A stretch of 64,000 bases of DNA from assembly GCF_964194155.1 (NCBI RefSeq), contig NC_135879.1, forward strand, positions 102,982,001 through 103,046,000, written 5' to 3'. Both the position numbers and the translations under genes were made by a program. Under the pieces are notes generated by a model. That model did no database searches. It saw only the letters and a program-made list of their open reading frames with translations, and was not told the DNA's origin. Numbering within the stretch: position 1 is the first letter of the stretch; each line of letters opens with the position of its first letter. Source of the stretch: Cetorhinus maximus (lineage: Eukaryota). Positions 1-64,000 of this stretch are shown piece after piece.

Positions 1-806
1 CCACCAGTCCGTGACCTCTCCCTCATGTTGTGTGCCAGCTTTCCTGCATGGATAGAGATGGAGAGAGTGTAATCAGGATGCCTGTCAGGCCAGATAATAA
101 TATGCCTGGCATGTGTGGGTGGTGAGTAGTCTCATGGATGGGATGAGGACAATGAAGATGAGAGTGAGAGAGTGAATGGTGATGTCCCTTGCAGTGGTAC
201 TGAGTGATGGCCCTGTGGATGTGTGATGGGTTTGTGAGTGTGTGAGTCGAGAGTGATGAGAAGAGTGACTTACCCTGCTGGAACAAAGGAAATCATTCAT
301 CCTCTTGTACTGTTGCATGGCTGTCGTCTTTTGTAGGGTCTGGCCGCTGACCACTGCTACCACCACCTCCCAAGGCGGATTATTTCACAGAATCACAGAA
401 TCACAGAATCACACAGTGCAGCAGAGGCCCTTCAACCCATCGAGTCTGCACCGACATGTTGCTGCTGCTCATCCTATGGCCAGACCAGGAATAGAAGACA
501 TCATGGTGGCTCTCCACTGCATCCAAAAGGCACTTGAGGGACCTGTCATTGAACCAGGGGGCTGCAGTTTTCTTGCCTTTCGGGGCTATATCTTCCATGA
601 AGCAGTGCTGGGCTGGAAGCACTGAGAGGTGTGTGTGTGGCTGCATTTGGCGCCTGGCGTGAGGAAGCAGCGAGGTGATAGTGTGCTGGGCGAATAAGAG
701 CCTGCCAGCCATGGAAACGGCGTGTTTCCCGGGAGTGCATTATTAAGACGGCGGGTTTGGGACGACATGACGTGAGAATTAGTGCAAATCTGGGGCAATT
801 CCACCC
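1..806 (-). mobile_element. PIF/Harbinger element end with Myb/SANT gene exon 1 (decayed, cut by window edge)
   Basis: Terminus ...GGGGCAATTCCACCC at 806. Minus-strand peptide APKGKKTAAPWFNDRSLKCLLDAVE...KRMNDFLCSSR followed by a GTAAGT donor. Homologous to 46604-47250. Confidence 0.85.
383..455 (-). mobile_element. Very short CR1 3'-tail insertion inside Myb exon 1
   Basis: (CACAGAAT)3 is the reverse complement of the CR1 (ATTCTGTG)n tail. The segment is absent from the homologous copy near 46980. Confidence 0.75.
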
Positions 807-1125
807 ATTATGTTTTGTTATTTAATAGAACAAAACAAATTAATGTCCATTTTCTGCTGCGCTGGCAACCACTTCAATCAGAAGATCACAAACATGCTGC
901 CCACATTTTTCCATCCATCAGATTTGAGAAATAATGATTGTGCAGGAACAGAAGTCAGAGTAAAGTCCACAGTAGTAGATAAGCGGTCTCTCACATCAAC
1001 ATAGCTGGGTCATTAGATTTTCCTTGGGTCTTCTTGTTAATCCACTGGTGACTGATAAGTCTCGGGTCTTCTTACACCAGTCATTATGTAGTTTGATTAT
1101 AGTCCAATCTGCTGCTGGGCTTCTT

Positions 1126-1313
1126 GGGGGTAATTTTGGCTTACCGTGATAGTGTAAAACTGGTGATTGTTAATTGGGAGAGCATTTCATATCACTCCTA
1201 CTTTTTATTCCCAGTGACTTCAATGGAAATGAAAATCAGGAGCGATGTAAAATGGGTTGGCAGCTTGTTATCACTCCTCGTACATTATTTTGCACAAAGT
1301 CAAAATAGCCACC
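1126..1313. mobile_element. Palindromic MITE (about 185 bp)
   Basis: GGGGTAATTTTGGCTT...AAGTCAAAATAGCCACC ends. Inner arms CATTTCATATCACTCCTACTTTTTATTCCCAGTGA and TCAATGGAAATGAAAATCAGGAGCGATGTAAAATG are imperfect reverse complements. Confidence 0.7.
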
Positions 1314-1753
1314 AACGTGTGATTTTGTATTCTGCTCAATTTTGGCTCAATTTATGCAGGCACTATTTTCAAAGTGAGAGACACCAAGGCGCCAGCGGGA
1401 GGCTGATACATGAAAGAGAGAGAGGGAGAGTTAAAGATCAGCTGAGCAACAGTCAGTGCGTTCACAATTGAAGCAAGACCTTGGGGAAGAAACTTGACGT
1501 TCTGCCAATAAAATATTCTTGACAACAAGAAGGGCACTGCAAGCACAGTTGTGATCATGAGATGGTTGAAGTTTGCTGATGCACACGGAAGATGACAAAA
1601 TTAGCCTAAAGGTTATTACATAAAGTAATGTGCAGTAAATGGACAAGTCAAGAGACAGAAGAGAAACTTTGGTTTGCTAAGGAAAAATAATCTATAATGT
1701 CACAACCACATAAAGGAGCTTCCTTAAAATGGTCTGTAAACTAAGGATTTGCA

Positions 1754-2783
1754 TGTGCGTATGTAGCCCCCTTTTAATTTTTGTGTGATTCAGTTTAAAA
1801 ATAACCCAACAGGCAAGCTTTAGTCTTAAACAAGATAAAGGCTAGTTTATTATAAAAACTACTGCTGAAAGTTACTTAGCTAAAAGTGATAAAGTTATTA
1901 ACCAAAACACAGATACAAAGATTGAAAGCAGATAAAGATATAAAAAAACTTAAAGATGAGATTCGAAATCAGTCCCACTGAAATGTCATTGTGGACACGT
2001 TTCTTGAGTTCCTCCTTTCCAAGGTGAAGGGGGTTGAAGCTTGAGGTTTGGCTTAGCAGCTGCAATGGCTTTTGCAGTTGACAATTTGGAGGTTATCCTT
2101 TTCAGAGGGAATCAGCAGGATAGCAGCTTTTTGGGAGAGAGGCATTTCCAATTTCTCACCAATTCTGCAGTCACAACACCTGCAGATTGCCTGGACTCTT
2201 TCATTAGAACAGCAGTTGATTTCTTAATACCTTCCTTTTTGTCCTCCCTTGGCCAAGAACCCTCTCTAATGTTGTTTCTCAGAGTTCTTCCTGGGGTTCT
2301 GCACACAAAATGGCTGTTCTCAAACAGACTTTATACAGTTGCAAAACTTAAAATGACTGCTATCCTAAACTGTCAAATCATGTTTCCATATTAGGTATTG
2401 GGTTAGTCCCGGTCTGGGGGCATAGTCCCACCCATTGTCTTTTTAGCTAAGGTAATTAACCTTTCAAATATCTCAGCCATCAGCTTGAATGGTTCCCATT
2501 CTCCCAGGTTTGAGGAAATAGGAAAGAGCTAGTAACACCTCCAGGGAAGCCAGAATGAATTCCTGTGCACCCTTGTGGATGTGCAAATTGAATTTCAAAT
2601 GTCATCACATGTCTGGACATGTCTACCTGTAGCCCATTTGGAGCCTTCTGGAGCTTGACCACATTGCAGTTGAAAAGGGTCAGGTTATTTTTGACAGCCA
2701 CCTTTAAGGCACCTTGTATTAATTTAAAAGGGAGATTAGTTTTTTTTAACAAAAATCTATATCACAACTACTCATGCATGACA
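1754..2783 (-). mobile_element. Probable solo LTR
   Basis: Minus strand starts TGTCATG/TGTGATATAG, has AATAAA near 1850 and ends ...CACA. Non-coding. No clear TSD, so boundaries are approximate. Confidence 0.45.
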
Positions 2784-4190
2784 ATAAGTACAAGCATTTC
2801 CTTTTGTTCAGGTTGTATAAGCAGATTAATATTTGCCTATGCTGAATAGTTTTCTATCTACTGACAATTTCCCATTTATAAATTGCTTTGAACACTGAAG
2901 AAATAATATTTTGCTTATTGATTGATTCTTATGCTGAAGTAAAGAATAAATTAATTATATCTACTGACTGATTTTATTACTGCTCAAGCAAACAACACCG
3001 TTTTTTTTTGTTTTAATAGCAGATGCCATTGCACCTAGACTGTTACTCTCAGTCATTAGTGTAGCTCATGTCAGAAACCATGAGCTTGTTTTTCAACAAA
3101 CCTTTGCAACTCTGCTATTGCCCAAGACAGGAATGCTTGCTAATTTTTCGGTTCATGACAGAACAGTTTCCTTAGAATCCTTCTGTCTCACATTCAAATG
3201 ACATAGTCCAATCACCAATGCTGTGCTTTCTGAGCATCATTTCAATGTTGATTCAGTTGGTTCATGACAGCTCCTCCACTGTGTAGCCAGTTGAAGTGTC
3301 AACCACAGCTGACACATGTGAAATCTGTCATTTCCCTGCAGCATGTGCATGCCTTGTAGCCATAGTGGGTCAGTATAAATAATGCAAGTAATTCAGTTGC
3401 CCTTTGAAGGTGGAAACAAATTGCTGACTTCTCCAGTGTCTTTTGAACATGCTGCCAAGTAACTAAAATTTAGTTGAGAAGTAAGAACTGCATGATAGGA
3501 ACTTCCAGTGATATCCTGCAGAAGTAGGGGTCATTTCCAACTTCTGGCCACACATTCCTCACCTGATAAATGGGCGAGCAACAGTTGCGAATCAGGGAGG
3601 GGGTACCTCAGCCATCCAATGAATGTCCAAGGCACATGTGAGACAGTTTTCAGTTGTTCTCAGCTCTCTGAAGATATAGGGGCATGTTCATACCCTTTCT
3701 CTGGGATCGGCTCTAACATCACTATGCAGGCTTGACCTGCTGGCTATAGCAGAGCAGCCAGCTGATTTCCCATCTTCCCACAGTCAGTAAAACACACCGA
3801 AGCACCTGTTTGGTGCCTGCAGCTCACTGACTACATTCAAATGTGGTTTGAACTGAAAATTGCTTTTGCCTCTGGATGTCTGCTTCAGGCTGGTAGCAAC
3901 TCCATCGACTTTGTGCCTGTTTTGAAGATTATCCCTTGATTTACCTTGCATAGCTATAATACGCAGGAACGGAATTTGCCGCTGAAATAATTCAGCGCTA
4001 TCTCATTTGTAGCTGCAACTTCAGCGCATGATCTGAGAAGTTTTTCTTTTCCCCTCAGTATTCTGGTTCAAAATCATCTTTGTTTAGCCCTTTGTTGTTT
4101 CCTTGAATTTATGAACCTTATTTTTTCTATACCCTGAAAATTCCTTCAGTGCAATGATTTTGTACACGTGCTTAAGGGGTAATTTTCTTA

Positions 4191-4882
4191 GGCCTGAATT
4201 TTCAACTCAGCGGGCTGGCACGATCAGTGGGTCCAGGAGGGATCGGGAAACGGGCTGCTGACCATGATCAGCCCCCGACCCCCATAGCACGCTGACTGGC
4301 CAATTAATGACCAGCCAGCGTGAAACACGCGCTGAAAAGCTCAGCACTGCCGGGGTGGGAGCAGGAGGAGGGTGGGTGGTGACATCAACGCGGACACTGG
4401 CAGTCCCTGACAGAAAGCTGCCTGAAGGCAGAGAGCTGCCTCAGGGAGCTGAAGACCTGAAACCCAGGAAACAAAGCTTTTAAAATCAGGAAAAAACGTC
4501 CAAGCCTCACAATCAGCCTGAACAAAAAGATTATGAAAATGCTGCCCACAGATTTCTATTTTTATTTTATTTAATAACAGAAACCTCATCCCGCCCTTGG
4601 ATGAGGCTTGTTGAAAAAGGTAAAGGCCGCCTGGCCGATTAGCCCGTCCACCAACCGTAAGGGTTGGACGCGCTACATAAAATGACAGACAATTGCGCCG
4701 TTAACGGGCTTAATTGCCCTCTTAATTGTCAGCGGGTGCACTTCCGACTTTTGTGGGTGCCTGGCGACCGAAATATCGTGTGCGAGGGATGACGTCGGGT
4801 GACTCGCTCGACATCATCTCATGCAATTTCACGCCCAACCGGGTCAGACGTGCACCCACCCGATCAGCGTAAAATTCAGCCC
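4191..4882 (+). mobile_element. Harbinger-type MITE, about 690-bp family
   Basis: TIRs GGCCTGAATTTT / AAAATTCAGCCC and perfect TTA TSD (4188-4190, 4883-4885). Homologous to 53780-54491. Confidence 0.92.
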
Positions 4883-4975
4883 TTAGTTTGCACTACTAGT
4901 GCCAACTTGCCTACCAGCTACCCATATTATTAAACTGCAGGCACACTGGTCACAATTTTCTAGCTACTAAACTTA

Positions 4976-5128
4976 GGGTGGAATCGTCCCAGATTCACAC
5001 AAAGTGAGGTAGCGGGCAGGAAAAAAAGTCGTTTTACCCGCTGACCGCAATGGTAGGTTTTTGCGCCCTATCGTCCCATTCCCGCCTCATTAATTGTGCA
5101 GCCACAGGAAGCACGCTGTCTCGCTGTC
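4976..5128 (+). mobile_element. Harbinger left-end fragment
   Basis: GGGTGGAATCGTCCCAGATTCACAC matches the termini at 41229, 46604, 806 (rc) and 59483 (rc). Confidence 0.75.
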
Positions 5129-5129
5129 T

Positions 5130-6965
5130 TACTGTATTCTAGTAACGTGTAAAGAGACAGGTTTAATTATTGACCCCTTGGTAGAGGTGCCCCCAGGTAG
5201 CAGTAATCGTGATTGAATTTCACAGTCAGTTCGAGGGAGAGAAGAGTCGGTTTAAGGCTAGTGTTTAGAATTTAAATAAGGGCAATTCTGAGGGTATGAA
5301 GACAGAGTCGGTTAAAGTGAACTGGGAAATAGTGGCACATTAAAAGGTTGGATGAAATATTTAAAAAAAACAAAGAATGGCTAAAAAAGCTAGGAGGGAG
5401 AAATTAGGTTAGGAGAGAAAGCTAGCTAGAAATGTGAAAACAGATAATGAGTCCCTACAGGTATTTAAAACAAAAGAAAAGATAAATAAAGTGAACATTG
5501 TTACAGTGTAAGTCTGGGGAAAATAAGGAAATGACGGATGAAGTGAACAGATATGCTGCATCTGTCTTCACTATAGGGGATTCAAATAACATCCCAGGAA
5601 TAAGTGTGCATCAAGAGGTGAAAGGGAGAGAGGAACTTAAAACAATTACAATCAGCAGGAAAAGTGTACTGAGGAAATTATTAGATCTAAAAGCTCTGAA
5701 GTCCCCAGGACCTGATGGACTTCATCCTAGGACCTTAAAAGAAGTGGCTGCTGAGATAGTAGATGCATTGGTTTCAATTTTCCAAAAGTTCCTTGGGCAG
5801 GATTTTGCCTTTGGCAGGGGTGCTCAGCGGGGGCGAGCAGGGGTGGTCGGGAAGCCAACGGCTGCCCGCGATCAGATGCGCACCGCGATTTCACACTGGC
5901 GGGCCAATTAAGGCCCACCCAGCATGGAAAGCGAGCAGCAGTGCTCAGCATTGCCTGTACAGGCGGGAGGAGGAGGGCGAGCCGGCCAAGCGCGATCTTC
6001 ACACATGCGCACAAAAGAGCGCTTCAATTTCCCTGAGGCACGGAGCTGCCTCAGGGAGATGAAGCGGTGTTTTAAAAAAAAGGGAAATAAAATTGTCATG
6101 AAACATGGCCCCTCATGTGACTCTGTCACATGATTTGGGACATGTTTTTAATTCAAAAACAAAATTCTTACTTGATGTTTATTTGCTTTAGGAAAACCTC
6201 ATCCCGCTTGTGGATGAGGTTTCCTAAAAAATGTAAAGGCTGCTTGGCCTTTTCACCTGCCCACCAACCGTTAGGTTGGATGAACAGTGTAAATTTGAAT
6301 TTAATTAGCTTCTCAATTAGTGGCCTTAATAGGCCTTTTAATTGTTGGCAGGCGTGCAGCCGACTCTGGCGCACGCCCGCTGAACGCAATATCGCGAGAC
6401 TGCGTGATGACGTCAGAATGCTCGCCCGACGTCATTGCGCGTCATTTTGCGCTTGGGCTTGTCGGGCGTGCACCCGCACGCCAGCATAATATTCTGCCCC
6501 TGGATTCTGGAAAATAGCAAATGTAACTCCTCTATTCTAGATTGGAGGGAGACAGAAATCAGGAAACTACAGGCCAGTTGGCTTAACATATGTCATAGAG
6601 AAATTGCTGGAATCTATTATTAAGGAGGTTATAGTGAGGCACTTAGAAAATCTCAATGCAATCAGGCAGAGTCAACATGGTTTTGTGGAAAAGAGAAATC
6701 ATGTTTGATTAATTTATTCAAGCTCTTTGATGAGGTAACAGGCAATGTGGGTAAAAGGGAATCTGTGGATGTGGAGTACATAGATTTCGCAAAGGCATTT
6801 GACAAGGTGCCACATCAAAGGTTAGTACACAAAATGGTGTAGCGAGTAACATATTAGCATAGATAGAGGATTGGTTAATTAACAGAAAACAGAGAGCAGG
6901 GATAAATGGATCATTTTTGGGTTGGAAAGATGTAACAAGAGGAATGCCACAGTGATCAGTGCTGG
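5130..6965 (+). mobile_element. CR1 LINE ORF2 fragment (decayed), split by a MITE
   Basis: KSPGPDGLHPRTLKEVAAEIVDALVSIFQ...DSGKIANVTPLF...NYRPV...QSQHGFV...DFRKAFDKVPH. The reading resumes across the MITE. Confidence 0.9.
5795..6499 (+). mobile_element. Harbinger-type MITE inserted in CR1
   Basis: TIRs GGGCAGGATTTT / AATATTCTGCCC, imperfect TSD, same internal hairpins as the other copies. Confidence 0.9.
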
Positions 6966-7585
6966 GAGCTTGGTGGTGGTGTTCCCATGCCACTGCTGCC
7001 CTTGTCCTTCTAGGTGGTAGAGATCGGCAGTTTGGAAAGTGCTGTTGAAGGAGCTTTGGTGTGTTGCTGCTATGCATCTTGAAGAAGATACACACTGCTG
7101 CAAGTGTGCATTGGTATTGGAGGGAGAAAATGTTTAAGTTGCTGGATGGGGTGCCAGTAAAGCGGACTGCTTTGTCCTGGATGGTGTCGGGCTCCTTGAG
7201 TGTTGCTGAAGATACACTCATCCAGGCAAGTGGCGAGTATTCCATCACACTCCTCACCTGTGCCTCATGGATGGTGGACAGACTTTGGAGAGTCAGGAAG
7301 TGAGTTCCTCGACACAGAATTCCCAGCCCCTGACCTACTTTTGTAGCCACAATATTTATACGGCTGGTCCAGTTCAGTTTCTGGTTAATGGTAATCCCCA
7401 GGGTATTGATAGTGGGAGAATCAGTGATGGTAATGCCATTGAATGTCAAGGGTAGATAGTTAGATTATTTCTTGTTGGAGATGATCATTGCCTGGCACTC
7501 GTATGGTGTAAACGCTACTTGCCATTTATCAACCCAAGCCTGAATGTTATCCATGTCCTGCTGCATATGGGTGCGGACTGCTTCA
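6966..7585 (-). mobile_element. Non-LTR LINE (second CR1-group family), 3' RT region
   Basis: LGITINQKLNWTSRIN...AQVRSVMEYSPLAW. Homologous to 14900-15460. Confidence 0.88.
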
Positions 7586-7619
7586 GCATCTACATTCATT
7601 TTTACTCCCCAACACTAAT

Positions 7620-8050
7620 GGCCCCCTTTCCACAGTGCTGTACTCAGTTTTGCCATCCTCCCTGCAGTCTTTGCTCTCATCCACAGAGTCTGCAAGAACG
7701 TCAAACCTGTTGGACAATTGCAGCAGCTGATACTGCTTCTATGCTAGCTTCTGCAGCCCCAGACCTGTCTGACATGTAATCACACCCTCCTGCCCATGTT
7801 CATGAACCTAATCTTGTATACTTAATCTAAGAGCTGCCCCTTAGCCTGTGGCTGCCTCCAGGAACAAAGTTTCCAGGTAACTTTCTCCCTCCCTGGTGCA
7901 TGACAGTGTCCAAAGCTCAGACTCCAACTCATCAAATCTGAGCCAAAGTTCCTCAAGCTGCAGGCACTTACTGCAGATGTGGTTGCTGTGGATCACAGTG
8001 ATGTGACCAGCTTCCTCATGTCACAGCTGCAACACATCACCTACACTACC
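7620..8050 (-). mobile_element. CR1 ORF1 N-terminal remnant (zinc finger/leucine zipper)
   Basis: Minus strand with a frameshift reads VMCCSCDM...NHICSKCLQLEELWLRFDELESELWTL. Confidence 0.65.
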
Positions 8051-8410
8051 ATTTCTATTGTACTTTGTTTAACTAATTAGGGGTTCAAGTTTTGAAATGT
8101 TGCTCAATTAATTATTTGTAGTTATATTAAGTTATTTAATTAGTTAAGCTATAAATTTAATATATCCCAGGTTCTAATTTAGTCACGAACCAATCATCTA
8201 CCTGCTCACTTAATTAATTCTTTGAGCCCTCAGCTCTCAGGTCTCGCTGTCTCTTTCTCTCTCTCCTTCTCTTGCACCATTCCTCATTTTGTAAAAGACC
8301 AGAACAGCACCTCTTCCCTCACTCTGCTGAATTCCCTCATTCACCAAATTGCTGAGTTCAGTAATTTGTTGTAGCTGTACTCCATTGAGCTGGCACCATG
8401 TTATACATTT

Positions 8411-9460
8411 AGGCTGGAATTTTCTTGCCCCATTCGCATTGGGCATCATGGCGGTGGGGTGGACACAATATGTCGAGACAGACAAAAAATGCTTTCATGC
8501 CGGTGTGAAACCAGTTGGCAATCGTCCGCTCCGCCCATCAATGGTGGGCCATGTTTCCCACTGTTACACAGCGGGAGCCTAATTTCAACACTTTAACATG
8601 TCATTATAAGCCCTGCTGAATGAAATCATCCCCCCCACACTGGATGACCCAGGCACATTGACGTGATTGCACACCAATGTGTTTCATAACTGTACATGAG
8701 TAACGTGCACCTGCCGAGTTGCACCTTGCTTAGAACTTTGAGGTTTGTTTACCGACCTTGCTTTAGGCAGCACTTGTGGTCTTCAGCGCCAGGCTTCACA
8801 GGCAGCACCACATCACTTTTAGAGAGGCTCACGGGCAGGTCTCTAACTAAGCCAACCGTAAGGCGGAGGTGGCTTTTCAACAGCTGCTGGGCGAGGGCTT
8901 GCTTGGGGAAGAGAGAAAAGTGGTCTCAGGCAAGGGAAGAGGCTGCAGGGCGAGGGCTGTACTGGGCAAGGAGGGTATCCCAGGGTGTGTGTGGGGGTGC
9001 ATGTTGACCTGTGCAAGTGGGCTGAAGGTGGTGAGGGCTGAGGAGTCAGTCTCCAGAGTAGATGAGGCCAGATGGAGATGTTGAGGGTATGTGTGTGAGA
9101 GAGTGAGTGGGGATGTCCCTTGAGCTGGCAGTGAGTGAGATGCCAGTAAATGTGTGATGGGCTTGTGAGTGTGTGAGTTTAGAGTGATAAGATGGTTGCC
9201 TTACCCTGGTGGCACGGATGAGATCATTCATCCGTTTTCTGAACTGGATGGCCGACCTCTTGTGTGCAGAATTGATACTGATCACATCTGTCACCACCTC
9301 CCTGGCCGGAGTGGCGAAACTGATGGACCTCCTGCGGCCAGGGCGAGTGTAGAGGACATCACGACAGGCCTCCACTGCATCCAGAAGATGTCCCAGGGAT
9401 GCGTCACTGAATTGGGGGGCTGCACTCTTCTTGGCTTTTGGGGCCATGTCTTCACCTGAG
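8411..9460 (-). mobile_element. Internally deleted Harbinger element with Myb/SANT exon 1
   Basis: TIR AGGCTGGAATTTT at 8411. MAPKAKKSAAPQFSDASLGHLLDAVE...QFRKRMNDLIRATR then a GTAAGG donor. The other end is lost at the CR1 junction. Confidence 0.85.
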
Positions 9461-11643
9461 CAGTCAGACATGACCTCCCCTTGATGAAACCACGCTGACT
9501 TTGCCCTATTTTACCATGCACTTCCAAGTATTCTGAAATCTCATCCTTAATAATGGACTCTAAAATCTTACCAACGACCGAGGTCAGGCTAATCGGCCTG
9601 TAATTTCCCGTCTTTTGCCTCACTCCCTTCTTAAACAGGGGGGCTACATTAGCGATTTTCCAGTCCTCTGGGACCCTCCCTGACTCCAGTGATTCCTGAA
9701 AGATCACCACTAATGCCTCCACTATCTCTTCAGCTATCTGCTTCAGAACTCTGGGGTGTAATCCATTTGGTCCAAGTGATTTATTCACCTTCAGACCTTT
9801 CAGTTTTCCTAGCACGTTCTCCTTGGTAATGGCCAACATACTCACCTCTGCCCCCCGACTCTCTTGAACTTTGGGGATGTTATTCGTATCTTCCACCGTG
9901 AAAACTGACGCAAAGTACCTATTCAGTTCCTCCTCCATTTCTTTGTTCCCAACTACTACTTCTCCAGCATCATTTTCCAGCTATGTTTCAATGTCCACTC
10001 TTGCCTCTCTCTTACCCTTTATGTATCTAAAAAAACTCTTGCAATCTTCTTTTATATTACTGGCTAGTTTACCCTCATATTTAATCTTCTCCCTCCTTAT
10101 TTCTTTTTTAGTTGTCCTCTGTTGGTCTTTGTAGGCTTCCCAATCCCCTGGTTTCCCACTGCTCTTTGCCGCATTGTATGCTTTCTCTTTAGCTTTTATG
10201 CTGTTCCTGACTTCCCTTATCATCCATGGTTACCTCGTCCTCCCTTTAGTGTGCTTCTTCTTCCTGGGGATGAATTTTTGCTGTGTCTCCCAAATTACTG
10301 CCAGAAACTCCTGCCATTGATGTTCCACTGTCTTTCCTGCTAGGCTCATCTCCCAGTCAATTCTGGCCAGCTCCTCCCTCATGCCTCTGTAGTTGCCTTT
10401 ATTCAACTGTAATATCGTTACATCTGATTCCAGCTTTTTCCTCTCAAATTGCAGGGTAAATTCTATCATATTACGGTCAAATCTTATCAAAGCTGGCTCA
10501 TTACACATCACTAACTCTAGAATTGCCTGTTCCCTAGTGGGCTCCACCACAAGCTGCTCCAAAAAGCCATCTCGTAGACATTCCACAAATTCCTTATCTT
10601 GGGATCCACTACCAACCTGATTTTCCCTGTCTATCTGCATATTGAAATCCCCCATGATCACTGTAACCTTACCTTTCTTACATGCCTTTTCTATCTCCTG
10701 GTCTATCTTGTGCCCAAAATCCTGACTACTGTTCGGAGGCCTGTACATAACTCCCACTATGGTTTTTTTACCTTTGCGGTTCCTCAACTCTACCCACACA
10801 GATTCTACATCATCTGACCCTACATCATTTCTTGCTATCTATTTAATTTCATTTCTTACTAACAAAGCAACCCCACCCCCTCTGCCAACCTGCCTATCTT
10901 TTCGATTGGATGTATATCCTTGGATATTTAGCTCCCAGTCCTGATCCCCTTGCAGCCATGTCTCCGTGATGCCCACCACATCATACCTGCCAATTTCAAT
11001 CTGCGCCACAAGCTCATTTACCTTATTTCGTATACTGCGTGCATTCAGATACAACACCTTCAGTCCTGTATTTTCCGTGCCCTTTCTCATTGTCATTCCT
11101 TTATCTGATGTGCATGAAGTTAGATTCCTAGCCCTTTCCAAAAACTCTGTCCTATTTTGTGTTCTGGAGACTTTAATAGCCACTCCTGGGCTCTCCTTTC
11201 TTTCCAGTTTTTTCATAATTTTCCATGAAGTTGAATTCACGCCCCCCACATGCTAACCTGTTGCTTTGTTTCCCATTAGTCATACTTCTTGGAGTTTTAC
11301 CCTTCCCTCCATCACCACTTTCTAGTTTTAAGTCCTGTTGACCACCCTATTTACCCTTTTTGCTAGAACATTGGTCTCAAATCGGTTCAGGTGGAGACCG
11401 TTCCAACGGTACAGACCCCCCGGTTCAAATACTGATGCCAGTGCCCCACGAAATGGAACCCCTCTTTTCCGCACCACTCCTTTAGCCATGTGTTTACTTC
11501 CCTTATTCTTGTGTCCCTATGCCAATTTGCATGTGGCTCGGGTAGTAATCCGGAGATTATAACCCTTGAGGACCTGCTCTTTAATTTAGTTCCTAGTTCT
11601 TGATAATCCCCAAATAGGTCCTCTTTCCTAGTCTTACCTATGT
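9461..11643 (-). mobile_element. CR1 LINE: ORF1 esterase end, ORF2 APE endonuclease and start of RT
   Basis: VIISGLLP...VNTWLKEWC (SGNH esterase). LYLNARSI, GITETWL, YRPPNS, MGDFN (APE). NYRPISLTSVVGKILE (RT). Several stops and frameshifts. Confidence 0.95.
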
Positions 11644-12083
11644 AACATGAAACATCATCCACCGGCAGGATGAGGTTTCATGTAGGGTATTAAACAGTTT
11701 AATAAAGATTTAGTATAATTTATGAACATGTCCCTTTGCATGTGACATTGTCACATTTGGGGGACAAGTTAAGGATTTTTTTTCTATATTTAATGTTTTC
11801 ATAAGTGTCAGTGATCTCCCTGAGGCAGCACTTAGCCTCAGGGAGATGTGTGCTCTTTTGTGCGCATGCGCGAAAGAGCGCACTCTCGCTTTTGGGGAAT
11901 CCCCACCCCCATGCCTGCACAGGGAGCGCTTAGCGCTTCCCGACGGATGTCACGCTGGGCGGGCCTTAATTGGCCCACCCACGTAAAATTGATGGCAGGG
12001 CCCGCTTCTCCGGCAGGGATCGGCTCCCTGCCCGCTGGAGATTGGATCGGGCCCACACGCCCGGCAGGCAGAAAATTCCGCCC
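11644..12083 (-). mobile_element. Truncated Harbinger-type MITE
   Basis: Ends AAAATTCCGCCC at 12083. Reverse-complement homologue of 5795-6230. Confidence 0.85.
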
Positions 12084-12374
12084 TAGGTTTCTGATGCCCA
12101 TAGGAAAACTCAGTCTATTTTCTAAACGTCTACCTGTAAAGGGTTAACTTCAGAAGCTTCTGATGCTGATGTAACTATGATGTAATGTCATATGACTAAG
12201 TAACAGAGATCTGAAGGGAGGAGATGTTCAACCTCACGCAGAGTTACTAAGATGTACATAGGGCTGTGAATAAATGATAATGGTTTTAAAAAACTACAGC
12301 CCTGAGTAGCTCACTTAGGGAAAATAGACAAACCCTGAAGAACCCCATCTAGATCCCAAACACATGACAAAACA

Positions 12375-12560
12375 TACACCGTCAAGCCCCTTGAGAATCT
12401 TAAACGTTTCGATGTGATCGCCTCTCATTCTTCTTGAGTCCAGAGAATATGGGCCCATTCTGGTCAATCTCTTCTCAGAGGACACCCAACACAGGGCAGG
12501 AATAAATCTGGTGAACCTTGCACTCCCTCTAATGCAAGCATATCCTTCCTTTGATAAGGA
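12375..12560 (-). mobile_element. CR1 ORF2 C-terminal fragment
   Basis: RFTRFIPAL...YSLDSRRMRGDHIETFKILKGLD. Confidence 0.8.
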
Positions 12561-13722
12561 GATCAAAACTGTAAACTGTACTCCAGTATCGCTTTGGCCA
12601 CTGTTTATATACCATCTGACATTCAATTCCACTAAAGTCGAAGACACCGCAGATAATTCAAAAGTTCAGTCATCAGCAGGTATCCTTGTTCTCTCAGAAT
12701 CCAAGCCTTCAATTGCTTGGGTAGCTGCAAATAATTGTGGCACGATCGACTGTTGTAAAATGAGGGCACCATGACTACAGTCAGACTTTAACCCACAATA
12801 TCAATAGAGTGGGCACACAAATGCTGGACATAAACTGAAGAATCACCGTTTCGGTTCATGTATTTTCAGGAGCATGTTGGGCTATATAGATGTCATCATT
12901 GTTGTCCACGGGAAAATCGATGTACCTGTTTGTTCAAATACAAACTTTTCAGGATCACTTTGCTTCTCCCTTAAACTTTGTGATTCAAAGAGGTGTCTGC
13001 ATCAATCCATCAATCACCTTTTCGATACAGTAATGACTCCACTACCACTCCTGCCCCCTACCAGAAAGAAACTGAGGCAATAGAAAATGAAGACACTTGA
13101 CACCTTTGTTCCTGGTAATGGTTTCTAGCTGAGCATGAATACTGAATTCAGCATTTCCCACAGCAACAATGCCAGGATCTGTATCAGGTCAATTGAGGAA
13201 GTGAAAATCCCGCCTCACCACACTTCCCATAGAAACCTGGCTGGCGAGCAACCACCTGAGGAATTTGTTGATTTTGTAGCTGTTTGAATTCATAACTGTA
13301 CAAGTCTGCACTGCTGGTAGAAAGGAGGGAATTTTGGAGATTTGGTCACCCACCCACAATTATTTTCCAAACGGTTGTTTATCTGGTAAGGAAATGGTGG
13401 GCAATGTGCATCCACAATTCCGGACTGGAAAACCGGCAAGTGAGGCTTTCCATGATTTTGTACCTGGTGCTCTCAGCGAGTCCTGCTCCTCACTGGGAGC
13501 ATTTGATTTTGGAATCAGCCCTGCGATTTAAAGATAACTCCACATAAGAGGCAGACCAGGAACCGGAGAGAGTAAGGCAACAGACCAGGGCCATATGTGA
13601 GACAATAACAGATCAAGTGGTGACGTAGGGCCCACCGAAACGGTTTTGACTTTCATATGAGGGTCCGAGAGCTCCCTTGGATTTGTGAGCTGGGAAGTGC
13701 AGAGGAAGGCAGGGTGCTATAT

Positions 13723-15969
13723 GAGTGAAATTTAATTCTCCCCTCAGAACTGGCCTGGGAGGCGAGGTGGCAGCATCGAATTGGGATGGAAGGTGGGGGT
13801 GGCATGCAGGTTGCCTTCCAGACTCCCTGCAATTTGCTCAGGGGTGGGAAAAGTTGATGATGGCCTTCCTGCCCAGAGGCTAACTGAGCCCCTTAAGTGG
13901 CCAATTAATAGTGGAATGGGGGACCTCTGCCACGTGGGGAGACCACCCAGTAAACCTTGGCAGTATCCTTGGGAGACTGAGGAGTACGGGATCCTCCTAA
14001 TCGGACACCCTGTGGCCAACGGAGGGCCAGCCCCGCTCTCCAAACAGCCCCACCCACCAAACAGCAAGGGTCATTCCTCAGAATGAACACACCCTCCCTT
14101 CCATCAATAATGATGCCAGGGCCTGCCTGATTAGCCTTGGCAAACCTGAACACTTACATCCATCATGGGGCTTCCGTTATAGTTCTGTGTCAATTGGTCC
14201 TGAAAATGTTTCGGCAATAGTGCTGAAGGCTTGTGCTCCAGAATTTGCCACGCCTCTAGCCAAGATCTTCCAGTGCAGCTACAACACTGGCTATGTGTAA
14301 ACTGGGCCAGTTATGTCCTGTACACAAAAAGCAGGGCAAATCCAACCCCGTCAATTATCGCCCCATCAGTCTATTCTCGGTAATCAGTAAGGTAATGGAA
14401 GGGGTCATCAACAGTGCTATCAAGCAGCACTTGCTTAGCAATAGCCTGTTCACTGACATTCAGTTTGGGTTCTGCCAGGGCCATTCAGCTCCTGACCTCA
14501 TTAGAGCCTTGGTTCAAACATGGACAAAGGAGCTGAACTTCTGAGGTGAGGTGACAGTGACTGCCCTTGACATCAAGGCTGCATTTGACAAGAGTATGGC
14601 ATCAAGGAGCCCTAGCAAAACTGGAGTCAATGGGAATCAGGGGGAAAACTCTCCACTGGGTGGAGTCATACCTAGCACAAAGGAAGATGGTTGCAGTTGT
14701 TGGAGATCAGTCTTCTCAGCTCCAGGACATCACTGCAGGAGTTCCTCAGGGGAGGGCCCTCGGTCTAACCATCTTCAGCTGTTTCTTCAATGATCTTCCT
14801 TTCGTCATAAAGTCAGAAGCGAGGCTGTTCGGTGATGATTGCACAATGTTCAGCACCATTCACTACTCCACAGATACTGAAGCAGCCCATATCCAAATGC
14901 AACAAGACCTGGACAATATCCAGGCTTGGGCTGACAAGCGGCAAGTAACATTTGCGCCACACAAGTTTCAGGCAATGACCATCTCCAACAAGAGAGAATC
15001 CAACTATCACTCCTTGATGTTCAATGGCATTACCATCACTATCAACAGCCTGGGGCTTACCATTGACCAGAAACTGAACTGGACTAGCCATATAAATACT
15101 GTGGCTACAGGAGCAGCTCAGAAACTAGGAATCCTGCCATGAGTAACTCACCTCCTGACTCTCCAAAACCTATCTACAAGGCATAAGTCAGGATTGTGAT
15201 GGAATACTCCCCACTTGCCTGGATTAGTGCTGCTCCCACAACACTCAAGAAGCTTGACACCATCCAGGACAAAGCAGCCCACTTGATTGGCATCCACAAG
15301 CATTCACTCCCCTCAACCACCGATGCACAGTAGCAGCAGTGTGTACTATCTACAAGGTGCACTGCAGGAACTCACCAAGGCTCCTTCAACAGCACCTTCC
15401 AAACCCACAACCACTACCATCTAGAAGGACAAGGGCAGCAGACAGTTGGGAAGACCATCACCTGCAAGTTCCCTTCCAAGCCACTCATCATCCTGACTTG
15501 GAAATATATCGCTGTTCCTTCACTGTCGCTGGGTCAAAATCCTGGAACTCCCTTCCTAATAGCACTATGGGTGTACCTACACCATATGGACTGCAGCGGT
15601 TCAAGAAGGCAGCTCACCACCACCTTCTCAAGGGCAACTAGGGATGGGAAATAAATGCTGACCCAGCCAGCGAAGCCCACATCCCGTGAATGAAAAAAAG
15701 ATGTTGCTGGTCCTGGTGGCTGCAGAACCAGCAGTGGCTACCATTCCTCATGGCATTGCTGGGGCAGAAGAGCTGCCAGCCTGTCACTGGTTGGGAGCTC
15801 TTGGAGGTGGAAACTCCACCTTTAAAAAGGTAGACGCACCAACTCCAGGCAATTTATTGCTTGAAAGGCATAGATTTTCACCAGGGCTTCTGGAAATAGC
15901 TGCCTTGGGGTTGTTCCCAGCTTTCTTGCCTGCCATTGGGGCCACTGCTGTAGCTATTAAATTCTGCCC
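13723..15969. mobile_element. Older Harbinger-like MITE interrupted by a LINE
   Basis: Degenerate TIRs GAGTGAAATTTAAT / ATTAAATTCTGCCC and a TTAAGTGGCCAATTAA subterminal motif. The LINE occupies about 14190-15699. Confidence 0.6.
14190..15699 (+). mobile_element. 5'-truncated non-LTR LINE (CR1 group), RT domain and 3' tail
   Basis: NYRPISLFSVISKVME, ALDIKAAFD, GVPQG, LFGDDCT. Ends AATAAA...CCCACATCCCGTGAATGAAAAAAA. Confidence 0.93.
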
Positions 15970-17221
15970 TACACTTCTGTACCTTAAGCAAGAAGTAGAG
16001 CTATTTAGAATTATGCCAGCACATTTAACATGTCATTCCTATTCCACCATGATACTAAAGACCTTACCTTACTCCAAAGCTAATTTTGAACTGAACAGCT
16101 GGCTGCCTACTAATATCAAAAATTTCACTAAAAGTCAGAGGCAAGTGATCATAAAAGTACTCAACTCAGGGATTTGCTTTCTTTAACAGGATAGAGGTAC
16201 AAAAGGAGCAACAAAACGTTGTACTGCCTGATTGCATCAGTCCAAAACCAGCCCCCAAAGTACACCTGCAGGACATATTGTTTGTTTTCTGATGGCAATA
16301 CATTTCACAGATGTCCACATTGAATAGACATAATAATAGGCTGCCCCACTGCTATATATTATCTAGTACTTGAGTATTTGTAGAATGTGGTTATTATGGC
16401 ACAACACATTCATAATTATATGGGTAAGTCTTCAGTTAATGATTCAATTACTGTACTAAAAGTAGGGAGGTGTAAGCTGCATTACAGAATGTTGCCCACA
16501 TACTGAATGTTTGTAAAATGGGCTCTTATATTATGATGTATTAATCCAGTGTATATTGTCAAATTTTACAATGCATAACTTATATATCACTATTCATTCT
16601 CGAAGGCTTCATTTCCTTTAATTAACTTGTCCTGTAATTAATTTGCATTTGAGGAGTTAGATATTAGTCTTAATTGATGGAGTTACAGTATTCTGTAAGT
16701 TTTACAACTGAATGAAGAATTTTTGTTTTTTTCCACATCTCTTTTGTTGTTCATGCCCATGGAGATTGTTAAAAGGAATAAAAAGCTTAGGAAAAGTAAT
16801 GGAAGTCAGATTTGGTTTGAGCAACTGGGAGTTTTTCATCCTGTGAAACAAATTAATCAGCATGTTCTGGCTAATTCATTAGATTGTTAATAGATTTTAA
16901 ATGCCATCTGGTGCTATTTTCAACTTTCCAAATCCAGTATTTTTATTGGCCTGAGTTGGAATATTAATTTTTGATTCCAGTGTAAATTGGCCCTAATTTT
17001 CATTGCTTTAAGAACCACCTAAATCTCAAGAATAAATATCTCTCAATTTTAAATCTAAGATTAATTGTTCACAATTCCAGATTCAAACAGGTGGGATTTG
17101 AGATGGAAGAGCATGAGCAATAATAGCTCTGAAAAATAACAATGATAATGCTTGAGAGGCTGAAGCAGGAATGTCTAGGGTGCATGCAAACCAACAGAAG
17201 TGTAATCATTTTTACAAAAGT

Positions 17222-18120
17222 GTTTGCATCTACATAAAAGATTTCATGTTCTTAGGACATTCCAAATCACCTCACAGCCAATGGGTTACTTCTGAAGGGT
17301 TGTCACTGTAGATGAATGTGGCAGCTAATTTGTGCACAGGATGGTCTCATAAATAGCAATTAGGTAATTAAACAGGTAATGTATTATTATGGGTTTAATT
17401 GAGGAATTAATGTTAGACTGAATGGAAGACCTCCATTGAACTTGGCTGAGTAGTGCAACAGTGCTATGTCCACTTGAACAGGCAGGCAGGACCTTAGCAC
17501 AACATCATGGCCAGGATTTTCCAGCCATTGGGCGGGCTCAGCGGGAGCAGACTGGGGGGAGTTGTGGAGCTGATCAGTTCCGCACCGCAATTTCATGCAG
17601 GCGGACCAATTAAAGACTGCCCTGCGTGGATCATGAGCAGTTGTGCTGAGCGCTACCTGTGCGGGCAGGGGGAGGAGGGAAGGTCGGGTCAATCTCCCTG
17701 AGGCACGGAGCTGTCTCAGGGAGATTGAAGCGCTTTTAAAAAAAAATATAAGGACATTAAAAACTTAATGAAATATTTCCTATCTCATGTACCTGTATCA
17801 CATGAGATGGGACATGTTTTTATTTTCAAAATAAAGTTTTTATTTAATTTTTAATAGCTTTAGGAAACCACATCCCGCACGAGTTCTCAATGATGTCGGG
17901 ACGCACACCCGACATCACCACGCATCATTTTAGGTTCTGGCGTGACGAGCGTGTGCCCGCATGCCAAATATAAAATTCTGCCCCATATTCAAGTGGATGG
18001 CACCTACTCCAATGCCGGAATGAACAGAAGTACCAGTTTGGATATTTGTGCGGTATACTAATTGGGGCTTGGACCCACAACTTTCAAGACTTAGAAACGA
18101 AATTCTGCAACTGAGCAAGG
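17222..18120 (-). mobile_element. Decayed Deu-domain SINE (SacSINE1-like), split by a MITE
   Basis: The reverse complement resembles the DeuSINE body and tail as recalled from memory (TGTGCACAAATTAGCTGCC...CATTGGCTGTG...ATGCAA). Similar to 62730-63065. Confidence 0.65.
17509..17983 (+). mobile_element. Internally deleted Harbinger-type MITE
   Basis: TIRs GGCCAGGATTTT / AAAATTCTGCCC and perfect CAT TSD. Confidence 0.92.
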
Positions 18121-19515
18121 TTGGCAAAATAGCAAGCATCATAGGTTAATTACAGTTCAGCCTATGCAAGTGGGAACTATCCAGCAGAGGATTTGATTTC
18201 ATTTCCTGAAGCTAAAATTCAATAGACACTTAAAATTCAATTGACTGGATTCTATTTCAGGTAATGGGTTAGATTACCATGGCTACTAAGAGTTAAAGGT
18301 CATAAAAACCAACACTTACAACTGTACTCTTTAGATACCTTTCAAAATACCAACTGTGGTAACAGATCAACGTTTGGGTAATTACTACAGAAATAAATCC
18401 ATTGATGTGCCGTATAGTCGGGCTTTATGCATCACAAGCTAAATTTTTGAACATTGCTAGTTGTATATGATGTTATATCAGAGAATTAAGCTAATGGCAT
18501 ATTTAATTTTCCACATTTAGTTATTTTTATATCTTTATTTTTTCAAAGAACTGTCAATTATCAAAATGATAAATGTTAAAAATGGAAATAGTTAAATTAT
18601 TTAGGTGGTTGTTGTTCATTTTAAAACGTTTATTCCCTTAGGTGTCATAACTCAACTCAACTCAACGCAAGCTTTCACCATTTTGGTGTTTCTGTTAATG
18701 CCATAATTGCATTCTCACTGGTTATACTGACCATACATTTGGAATAATGTAACGATAATGCTTTCAACTTCCAGAAACATTTGGGCATATGTTCATTTTG
18801 ACAATAGTACAAAATGGGCAGCAGCGAATCAGCAGCTCATTTTACACTCAGAAAATAGAAAATAAAATTGTACAGTGTGCAAAAAGCATCTGCCACATTC
18901 TGACCCCACAAAATTGAATTAAAAAAAAGCCTTGGGGCGATTTTTTTGAAATTACTGTCTGGGTCAAATGGGTGCAACATTCATGGTGCAAGCATAGGAC
19001 TCTAATTTGCATAATACTCACCACTGGCACTCTTGCTGCCTATCGAATGGCCCATTCCAAGATGGCAGCTATTGGAACACCACAGTGAATTAAGTGTTGA
19101 GGAATCGGATGCTAAGTTCAGACAAGTACCTCGCCGTTTATGTCAAGGAATGGGAGGTAGTATAACAATAGGATTTTCCAGGTAGTTTTCATGTTGCTGG
19201 CAGTCCTGTGCCAATAGCACATTCTGCAAAGATGTCAATGGTGCATAGCTTTAATCTTTTAGATGGTGGGGTTACAACATATTAGAAAGCCACTAAGACA
19301 AGTATTGCTGCATTACTGTGAAGAATGAAAGGCCCACTGCATCCCCATCAGTTAATAGGGCAAAACCTTTTGGTTACACCCTCCAGAACACCCAGCAACA
19401 ATATTATTGATTGTATATGATGTTATATTGAGTAAGTTAGTCGAACTTACAAATGGCAAATCCGGACACCAATTTTAGTTTAGGAAATTTAGTTACAAGA
19501 AATTATATTTTCAGT

Positions 19516-20218
19516 GAGCTGAATTTCACTGCTTAACAGCAAGTCCCGCCATTGGGACTGAAATTAGGAGGTGACCCTGGCTCGGTGGGCTGCAGGACTC
19601 AGGGCAGCATATTGTTGGTGGTGGCCATTTAAGAGGCCCCCACTGGGGCCACCCACGAATTACGAACGGTGGCCCACCCCTCAGGACTTGCAGGCCCAAT
19701 CAGAGGGCCTGCAGCTCAGCAACCTCAGCAGCGTCATTGCTGAGGGTACAGCTCCAGAGAAAGTGGGCCTCAATGGCAGGACACCCTCAGAGACAGCTCA
19801 GTTAGGCTGGGGCAAGCTGGGGGCCAGGCAGGAAATTGCTGGCAATGGGGGGGCCAGGGTCGTGGAGCCACTGCTGTCGGGGGTTCCTCCATGGGCCATG
19901 GAGTACTCTTCAAGGAGGGTCCACCCTAGAACCTGCTGGGAGCCAACCAGGTTTCAGTGGTCAGTCTCCCCATGCAATGGTGAGCTCTCCTGATGTGGGC
20001 AAAATGCCCACAGAAGTGTGAAATGGCCCTTAATTGCCCACTAAAGTAGTCCAATTGGCTGCTGGGTCTGTAACCAAGATGCAATGTCCTCCCAGCACTG
20101 GTAATATAGCATGTGGGGGGGGTGGGAAAACTTGGGCCCCCTCTCAATGCCTCCCCCACCATTTTGCCAGCTATCCTGCCTCATAACCCATAACCACTGA
20201 GCTAGGAGAATTCAGCCC
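19516..20218. mobile_element. Older Harbinger-like MITE
   Basis: GAGCTGAATTT / GAATTCAGCCC ends, TSD AGT/AAT, related to the 13723 element. Confidence 0.65.
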
Positions 20219-20234
20219 AATTTTTAAAATATGC

Positions 20235-21345
20235 TTTCATAGAATGCAGGCGTCGATGGCAGAGCCAGCATTTGGTGGCCATCCCTAACTGCCCTTGAGA
20301 ATGTGCTGGAGAGCTATCTTCTTCAACTGCTGCAGTCCACCTAGCTCATGTGCACACACATTGATGTTAGGAAAGGAGCTCCAGGATTTTAATCCAGCAA
20401 CAATGAAGGAACAGCGATTTAGTTCCCAGTCAAGATGTGGCTTGGAAGGGAACTTGCAGCTGGTGTCTAAATGCATCTGCTGCCCTTGTCCTTCTAAGTC
20501 ATAGAGATCACGGGATTGGGAGCTGCTGCTGAAGGAGCCTTGGTGAGTTGCTGCAGTGTACCTTGTATATGGTGCGCACTGCTGCCACTGTATGCACTAG
20601 TGGAGGAAATGAATATTTAATGGCTGGGGTGCCGACTGAGCAGGTTGCTTTGTCTTTCATGGTGTCAAACTTCTTCACTGCTGATGGAGCTGCACTCAAA
20701 CAGGCAAGTGGAGAAAATTCCATCACAGTCCTGACTTTAGCTTTGTAGATGGTGGACAGGCTTTGGCTGGAGAGTGGGGGCAGTCGTGGGGGAGGCAGTG
20801 ACATAATGGTACTGTCACTGGGCTGGTAATCCAGAGGCCCAAGGTAATGCTCTGGGGGCACAGGTTCAATTCCCACCACAGCAGGTGGTGGAACTTAAAT
20901 TCAATGAAAGTCTAATGATGATCATGAAACTATCGTCTTTTTTTTTTGTAAAAAAGCTCATCTGATTTACTAATGTCCGTTAGGGAAGGGAATCTGCCAT
21001 CCTTACCTAGTCTGGCCTACATGTGACTCCAGACCCACAGCAATGTGGTTGACTCTTAAAAATTCCCTCTGAACAAGGGCATTTAGGGGATGGGTAATAA
21101 ATGCTGGCTTAGCCAGCGACACCCACATCCCACAAAAGAATAAAAAAAAGGTGAGTTACTCGCTGCAGAATTCCTAGCCTCTGTCCTTTCTTGGGGGTAT
21201 TTATATGGCTAGTCCAGTTACATTTCTGATCAATGTTAACCCCCAAGATGGTTGGGGTACAATGATGGTAATGTCATTGAACGTCAAGGAGAGATGGTCA
21301 GATTCTCTCTTATTGGATGTGGTCATTGCTTGACACTTGTGTGCT
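20235..21345 (-). mobile_element. LINE 3' fragment (same family as 14190-15699), split by a SINE
   Basis: SQSLSTIYKAKVRTVMEFSPLA. LINE sequence resumes at 21150 after the SINE. Confidence 0.85.
20788..21149 (+). mobile_element. tRNA-derived SINE
   Basis: A-box-like TGACATAATGG (20799), B box GGTTCAATTCCC (20863), LINE-shared 3' tail and oligo-A. Confidence 0.88.
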
Positions 21346-22112
21346 GCAAATACTATTTCTTACAGTGTTACAAGTGACGTTGCTATTGTTATTTTATTAG
21401 TTTTCCTTCAGGCTTAACCCTAACTCATACTCAAAGGTGTCTACAAATAGCCAAAGGACTATACACTGGAGGGAACAACGCAGATATATATATTCTTCTT
21501 TCAGTACATGCAGTCTGCGGATCCCCTTAGCACTTCTCTTCACATCCCATAACACCCATTTCTATCTGGAATGCCAACAGATTCACCCACTGAATTGACA
21601 ATTAAATAACCCTTATCATTCTCAGTCATTCTGTAAAAGTAAAAGCCATTTTCCTCTTAAATGAAAACCAATTAAGCATCAGCTATGAACAGCAGCATCA
21701 ATTCTTAAGCATCACTGTCCATCTAACTGCAGAAAATGTTACATTTTCTAATTTCAACACAGGGCTACAATGTATATAATCTCATTGTACTGGAGTTTGT
21801 ACTTATTTCAGACATGTAAATGATGATGCTGTCCAAGAGGGATATTATTCATATTGCAGTATGGATTGAAAGAGGAATTTTTTTTCAGTAATGCACAAAT
21901 CAGTCATATTTTTCTATGTTCAGTGGCTAGAATATCATTAACCTTTACTCCTCTTCACTGTTCAATTGCATCAGTGTGATTTTTGTATTTTTTTTACTAT
22001 AATTATAGTGAACGTTAGAGGAGAAAGATTACACAAGAGAAAATGTTTTCAGTTTTAAGTGCTTCCGTCACCTGTGAGCAGGGTAAAATTCTCCCAATTT
22101 ATGAGAGATATC

Positions 22113-22243
22113 GGGGATGACTTTCCTTAAGGCTTCTCCTACCCCATTACGCAACATTAGAGGAAATTCAGTTCAAAGTGTAAATGGGGTATTGACCGAA
22201 TTTATGGCAGTTAGGTAGGAGAAACACCATGGACATTTTTTCC
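22113..22243. mobile_element. Short degenerate palindromic MITE
   Basis: TTCTCCTACC / GGTAGGAGAA inverted arms with GGGGA...TCCC ends. Confidence 0.45.
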
Positions 22244-23575
22244 CATTCTAACTTTTGGTATTGGTTGCCTCTTCTCTCAGCTCAGAAGTCCACTCTTTCA
22301 GGTTTCCACTTGCATGAAAGTGTCAACTTGGGTGCAGTAGGGAAATGATCTGTTGATGACTATCACTCATTTTGCACCCTCATCCAAGGCAAACATCATC
22401 CCATTCGAAATTAGAAGCAAAAAACAGTACAATTTAGAAACGAACAGTGCCAGTAAAACTTGTCCAAACTGGTCTTGTATACCTTAAAATGGAACTCCAG
22501 TATTACTGGTGCCAGCACTACTGATTTTTAATGGGGTTTGAATATTTTAAACTGGTTTTTCCTTTGAGAACTGCTGGAAGAGCTTGAGTCAGAAAAAAAG
22601 GTCCAATTACAGAAATATATGGATGTAGTCAAGTCACCCTAAACCACTCTTAAGTACCTTGGCACACAAATTGGCTTGCACTTGATTACAGACATAAAGT
22701 TGGCTCTGCGCACATAACATTGCATATGCCTGTTCATGTGGTTGAAAATACCACGACTGGCTGCTGCACCTACTTCATTATCATCAAACAAACAAGCAGC
22801 CTATTCTAACCACTCTGCTCATTGGCTGCTCCTCTGTTCTTCTCTTAAAGAGGAGGTGCAGTATAACTGCATGCAGGAAATACTTTAGGGCATGAAGTGG
22901 CTGAAAGAGCAACAGGAAGCCCAGATTTTCAAATGTAGCATTAGAGACACTTGTCAAGAAGGTCAGAAGGCAGATCGAGGGAGTGTTCCTTCCTGGGGGC
23001 CAGCAAGGTACTCTGGCAAATTCTGCAGAGACTGTAAAAAGAAGTGGCTGGGGAGATCAGTGCAAGCAGAGTATTAGCACATAGGGCAGAAATTTTCATC
23101 GTGTTGGGGGTGGGGGGGGAGAGCGGGTGCGGGCGTGGGTGGGCACAGACCCGATTGCCGCCCATGATCGGGTCTGCACCGCCATTTTACACAGGTGGGC
23201 AAGTTAAGGCCCGCCCAGCATATTTGCTGACTCCCGTGGATAGTGGGAGTGTGCGGGCAGTGGCGGGCGTGCACAGACCGCCGGGTCCAATGGCGACCCG
23301 GCAGTCTGTTTGAAAGAAGCCTCCTGTAGGCTGCTCACAATGGCCAGTTCAAGGGCGCACCACATGGGGCCGGCTGAGCAGGCCAGGCTGGAGGGAAGGG
23401 CAGTGGGGGGCCAATACACCCCTCGTTTTTCTGATGAACACCTTACTGCCCTCCTCGAGGAGCTGGCAGCACGGCAGGAGGTGTTGGTCCTCCAGGATGG
23501 GAGGAGGAGACCCCCCCATATGACCAAACGTGCCTGGGAGCAAGTGGCGGAGGTGTTGAGCTCCCGTGGTGTGGT

Positions 23576-24782
23576 CTGGCGCACCTGGATCCAGTGCGGT
23601 AAGCTCTTCAGTGATTTGTTGTGCTCTGGCATTTAAGCCAGCAGGTAGCCTTAGCCTTTGAGCCCCCCCCCCTCAAAGTCTTACTGTCGTGACTGCATTG
23701 AATCATGTTGGGCATTTTTCCTACACTGGGCGGGCAAGCAGATAGTGCCCATGCTGAGATCAGCCTGAGTGGTTCATGAGGAGATGAGTTCTCCCCCGCA
23801 CCATGTGTTGCTCTTAGTCACACATGACTAGCCTGGGGGCAACCTGGAGGAGCTGCACCTAGGCGCATACTCAGAACTCCAGGACATGTCCTATTCATGA
23901 TGATGAGATGGTGGAAGGGGAGCCTCAAGATGTCATGGCAAAGAGCCATCTGCTGCCTTCGACGCTGCACATAGTTGCGCATCCTTGCTATGGGAGCAAA
24001 ACCGTGTGGTTCCTAAAGTGATGTACGCAGCATGTGTCCAAGGGGCCATTGGGGGGGTTGGGAGCAGGCGCACTATCTTTGCGTGAGTGATCAACAGTAA
24101 TGAGGAGAGGAGACACTGGAGGCCTGATATGGCCCACTGTGGTTGGGGTGCGACGTGCGCGTGCAGAGTCCATGTACAATTTTCCATAATGAATGGTGTT
24201 CTCTCGTTCTCAGGAGAAGAATGCTCATAATGCCTCGGAGCATGCGAGGACTGGAGGTGGCCAGGCACACCTCATCATGTTAAGCAGATTCAAGCAGGAG
24301 GCCCTTGAGCTGCAAAGGCGGCATGCACCCAGGTCAACTGATCTCAGAGCCAATCGTCTGACAGATATAGTTGACTGTCTCCCTTGAGAGACGGAGCCTC
24401 CTTTGGCACTGTGCCTCAGGCATATTGAGGTAACTGCTTCGCTGCCTGTACACCCTGGCGCACCTGGATCCAGTGCGGTAAGCTCTTCAGTGATTTGTTG
24501 TGCTCTGGCATTTAAGCCAGCAGGTAGCCTTAGCCTTTGAGGCCCCCCCCATCAAAGTCTTACTGTCGTGACTGCATTGAATCATGTTGGGCATTTTTCC
24601 TACACTGGGCGGGCAAGCAGATAGTGCCCATGCTGAGATCAGCCTGAGTGGTTCATGAGGAGATGAGTTCTCCCCCGCACCATGTGTTGCTCTTAGTCAC
24701 ACATGACTAGACTGGGGGCCAACCTGCAGGAGATGCACCTAGGCGCATACTCAGAACTCCAGGACATGTCCTATTCATGATG
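23576..24782 (+). repeat. Direct repeat pair of about 327 bp (23576-23902 and 24455-24782)
   Basis: Near-identical by direct comparison, with only a handful of differences. Confidence 0.95.
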
Positions 24783-25488
24783 GCGTCTTCTGCAGACCCT
24801 TCCACCTTGGACTACCTCTTGGCCCTGCGCCCCTTGTGCCTGCGCCTGTCCTCCCACAGGCAGCTCCCCTGGAGGCTGAATATGCACTCCTGGCCTCCTC
24901 CCACTTCTAGCCCTTCCTTCCTCCTCAGAGGAGCTGCCCCCAAGGACATGTCAGATCCCATACCCAGGCTAAGGGGAGGCTTCCTGAAAGCTACAGACCA
25001 GCAAAAGATTCCTGCCTGCAGAGTGCTGACCTGAAGCTTAAAAGTACACAAAAAGCTACTGAAATGCGTTCTGAACTACTGCAGATCACATAGGCAAGTT
25101 TAAAATACTTTCTCCAATAAATACTACACAAAGCAGATTGACGACCCCACTGAGCCCTCTTATCCCGCCGGTGGATGAGGTTCATAGGAAAGTCTCTTAC
25201 CCGCTTGCCCGTTACGCCCGTGCGCCCACCCGAAGATCGCACGGGCACATAAAAATCGTTGTCGATTGAAGACTAAAGGGCTTTAACTGGCCCATTAATT
25301 AATGGCGGGCGCGCGTCAAACTTCATTGCGCACCCGCCCAGCGAAATATCGCGATGTCACGTGGCCAGGCACAGGCCAGGAGTGCATATTCAGCCTCCAG
25401 GGGAGCTGCCTGTGGGAGGACAGGCGCAGGCACAAGGGGCGCAGGGCCAAGAGGTAGTCCAAGGTGGAAGGGTCTGCAGAAGACGCCA
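24781..25488. repeat. Perfect 116-bp inverted repeat (24781-24896 and 25373-25488)
   Basis: Base-by-base reverse-complement match. Confidence 0.95.
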
Positions 25489-25750
25489 CTCTCCTGCTGC
25501 CAGGGTGTACAGTATGTCAAACTGAAAATTCTGCCCATAGCCCTGGCTGGCTAATGATAGAAATTAAATGCCTTCACCGGGGTTATCAAGGTGAGACTTC
25601 TTATTAATGTTGGAATTGTGCTGAAATGCAGCGCACACTTTAAGTTGGTAATCAAGAGCAGCTGCCCCCAATTGTGGAAGTATTAGGATTTCATTCCAAG
25701 AATATAAAAATTGTTCACTCTGGGCATTAGGAGGAATTGGAAGAGTCTGT

Positions 25751-25878
25751 GGGCGGGGTTTTCCAGCTCTGCCCTCCGCCAGGAACGTTCGGTCCCACCG
25801 AAAGTCAAAGAGCTTTTGGCTGGGCCACCAAACATCCTACGGTGGGTCCCACCATGACAGGGCTGGAAAATTCCGGCC
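25751..25878. mobile_element. 128-bp Harbinger-type MITE in the Copia LTR
   Basis: GGGCGGGGTTTTCC / GGAAAATTCCGGCC ends and TGT TSD. Homologous to 63334-63460. Confidence 0.88.
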
Positions 25879-25976
25879 TGTGATTTTACTCTGCAGTCTT
25901 GGAAATAAGCCTGTCTTAAGGCACAGGCTGGCTTCAGATTCACTCATTCCTCAAAATACAAATATTGGATTTAACA

Positions 25977-25991
25977 TGGTAGCAGAGGATG
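25977..25991 (+). promoter_or_regulatory. Primer-binding site complementary to initiator tRNA-Met
   Basis: TGGTAGCAGAGGATG directly after the LTR CA end matches the 3' end of animal tRNA-iMet. Confidence 0.9.
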
Positions 25992-28900
25992 AACATTAAG
26001 CTCTGGTGGTTGGTTGTTGAATAAGGAGTTTTTTGCCTATATCCTCGGAGAGAAAAAGAAGCATGCTGCTGCTGACAACCTCAGCTTCAGAATGGCGGAA
26101 GGATGATGCAAAATCTCAGGCTTTCACTATCCATGGAGGCAGAACCATATCAGCAATGGAAAAATGAAGTTGAAATCAGGACACGGATTACCCCTTTACC
26201 CTGGAAGAAGCAAGGTTTGGTCTTGGCTCTATCATTACCTGCAAAAAGTAAGATTCGGAGTAAAGTGTTTTCAGAATTGAATGTGGGTGACTTGAACACC
26301 AAAGAGGGATTAACCCTTCTGTTACAGTTTTTGGATAGGTTTTAGAAAAGGGATGATTTGTTGGATGCATATGAAGTATGGTCAACTTTGATAGATTTAA
26401 GAAAACAGTCAGTCAATGGAGGAGTATATTTTGGATCAGTATATAAGAGACTGAAAACATTTAACTTTGAAATCCTGGCATCTGTATTGGCTTTCAAGTA
26501 AGTGGATTGTGCACGCGTTTCTAATGTCAATAGGTATTTTGTTTTGAAAGGGGTTCAATTTCATGGAAAACACTTGTTCTCAGACCAAATGGCTGCTGCA
26601 CTAAAAAGATTTTTTGGAAAAACAGTCATTTCCAGCTACTTTTCTATCAAATACAGACAACTCTACTGTAAAGCAAAGGATGGAAGACTCCATGGTCACC
26701 GAAGTTCGAGGCCTCAAAAATATTGATGCAAATTTCAATTTAATGATGGGGTTATTGATAGGCAGTCTGAAGATGGTCGCACTTCTGGCCAATTTGAGAA
26801 TTGAGACAAAAAGCGGCTCTGGGATGGCGACTGTTGGCACTTGAACCCAAAATATGCACAGGGAATGATTAATTGGTGTTATTGGTGCAATTCTAAATAT
26901 CATTACGCAATGAATAGGCCTCAGCGAAAGAATCGTATTTTTGAAGTAATGCATAAAATAGATAATTCTGACGCTGAGAATAATGATGGTGGCTGCCAGG
27001 ATGGAATTATGTTGGTCACTTGAAATCTTAATCCAGTGAATAGTATTTTGGTTGCTGATTTGTTCAACTGCGGAATGCTGGATAGCAGTTGCACTTGCAA
27101 TGTGTTGGGTGGATTGCTACCTGGGGTCTCTCGATGAAGCAGATTGGCAGAAGGTTATTGAAGCTCCACCTGTTTTAGGTTTGAGAAGACAAAACACTCA
27201 CATCTACCCAGAAAAGTCGTCCTCCCCCATGCGAGATAGCTGGGATCAGTCTCTTCTTCAGTACTAATGTGGTCTCTAGTGAGATACTGTTGAGAAAATT
27301 TTCGATGAAAAAAGCAGAGATGAAATTAGGCATGGAGAATAACAAAGCAATTGCGTTTGAAAAAAGACATAGATCTACATTTTATGCGATCAGGCCATTG
27401 CTGCCTGCTATTGAGAAAGCCAGATATTTCTTGTTGGGGAATCCAAGCAGTATTGTTAACTCCTGGGGATAAAAGTTTGGTGGACAAGAAAAGGATTATC
27501 TGGAAGTTACACAGAAAATTCACACATCGAGGGTCACAGAAACTGAAAGCTCTGTTGCAAGATGCTGGGGTAGTTGATAGAGAATACAATACCTTTATTG
27601 ACTGAGCTACAGCTCAATGTGACATTTGTGTTAAATATTGAAGGACACCACCGCATCCTGTTGCGAGTCTGCCACTGGCCAGGGAATTTAATGATGTAGT
27701 GGCAATGGACTTAAAAGTATGGGACAAGGATCGGGGTTTTTTTGCTATACTTTGTAGATATGGTGACTAGATTTAGCCTATGTACAGTAGTAAATGGCAG
27801 GACAAACAGGCCATTGCAGACAAGGTCATGGAGAAATGGATGGGTACTAGATTAGGAACACCAACAAAATTCCTGACAGGCAATGGAGGAGAGTTTGCAA
27901 GTAATGAATCTTGGGACCTGTGTGAAAATCTGAATATCATAGTCATGAATGATGTGGCTGAGAGCCTGTTAAGCGAGGGTTTGTGGGAGAGGAACCATGC
28001 AATAATTGATGAAATATTGCATAAGATACTGGCTGACCAACTAGACTGCAAGTTGCAAATGGCACTGGCATGGGCAGTACATGGTAAAAATTCTTTGCAC
28101 GTGGTTGGGGGTATCATCCATAGCATTGGTGTATAGTAGGAATCCAAAGTTGCCTTCAGTGCTATCGGATGCTCTCCCTGCTCTTGAAGGAATTACCATT
28201 AGCTCGATTTTTTTCTGCTGACTTAAATGCCTTACATGCAGGCAGGAAAGCTTTCATCAGAGCTGAGGTTTCATAAAGAATTAGAAGAGCATTGCGACAC
28301 CACGTAAGACCATCTGAGGTAGAATTTACCTCTGGTAATCTGGTTTATGATAAGAGAGAGGGGCAGAAGGAATGGAAAAGTCCAGGGAAAGTTGCGGGAT
28401 GTGAAGGGAAAACTGATTAATCAACATGGGAATCCAATACTAAAAGCCCATTCCTCATGGGTTAGTGGAACTAATTAAGAATTTGTGAATATTGACAAGG
28501 TGATGGAAGCTGACGAAGCACCATGTGCATCGCTAACTCATACATTTTGTGGGGCAAAGCCAGAAGGACAAGATATGATGGATCAGGAGTTAGATATCGG
28601 TAGAAAACCTGATTGTGTTAAACAGGGAGGGGGGCTATTTTGTCAAGAAATCAGCTGCCCTAAGTGGGTTTCTGGGTATTGTATCATCCAGAAGGATTGG
28701 ATAACTGGAGGGATGCAACAATAATGGGATGGGCAGGAAAATCTACTGGAAAATATAAGAATTGGCTGGACATCCAGAATGATGGACAAGCAGTGAAGGC
28801 CATAGACTGGGGGCACAAAGGAAGATAAGAAAGCATAGTCCAAGTTACAGTAATGGGTTGGGTGATGAATCCCGGGTGAGGAAACGTTCATGTACGGTGG

Positions 28901-29218
28901 ACAGGGCCTCAGACAGGGGATCTAACAGTAGGAGCATGGAAAGATTCAGCAGGCAAGTAGAGGTTGAAGCTTGACGAGACAACATAGTAGAGTAGAGAGT
29001 GCTGAATCTTCACAAAAACATAGCAGAAGCAGGAGTCCTCATGGCCAAGAAGTTTTTGTAATGGCCAATAAGTTAGGGGATAAAGCTATACAGAAGGTTA
29101 AAGAGAGGGAGTTGTATAATTGGTGGGAGATTGGTATGTATTCAGAAATCCCAAATAAGAATCCGCCAGCATTGTAACATAAGTGGCCTGGAAAAGGTCC
29201 AACTGGATGGAAGTTATA

Positions 29219-29909
29219 GGGCAGAATATTCCGCTTGGCATGTGGGTGGGTGCCCAACACACTCAAGCATGAAATAGCATGCAATGATGTCGGGTGAGCA
29301 TCCTACTTCATCATACACTCACGTGTTATTTTGGTCAGCGGGCATGCGCTAGAGTCGGCAGCATGCTCGCCGACAATTAAGAGGTCTATTAAGGCCATTA
29401 AAGTAGCAATTAGTGGCAATTTTTCGCTGCCCGTCCAACGTAACAGTTGGTGGCCAAATCAGCCAGGAGGCCTTTGCATTTTTGAGGAAACCTCATCCAA
29501 GGTCACGATGAGGTTTCTGTGATTAATTAATAAAAAGATTAAAATGTTTTGAAAGAACTTTCTTCATCCGTATGTTGAGGTGTCTCATTCTGACACATGG
29601 ACATTTTTTCCTGAGTTTACATTCTGTTTTAAATGAATTTAAATTTGTCAGTTCCCTGAGGCAGCTCTCTGCCTTCAGGGGGCTTTCCTTCCACGCTCCC
29701 CCGCACCTGCGCTGACTTCAGCACTCGCCCTCCTCCTGCCCCTACCCCGGCAGCACTGAGCCTTTCAGTGCACCTTTCATGCTGGCTGGTCATTAATTGG
29801 CCAGGCAGCATGAATTCGTGGTTGGGGCCTGGTGGTGGTCGGCAGTCCGTTTCCCAGCCGCTCCCGAGCCCACCAGTCGTGGTGGCCCGCCGATCCAAAA
29901 ATTCTACCC
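29219..29909 (-). mobile_element. Harbinger-type MITE inserted in Copia RT
   Basis: GGGCAGAATATT / AAAATTCTACCC ends and ATA TSD. Removal restores DGSYKAKSRLVAWGFE. Confidence 0.93.
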
Positions 29910-31055
29910 ATAAGGCCAAATCTAGGTTAGTGGCCTGGGGATTTGAAGGATGCTTAGCGATAAATAGGTCAGAGTGGGCTGCCCCACAGCAGGGAAGGTA
30001 ATTTTGAACATTTTTTGGCCCTTTTGGCAGTGTCTTCGTGGGAGTGTGTAAGTCGATAGATACAAAAGTTGCATCTCTGCAGGGGAAATCACCTCCAGAG
30101 GGAAGTGTTTCTCAAACCTCCTAAGGAGGTACCAGAGGTAGAGGGAAAACTTTGGAGGTGAATGAGTGTGTTTGTGGTCTAAACGATGGTTCCAGAGTGT
30201 GGCACTTATCAGTTCGATCAGTGTTGTTAAAATTGTATTGTATTAAAGGCAAACCCTGCCATATTTTACCAGTACCACGGTGGGCATCTTCATGATGCAT
30301 GTTGACTACTTCCTATGTGGTGGGACTAGTGAGTTTCAAAACAAAGTTAATGATAGGATTAGAACAGGCTTTAAGATTGGGAGTCAGGCTGATAGAGCCT
30401 TTAATTATATTGGATTAGAAATATTGAAGTATGGGTCTGAGGTTACTTAACGCCAGCAATCGTACTTAGAAAGTGTTTGCCCTATCACAGCCAGTCAGGC
30501 TAGGTCCTCACCAAAAGGTGCAGATGCTTCCAAAGATGAGCCACAGCAGTTGCAAAATCTGATTGGGCAATTAAAATGGCTGGGCACTCAGGCGAGGCCG
30601 GATGCAAGCTTTGATGTTCTTGAACTGAGCACTATAATGGTACATCCCAATATCCAGGACATTAAAAAAGTTAAAGATGGAGAAATGTGTACTCAAGTTT
30701 CCATATTTGGGCGACCCTAAGAATATAAAATTGATTGTGTTCAGTGCTGCCTCTCATGCAAACCTTATTAGTGGGTTTTTAAATGCAGCAGGTTTCATAA
30801 TATTTCTTGTGGGTGAAAATGTGAAATGTTGCCCCTTAGATCAGGAAGTCAAGAAAATAGGTGAGTTGTAAAGAGCACCCTGGCTACAGAGACTCTCGCA
30901 CTAGTAGAGGCGGTTGACATGGCATTCCCTTTATCTAAAACACTAGGGGAAACACTACATGGGAGAATTGATGAAGAAAATGTCCCAATAGAATGTTATA
31001 TTGACAATTGATCCTTTTGGGATAACATACACTCCATAAAGAATGTGAGTGAAAA

Positions 31056-31790
31056 AACGCAACTGGGTGACCGCTTTGCAGAACACCTGCGGTCTGTCTG
31101 CAAGAAAGACCCAAACCTCCCTGTCGCTTGCCATTTTAACACTCCACCCTGCTCTCTTGCCCACATGTCTGTCCTTGGCTTGCTGCATTGTTCCAGTGAA
31201 GCCCAACGCAAACTGGAGGAACAGCACCTCACCTTCCGACTAGACACTTTACAGCCTTCCGGGTTGAATATTGAATTCAACAACTTTAGACCTTAAACTC
31301 CCTCCCCCCATCCCCACCCCGTTTCTTCCCCCTCCCTTTTGTTTTTTTCAATAATTTATATAGATTTTTCTTTTCCCACCTGTTTCCATTATTTTAAAAT
31401 CTACAACTAATACCTTGTCAGTCTTTCCAACCCACCCCCACTAGAGCTGTATCTTGAGTGTCCTGCCATCCATTCTTAATTAGCACATTTTCTTAGATAA
31501 TATCACCACCTTCAACACCTCTTTGATCCTTTTGTCTGTGACATCTTTTGATTATCTGCTCCTATCACTGCTTGCTTGTCCCTACAACCACCGCCCCCCC
31601 AAACTTCTCTCCCCCCACCCCCCCCCCCACAACTCCCCCACCCCCCACCTTAAACCAGCTTATATTTCACCCCTCTCCTAACTACACTCAGTTCTGTTGA
31701 AGGGTCATGAGGATTCGAAACGTCGACTCTTTTCTTCTCCACCGATGCTACCAGACCTGCTGAGTTTTTCCAGGTAATTCTGTTTTTGTT
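31056..31790 (+). mobile_element. Penelope-like element 3' fragment (GIY-YIG C-terminus and pLTR) in Copia RNase H
   Basis: LGDRFAEHLRSV...PVACHFN...RKLEEQHLTFRLDTLQPSGLNIEF. The Copia frame NVSEK..RID resumes afterwards. Confidence 0.92.
31690..31728 (+). ncRNA. Minimal type I hammerhead-ribozyme-like motif (variant core)
   Basis: AGTT-CTGTTGA-A-GGGTC atgag GATTC-GAAA-C-GTC-GACT. Stems I and II pair with G-U wobbles. Core CUGUUGA deviates from CUGANGA. Confidence 0.6.
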
Positions 31791-31998
31791 ATGAATCGAT
31801 GTCACAAGTCTAAAACAAATGTTGGAGAAAAAGGAAATCTCGAAGCTCCAATGGGTCAATACAAGCCATCAGTTATCAGATTGTTTCACCAAAAGGAAGG
31901 CTTGCACTGAACTGAATTATTGGGGGTATTAGAAGAGGGACAACTCAGGATGTGAGTTTTGAAAATGTGTGTCTTATTTTTCTGTCTTCAGCTTTATT

Positions 31999-33700
31999 GG
32001 GCCATAACTTCCTCGGAACGGCAATCAGCGTCGGATTGCCACTCCGTGTCTTATTACTTACACAAATTTTCTTCCATGCCTGTCTCACCCGACCATCTGG
32101 CTCAGACCAGGCAAGATCCAGGCAGCGCAGCTGTCTCCGAAGCCCAGCGTCGCAGTCCAGCAGAGTCGGATCGAAGAAGGACACGCACCCTTTTTTAGGG
32201 TACTAGCTGCTGTAAAGCAGGTGACTTTAAAGGTCCGATTGAAGTTGACAGGCCCGGTAGAAGGTAAGTGTCTAAGGTAAGTGGGTAGGATTTGGGAGGC
32301 GGAGGGATCAGAGGTCAGGGGTGAGAGATGTTGGACATCAGGGGTTGGGGTGGTGGGGGTTGGACATCGGTAGGAGGGGTTGGGGTGGTCAGACACCAGT
32401 GGAGGCATTGTCAGACATTGAGGGGGAGGGGGGCGGTGTTGGACATGGGGGAGGCTGGGGGTTGTCAGACTTCAAAGAGGGGTTGGGGGCCAGTGACTGT
32501 GAAAGTGACTGTGGCACTCAATTTTTACGCCAATTGCTCCTTTCAGGGCTCCACAGGTGACCTCTTTGGGATATCACAAGCCTCCACCCACAAATGCATC
32601 CATGAGGCCACAGAAGCCATCTTCATGAGAGCACACAACTTTGTACATTTTGCCCGGGACCAGGACAGCCAGGATGCAAGATTGATTGGATTTGCCCAGA
32701 TCTCAGGTTTCCCACAAGTGCAGGGTGCAATTGCTCACAGTAATCAGCACCAGGCTTTGCAGGAAGCACCAAATGACTTTCAAGGGGGTGTCAGAGGCAA
32801 GTCTCTACCTACCAGAACAGTGATAAGGCAAAGGTGGTTTTAATAGGCTGCAAAGTTAGGGCTGCACTGGAGGGTACCGGTGGGGAAGGCTGCCCTCAGA
32901 CACATGACCGGGGGGAGGGTGCGGGAGGGTTATCATCCTCTGTGGCAGGATGGGCAGAGAGTATGTTACAGAATGACATAAGCCACTTGGAGCCAGAATG
33001 GGAGGGAGACTGAGTGAAGAAGCGCCTCAGTTCACATTATTGAGCTTGCAAAGACTGTCCATGTCTCAGTCCAGGGAGGAGGAGGGCATGTCAGTCCCAG
33101 CCTCAGTCGTGCTCAGCATGTTGTGTGTAGTGCAATGTCGTAACATCACATGCCTCGGTCCATGGGGTTTCTGGCAACATATTGGGCCGTAGTTGGCACA
33201 CTCAGTCAGGGGAGGCATCTGCAGCCTACAGGTGCGGAAAAAGCATTGTGGGGGTATCTGAGGCTGTGTGTGGGGGGTGGTATCTGTGTAACTGTGCAAA
33301 TGTCCTCAAGATAGGGAGGGGTGAGGTTAATTCACGACATAGATACATCCACCTCAAAATGTTAAGGGGCTAACGAACAGGTATCCACCACAATCATGAT
33401 GGGATCAAGGAAAACAGAGGGCGGATTGCGAGGTCTGTGAGGGAGGGAAACCTGAACATGAAGCTACTTTGGGATGATGGGAGGGGTTTCCTCACTCATA
33501 CAGGGAGGGTCCAAGCTGATCTGGCAGTGAAAGCTCAGCACCACCACCTTCCATCCTGCAGCAATGGCGCAGCACAAAATTAAAATGAGAAGAAGCTCTG
33601 TTGGTGAGGGCTCTAAGGGGGCATTGGCAAGCAGGTGCATTCACTGGGGGGGGGCGACTAAAGGGGCACCAAACTGAATTGTGTATTCCCAAATAAGGAG
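31999..33700 (+). mobile_element. Deleted Harbinger element with transposase fragment (about 32488-32732) and degenerate minus-strand Myb start
   Basis: GGGCCATAACTT terminus. VKVTVALNFYANCSFQGSTGDLFGISQ...GFPQVQGAI. Right boundary uncertain. Confidence 0.75.
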
Positions 33701-34299
33701 AGATGCACAGCTGAGACATGTTAGGAGCCTTTCAATAACAGTGCAGGGAAAGTGAAGCAATGATGCACATTCATGCGAATCCAGCAAAGTGGCACTAATT
33801 GATCTCTTTGTTTTAACCCTTTGTTCACAGCATGAAAATTCCCCAGAGGGATAACAAACTCCAGAGCAATTGGGCAACTGGGCAAGCCCCAGAAGTGTTT
33901 TAGAATCGTGGCACTGGACTGTTCACTGAAGAGAAGCCTCAGGCCCCCGTCAAATAATCTCATTTCCTGACTAAACATTTACCTTGATGTTTATTCCAGA
34001 GTGTAGTATCAGAGTGCAGTGAATGAGGAGCCGAGTGCCTGGGCTGAAAACAATACATTCAAGCACCTGGCCAAAACAATGTCAGTTGGTCATGTAAAGG
34101 TTGGGGTTGTTGGGAGCACTTGAAACACACCCCACACTGGCCATCATTTCAAGTGCGTGTAGTTGCCAACACAGGAACAAAGCTCTTGAACCCACATTCA
34201 CTGACGAGTCATTGGCAGAAAGAGGGCCTTTGGAGACTGATGCTGACTCATGTCTGTTTCTTATTGATGCTGCAGAGAGGAGACCATCAGGAAGGTGGA

Positions 34300-35505
34300 G
34301 GCTGGGTTTATTGTTGCTCGCATAACCCCAAAAAAGCAGGAGAGAAGGAAAAGATTGCAATGGAGGCACCTGGCTTGCCTAAGGGAGGACCAAAATGTAG
34401 AGGATGAGGTTCACAGAGACATCATGTGTAGGCAGCTTGCAAGACTGAAGGTGTACTGAACTCACCTGTCTTATCTTCAGATGAGCGAGAACCAGTATCA
34501 CCGACGCCTCCACGTGTCCAGGGATCTGGTGACTCGCATTTGCCACATTCTCCAGGAATTGGTGCCATGAGGACTGGGAGGGCATCCATTGCCACTGGCT
34601 CTGAAGGTAATTCAGCACTCAACTTCTATGCCACCGGCTCCTTCCAGGGCTCCACTGGGGACTTCTACGAGATCTCTCAAGCATCCACGCACAAATGCGT
34701 ATATGAGCTGACATACGCCTTTTTTGCCAAGACCTACAATTACATCAACTTCGACAGAGATCAAGCAAGCCAGGACACCAGAGCACTGGGCTTCGCAGAG
34801 ATTTCCAGATTTCCATAGGTACAGGGTGCCATCGACTGCACTCATGTGGCTATATAATCTCCCTGGCAACAGGCACTGCAATATATAAACAGGGAAGGCT
34901 ACAACTTGCTCAATGTACAGCTGGTCTGTGAACACAAGAAACTGATCATGCAGGTTTGCACCAGATACCAAAGAAGCATCCACGACTCATACATCTTGAA
35001 TAGATCACAGGTCCTGGATATCTTCCAGGGACCACACAGGATCCAGGGCTGGCTCCTCAGTGACAAAGGGTACCTGCAATGGTTGATGACGTCTGTTTGG
35101 CGACCTCAGACCCCTGCAGAGAGAAACTAGAACAAGGTTCATGTTGCTTGCCAAACAGTGGTGGAGCACACCATAAGGGTCTTAAGATGTGATTCCGATG
35201 CCTCAACAGATGTGGCGGAGCACTCCAGTACAGCAACCAGATGCTCTCACAGATCATCGTGGCTTGCTGCACTCTGCACAAACTGGTGCTGAAAAGTGGG
35301 GGGGATAGCACTTGCCAGATGCTGACATGGAGGAACTACACATCTCATCCGATGAGGAGGACATCGAAGGGGATGAGGGCGTTGAGTTGGAGGAAGTCAA
35401 GGCTGCAGGGGAAGGGGCCATGGCATGGGCCAGATGAGACAGGCATGCGTGTGAGGCCCTAATAGCCACTAGATTCCACGAGGAGAAGGATGAGTTGCAG
35501 TGACT
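34300..35505 (+). pseudogene. HARBI1-like DDE transposase (DDE_Tnp_4 type), decayed
   Basis: ALNFYATGSFQ, GAIDCTHVAI, LNVQLVCEH, SIHDSYIL, WLLSDKGY, VVEHTI, IIVACCTLH and an acidic tail. Multiple stops and frameshifts. Confidence 0.93.
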
Positions 35506-36407
35506 CTTAGACCAGCACCCTCCATCATGGGCCAACATTAACACCAGTATTGCTATTCTTCCTATTTCAACCATGAACTTCAATATGAGAGTGAGTAGTC
35601 ACACATCAGGCTCACGTTGTCCTGAACCTTTGAAGAATAATGAAGCCTCAGGAGCCTGTGTCCTTGCTGAGATGAGGTACTAACTGGAGGAGGGAGTCCC
35701 AGCATCAGGCATCAGGAGGTGCTGCCTCTTCAAGCATCTTTCCAGCATCCAATCACAGTGGCAGCCCAATAGCTGCCCCAGTATCGTCAGTGGGCACGTA
35801 GCACGTAGCTTCTATATGACAAAGCTCCTCAAGGAGATCCATCTCCAGTAATGGGACAACACATTCTGTGTAACGTTGATGGTGAAACTGATAGGTGACA
35901 CTTGGGCCCAGGCAGCCAAGGACATTCTGCAAGTGTGGGTCTATTCAGAGATGACTCAATCTTTTGTCACCTTCTTCTCAATCACATTAACATCCGGCAC
36001 TCCCAATTAGGAATGCTGGCCCGTTTTTACCCTCGCCTTACTATACATGTGGATCACCTGAGGATGACAACATTCAACCATTTGAGTGCCAGACATTAAA
36101 ATGTCTCCTCTTTAAGACACACATTGTGCTCTCATGGCCCCTGTGAACTCCAAAATGCTGAGACAACATGAAGCCCTCAAGGTGACGAGCCATTGCTAAT
36201 AAAAGCAGGCTTTGGCTTCAGTACATCCTCTCTCCTATCCCATTGCTCCCCTTAAAATTGTCTAAAATTACAATGTACGCTTCCAGAGCATGCTCAAAGG
36301 CTTTATTGACCATGGAATATCACCATTTGCAATTAGCATCACTCGTCTCAGCCAATGGTTAGGTAATGGGACGCACAGCACTTCATCCTAACATTGTGAT
36401 GAAAGCC

Positions 36408-36920
36408 TTATGGATGGCTCAAGGTTGTAAATTCGAGTGCCATGGCAATAATGTGGCTGAGAGGGGCAGATATTTGGCACCTTGAGGTGGCAAGATCCCC
36501 CCATTTATTGGTCAGTTTAGCAGGTGTATACTCAGAAAGCGGGAATGCGGTTGGCAGACAGGAGCGGACACAAGTTCTGAATATTTTCTCATAGCATGAA
36601 AACCCTGCCGGATGATGGACAGCATGTGGAGTGGGATGATTTCTGACCCTTCTCCAAGCGTAAACACATCTCTTCTTGTCCAATACATCTTGACCTTTCA
36701 AGAATGCAGACGAGATTGGAGAACACCTCTTCCTCAGTCTTACACAGCCAAGAATAAACATGACATGACTCTGCAAAGAATGTGAACGAGGGTCGTTCCG
36801 CAAAACACGCTTAACATTAAGGCCTGGCAAAGGGCCACACACTGTGGTGATATGGAAGCATGCTGCATAGATGAGGGGCCCACAATAGCGACATCTGCGA
36901 TAAGTGGGAGAAGGCACCAT
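36408..36920 (-). CDS. Candidate third (cargo) ORF of a Harbinger element, Cys/His-rich, 170 aa, unknown function
   Basis: Open for 170 codons from ACCATGG, downstream of the Myb stop. Aligns at codon level with 48157-48471. Confidence 0.45.
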   Translation of the reverse strand: MVPSPTYRRCRYCGPLIYAACFHITTVCGPLPGLNVKRVLRNDPRSHSLQSHVMFILGCVRLRKRCSPISSAFLKGQDVLDKKRCVYAWRRVRNHPTPHAVHHPAGFSCYEKIFRTCVRSCLPTAFPLSEYTPAKLTNKWGDLATSRCQISAPLSHIIAMALEFTTLSHP

Positions 36921-37057
36921 GGTATCACACCTGATTGACAGTGACACAGCTCACCTTAAAAAGGAAGCAGACAGAAGAGATGTGAAATGGGTGTGATTGC
37001 ATTTACATTTGTGAACATTATATACATGTTGTGAACACCCTTGCCACTTTTCTGCTC

Positions 37058-38527
37058 CTAAATTTTTTTAACTTTCCTAACCCTACCGCTACGTCTTGGT
37101 GCTTCCCTGACATGCAGAGCGGAAGTGGAGGTGGCCTGCTGACTGCTACGCCCTGTTGTCTGTGAGGTCCTTGGTGGGCATCCTCTGGAGGGCCGAGACC
37201 TGGAAGGCCTGGCCTGCTTTGGGTGCTCTGCTGTGGGGCAGGTGCACCCCCTTCGGCCTGTGGAGATGGAGGTGATGGGGTCACAGGAAGAGGGGATTAG
37301 GATCGGCTGGACAATCCGAGAGGTACCTGGGTGGATGGCCCCAAGGTGTCCAGCTGCTGATACTCCTCATTATGGCCCTAGAAGGGGGATCTGGAGTGAT
37401 ATCTAGGTGCCTCGCTCCCCCACCACCCCCCCAACTCCCCCATCTCATGTAGCCACTGATGGATAGCACCAATGGCTACAGCGATGGACCACTACTCCTG
37501 CAGCAGTGTAGGACTGATGTCCTGCATCAAGGTCTTCATGGTGGCCAACACCATACCAGTGTTGGCCTCGATGCATTGGCATGCCGGCATAGGCCAAAGG
37601 TGGCGGACTCCTCCATCCTCCCTTGCAATCTGAGGAATGCAGCTGTCATCCCTTCCTGATGTTCCCATGAATGTCGCTGCTGCTCCAGCAACTGACTTAG
37701 GACTGAGTCCGGAGGCTCATCATCTGACTTAGATTTAGCAGTACTGTGAACTCCAGCAGTCCTCCAAGTGCCTGCGACCTTGGATGTCCCAGCCTCGGCC
37801 TGCTGTGGACCAGATTGTGCACTGTGTTCACAAGATTGTGACCCCGAGGCTGCTCTAGAACTAGGTCCCACTGAGGCGTTTGTCTCTGTGGTGGTGCAAG
37901 GTGTGAGTGAGCGCTGTAATGGGTCTTCTATGATGCTCTCCTCTAGTTCCTCATCCGAGGTGTCATCGGGCCTGGCTTGTGGATTCCTTTGGGCACTTTC
38001 CAGAGGTGCCTATGAAAGGGAATAGAGACAATTAGTGCATGGCAGGCAACTCTAAAACAGGACAATGCAGTCACTGCATGGTTTTCTAATGGATGAGCTG
38101 GTGCAGGATCCTCCCTTGGGTGTGCGCCACCCACCGCACCGTTGGCATCGGCATGGTCCACGTCCTCTCCAGCCAGCTCGATGGCTCTGTTCTCATAGGG
38201 AGTGAGGATCTTGATTTCTGCCACTCCGCCCCTGGTCTGAGACCTCTCCCTCTGATTGTGTGTGAGCTTCCTGCATGAAGACGAATGGAGAGTGTGAGCA
38301 GAACACATGCCAAGGCAGATGATAAGGAATCCTGGCATGAGTGGGTGGTGAGTGCAGCCATGGACAGGATGAGGAACTGAACTGCAGAGGATATGAGGCC
38401 AGATAGATGTGTGAAGGTTTGTGTGAGAGAGTGAGCGGTGCTGTCCATTTAGCTGGCAGTGAGTGAGATGCCAGTGAATGTGTGATGGATTTGTGAGTGT
38501 TTGAGTTGAAGATGATGAGATGGTTGA
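37058..38527 (-). pseudogene. Harbinger Myb/SANT-partner gene, exons 2-3, convergent with the transposase
   Basis: KLTHNQRERSQTRGGVAEIKILTPYENRAIELAGED, acceptors at 38271 and 38010, C-terminus APRRSGRVRKVKKI*. Exon 1 is lost at the Gypsy junction. Confidence 0.85.
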
Positions 38528-40190
38528 TGTGGTAATTATGGTTTTATCTAATGTGTAATATATCTTTAAGAAGAATATTACTAAGAAAGATCACATGATC
38601 TTAGTACCCAATAGGAGAGTGGCGTAGGCTGCCTCTGTAGTTAGAAGTTAGTAGTCAGTAGTTAGTGGTGTAGAGATAGAGTTTGTAGTGAAGGCACACG
38701 TTTAGTTGCTGCTGAGTACCTTTGTAAATAAACTAAAATTTCCACCTAATGAAGTATCTGCTGATCAACTCTATCAATAGTACCAACTCGGCCACCACTC
38801 ACAACAAACTGGCAACGAGGATAAAACAACTTTAATAGAAGAAATCAAGTAAAATGAAATCAGCACTGTACCTCGCACAGTGAGTGTAAGTAGAAGTTCT
38901 GTTCAAATTGTCAAAGTAATTCCCTCTTGAAATGCCGCAATTCAGAAGAATTGATCCTTTTGATCCAACTGCGGACGATTGGTCTCATTACATTGAATGC
39001 CTTGAGTTCTTTTTCCAAGTGACCGAGATTATGGGGGAAGAGAAGAGGCAGGCAATCCTTTTAAGTACATTTGGGGGTAAAACCTATGGCTTGGTTTGAA
39101 GTTTGATGGCATCCAGTGCCCCATATTCGAAACATTTTGTTGAATTGGTGGACCTCATGAAGGGTCATTATCAACCAAAGCCCTCAGTAATGACGCAAAG
39201 GTCCAAGTTTAACTCGAGAAATAGAGCCCTGGGGTAGACAGTTGCATGTTTTGTGGCAGGTTTGAAGCAATTAGTGGAACATTGTGAGTTTGGTGCATCC
39301 TTAAACGACATGCTCAGAGATCATTTAGTGTGCGGTGTGAATGAGGACATGATTCAGAAGAAATTATTGGCCGAAGTGAATTTGGATTTCAAGAAGGTGC
39401 TATAAACAGCACTGGCTGTGAAAATCGCAGTTAGAGATTCAAAAGCCATACAGGGCATGCAAAATGGCACCGTCCTCCACATCGGGTAGGAAGCCTCATC
39501 CAAAAAGGGTGAAAAAATACAAGACTCTACCAAGAAGTGGGAAACAGCCTCCGTTAACCGCAAAATGAGGAAAAATGACATCAGCGAAACAAGGAATAAT
39601 TTCAACAGATGTGGGAACAAGCAGTCTTTTAACAATTGGCAGCTTAAAAAAATAGAATATTTTTATTGTCACAGAAATGGACATTTAATGAGACAGTGCA
39701 AGGAAAGAGTCAAGCAGACTTTTGAACAAAAGAATAAACCCAGTGAGATCTACAATGTAGAAGAGCCTGAAGCAACAAATTCAGGTTTTTACTCGTTGTT
39801 TAATTTGAGTGTTGGAAAGACGGAACCAATATATGTAACAGTGAAAATGAATGTTAGAATGGAAGTGGGCACAGGAACTTCCACTACAGTAATTGGGGAA
39901 CATATCTTCAGATGTCTGAATAATGGTGAACATCAATTAAATTTAGAAGAAACAACTGCCCAATTAAAAACATACATCCAAGACATTATGGAAGCCAATC
40001 GGCAAAGCTACACTTGATGGCGGAAGTAGGTGATGGGCCAAGACTCCTGGGGCGAAACTGGCTGAAGGAGATTATATTAGAATAGGCTGAGATTTTCCAG
40101 TTGAGTGCAAGTGGGTTACCAGAGCTACTTCGAAAGTCACAGTCTTCAAGGACAAACTTGGGAAGATCCAAGGGCTGCAGGCAAAAATTT
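38528..40190 (+). mobile_element. Gypsy LTR retrotransposon 5' part (LTR 38528-38806, PBS, gag, protease)
   Basis: TG...CA LTR with AATAAA. PBS TGGCAACGAGGAT (tRNA-Ser-like, 38810). Gag from 38932 (DWSHYIE, LRDHLVCGV, CHRNGHLMRQC). Protease MEVGTGTS and LLGRNWL. Confidence 0.92.
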
Positions 40191-42963
40191 AAAGAGAGAA
40201 AGGAATGAAGGAACAAGGGAATGAGAAAACCCACTCATGGCAAACAGTTGTGAATGCAAGTGAACACCCCTGGCTCAGAATTATCTCTACTATCTTTGTA
40301 TTGTTACAACTGATCACCACAATTGTCATTTTCATCATCTGCCACCTGAAGGTCCTCACTGGAAGGCTGCAAAAATAACATTTGACTTGAGCTAGAAAAC
40401 AGCTCGCATGCCTTAAAAGAACTAAGTGACCATGAAAAGTCGTGAGGAATCAACAGAGTGCCAATATATTTCACCCTCAAACTTGGGAGTTGTAGGTAGG
40501 CCTGGGTGGTTAGATTTTAGTTTAACTTGACTATTTTTATATTGTAATAACTAACGAAGTCTAGGAAGCCACTTTAATACGAATAAATAGCTAAAGAAGC
40601 CATTTTATATTCTGCATTAATCAAATTATTGTTAAGGTAGTCACCAGTCATGAAAAATCGTAGGAATAATGAGTTTTGATTGAGGTATAATTAACGAATC
40701 AATAATCATATTAGGAAGACTGGGTTTTTATTTAACATTCGTAAGTTCAATTGTAAGTCTCTGTGTTTGTGTGAAAAATGCAGTTTCAGACGAACTGTTC
40801 TGGCAATGAAGCCTTTTGAATCCTTGATAAAGGTCCCTAGGAAAGGCACATTGTGACATTGTAGAGTCTGGCCCAGTGAAAAGAGAAATTGTTTAAAATC
40901 AGATTGCAGACTGAGTGAAACAACTCCATTGTATTCCTGTCTGAGCCGCTGCGGCTATGTAACCACTGTGACCAAGAACCAATCAAATTAACCTAGCAAC
41001 AGCTAGGTCCAATTAAGAAATTAGGAAAAGCCTTACTCTGACGGAGGGTGATGGTCACTCGAGTTAAAAGCCAGGGCTCCGTAGAGTTTTGTTGCTAACC
41101 ACGTACTGACGACTCTTGAAGCAAGAACCACATGCCCATCGCTGCAAGTGGAATCGTGTCCAAGACGAAGTCTTGAGAGGGTTACGCTTCAACAGACTGA
41201 TCACCCGGGCGAAGATGTAGAAGCCATTGGATGGAATCATCCCAGGTTTGCACAAAATGCGGTAGCGGGTGGGAAAAAAGCTGTTTCAGCCGCCGGCCGC
41301 AATGGTGGGTTTTTTCCCCCGTATCATTCCATTCCCGGCGTGTCCTGCCTCATTAATAATGCATTCAAGGGAAAAACACCGGTTCATTGGCAGGTAGGCT
41401 TGGATTTGCCTGCCACGCTGTGACCTCAGCGCTTCCTCGCTCTAGGCGCCATATTTAAAATGCACCAGAGCGCAGCCTACTTCATGTCTGCAGACCCGTA
41501 CTGCCCAAGGCAGACAGATGGCCCCGAAAGCTAAGAAGATGGAGGCCCCCAAACTGCACCTGCTGGACACAGTGGAAGGCTGCTGCAATGTCCTCTACCT
41601 CTGCTCTGTCCACAGGAGGCACAGCAGGGTCACCAATCCAGCCTACGAGGCGGTGGCAGCGACGGTCAGCACCACCAGAGCAACAGAGGAGGTCAGCCAT
41701 CCAGTGCAGGAGGAGGACAAATGTTCTCATCCATTCCGCCAGGGTAAGTCAACCATCTCATCACTCTCAACACACACTCACAAACCCATCACACATCCAC
41801 AAGGATCTCACACCTCAAAGGACAACACCACTAACTCTCACACATACCCTTACATCTCCATCAGGCTCATACCCTCTGGAACTTGCGTCCTCATCCTGTA
41901 CATGGCTCCACTCACCAAACAAACATTCCACACAGTGCCATGTGTCCTGCTCATGCTATCTCCATCTGTTCCCATGCAGGAGAAGCTGGTTCCCATCAGC
42001 AGGGAGAGGTCCAAGACCAGGGGCGGAGTGGCCGATATTAAGCCCCATACTCACTTTGAGGAGTGTGCCATCATGCTGACTGGTGAGGATGTGGACTGTG
42101 CCTATGGCGACAGTGAGGTCGGCAGCAAACACCCTCGTGAGGATCCTGCACCACATCATCCCTTTCTCAACGTAAATGTGAGTGCTCCCTCTCCTGTTTT
42201 TGACTCTGGTGCCATGCACAAATTATCTCTACTTTGGTTCACAGAGAGCTCTGCCGAGTGACCGATACCCTCAGCCAGCCAGTCCCTCAGCTCCATCCGT
42301 GTCCTCACCTCCTCCATGAAGAGCAGGAGATAAGCAGCCTGGTAGACCCATCACAGAGCTTACCCACACCCTGCACCAGCGCAGAGACTCACACCTCGGT
42401 AGGACCTAGATCTAGAGCAGGCTCGGGTTCACAATCTGGTTGTCACTGCACGGATGCATGTCCTCAGAAGGAAGAGGCAAGTTCAGTCGAGCTTTCCGGC
42501 ACTTGGAGGACTGCTGGGGAAGATGCATCTATGAGGTCTGTGTCAGATGACAAGCCTCTGGATTTGGCCTTCCAACTCATCATGAAGAGTCAGCAGAAGG
42601 CGAGGGAACATCACACAGAGCTGCTGGAAGCCCACAACACAGTGGCACGCAGGTTGGAGTTATGTGTCTGCCTGCTTTCTGATGAAGTGGTGCCCACATA
42701 TGCGCATACGGAGGTCCCCATTGGAAGGATGGCAGACACCAAGGATGCCCTGCTCCATCAGAACGTGGAGTTGTGCACAGATCTGCACTCCATCGTGGTA
42801 GCCATGGGTGAGTCCCTGTAGTGGCAATGCGAGAGGGAAACGGGGCACCTCGACATCCCTCCAGCTGCTTCTTCCCCTCAAGGCATCAGGCCAGAGCTCT
42901 CAGACATCCAAAGGGAGGAGGAATGGCAGCTGGACACCCCTGGGTCATCTACTCTGTAATCTC

Positions 42964-43730
42964 TGTAATATATATAATGTTATTGGATTTTTTTTTAAAA
43001 TAGAGATTAACCTGTGGGTGTGTCTGTGTGTGTGTTTTAATTAGATTAAAGCCAACTAGTCTGGGTGCTTTGATGTAAAGTAGTTTTGAGATGTAAACAG
43101 AGGTAGAGGTATATTTGCATTTTGTTGGATAGAGCATTCAAGAGTGGGAGTGAAATCTTGCACCTAACGAGGAGACACCAATCAATGTTTATATTATTAA
43201 TAAAATTGGTACTATGAAAGGGGTTTTATTGTAAAAGAGGTGGAGTTCAAAGGGCCTGGTGGTACAATGAAAATTTACATTCAAAGAGAAGTGCTGGGTA
43301 TAACCTGAGGGGAGTTTGTGTTTTCAGAGCAGAGGCATGTAACATCTAAGCAGCTGTAAGCCTACAACTGTCTGCAAAGGAACCAAATTGAAAGGAACCT
43401 CATTTTGAATTCATAAGGTGAAAATGCTTTACCTGGTGTCTGCGTAAATCTATTGGTTATTGTTGCCTTAGTGGAGATTAACTTGGGAATTTAAAAGTTA
43501 TGATAGTAGTAATTTATAGTCATGTGTATATTTTAATTTGTTGTAAATTAATGAATGTCTTATTTAGTTTGACATCAAAACCTCTCGAGAATTGGTGGTC
43601 TTCTTCCTGAATTTAGAAATTTAGAGCTGCATCTCAAACATACCAGTTGAAAATATAGGTTATGACGTTTGTTTAAAGTATCCCTCTGGGATTTTAAATA
43701 CCAGCCTTTACCAACTGCCGTGTCATAACA
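42964..43730 (+). mobile_element. Solo LTR inside Myb exon 3
   Basis: TGTAAT...ATAACA, AT-rich, absent from the sister copy near 57000-57070. Confidence 0.8.
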
Positions 43731-43958
43731 GGGAGCAGCTGGCCCACAGAAGGATGGCCAAAGCAAGCCAGGGTCTTCAAGGCTACAGGTGTCTTCACCC
43801 CTGCTGCGGATGTCAGGGCAGCACCTAGAAGAAGTGGTAGGCCTAGAAAAGTTAAGAAATTCTGATCACAAGTGGTTGTACGGGTAAACATATTTTGTCA
43901 CTTCATAATCTGAAAATATATTCACTTTCACTGAATAATGCATAACGTTTTCTTTCAG

Positions 43959-45060
43959 CTTCATTGACAGGTTTCGCAAGTCCTTCCCCTGCATCCCCCT
44001 CCGCTAGCAGTTCAATTGCACGCAGCTGGGCCACAAGTAGTTTTGGAGGGAGTAGTCTCTGTGTGGCAGGACCTTTAGGAGCCTCATGCGAGCACTCTCT
44101 CACGCACTCAGAGCCTTCATCCGACACACTGTCCCAAGCATTTTCAATGCTGCCTGCTGGGGCTCCCTTTCAATTGTCCATCTGAGCTGATCTGCATCTC
44201 TGCCCACCCACTGACTTCACTCCCATGCAGCACCTATGCTCGCCCAACATGAGGATCCGCTCACTTTTGATATCGACAACGATGATCGTAGTCAGATTTT
44301 CACTCAGCTACGCTGTTCTTTCCCCTCCCCCAGTCAACCATGTCCTTTTTCCCATCACTGTCAATCCTCCTGGCATCACTTTCCACTTCCCACTGTCACA
44401 TACCAACCCAAACCATTGTCTTTCCAGATGTCCAGGTGAACGTGCATGTTCCCTAGCTTCCTGAGAATCCCACCCCCATCCATATGGACCTCCCCAACCT
44501 CCTCCTTCCCACCCTCAGGGTCTGTGTCTGCCTCCAAGTCTCCACCAACCACCCTCACCATCTCTTCTAATACTACTAATGCATCTTCACCCTCCCACCC
44601 TTGCGGCTCCCTCTACACTCTCTCATACTCACCATTCCCTCCTAACACGCCCACCCTCAGTTCGCAATCATTGACCTCCCACACCCCCACCCTTGAATGT
44701 TCACCTGGATATCCCCCACCCTTTACTCTCTCCTCCGCCCTTACTCGCTCCTCCCCCCAGACACCTTTCTCCCTCTGAACTCTTTCCCCCCTCCGAACTC
44801 CTTCCCCATTCCAAACCCTTTCCCTTACACCTTCCTCCCCCCTTACACCTACCTCCCTACTTGCTGCATTCTCCCCGTTACACCCTCCTCCCCACGTACA
44901 CCCTCCTCTACCTCCCAACCTCACCCCCACCAAATGAACCTTCCTCTCTCGTTAAAACCTGGACCTTCCACTCCCACCACCCCGGCACACCTTCATCTCC
45001 CACTCACAGCTGGACCTTCCTCTTCTCCCCGCCCCTCGCTGATCATCCATAGCAGCCCAA
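43959..45060 (+). pseudogene. Decayed candidate cargo ORF (Leu/Pro/Thr-rich) of a Harbinger element
   Basis: Aligns with 56713-55640 (minus) with synonymous and conservative changes. Most stops are copy-specific. Confidence 0.55.
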
Positions 45061-46077
45061 GGCCTAGACCGTGATGTCCTGAATCAGACCCGAGACATCA
45101 ATGGAGACCTCCCACCTTCCGTGAGCTGCTTTGTGACAGAGCCACATCCATGAGGATCGACCCAGCATGTGATGCACGTGTACCTCCAGGATCTGGTTGC
45201 TGTAGGGCTCCAGTATCTCCTGCTCCTCTGATATCTGCGGTCTGAGCAAGGCCCTAATGGTAAGTCCCAGCTTCTGCAGGTCACACTTGTCCAGATGTGT
45301 TTTGGGCCAGCGTGTTTTCCTGCTGGCTAACGGTAAATCTGGAATGGGGGGGAACGATTCCAGTTGGGCCTTACTTTGCATCCCTTTAGCGGGATGCAAA
45401 GTGGGTTCACGCCAGCCTCCAGTGGGTTTGGCATTGGCGGACACCATCAGATGATCCCTATGTGCTTTCACGCCAGCGTGAAACCGATTTTTGGCCTTGT
45501 CACCATGTTGCATGCCCCCTCCCCCCAGCCAGCCATGACGCCTGATGCCAGCAGGGCTGGAAAATGCCGGCCATTGTCCTGAGTTACTAAGTATAACTTT
45601 TTCTATTTGTTTTGTCTTAATAAGTTAAGACTGTCTGAACCGAAGTTCACTTACAAATTGGGTTGGCTGAAATAAATTGTGTTACAGATAAAAACAGATA
45701 ACACAGTGTATGGACAGGGTCATAATCTAATAAATTAAAGTATAATGGAATACTCCATGAAGGCAAAAAACGAAAGTTAAAATATTGAAGTAAAAAAAAA
45801 AGTACAATTGCTTACTTAATGCATCCAGCTGAAATTTCCTCTGAAATTTTAGTGAAGATGTTGACCCTTTTGCTTTAACATGACTGCTGAAATGGCATAG
45901 GTGAACCTCGGATGAATGGATCATGTTCAAGCACCAATGTCCCATGGTGTAATTTATGGACGTGACACAGAAAGGCCTTTCTAGTTGATCAAGCTATGCA
46001 TGAATAAACGTGAGAACACAACTTCATAATTTGATGAAAAAAATAAATATAAAACAGTAACAAATATACAAACACAC

Positions 46078-46165
46078 CAATTAGGAGCAGGGGTTGGCCA
46101 CTTCCCCTTCAAGCCTGCTCCGCCATTCTGTAAGATCATGATTGATTTGATCAGCCATGAACAAA
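46078..46165 (-). mobile_element. CR1 3' end fragment
   Basis: Reverse complement reads ...GAATGGCGGAGCAGGCTTGAAGGGGAAGTGGCCAACCCCTGCTCCTAAT, a typical CR1 3' UTR. Confidence 0.7.
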
Positions 46166-46603
46166 GAATCAGGTAATTCTTTGTAAAGCTGATATTTATA
46201 TTTTTGTTCTTCAGAAATACTTGCAAAATTAACGAGCAAAAGATACTCTTTCTTCAAACATGATTTCAAATCTTTATTCTTGACTACTGTTACAACCACT
46301 TCAGTCAAAAGGCCTTGCGATGAATATCAATACTCTGTAATTCTTATATGGAAGAATTTCATCTAATAGAGTCTTGTGCCAACCTTAACTCACTAATGTC
46401 GATCCATAATATTCCTCTGTGTTGTCCTTTGACTGCTAACTAAACACATAAAAGATTGAATGTAGGATGAAAGATTTTTTTCCCATGACTGGAGCAAATT
46501 AATATTCTGCAGCAAAACAATATTTCTGAATATGAAAAAATTGTTGCTGATATAACTTTTGAGATTTCTGCTCACCAAAACAAATTCACCCTTCCAACAC
46601 AAC

Positions 46604-48775
46604 AGGCAGAATCAGTCCTGATTTGCACCAAATGCAGTAGCGAGTGGGAAAAACGATGTTTTACCTGCCGGCTGCAATTCGGCTTCTCACGCCGTATCAT
46701 CCCATTCCAGCCACATTAATTACACATTTCCGGGAAATTTGCCTGCCACTCCATCACCTCGCCGCTTCCTTACCCCAGGCGCCATGTTTAAAGTGCATCC
46801 GCGTGCACACCTCTCAGTGCTTCCAGCCCAGGACTGCTGCATGGAAGAAGTGGCCCCAAAGGCAAGAAGACTGCCGCCCCCTGGATTAATGATGTATCCC
46901 CTGAGCACCTTTGGGATACAGTGGAGCCGCAGTGATGTCCTCTACCCCAGCTCTGGCCACAGGATGAGCAGCAGCAACACTAATCCAGCATTCGGGGCAG
47001 TGGCAGCGGTTGTCAACGCTAATGCTCTGCAAAAGAGGACAGCCCCCCAGTGCGCCCAGAGGATGAACGATCTCCTCCATTCTGCCAGGGTAAGTCACTC
47101 TTTTCATCACTCTCAACTCACATACTCACAAACCCATAACACATCCCCAGGGATCTCACTCACTGCCAGTTCAACGGACATCACCATTCACTCTCTCTCA
47201 CACACACGTTCATTGTCCTCATCCCGTCCACGGGACCACTCACCACCCACACATGCCAGGCACACTTGTCAACTACAATCTGGTGAGCACATCGCACTGT
47301 CTGATCCACAGCAGGCAGCGGCAGGAACTTCCCAGGTCCCCGGCAATCGGAAGACTGCTGGAGGCCATAAATCTGCTGAGTCCAAGTCAGATGATGATCC
47401 TCTGGACTCAGTCATACCTCAGTTGTAGGAGAGGCAAAGGCAAGCTCGGGAACATCAGGAAGGGATGTCCATTGCACTCTTCTGATTGCAAGGCACGACA
47501 GAGGAGTCTGTCCATCTTCAGAAAAAGATGATAGCGCCGGTATGCCAACGTACTGAGGTTAACACTGGTAGGATGGCAGCTGCCATAGAGACCTTGGTCA
47601 GGACTGCACTGCTGCAGAGGATGAACTCCATCACTGACGCCATAGTTGTTCTCCAACAGTGTCAACGTGAGAGCAGTGCAGGGCAGCTCGATCTCACGCC
47701 AGCTTCCCCTTCTCCTCAAGTACATAACCAGGGGCCATTGGGCACCCAAAAAGAGGAGGATCAGCAGGTGCATACCCCAGCGCCATCCACCCAGGTGACT
47801 CCGGAAGTCACTGGCCCATCCAAATCCACTCTTCCTGTGACTAGCAGCTTCAGCTCCACAGCTCGAAGGGGGTGCCACTGCTACTCAGCAGGACCCCGAA
47901 AGCAGGCTGGGGTCCTCCAGGGCTCAGCCCTCCAGGCTGCCAAGATCATCACAGACAGGGCGTAGCAGTCAGCAGGCTGCCTCCACCTCCGCTGTGGATG
48001 TCTGGGGAGCAAGAAGACGTAGTGGCAGGGTTAGAAAGGTTAAGAAGATGTAGTTGCACAGCCTGGGCATGGGTGTTAATCATTTGTACATAATGTTCAC
48101 TATTGTAAATAAACTCCCAAGAATAACTCCCTGCCTATGGCTCCTTGTTCTGATGAGCAGTGTTCCTGTCACTCAGATGTGAAACCTTGGTTCCTGCACA
48201 AGATAAAGGCAGGTGGCTCAGTCCAGGGCCTCTTCCCTGTGCTTTGTGCAACTTCAGACCAAAGTGATGGTCCGGCCTCACACTCCTTGGGCACATTACT
48301 GATTACCTCAATGGTGCTGGTCTTTGCTGCCAGAATGTTGTGGGCAGGCGTCACAGAGTTCCGTCATTCTCTCTGTGTGCTCTCAGCACTTTTAAGGTGG
48401 GGCTGGCCCCCATCTCATCTGCACCTGAAGGGGTCATCTGCTCAAGGCGGACAAAGGATCAGGTGCATTAAAAGTTTCAAGGCTGCATCTCCATGATATG
48501 ACCCTGACCACAGAGCGCAAGCGAGATACTCTCGGCTAGGCAGGAGTCAGACATTCTCAGAGGCTATGTGAAGATCAATGGACTGTCCATACTGCTTGTC
48601 ACCACCATCCTCCTGGAATCGAGTGACTATTAGGGCCTCCGCTGCGTCTCCATGACAGGAGCATTATCATAGAGAACATGCCGTCAGCCAGACTGAAGTC
48701 AAAAGTTGATAGATGCAATGTGAGGATCTATGGTGCCTTCTCATTGCATGTCGTCAGACACGGAGAATTCCGCCC
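46604..48775 (+). mobile_element. Non-autonomous Harbinger element with internally deleted Myb gene
   Basis: AGGCAGAATC / GAATTCCGCCC ends and AAC/AAT TSD. Exon 1 46841-47089 with GTAAGT, exon 2 deleted, C-terminus RRSGRVRKVKKM* at 48053. Confidence 0.88.
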
Positions 48776-48778
48776 AAT

Positions 48779-51700
48779 GGGTGGAATCTAATTCTGCTCC
48801 AGGGAGTGGCAAACGAGGCTGATGGGGGGAACTTAATTGCATGGGAGGTGAAATATGTGATTCCTAACAGCAGGATGAAAGTTGGGAATTAAGGTGGCGG
48901 TAAATTAAAGGCAAGTTGCAATTCCAGACGGCAATCAGCGGGAACTATTTTAATGCATTAGCATGTCATGCATACTAATTAAAACACATGGTCACCAGAT
49001 TAAATTGTACTTTTACAATTAAGTCAGCAGCAAATGAGAAATACATGCCTTCAGATTCACAACTGGTTACAGGTTGCGTGCAGCAAGTGAGATATTCTTC
49101 CTGGTAGATTTGGAGTGAGTAGGAGGTGTTTTTGTTCTCTGGGGAACTTTGTTAGACCAGGGGAGAGGAGACTGAGCTGTTGCATTGAGCTCAGGTGGTG
49201 GCTGTCCAGGGATGTCAGGGCATGGCTGTCCGAAGGAGGAAGGTTGGGTCATAGCGGGCCTAGGAGTATTCAAGGGGGACAGAGGGAGGAAGCTAGATGA
49301 CAGAGGGAAGGTCAATCTCTCCCAAAGGCGGATCAAGCATGATAGAGAGATTAAGCTTGATCGAGGTGTAGGAGAGTGAGGGAGCCAAAGATAGATGGTG
49401 GTAGAGGGAAGGTTGAGGGTGATGGGGAGGCATGTCCAGGGTTCCATGGGCCAGATCTAGGTTGACACAATGGATAAAGAATGATGTTGGGTAGCTCAAG
49501 GGTCACTGAAGGCAGGGCAAGGGTTATGGAGGGGTGGGGGAGGGTCAAACGTGATGGAGAGAAGGTCATGTACAGTATTGGTCACCTTATTTAAGGAAGG
49601 ATGTAAATGCATTGGAAGCTGTTCAGAGAAGGTTTATCAGACTAATACCTGGAATAGGCAGGTTATCTTATGAGGAAAGGTTGGACAGACTAGGCTATTA
49701 TCCGCTGGAGTTTAGAAGAGTAAGAGGTGACTTGATTGAAACATATAAGATCCTGAGGGGTCTTTACAGGGTGGATGTGGAGAGGATGTTTCCTCTTGTG
49801 GGAGAATCTAGAACCATGGTCACGGTTTAAAAATAGGGGGTCGTCCATTTAAGACAGAGATGAAGAGATTTTTTTTCTCTCAGAAGGTCGTGAGATTTTG
49901 GAACTCTGCTCCATAGCTCGATTTCCCCAAGTACAAGGGGCAATTGATTGCACACGTGGTCTTGGGGGTTCCCTGGGAATAGCCAGCAGTGTTCATAAAC
50001 ACAATGGGGTTTCATTCCATCAATGAAACTTCCATCAATGTGCAGCTGGTTTTTGATAATTGAAAACAAAAGCTGCAAGTCTGTGCTCACTCCCCAGGGG
50101 GCTCTCATGACTCTTACATTCCCACTCACTCTTACGTGCCACAGCTGTCTGAGCCCCCCTCTGCCCCCGATGCAAATCTGTAGCAATGTCTCCTGGGTGA
50201 TAGGGAATATCCACAGAAGACCTGGCTCATGACACCTGTGAAGAACCCACAAAGCCCAGCAGAGAAGGGGTATGTCTGCCATGCCTCATCAAGGACAACA
50301 ATGGAACAGACCATTGGATTGCTGAAAGTGAGGTCTCATTGCCTGGGCCACTCAGGTGGGGCACTGCAGTTTAGACCAGCGAGTCTCCAGAAGTATTGTG
50401 ACTTGCTGTGTCCTACACAACTTCTCGCAAAGAAGTGATGAATTTGCAGATGGGGAGATGGAAAAGATGGAGTCATCCTCAGGCAAGGATGAAAGGGAAG
50501 AATCAGAAGAGCCTGAGGTGATGCATGGTGCGGCTCCAGCTGCAGAGGGCAGGGTGATGTAGCCAGACAGGCCCGGGACACCCTCATTGAGTCTTGATTC
50601 CAGCCAGATTCAGACCCCTGCAGGATTGCTTGATTTCCAACTCAAGAAATGTTGCTGTGGAATTGCTGCCGCATCTGGTATAGTCCTTCAAAACCAAGGC
50701 CCACAATCTCTGACACCAGGATGAGAAATAGCTGCAGGCCCCTGGCATGAACAAGTCTATGTGTATGGTCCCATCATAAACACTTCTGACTTGGAGGGAT
50801 GTCACACATGACTCAGTCACGCACGCTCAAATCCTGGAAACACCTTGCTCAGAAGTCTATGTGTTCTCCTGTAAAATATGGAATGCCTCAGCTGCAGATG
50901 CTACTGAGACAACAGCTTCTGAGGGATGATGAGGGGATGCGCAACATATGCCAGCTTGTCAGCAAGTTTACTATCTCCCAACTTAACAAAAGTTGCCAAA
51001 CATAGAAAATACCATATGTCGAGAAGCTCAGATATACCAATGCTTTCGAGGATCCACACTAAATGAGGTGTCCATAACCCCCACATCAGCCATCACTGAG
51101 TTTCAATAATGAAACAATGGGACTTCACCTTCAGCAATCCTTAAAAGCCCCTGTCTGGTGTCAGAAGTCCCAACAACATGATCATTCAACGCATATGAAT
51201 GAAGTGTTCAAAATTATATATTTACACATAAACTTACGATGTCATAAAATGATTGGACACCCGTGATGCCACGTGCTATGAGAAGATTTTTCACTTACGA
51301 TTTCTAACAATACATCTTGGCGCGACCCCCACATCTGCAGCTGAGGTGGAGGCAGCCGGCTGGGTGCTATGCCCCATTGCCTGAGGCGACTTTGGCGGCT
51401 GATGGTCGGGGCCCTAGAGGGTTCCAACCTGCTGAGGGTCTCCTGCACAGGTGCAGGCGCACGCTCTTCGGCCTCACCTACTGGAGGCACTGGGGCCACT
51501 GGCAGAGGTGAGGAGAAGCAACAGCTCACCATTGGAACATCCTGAGATAATGCCCCCAAAGCAGCTTGCTGGCATTCCTCCTCCCTGTTGGTACACGATG
51601 GTACCTCCCTGACTCCAGGATGAAAAGGGACACCTGGAGGGAAGCTGAGATGCCTTACTTCCCCATCTTGTGTATAGATCCCATGGCCAGGGTGATGAAA

Positions 51701-53373
51701 TGCAGGTCTGAGCACATATCCGGTAGCCACTGAATGTTCTGCTAGACCTGGCTCTCCATGGCAGTTGCTGACTTTTCCATGTCGGAAGTCATGCACTCAT
51801 AGGCAGGTGCCATGACAGAAGTCATGACTTGGACGGATACCTCGACCTTCGCTCAATGCTAAGCATACCTCTGTGAGATATTCTCCTGCTGTATCTGCAT
51901 CTCCAGCAGGCTTCTTGTGGCCTTTCCCAGAGGCAAGTCAGTAGCATTCGGCTCAGCATGGGTCTCATCTCCTGCAGTCCTCCAACTATAAAGGTTCTCG
52001 GCTGTCACATCCTCCATCAGTTGCTGCGTCGTGTCTGTGATTAGTCCACCAGATTGTGACCCCAAGCCTAATCATAAATGCATTAGCACTGAGGTGGCTG
52101 CCCCTGCACTGTTCGAGGGTGTGGAGGAATGATCTCATTGTGCATCCTCTGAGTGTTCCGTGTCATCATCCTCAGAGGTGAAGTTGTGGCTTTCTGCAGG
52201 CTGTGGCCAACCTGTCTCCTGACTGCCAGGACCTGTAGCAGAGAACGCAAAGAAATAGCTTGTGGTTTTGCACAATCCCTTTTCCCAGTGCACTGTCATG
52301 TGTGCCTCCTATATGCCCAGTTCTTGACACCAGGTTGGAGACATCCTCACCCTTTTGTGTTGGCACTCTAGCCTCGCTGTCTGCAGCTGAGCTTCTGCCC
52401 TGCTGCCCGGTCAGCTTAACTGCAGGGGTCAATATATGGATGTCAGGGGCCACCACCAGTCTTCAAGTGCACTTTGTCCTGCAGGCAGGCAGAAGAATTG
52501 TGCATCAGCTCAATAGACAGCAAATCCTTTAAAAGACGTAGGCGTACGATAGCTAATGTCACCTCCCAAGTAAATGTTTTACACACACAAACACACACAC
52601 TCTTTCTCTCCTACAACCAGTACAATTTTCACAGCATGAACTGGCCCCCACACATTCAGGTCACATTATCCATCTGGTGCTGAGACCTGGAACCTCTTCA
52701 CTCACACATTTACATTGCTCGATGCCATCATGAGTGCCACTTTGCAGTGACTACACCTTGCCACTTACCCCTTGAGGAATGCAAGAGATTGTTGAGCCTT
52801 TCGCGGTACTGGACCCAATCTCACTTATGGACCACACAAGTGGCTGTTAATCTCCACTGCAATTTCCATCGAGGCCTCCTTGATCAAGATTTCCCCTGCT
52901 GTCATCACTGGGAAACAGGACCTTCCACCACTCCCAGACAGCTGGGGGAGAACCTGCAGAGTGGCATTGTAAAGGGTGGGGTCACTCAATCTTTATCCTG
53001 AGACATGTGGTTCACTTTTCAATGGGGTGACAGCAGGTGATCAGTATTGACAGGTGGGAGGGCGTGGCAGCAGTTCAATTTCCTCCCCTCAGTCAGGCAG
53101 AATGATGCTGCTGGCTTGCAGGGAGTGGAAACCTGTCCGGGTGCCATTTAAATATGGCACCTGGACCTTCGACCCCATGAGGTAATGGTGGGATCAGCGA
53201 CTTACCACCCGCCCACACTGCACGATTAGCCAGGCCCCTCATCAAACCTGAGTAGCTAATTGGCTGGCCGCTACATGATTGAGCACAGCCATACCATTCC
53301 GCCCACGAGCGGAAGTTCTGCCCATTTCCAGTTCCACTGTCAGGGCACTCACTGCTCCGACAGAATTCTGCTC
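48779..53373 (+). mobile_element. Autonomous-type Harbinger element (decayed): transposase (+) and Myb/SANT gene (-), convergent
   Basis: GGGTGGAATCT / AGAATTCTGCTC ends and perfect AAT TSD. Transposase about 49912-50610 (QGAIDCT, GSHDSY, LGDREY, MEQTIGLLK). Myb gene about 53006-51280, exon 1 ending at 52769 with GTAAGT. Confidence 0.88.
49570..49910 (+). mobile_element. CR1 ORF2 C-terminal fragment replacing the transposase N-terminus
   Basis: LEAVQRRFIRLIPG...LEFRRVRGDLIETYKILRG. Confidence 0.9.
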
Positions 53374-53779
53374 AATAACTCAAGTGTCATAGTGACCGCT
53401 CCCATTGTCCATTGTTGAAACCTCTATTCAGACACTGCAAGGGAAAGTAGGGAAACAAAACACTTGACAGCAGGCATCAGCTGCCCCAGATAAATTAATC
53501 CCATAGCAGTTTATACTTAAAGGATCACCAAGCTATCGCAAGGATTTATTTGTGATTTGGCTTTATTTTTATAAAAAAACTTTACCTCACATCTACTGCA
53601 AAAGAGTTTGGTAAGTTTGTGCTGCTCAAGGGTTAGTTCAATTTAAATGCCCACCGTCCTGAGAAGGTTTTTTTTTTGAAAGGCTGCTGTTTTTGTTTCT
53701 TTCAAAATACAGGCTGCATATGGCATGAATCATGTTGAATTGGGCCCACATTTGTGTGATGCCATTAGGAGAAAACATG

Positions 53780-54491
53780 GGGCAGAATTTTCAGGTCGGC
53801 GGGCGGATGCGGTGACTGGACCTGGGAGCGGCAGGGAAACAGTCCGCCGCCCGCGATCAGTCCCCAACCGCGATTTCACGCTGGCTGGCCAATTAACGGG
53901 CAGCCAATGTGAAAGGCGCGCTGAAAGGCTCAGCGCTGGTGAGGTGGGGGTGTGAGGAGGGCGAGCGCTGAAGTCAGCGCGGGCACAGGGGGAGCGTGCA
54001 ATGAAAGCTCTCTGAAGGCAGAGAGCTGCCTCAAGGAGCTGAAGAATTTTAAATACAAAAATATAGATTTTGAAATTCTGACAAAAATGTCCCCACATCA
54101 GACTCCCTCACACGAACACGTAGGTTATAAAAATTCTGTCAAAACATATTTTTCAAAATTAATAGCGGAAACCTCATCCAGCCTGTGGATGAGGTTTCCT
54201 CAAAAACTCAAAGGCCGCCTGGCTGATTTGCCCGCCCGCCCGATTTGCCAGCCCGCCAACCATAATGTTGGACGGGCAGCAAAAAAATCAGACTTAATTA
54301 ATAAATTAATGGCCTTAATAGGCCTCTTCATTGTCAGTGGGCATGCTGCTGACTCTTGCGTGTGCCCGCCGACCGAAATATCGCGCGAGGGTGCGTGATG
54401 ATGTCAGGACGCTTGCCCGACGTCATCACCTGCTAGTTTAGGCCTGATCGGGTCAGACGCACGCCTTCCCGCTGGAAGTATAATCCTGCCT
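53780..54491 (+). mobile_element. Harbinger-type MITE
   Basis: GGGCAGAATTTT / TAATCCTGCCT ends and ATG/GTG TSD. Confidence 0.9.
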
Positions 54492-55617
54492 GTGATTCTT
54501 CTGACATTGGCCCCACCTCACTAACACAATTTTTTTACTCACCTTTTGGTGAGAACAGAGCTCCTTTAATGCGCCACACCAGCAGACTAATTTCTGTGAC
54601 ATTTAATCCATTGCTTTGTGGTGCCAGTTTTCAGGTTTTAGAAATGTTTGTTTTACTGTGTATCTGGATTCCTTCTGCTTTGACTTGAAATAAATACTCT
54701 ACTTCAATAAATCCAGAACAAATATAGAATATTGCAGCCTTTCACAGGACAAATCCTGATAAGGATTAGTTTCAGTTTGGATGGTGCTTTTCAGGCATCA
54801 TAAAGCAAAGTAAAGCACCTGATGCTAATAAATATTAATCCTTAGTTAACCCTTGCCCACCAAGTTATTACAATACCCTCCTGTTCCAAGTCAACATTTA
54901 AACTAACCAGTAATCTAGGGAGCTGCCTAGTTTTTGGTTAACTGGGTATATTGATAAATCAGGGGCAGCAGTGGATGAAGAAGCAGTCTTTCAACTTTTA
55001 CAGGTAGGTTGAAAGAATGATGGCTTTCTTTTGATTGCAAGGATCTTGGGTAAAATGACTGCAGGCATTTCTAATCCAGTCCCAAGTGATAGGCGAACAA
55101 AACCCTCTTAATCAGAGAAAACACAGGATGGCTGGTGCTGAAAATGGAAACTGATACAGAAAGTACACAAGTGGAACAGATTAGATGCCACTCTACATCA
55201 TATCGGGTCAATGTGAAGATTATTCCCCCATGCATTAAATCTCTGGCTCTTTCAGGGATAAGTCACCACTCACTATGTTACCAAGTTAAGAAGTAGCACA
55301 AAGTAGCAAAATAGTATTCAACAACAGTTTTTGCCTGACAATCGTCATGACAAGTACCTGCATGATGGTATTAGAAATCTTTCATGCCATACTTTTAAAG
55401 ACTATATTTTTAAAACAAATAAAGCCGGAACTTAAGATAGCTCCTCAGGGCTACCAGGCAGTTTTTGTAGATTAAACTATCTTATCTCTCAAGAGGACAA
55501 AGATACCTTTTTTGGTATTGTTTCACTGTGGGTTTCGCCAGGAGATAAATAAAACTCCATCGACACCTTCATTATAAAAATGCTAATTTACCTTGTCAGA
55601 TCTAAAGACTTTGGCCA

Positions 55618-58600
55618 CCTGCTTCAGAACATCATGGTCTTGGCGAACTGGGTGGGGATGGGAAGTCTAACTGTAAGTGGGAGAGGTAGGTGTATGGGTA
55701 GGGGTGGGGTGTTGTGGTGTTAGGAGAGGAAGGTCTAGGTGTGACTAGGAGAGGAAGGTATACCGAGTGGGGTGAGCTTGGGAAGGGGGAAAAGGGAGTT
55801 TGGAGAGGGGAAGGTGTCCAGGAAGGAGGAGGGAGTACAGAGGGGGGATGGTTGTCCGGGGGGACGAGCGAGTTTGAGAAGGGTAGGTGTCCAGGGGGCG
55901 GAGGGAGTAAGTAGTGTGCGGGCAGGGGGATATCCAGGTGAATATGCAAAGGAGGGGCCTGTGGAGTCAATGGCCACCTCCTGGGGAGCAAACTAATGGT
56001 GGGCATGGTAGGAGGGAATGGTGAGTGTGAGAGGGGGCAGAAGAAGTCAGTAGGGTGGGAGGGTGAGGGTGCATTGGTAGCGGTAGAAGGAACGGCGAGG
56101 GTGGTTGGTGGGGACTCAGAGGCAGACATGGACCCTCAGGGTAAGAAGGAGGAGGTCTCGGAGATCAATGTGGATGAGTGTGAGATTCTCAGGAAGGTAG
56201 GGAACATCCATGTTCACTTGGACATCCTGGAAAGACAAGGGTTTGGGTTGGTGGCTGACGGTGGGGAGGCGGAAGGTGATGTTGGGGGGTTAAATGTAAT
56301 GGGGGGAAAGGATGTGGGTGACTGGGGGAAGGGAAAGCACGGGGGAGCTGATCAAAAAGTTCACTACGACCTTAGTTGTTGAAATCAAAATTGAGCGGAG
56401 ACTCGTGTTGGACAGGCACAGGTGCTGCATGGGAGTGTGATCAGTGGGTGGGTGGAGATGCAGGTCAGCTCAGATGGACAACTGAAAGTGAACCCCAGCA
56501 GGCAGCATTGAAAACATTCAGGACATTCATGTGAGTGTGATGAATGAAAGCTCCGCTTGTGTGGGAGAGCGCTTGTACAAAGCTCCAAAAGGCCCTGCCA
56601 CACATACATTTATCCCTCCAGAATCAATCGTGGTCTGGCTGCGAAAAGCTGAACTGCTAGTTGCCTGGGGTGCTGGTGTGCAGGGAGAGGACTCACAAAG
56701 CCAGTAAATGAAGCTGAAAGACACTATTACATATTATTCAGTGAAAGTGAATATATTTTCATATTATAAAGTGACAAAATTTGTTCACCTGTGCAACCAA
56801 CTGTGATCAGAGTTTCTTAACTTTTCTAGGCCTGCCGCTTCTTCTAGGTGCTGCCCTGACACCTGCAGCAGGGGCGGAGACAGCTTGTGTAATGGTTGGC
56901 CCCGCTGCCTCTAATAAATTCATCTTGTGTCGTCCGGAGAGCAAAAGCCTTGAGGGCCCAGGCTTGCTTTGTCTGTCCTTCTGTGGGCCAGCTGCTCCCT
57001 CAGCGGTGACAGAGGATGAGATTGAGGGGATCACAGGAAAAAGGAACTTGGAGGGAGAGGACAGCCTCTGAGATTACTGAGTGGATGACCCAGGGGTGTC
57101 CAGCTGCTGCTCCTCCTCCCTTCGGGTGCTCGAGGGCCCCAGCCTGACTCCTTGAGGGGAAGGAGCACCTGGAGGGATGTTGAAATGCACTGTTTGCCTC
57201 TCTTGTTGCCACTGCAGGAACTCACCCATGGCTACCACAATGGAGTGCAGGTCTGTACACATCTCCATGTTCTGCTGGACCAGGGTCTCCCTGGTGTCTG
57301 CTATCCTCCCCATGGAGACCTCAACATGGGAGTACCACTTCATCAGAGAGCAGGCAGACGCACTCTTCTAACTCGTGTGCCACTCTGTTGAGGGCTTCCA
57401 ACAGCTCAGCATTCTCCTCCACCTTCTGCTGACTCTCCACAGTGAGCAGGAAGGCCGAATGCAGACGCTCATCATCTGACTCGGCCCTAAAAGATGCCTC
57501 TTCCCTGACAGTCTTCTGGGGAGCTTAGCTGAACTTGCCCCCTCCTGTTGTGGACATGTGTCCATGTGGTAACCACCAGGTTGTGAGCTTAAGCCTGCTC
57601 TAGATCTATGTCCCACCAAGGTGTTTGTCTCTGTATTGGTGCAATGTGTGGGTAAGCACTGTGACGGGTCTTCCAGGCAGCTTATTTCCAGCTCTTCAAT
57701 GGAGGAGGTGTTCCTCTTCGTTGGAGGTGAGGACATGGATGGAGCTGAGGGAATGGCTGGCTGGGGGTGTCAGCTGCTTGGCAGAGCTCCCTGTAAACCA
57801 AAGTAGAGATATTACAACATGGCAGCAGAGTCAAATGCAGGAGAGAGAGAGAGAGAGAGCATTCATTGTTGCATTGAGAGAGGGATGATATGATGTTGGA
57901 TCCTCACGAGGGTGTTTGCCACCGACCTCACCATCACTGCAGGCATGGTCCACGTCCTCACCAGTCAGCATGATGGCACACTCCTCACAGTGAGTGAGGG
58001 ACCCAATGTGGGTCACTCCACTCCTGGTCTTGGACCTCTCCCAGCTGTTGTGAGCCAGCTTCTCCTGCATGACAACAGATGGAGAGAGTGTGAGCGGGAC
58101 GCATGGCCCTGTGTGGAATGTTTGTGTGGTGAGTGAGCCATGGAGAGAATGAGGATACAAGCTCCAGAGGGTATGAGCCTGATGAAGATATGAGGGTGTG
58201 TGTGAGAGTTAGTGATGTTGCCCCTTGAGGTACAAGATCCCTGTGGGTGTGTGATGGGTTTGTGAGTGTTTGAGTTGAGAGGGATGAGGTGGCTGACTTA
58301 CCCTGGTGGAACAGATGAGATCATTCGTCCTCTTCCTGCAATGAATAACTGACTTGCTCAGTGCTCCAGTGGTGCTGACCACCATTGCCACAGCCTCCCA
58401 GGCCAGATTGGTGACTCTGGTGGGCCAAAGCGGGGGTAGAGGACATGCCGACGGCCTTCCACTACGTCCAGCAGGCGCCCCAGAGAAGCGTCACTTAATT
58501 TGGGGGCTGCTGTCTTTTTTGCTTTTGGAGCCATTTGTCACCTGGAGCAGTCCTGGCCTGTAGACATGGGGCTGGATTTTCAGCTTGGCGTGTGGCAGCT

Positions 58601-59483
58601 GGCCCGACACGCATCAGCATGAAATAGCGCGCGATGATGTCAGGCGAGCGTCCCGACATCATCACCCACTCGTGCGATATTTCGGTCGGTGGTTGCGCGC
58701 AGGAGTGGGCAGCGCACCCGCTGATAATTAAGAGGTCTGTTAAGCCCATTAATAAATTAATTAAAATGTTTTTTTTCCTGCCCGTCCAACCTTACTTTTG
58801 GCGGGCGGGCAAAAAGGCCAAGCGGCCTTTGGATTTTTGAGGAAATCTCATCCACGGGCAGGATGAGGTTTCTGATATTAATTAAAACTAAAATAAAAGT
58901 TTTTAAATCTCATTTTTAACATGTCCCTGCTCATGTGACAGAGTCACATGAGGGGACATGTTTACCCTAATTTTAAAAGCTTTATTTTTAATGTTAGAAA
59001 TCTTCAGCTCCCTGACAAAGCCCTGTGCCTTCAGGGAGCTTTCACCGAGTGCACCCATGCGCATGCTCTGACTTCCACGCTCACCCTCCTCCCCCCGCGA
59101 CCCAGGCAGCGCTGAGCATTTCAGTGCACGATCCACGCTGGTTGGCTGTTAATTGGCCAGCCAGCGTGAAATCGTGGTCGGGGCCTGATGGTGGGTAGCG
59201 GACCATTGCACGGCTGCTCCTGGGCCCACCTGCCTGACGAGGGGGAAATCCTCCCTATGAAGTAGGCTGTGCTCTGGTGCACTTTAAACATGGCACCCAG
59301 TGCTAGGGAGCACTGAGGTCATGGCGTGGCGGCAACTCTGAGCCCGTGAATGCATTATTAATGATGTGCAATGCACCAGGAAGGGGATGATATAGCACGA
59401 AAGCCCGTCATTGTGGCCGGTGCGTAAAACCACTTTTTCATGCCTGCTACCGCACTTGGTGCAAATCTGGGATGTTTCCACCT
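55618..59483 (-). mobile_element. Harbinger Myb/SANT element, sister of 41229-45572 (one end truncated)
   Basis: Terminus GGGATGTTTCCACCT at 59483. EKLAHNSWERSKTRSG and RAAPRRSGRPRKVKKL*. Colinear with the 41229 element including the cargo region. Confidence 0.9.
58569..59256 (-). mobile_element. Harbinger-type MITE nested in a Harbinger element
   Basis: GGGCTGGATTTT / AAATCCTCCCT ends and ATG TSD. The empty site is visible in the sister copy at about 41480. Confidence 0.92.
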
Positions 59484-60009
59484 ATTGACTGCTGCAGCCA
59501 GTTAATCAATAAAGTAACTACCTAGAACATCTCGAAAGAGAAAATAAGCCTCTCCTTCTCTCCTCTAACCTGCTCCATCTTCAAGCCTACTTGTGAAATC
59601 ATGTGGATCAACCATAGGAACTATCACAACTATTGAGAGGTCTCTGCATTTTTGAGACCTTCACTTCAGCTAAAGTGACAACTCAACTACAAAACATTAG
59701 GCCTACACCGAAATAGGAACTGAGTTAAATTCCATTTTCATAATTACTGTTTTACCGGCAACTGTATTTAGTTTTTGTGTGTGGGATAGTGTGCATGAGT
59801 TTTGTAAGTGAGACGTCACATTTTCATTAAGTTCCAGGGCAAGTGTGTGAGAAATAATCTAACCTCCTTCATTTTAAAAAAAAACAAAAGCTTGCTGCTG
59901 GATTATTTAACATGACTCAATCACTCTGAGGATAGTAAAATACATACATCCACATATGAATATATTTGATCACAGGCAATAAAGTTAACATCTTAAAATT
60001 GTCCATGAC
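59484..60009 (+). mobile_element. Possible LTR remnant
   Basis: Ends CCATGACA and has LTR-like composition. No partner LTR or TSD. Confidence 0.3.
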
Positions 60010-60625
60010 ACAATTTTCAAGGTATTATGATAACTCACAAAAGAATGCATTTCTCTGCTACTGTAGCTACCTTGGTACCTGCTTTCTTACTTATGTATGG
60101 CCCTAACCTTTTGCTTCTATATTGTGCTCCCCCAGTGACAAAGGCTGAGAGGAGGGTGGCATGTAGGAACCTTCGAAAAATGAGGTGACACTTGCAATTG
60201 CAGTTTCCAGTCATACCTCTTGCAAGGATGGTCAGACCCAGGCACAGAACTCGTGTATTGGCATCAGAGGGGGAAGAAAGGAAGATACTGAAGGTACAAC
60301 TATTATCTTGAGAGACAAGATGTCTGAAATAATTTCAGCAGGAGACTAATGGAAATCTCAAACAGCTGAGAATGGGGGACCCACATGGAATTTCCAAATA
60401 TGTTTCTATTGCGCATCCCTTGTGTGTCATGGGCCTCTCTGTTTTGGTGATCTTGGTGGATATTCATAGTACTTCATTATTTAAGAAGTTGCATTGCTGA
60501 ATGCCTGTACATTTAATTTGCTAGCTCCAGAGGATGCAGAAGATAAGCAACATCTATTGGTGGATCTGTATTCGTGTCAGGGTTTATTTTGCCAGATACA
60601 CTCGTGGGATATATGTATTTTTTAG

Positions 60626-60729
60626 ATTCTCCTGTTGCTTGTGCATGGCCATATACTGGCACAGAACCAATGTTAACAAGTGCCAACTGGCTTTTCCAGT
60701 GTTGCTTCTCACCATGTGGTTTGGTTAAG
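60626..60729 (+). CDS. Possible internal host exon (104 bp), unidentified
   Basis: TTTTTTAG acceptor and AAG|GTAAGA donor. One open frame, (D)SPVACAWPYTGTEPMLTSANWLFQCCFSPCGLVK. Confidence 0.3.
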
Positions 60730-60829
60730 GTAAGAAAGTAGGCCAAAATGGTTAGGTCAACTCCCAAAACTGCCATGGTTCCTTAAAGCCTAATCCATGA
60801 AAACAAAAATAAGAATCCAAGAACTTGCT

Positions 60830-60985
60830 TTGACATCACAAAAGGCAGCACCTTCAACAGTCCAGCACCCCTTCCATATGAGATGAGCTGACCAAAATTA
60901 TAAGTTCAAGGCCTGTCGTATGACTAGAACCTATAACCCTCTCATCCAGGGGTAGGAATGCTACCAACTGAACTGAGGTGATTCT
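60830..60985 (-). mobile_element. DeuSINE 5' fragment
   Basis: Reverse complement has a tRNA-like head (CAGTTGGTAGCATTC...GGTTCTAGTC) and ...GAAGGTGCTGCCTTT. Confidence 0.55.
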
Positions 60986-62059
60986 TGCACCTTGGAACTT
61001 GTATCCCAAAGCCTCTTTCATTGTGTCATGAGAAATACCCTTTATCTGCCAAAGTTATCCCTCCTTAGCTCCTTAGAAAGCTGGTTGCTTTCTATGGGGT
61101 GTGGGGGTCAATAGTTTGTGGTCTTAGTCTTCTAACTTAACCTATTCTTTCCCTTACAAAAATGTGTCAGCTTTTCCTGTAATAAAAGCAATAATGATTA
61201 ATAGGTAGTGATTTAGTTCATTGAAATTGCTTGCTACAGTTCATTCTCTCTCCCATCCTGGCATGTGTAATTCAATTTGCATAACCCTGCTGTTTTTCAC
61301 TTGATACATCCTTGTTAACAAATCTCTGTGTCAGCACAGCTTTTCCTTGCATTTATATTTAGCAACTACAACATTCCATCATGTTAATATGCTGCTACTT
61401 CCCTGCAACAGGCATGCCTTAATTCTTCTGCTTTTTAAGAATACAAGGTTTTTTTTCTCTCCCTTCCCGCATACCCTCCTAGTCATTTGTAACGCATTAT
61501 CTCTGTCAGATACTCCAAGCTTGCATTATCCTTCAAATATATGGGGCTGTCTTCCAAATTCAAAAATGTCTTGGCGATGTTCCATGGAGTTCATGAGGAC
61601 GTTGGGTGCATTGCTTCTATGATTAGACTTTCTTATTTAATTAAGACATTCTCCGTTCCAACTGTGCATGCAGAAATTTTATTGGAAATTTATATCAAGT
61701 GGAGTATTAACTGCCTAATAGCTGTTCTGAAAATGAAGGCTTTGGGCTGTTTCGGGTGTTTCTTGGTCCCAAACCCACCCCCAGAGCAAAGCACGCTTTG
61801 GATTTTGACTGGAGCCCCCCTAGGGTCGGTAACCCTCACGATTGGCCTGGAGACTCCGGGAATTGAAGAACAACCTTCAGGACACTGCCGTGTACGATCT
61901 TGGAGAAAAATCATAGGGACATTAAAAAATATACTTTTTTGCCATTTTCTTTGAGCTCTCCTCTTTACCATATACAAAAATATTGAAAATGGGAAGAAAG
62001 GCTGTTTGGTTGACAGTCAAGCATCATCCAATGGGGCAACGAGTCCTTGCTTTCCAATT

Positions 62060-62729
62060 AGGGTAGGAAGGCAATGCATCACAAGGATGGATGTGTTAGC
62101 CCAATAATGGCTGGAGCGTGTCTAATTAAAGGTGGCAGTGGGGCTCAAAGCTGGAGGCCAGAGGAGTTCCAGCTTGACAGGAGCAGCAGCCTGCCATGAG
62201 TGGGAAGTAACTGTAAGTGAAGTGCAACATGAAGGGTGCCCCTCACCAACTTTTTTAAAAGTTCAAGTAAAATTTAGAAAAAAACAGTCATGCCAGGTAT
62301 GGTGAGGAGTAGGGGGAGGCGGTGGGGGAGAGTTGCATAGGGGGAATACCTCGACAGAGCAGTCTCGGCTGCACCACCAGGCAGGCAGAGAGGGTCTGAC
62401 AGCCTACCTGGAGAGCTGGCCTCACCCCAGTCTGCCTCTGGGTGGCACATCCATGCAGTTAAACTGTCCCCCGTCGAGTCAGAAAACTGGAGGCTAATTG
62501 GGAAATCCCAATTGGCCTCCTTAAACTACCCTTAACAAAACTCTTAATAAGCCTAATTGGCGTCCCACCTTATGGAGGGCAGGCAGCCCTGCCAGGCCCT
62601 GAATCTGCCTCCCTAAAATGGCTGGCACCAGAAATGGGGTCAGAAAACTTGTGTGCCCAGCAGCGCTGGTATTTTTGTGTCATCACCTGCCTCTGTCCCC
62701 AACCTTAGTAGGGCTTGAAATTCTGTCCC
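62060..62729. mobile_element. Old Harbinger-like MITE remnant
   Basis: Ends GAAATTCTGTCCC with CTAATTGG subterminal motifs. Left boundary unclear. Confidence 0.45.
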
Positions 62730-63065
62730 TCATTTATACAGTGCTTTATTACATCTTCTGGCCAACTGAAATTACTTTACAGCCAATGGGCTAGTTTTGA
62801 AGTGTAATTATTGTTATGTAGGAGATGCAATATCCAAAAATAGCCAATTAATAATTGACAAGATAATCCATTTACATTGGGTTTAATGGAGGAACGTTTA
62901 ATGGAGAAAATCCCTGCTCTTCTTTGAAAAGAGCCATGTGTTCTTTAATGCCTACTTGTGCAGGAAGGTGGTGCTTCAGTTTATTTATCCCAAACACAAC
63001 ACCTTCTATGATGCTGTATGTCTCAGTCCTGCAGCAAAGTATAGGTCGAGTATAAATGCTTAGGT
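62730..63065 (-). mobile_element. DeuSINE (SacSINE1-like) remnant
   Basis: Reverse complement has ...AGAAGAGCAGGGA...CACTTCAAAA...CATTGGCTGTAAAG...TATAAATG. Confidence 0.65.
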
Positions 63066-63079
63066 CATTTAAAAGTTTA

Positions 63080-63272
63080 CAATTTAAAGTAATTGGTAGA
63101 AAGATTTGAGGAGAGTCAAAGAGTCACCTTAAATTTCATCCACTGTGGTGGAGGTCTGGAATTTATTGCCTGAAAGGATGATAGAAGTAAAAGCTCTTAT
63201 TACTTTTAAAATACAATTGAATATGCAGTTGAGGGGCCCTAACCTACAGGACTACAGGCCAAGGACTGGAAG
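63080..63272 (+). mobile_element. CR1 3' fragment
   Basis: VVEVWNLLPERMIEV...FKIQL motif of the CR1 ORF2 end. Confidence 0.6.
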
Positions 63273-63333
63273 GCACAGCTGTCTGACTCGGAGACAATAT
63301 TAGTTCTGATGCCACCTCTTTCCTTGTGTTTAT

Positions 63334-63460
63334 GGGTGGGATTTTACGACCCCCACCGCTGCCAGGATCGTCAGGTCCTAACAAAAGTCAATGGACTTTT
63401 GGATGGGCAGCCGAATCTCCCATGGCAGGTCCCGCCATAACAGGGCCGGAAAATCCGGCC
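63334..63460. mobile_element. 127-bp Harbinger-type MITE
   Basis: GGGTGGGATTTT / AAAATCCGGCC ends and perfect TAT TSD. Confidence 0.9.
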
Positions 63461-64000
63461 TATGAATTTCAAAGCCAAAGTTTCTGATAGATTTGTTGGT
63501 AGTGCTCTTGAGGAAAAGCAAGCATTTTGACACTTTTTCAAAGAGATAAGCATTGCAAAACTGATATGCTCAATGTGGAAAAGTGTGACTGAGATTAACA
63601 TTTTTTACTTTAATGATGATAAAAATTCACCGAAAGCATGAATATTGTGCAGCAGCTGAATGCCTAGAGGTTAATTTTAGTGATAAACCATTAAATTATA
63701 TTATTGTTCAAATATTTTGTCAATAGGTTAATTATTAGCACTCATTTCACTGCTTAGGCCAGCTCTCAAGGGGTGTTCTTGTGACTTTATACTCCTAGCG
63801 TAAAGCCTTAGCCATTTTTTATTCAAATGTGAATGCATTCAATACTCTATTTCGAATGTTAATTTAAACAGTTTGAAAATCACAGAACATGCACTTGAAT
63901 TTTCAAACAGTGCTTCTGGTGGACAAGGCACTCTGCCAGAAACACAAAATCAGAAAATTAGCCCTTTGATGTTGTTCCCATTTTTAAAAAAATCTGTCAT

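What the first reader, a model, noticed from the sequence alone, without database searches (positions are those of the whole stretch)
43884..45060. Hidden third ORF (Leu/Pro/Thr-rich cargo) downstream of the Myb gene in two sister Harbinger elements
Seen: after the Myb stop (43865) there is a GT..AG segment (43884-43958, acceptor TTTCTTTCAG), then a same-strand frame shared with the sister element (56713 to about 55735, minus). Frameshift-corrected, copy A reads MLPAGAPFQLSI*ADLHL...MQHLCSPNMRIRSLLISTTMIVVRFSLSYAVLSPPPVNHVLFPITVNPPGITFHFPTVTYQPKPLSFQDVQVNVHVP*LPENPTPIHMDLPNLLLPTLRV. Copy B reads MLPAGVHFQLSI*ADLHL...MQHLCLSNTSLRSILISTTKVVVNFLISSPVLSLPPVTHILSPITFNPPNITFRLPTVSHQPKPLSFQDVQVNMDVPYLPENLTLIHIDLRDLLLLTLRV. 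Many differences are synonymous or conservative, and most stops in one copy face TAC/CAA/CGG/CAG in the other. One TGA is shared and could be a decayed CGA. Established: canonical Harbingers encode only a transposase and a Myb/SANT protein. Inference: the ancestral element carried an additional protein that I do not recognise, occupying the space where the transposase normally lies. The ORF track hides it because it is broken into short pieces.
Basis: partly seen in the sequence, partly recalled or inferred. Interest (0 to 1): 0.78.

Follow-up and report, generated by a model that had tools for sequence, protein, structure and literature searches.

The report
Transposon with unknown reverse-strand cargo
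A very common jumping-gene family carries, where its cutting enzyme normally sits, about 1.5 kb of decayed gene-like DNA that matches no known protein and was likely read on the strand opposite to the one first proposed.

Summary
Copy A (41229-45572, 3-bp target duplication) and truncated copy B are Harbinger-type elements with a Myb-like gene and no detectable transposase. The stretch after the Myb stop is 75% alike in both and belongs to a high-copy family (14,640-27,589 contigs laid per run, three organisms). It is coding-derived: codon periodicity matches that of the Myb and transposase genes, and one register is nearly open. pN/pS is 0.99 (uninformative: Myb control 0.87). The 'intron' lies where other Myb genes have their AT-rich 3' tract, and its acceptor tract is partly a copy-A mutation. 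The exact antisense frame is equally open, which composition makes unlikely (P 0.01-0.02 against 0.28-0.39 for the plus frame). It scores better in position-specific models, and a minus frame stays stop-free for 168 codons nearer the right end, where all plus frames close. The strand is not settled (about 2:1). No protein, family or structure match was found for either frame. A genome-wide consensus would decide.

The parts
41229..45572 (+). Element A: full-length Harbinger-type copy, Myb-like gene on the left, no transposase
   Evidence: ATT on both flanks and weakly complementary GG-starting ends; left end similar to other elements of the window
41226..41228 (.). Left target-site duplication (ATT)
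45573..45575 (.). Right target-site duplication (ATT)
41518..43865 (+). Decayed Myb-like gene, three exons, C-rich introns
   Evidence: A/B alignment 77%; exon 1 of sister D gives only a sub-threshold Myb_DNA-bind_4 hit, E 0.19, and 0 of 5 A/B exon-1 frames hit a Myb family; the label otherwise rests on gene layout beside a DDE_Tnp_4 gene in element C and on recall
42964..43730 (.). AT-rich TG..CA insertion in the last Myb exon of A, solo-LTR-like, absent from B
   Evidence: LTR label is inference
43866..43960 (+).
   Evidence: AATAAT followed by a GT-rich stretch; comparable tract in C and D, AATAAA in D; family G at 43950
43961..44146 (-).
44144..44665 (-).
44147..45039 (+).
44685..45007 (-). 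Low-complexity tract, G-rich on the minus strand, with an 18-bp tandem repeat (44719-44908); no periodicity; candidate intron
   Evidence: in B the periods are 35-37 bp
45002..45007 (-). GTRAGT donor-like hexamer kept in A (GTGAGT) and B (GTAAGT) at the border of block 3; the same bases also read as an acceptor-like site on the plus strand
   Evidence: no matching minus-strand acceptor found
45067..45570 (-). Periodic block 3: minus frame with 0 stops in 168 codons; plus frames have 4, 8 and 6
   Evidence: P(best of six = 0) 0.023 in shuffles, stretch chosen after looking; chi2 19.0 for 45060-45400; family letter at 45065 removes the closing TAG
45260..45265 (+). Plus-strand GTAAGT donor-like site, unexplained by the minus reading
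55620..59482 (-). Element B: sister copy, right end lost at about 55620, MITE-like insertion 58568-59230
55978..56508 (+). Block 2 in copy B, antisense frame (plus strand of the window), 2 stops in 177 codons

Best explanation
Shown: element ends, family abundance, codon periodicity in three blocks, near-open register, no transposase similarity. Inferred: the family moved in trans with transposase from autonomous relatives such as element C; the founder carried an open or nearly open minus-strand unit (block 3, then the G-rich tract as intron or low-complexity linker, then block 2 ending at TGA 44144; 250-420 residues, Gly/Glu-rich, predicted largely unfolded); it took over the position, and probably the right-end promoter, of the lost transposase gene; it most likely rode along as a passenger (captured coding DNA or a leftover of the parent element) and was not needed for transposition; all copies have since decayed neutrally.
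For: Periodicity: 4 of 17 periodic regions of the 64-kb window fall in this segment, and most others are known genes. Stops: exact antisense frame has 1 shared stop in 170 codons where shuffles give 5.4-6.3, P 0.01-0.02; its 5 stops all face CAG, CGA, CAA or TGA. Along A the minus path 44147-45420 has 7 stops in 422 codons, and 3 of them are removed by family-majority letters among the 40 sites shown of 289; decayed known Harbinger ORFs here have 1.18 stops per 100 codons. Block 3 is stop-free only on the minus strand. G1-G2 picks the true frame over its antisense in 18 of 22 controls, and gives +0.32 (minus) vs +0.08 (plus) in A 44427-44663, +0.23 vs +0.04 in B. A position-specific model does so in 19 of 22 controls and favours minus frames in 3 of 4 coding-like blocks of A and 2 of 3 of B. 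Family indels at 44426, near 44389 and at 45031 would join the minus blocks in one register (tables 4, 7, 8). Element C shows the convergent layout, and the element at 31990-32730 shows GTAAGT plus a G-rich tract ahead of its transposase piece. No transposase similarity.
Against: The minus reading needs a change of frame between 44350 and 44147 to include block 1, whereas the plus frame runs in one register from 43948 to 45039 with 6 stops in 355 codons of A. In 44147-44386 the plus frame scores slightly higher in both copies. The minus frame also has a shared TGA (44261). The 45031 deletion is seen in only 22-32% of depth. No minus-strand acceptor follows the donor-like site. In control ORFs the exact antisense has 3.2 stops per 100 codons, so both frames being this open is itself unusual. 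A and B are only two copies and the three strand measures share their data. The codon-level model was noisy: 16 of 22 controls right, non-coding controls up to +24 bits, and a third frame scored best in B. No homologue supports the minus protein. 'Passenger' is inference only.
Confidence: 0.48

Rival explanations
1. One reading: a plus-strand Leu/Pro/Thr-rich third ORF (43948 or 44147/44225 to about 45040), expressed by splicing or an internal promoter, with Pro-rich hexapeptide repeats at its end; the minus frames are its shadows.
For: One register over 355 codons with 1 shared stop; third positions are C/G-rich and A-poor (S3 0.66-0.72 in B and A block 2); 19 synonymous codons against 12 in the antisense; the 18-bp repeat in A keeps frame; the family letter at 44645 removes one plus stop; a plus-strand GTAAGT at 45260.
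Against: Openness is expected on this C-rich strand; first positions are 40-43% C and 14-16% G, unlike the control ORFs; it loses on G1-G2 and position scores in block 2; it lies behind the Myb stop and a polyA-like tract; weak donor and copy-specific acceptor tract; it leaves block 3 unexplained; the repeat period in B is 35-37 bp; no homologue at 82-263 or 264-2000 aa.
Confidence: 0.2
2. A mosaic of already dead coding scraps (old retroelement or host exons) captured by the founder; no continuous ORF existed on either strand while the family spread.
For: Three separate periodic blocks with a non-periodic tract between; the best frame changes between blocks; each candidate frame has a shared stop.
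Against: Stop density in the register is as low as in true decayed ORFs; family indels tend to join the blocks; no match to any other repeat in the window.
Confidence: 0.17
3. The segment is the family's own transposase gene, eroded past recognition.
For: Right slot, strand and length; one minus frame at 44246-43956 shows a faint order of residues like the transposase C-terminus (best of 120 pairwise comparisons, p about 0.01).
Against: One such p is expected among 120; hhalign probability 0.4%, P 0.15 and 0.04% for the other frame; Pfam DDE_Tnp_4 finds a 74-aa decayed control at E 8.6e-6 but none of 5 test pieces nor six full frames; DNA alignment z at most 2.2 in 40 comparisons while the control scores 968 against 456; that frame has shared stops.
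Confidence: 0.08
4. Non-coding spacer whose strand bias and short repeats mimic a reading frame.
For: No database match; plus-frame openness is explained by composition; low-complexity C-rich tracts occur in other elements of the window.
Against: Periodicity p 5e-6 and 1e-4 in two copies; true spacers and introns show none.
Confidence: 0.07

Closest known systems
PIF/Harbinger transposons of fish, e.g. zebrafish Harbinger3_DR (two ORFs: DDE transposase and Myb/SANT-like protein; PMC4482050, PMC9179366, PMC9710019, passages read)
   Same: 3-bp target duplication, short GG-starting ends, Myb-like gene with the layout of transposase-bearing element C, about 3.6 kb without the insertion.
   Different: No transposase; its place is taken by coding-like DNA of no known family. 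The duplication is ATT, not the TWA given for PIF/Harbinger (it fits the ANT given for Pangu in PMC4482050).
Non-autonomous internal-deletion derivatives and MITEs of Harbinger elements (own knowledge; MITE-like copies lie in this window)
   Same: High copy number, ends kept, transposase missing, neutral decay.
   Different: Not a simple deletion: 1.5 kb unrelated to the transposases and spacers of elements C, D and others in the window, with codon structure.
PHIS groups with a non-Myb second gene: ISL2EU (YqaJ exonuclease) and Pangu (second ORF without known motif), PMC4482050 passages
   Same: Show that PHIS elements can carry genes of other or unknown kinds.
   Different: There the odd gene partners an intact transposase; here the Myb-like gene stays and the transposase is gone.
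Gene-fragment-capturing DNA transposons such as Pack-MULEs and Helitrons (recalled; Helitron papers seen only in the listing)
   Same: Non-autonomous elements that spread captured coding DNA as passengers.
   Different: No donor gene was identified here, so capture is not shown.

Membership tests
PIF/Harbinger, autonomous | DDE_Tnp_4-type transposase ORF | tested here: not met
   No hit in six frames of A 43866-45577, tblastn and DNA alignment negative; controls C and 50178-50399 are found
PIF/Harbinger, autonomous | Myb/SANT-like second gene | tested here: inconclusive
   Homologous to the partner genes of C and D; Pfam Myb_DNA-bind_4 only E 0.19 for D, none for A or B pieces
PIF/Harbinger (any, including non-autonomous) | 3-bp target-site duplication, usually TWA | tested here: inconclusive
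   3-bp ATT on both flanks, not TWA; no empty site to confirm
PIF/Harbinger (any, including non-autonomous) | Short terminal inverted repeats starting with G or A | tested here: inconclusive
   Both ends start GG and resemble other ends in the window, but are only about half complementary after decay; not listed by the repeat finder
Non-autonomous Harbinger family | Many dispersed copies that share the internal sequence | tested here: met
   All 30 bins of 43860-45600 covered in 4 of 4 runs, 14,640-27,589 contigs each, most 80-95% alike
Functional third ORF | Open frame in the family consensus | tested here: inconclusive
   Only 40 of 289 majority sites were shown; 1 shared stop remains in each candidate frame
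Functional third ORF | Purifying selection | tested here: inconclusive
   pN/pS 0.99 (plus) and 1.12 (antisense); Myb control 0.87 also spans 1
Functional third ORF | Transcript and splice junctions | not testable with these tools
   No RNA holder listed; runs laid were contigs
Known protein family (either strand) | Profile, sequence or structure match | tested here: not met
   Pfam, PHROGs, PDB, 5.8-billion set for the plus frame, 1.84-billion set for the antisense frame, Atlas, viral contigs (61-63): none; coverage of this host's repeats by those sets was not controlled

The most novel reading that the evidence does not exclude
Probability: 0.22. Interest if true: 0.7.

Novelty: new variant of a known kind. 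Interest (0 to 1): 0.4.

Why it matters
The papers read describe PIF/Harbinger elements as two-gene elements (PMC4482050, PMC9179366, PMC9710019, passages). A high-copy family with the Myb-like gene plus an unrelated coding unit in the transposase slot is not covered by searches, which reach open-licence papers only and not Repbase. If the unit was under selection it would be a new transposon accessory gene and directly testable in the Harbinger3_DR transposition assay. If it was a passenger it is a modest case of coding-DNA capture by a vertebrate DNA transposon. The case also shows that a frame open in two copies on a C-rich strand may be the shadow of the other strand.

Tried and rejected
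No whole genome is held, so no consensus could be built. One search covered an off frame of B by mistake (6 candidates, 0 hits). The one phmmer hit for the antisense frame is an exact tandem repeat sharing one 19-residue stretch, which I read as a sequencing-adapter artefact from recall. Atlas: recognition 1079 and 1903, best scores 0.87 and 0.76, leads only. Single-sequence AlphaFold models had mean pLDDT 31.5 (plus frame) and 40.4 (block 3) and were not used for fold searches. DNA patterns: 3 chance matches in brine metagenomes with no similarity to the window, 0 in genome and viral contigs. No Rfam match. No RNA holder listed, which says nothing on expression. Attempts to fetch outside transposases for a better profile found none. 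The prokaryotic promoter scan is irrelevant here. Pairwise dN/dS was rejected as a test because the Myb control also sits near 1. The tblastx E-values are summed scattered pieces and were disregarded. The codon-level model was set aside as noisy. Eroded transposase: tested, not supported. PMC6431247 has no mention of Harbinger or PIF; bioRxiv 2025.06.08.657570 none either. A report of a third ORF in some Drosophila PIF-like elements is recalled only; searches did not show it. Supplements of the papers were not opened and may list related elements.

Full report
Setting. The window is packed with decayed Harbinger-type elements and MITE-like copies. Element C has a Myb-like gene on the minus strand facing a DDE_Tnp_4 transposase on the plus strand (E 4.3e-12). 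Element A runs from 41229 to 45572 with ATT on both flanks; it holds a three-exon Myb-like gene (41518-43865, interrupted by a TG..CA insertion at 42964-43730) and then 1.7 kb up to the right end. Copy B (59482 to about 55620, minus) is 77% alike in the Myb gene and 75.6% in the segment and breaks off at the equivalent of A 45086.

The segment is a family trait. Four runs from three organisms laid 14,640-27,589 contigs each on 43860-45600 at 80% likeness; all 30 bins are covered and most contigs are 80-95% alike. Depth is no copy number, but this is a high-copy repeat. At 24 of the 28 listed majority sites that B covers, B has the family letter, so A/B differences are mostly decay of single copies.

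Checking the observation. The quoted frames and the stop pattern are in the sequence. The claimed synonymous excess is not: phase counts are 14/15/12 and 13/16/17, pN/pS 0.99 [0.64-1.62] over 146 codons. The Myb exons give 0.87 [0.67-1.14] over 373 codons, so this test has no power. The proposed intron has a weak donor; its acceptor tract is longer in A than in B or the family (G at 43950); and the stretch corresponds to the AT-rich tract behind the Myb stops of C and D, where D has AATAAA. I read it as the 3' end of the Myb gene.

It is coding-derived. Base composition by codon position is strongly uneven: chi2 34.5 (B) and 27.5 (A), like Myb exons (28.5) and transposase C (26.4), unlike an intron (6.6), D's spacer (4.6) and the low-complexity tract 44684-45050 (3.6). 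A scan of the whole window finds 17 periodic regions; 4 are in this segment (43921-44130, 44401-44610, 45121-45300, 56041-56430) and 8 others are Myb, transposase or gypsy pieces. Periodicity fixes the register but not the strand.

Which strand. Shuffles give 2.0-2.5 for plus frames (P<=1: 0.28-0.39) and 5.4-6.3 for minus frames (P 0.01-0.02); the other minus frames have 7 and 8. (b) Family letters remove three minus-frame stops of A (44234, 44613, 45064) and one plus-frame stop (44643). (c) From 45067 to 45570 one minus frame has 0 stops in 168 codons while plus frames have 4, 8 and 6 (P 0.023 for the best of six, stretch chosen after looking). (d) G1-G2 chose the true frame over its antisense in 18 of 22 control pieces and favours minus in 44427-44663. 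(f) Two paralogous contigs carry two more bases than A across 44366-44556, loose ends show an extra base at 44426, and a 1-bp deletion at 45031 appears in 22-32% of depth; together these would put blocks 3 and 2 in one minus register of about 420 codons with 7 stops in A. (g) The minus strand is the strand of the transposase in the canonical layout. Against: the plus frame covers 43948-45039 in one register with 6 stops in 355 codons, while the minus reading ends at TGA 44144 and needs another frame for block 1; third positions of the plus frame look typical; a donor-like GTRAGT kept at 45007 in both copies has no acceptor, and a plus-strand GTAAGT at 45260 is unexplained; a codon-level model was noisy and in B preferred a third frame. 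The measures share two sequences. I put minus over plus at a little over 2:1.

What it is not. No transposase similarity by Pfam, tblastn, DNA alignment or profile comparison, with working controls; a faint motif order in one minus frame is kept as a low rival. No similarity to spacers or Myb genes of the window. No match in Pfam, PHROGs, PDB, Rfam, the two large protein sets, the Atlas or viral contigs. The large sets were each searched with one frame only (plus frame; antisense of block 2; block 3 was searched only in Pfam, PHROGs, PDB, Atlas and viral contigs), queries are about 20% decayed, and I had no control that those sets hold this host's repeat proteins, so absence is weak. Structure models were uninformative.

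Mechanism. Shown: a transposase-less, end-intact, abundant element with coding-like DNA facing the Myb gene. Inferred: mobilisation in trans by autonomous relatives, with the Myb-like protein recognising subterminal motifs as described for Harbinger3_DR (PMC9710019, passage); a founder in which the transposase gene was replaced by, or deleted around, an open minus-strand unit; little selection on it afterwards, since proteins of non-autonomous copies act in trans (established reasoning, not tested).

Literature. PMC4482050 (12 of 17 passages) and PMC9179366 (12 of 21) describe two-ORF elements and report none in (elephant) shark, the latter asking for other cartilaginous fish to be tested; PMC9710019 (12 of 27) gives the two-gene rule and the Myb role. 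Searches showed no Harbinger with a third or replacement ORF of this kind; Repbase and subscription papers were not searched. Three earlier AI notes of this scan on algal and diatom Harbinger-type elements with unusual partner genes concern other layouts and were not checked.

Verdict. A real and partly misread feature: new variant of a known kind, interest 0.40; 0.22 that it was a selected new accessory gene, which would deserve 0.70.

Noticed in passing
window 42964-43730: AT-rich insertion bounded by TG..CA in the last Myb exon of A, replacing about 80 bp present in B; looks like a solo LTR.
   Followed up: partly
window 58568-59230, also 4196-4882, 5861-6500, 29216-29909, 53780-54459: A family of about 660-bp MITE-like elements; one copy sits in the 5' part of element B.
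   Followed up: no
window 34290-38530: Element C with a decayed transposase (plus) and Myb-like gene (minus), a 1.5-kb spacer between them, and a gypsy-like remnant at 38960-39700 next to it.
   Followed up: partly
window 36411-36950 (minus): 180-codon stop-free frame in C's spacer, but with no codon periodicity.
   Followed up: partly
window 31990-32730 and 49880-50620: Two more transposase fragments, each preceded by a G-rich low-complexity tract; the first has GTAAGT sites ahead of the tract.
   Followed up: partly
window 44427-44446 and 44694-44713: 20-nt inverted repeat, 85% complementary, 247 nt apart, flanking the most periodic part of block 2.
   Followed up: no
window 23576-25488: Near-identical recent duplication (328 bp at 98%) and a perfect 116-bp inverted copy.
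   Followed up: no
window 7261-7440, 9781-9990, 26881-27060, 38491-38670, 60511-60690: Periodic regions not assigned to any gene here.
   Followed up: no
window 41229-45572: Runs of organisms B and C hold 21-25% of the sampled words and one contig is 95% alike without gaps, so this insertion probably predates their split.
   Followed up: partly
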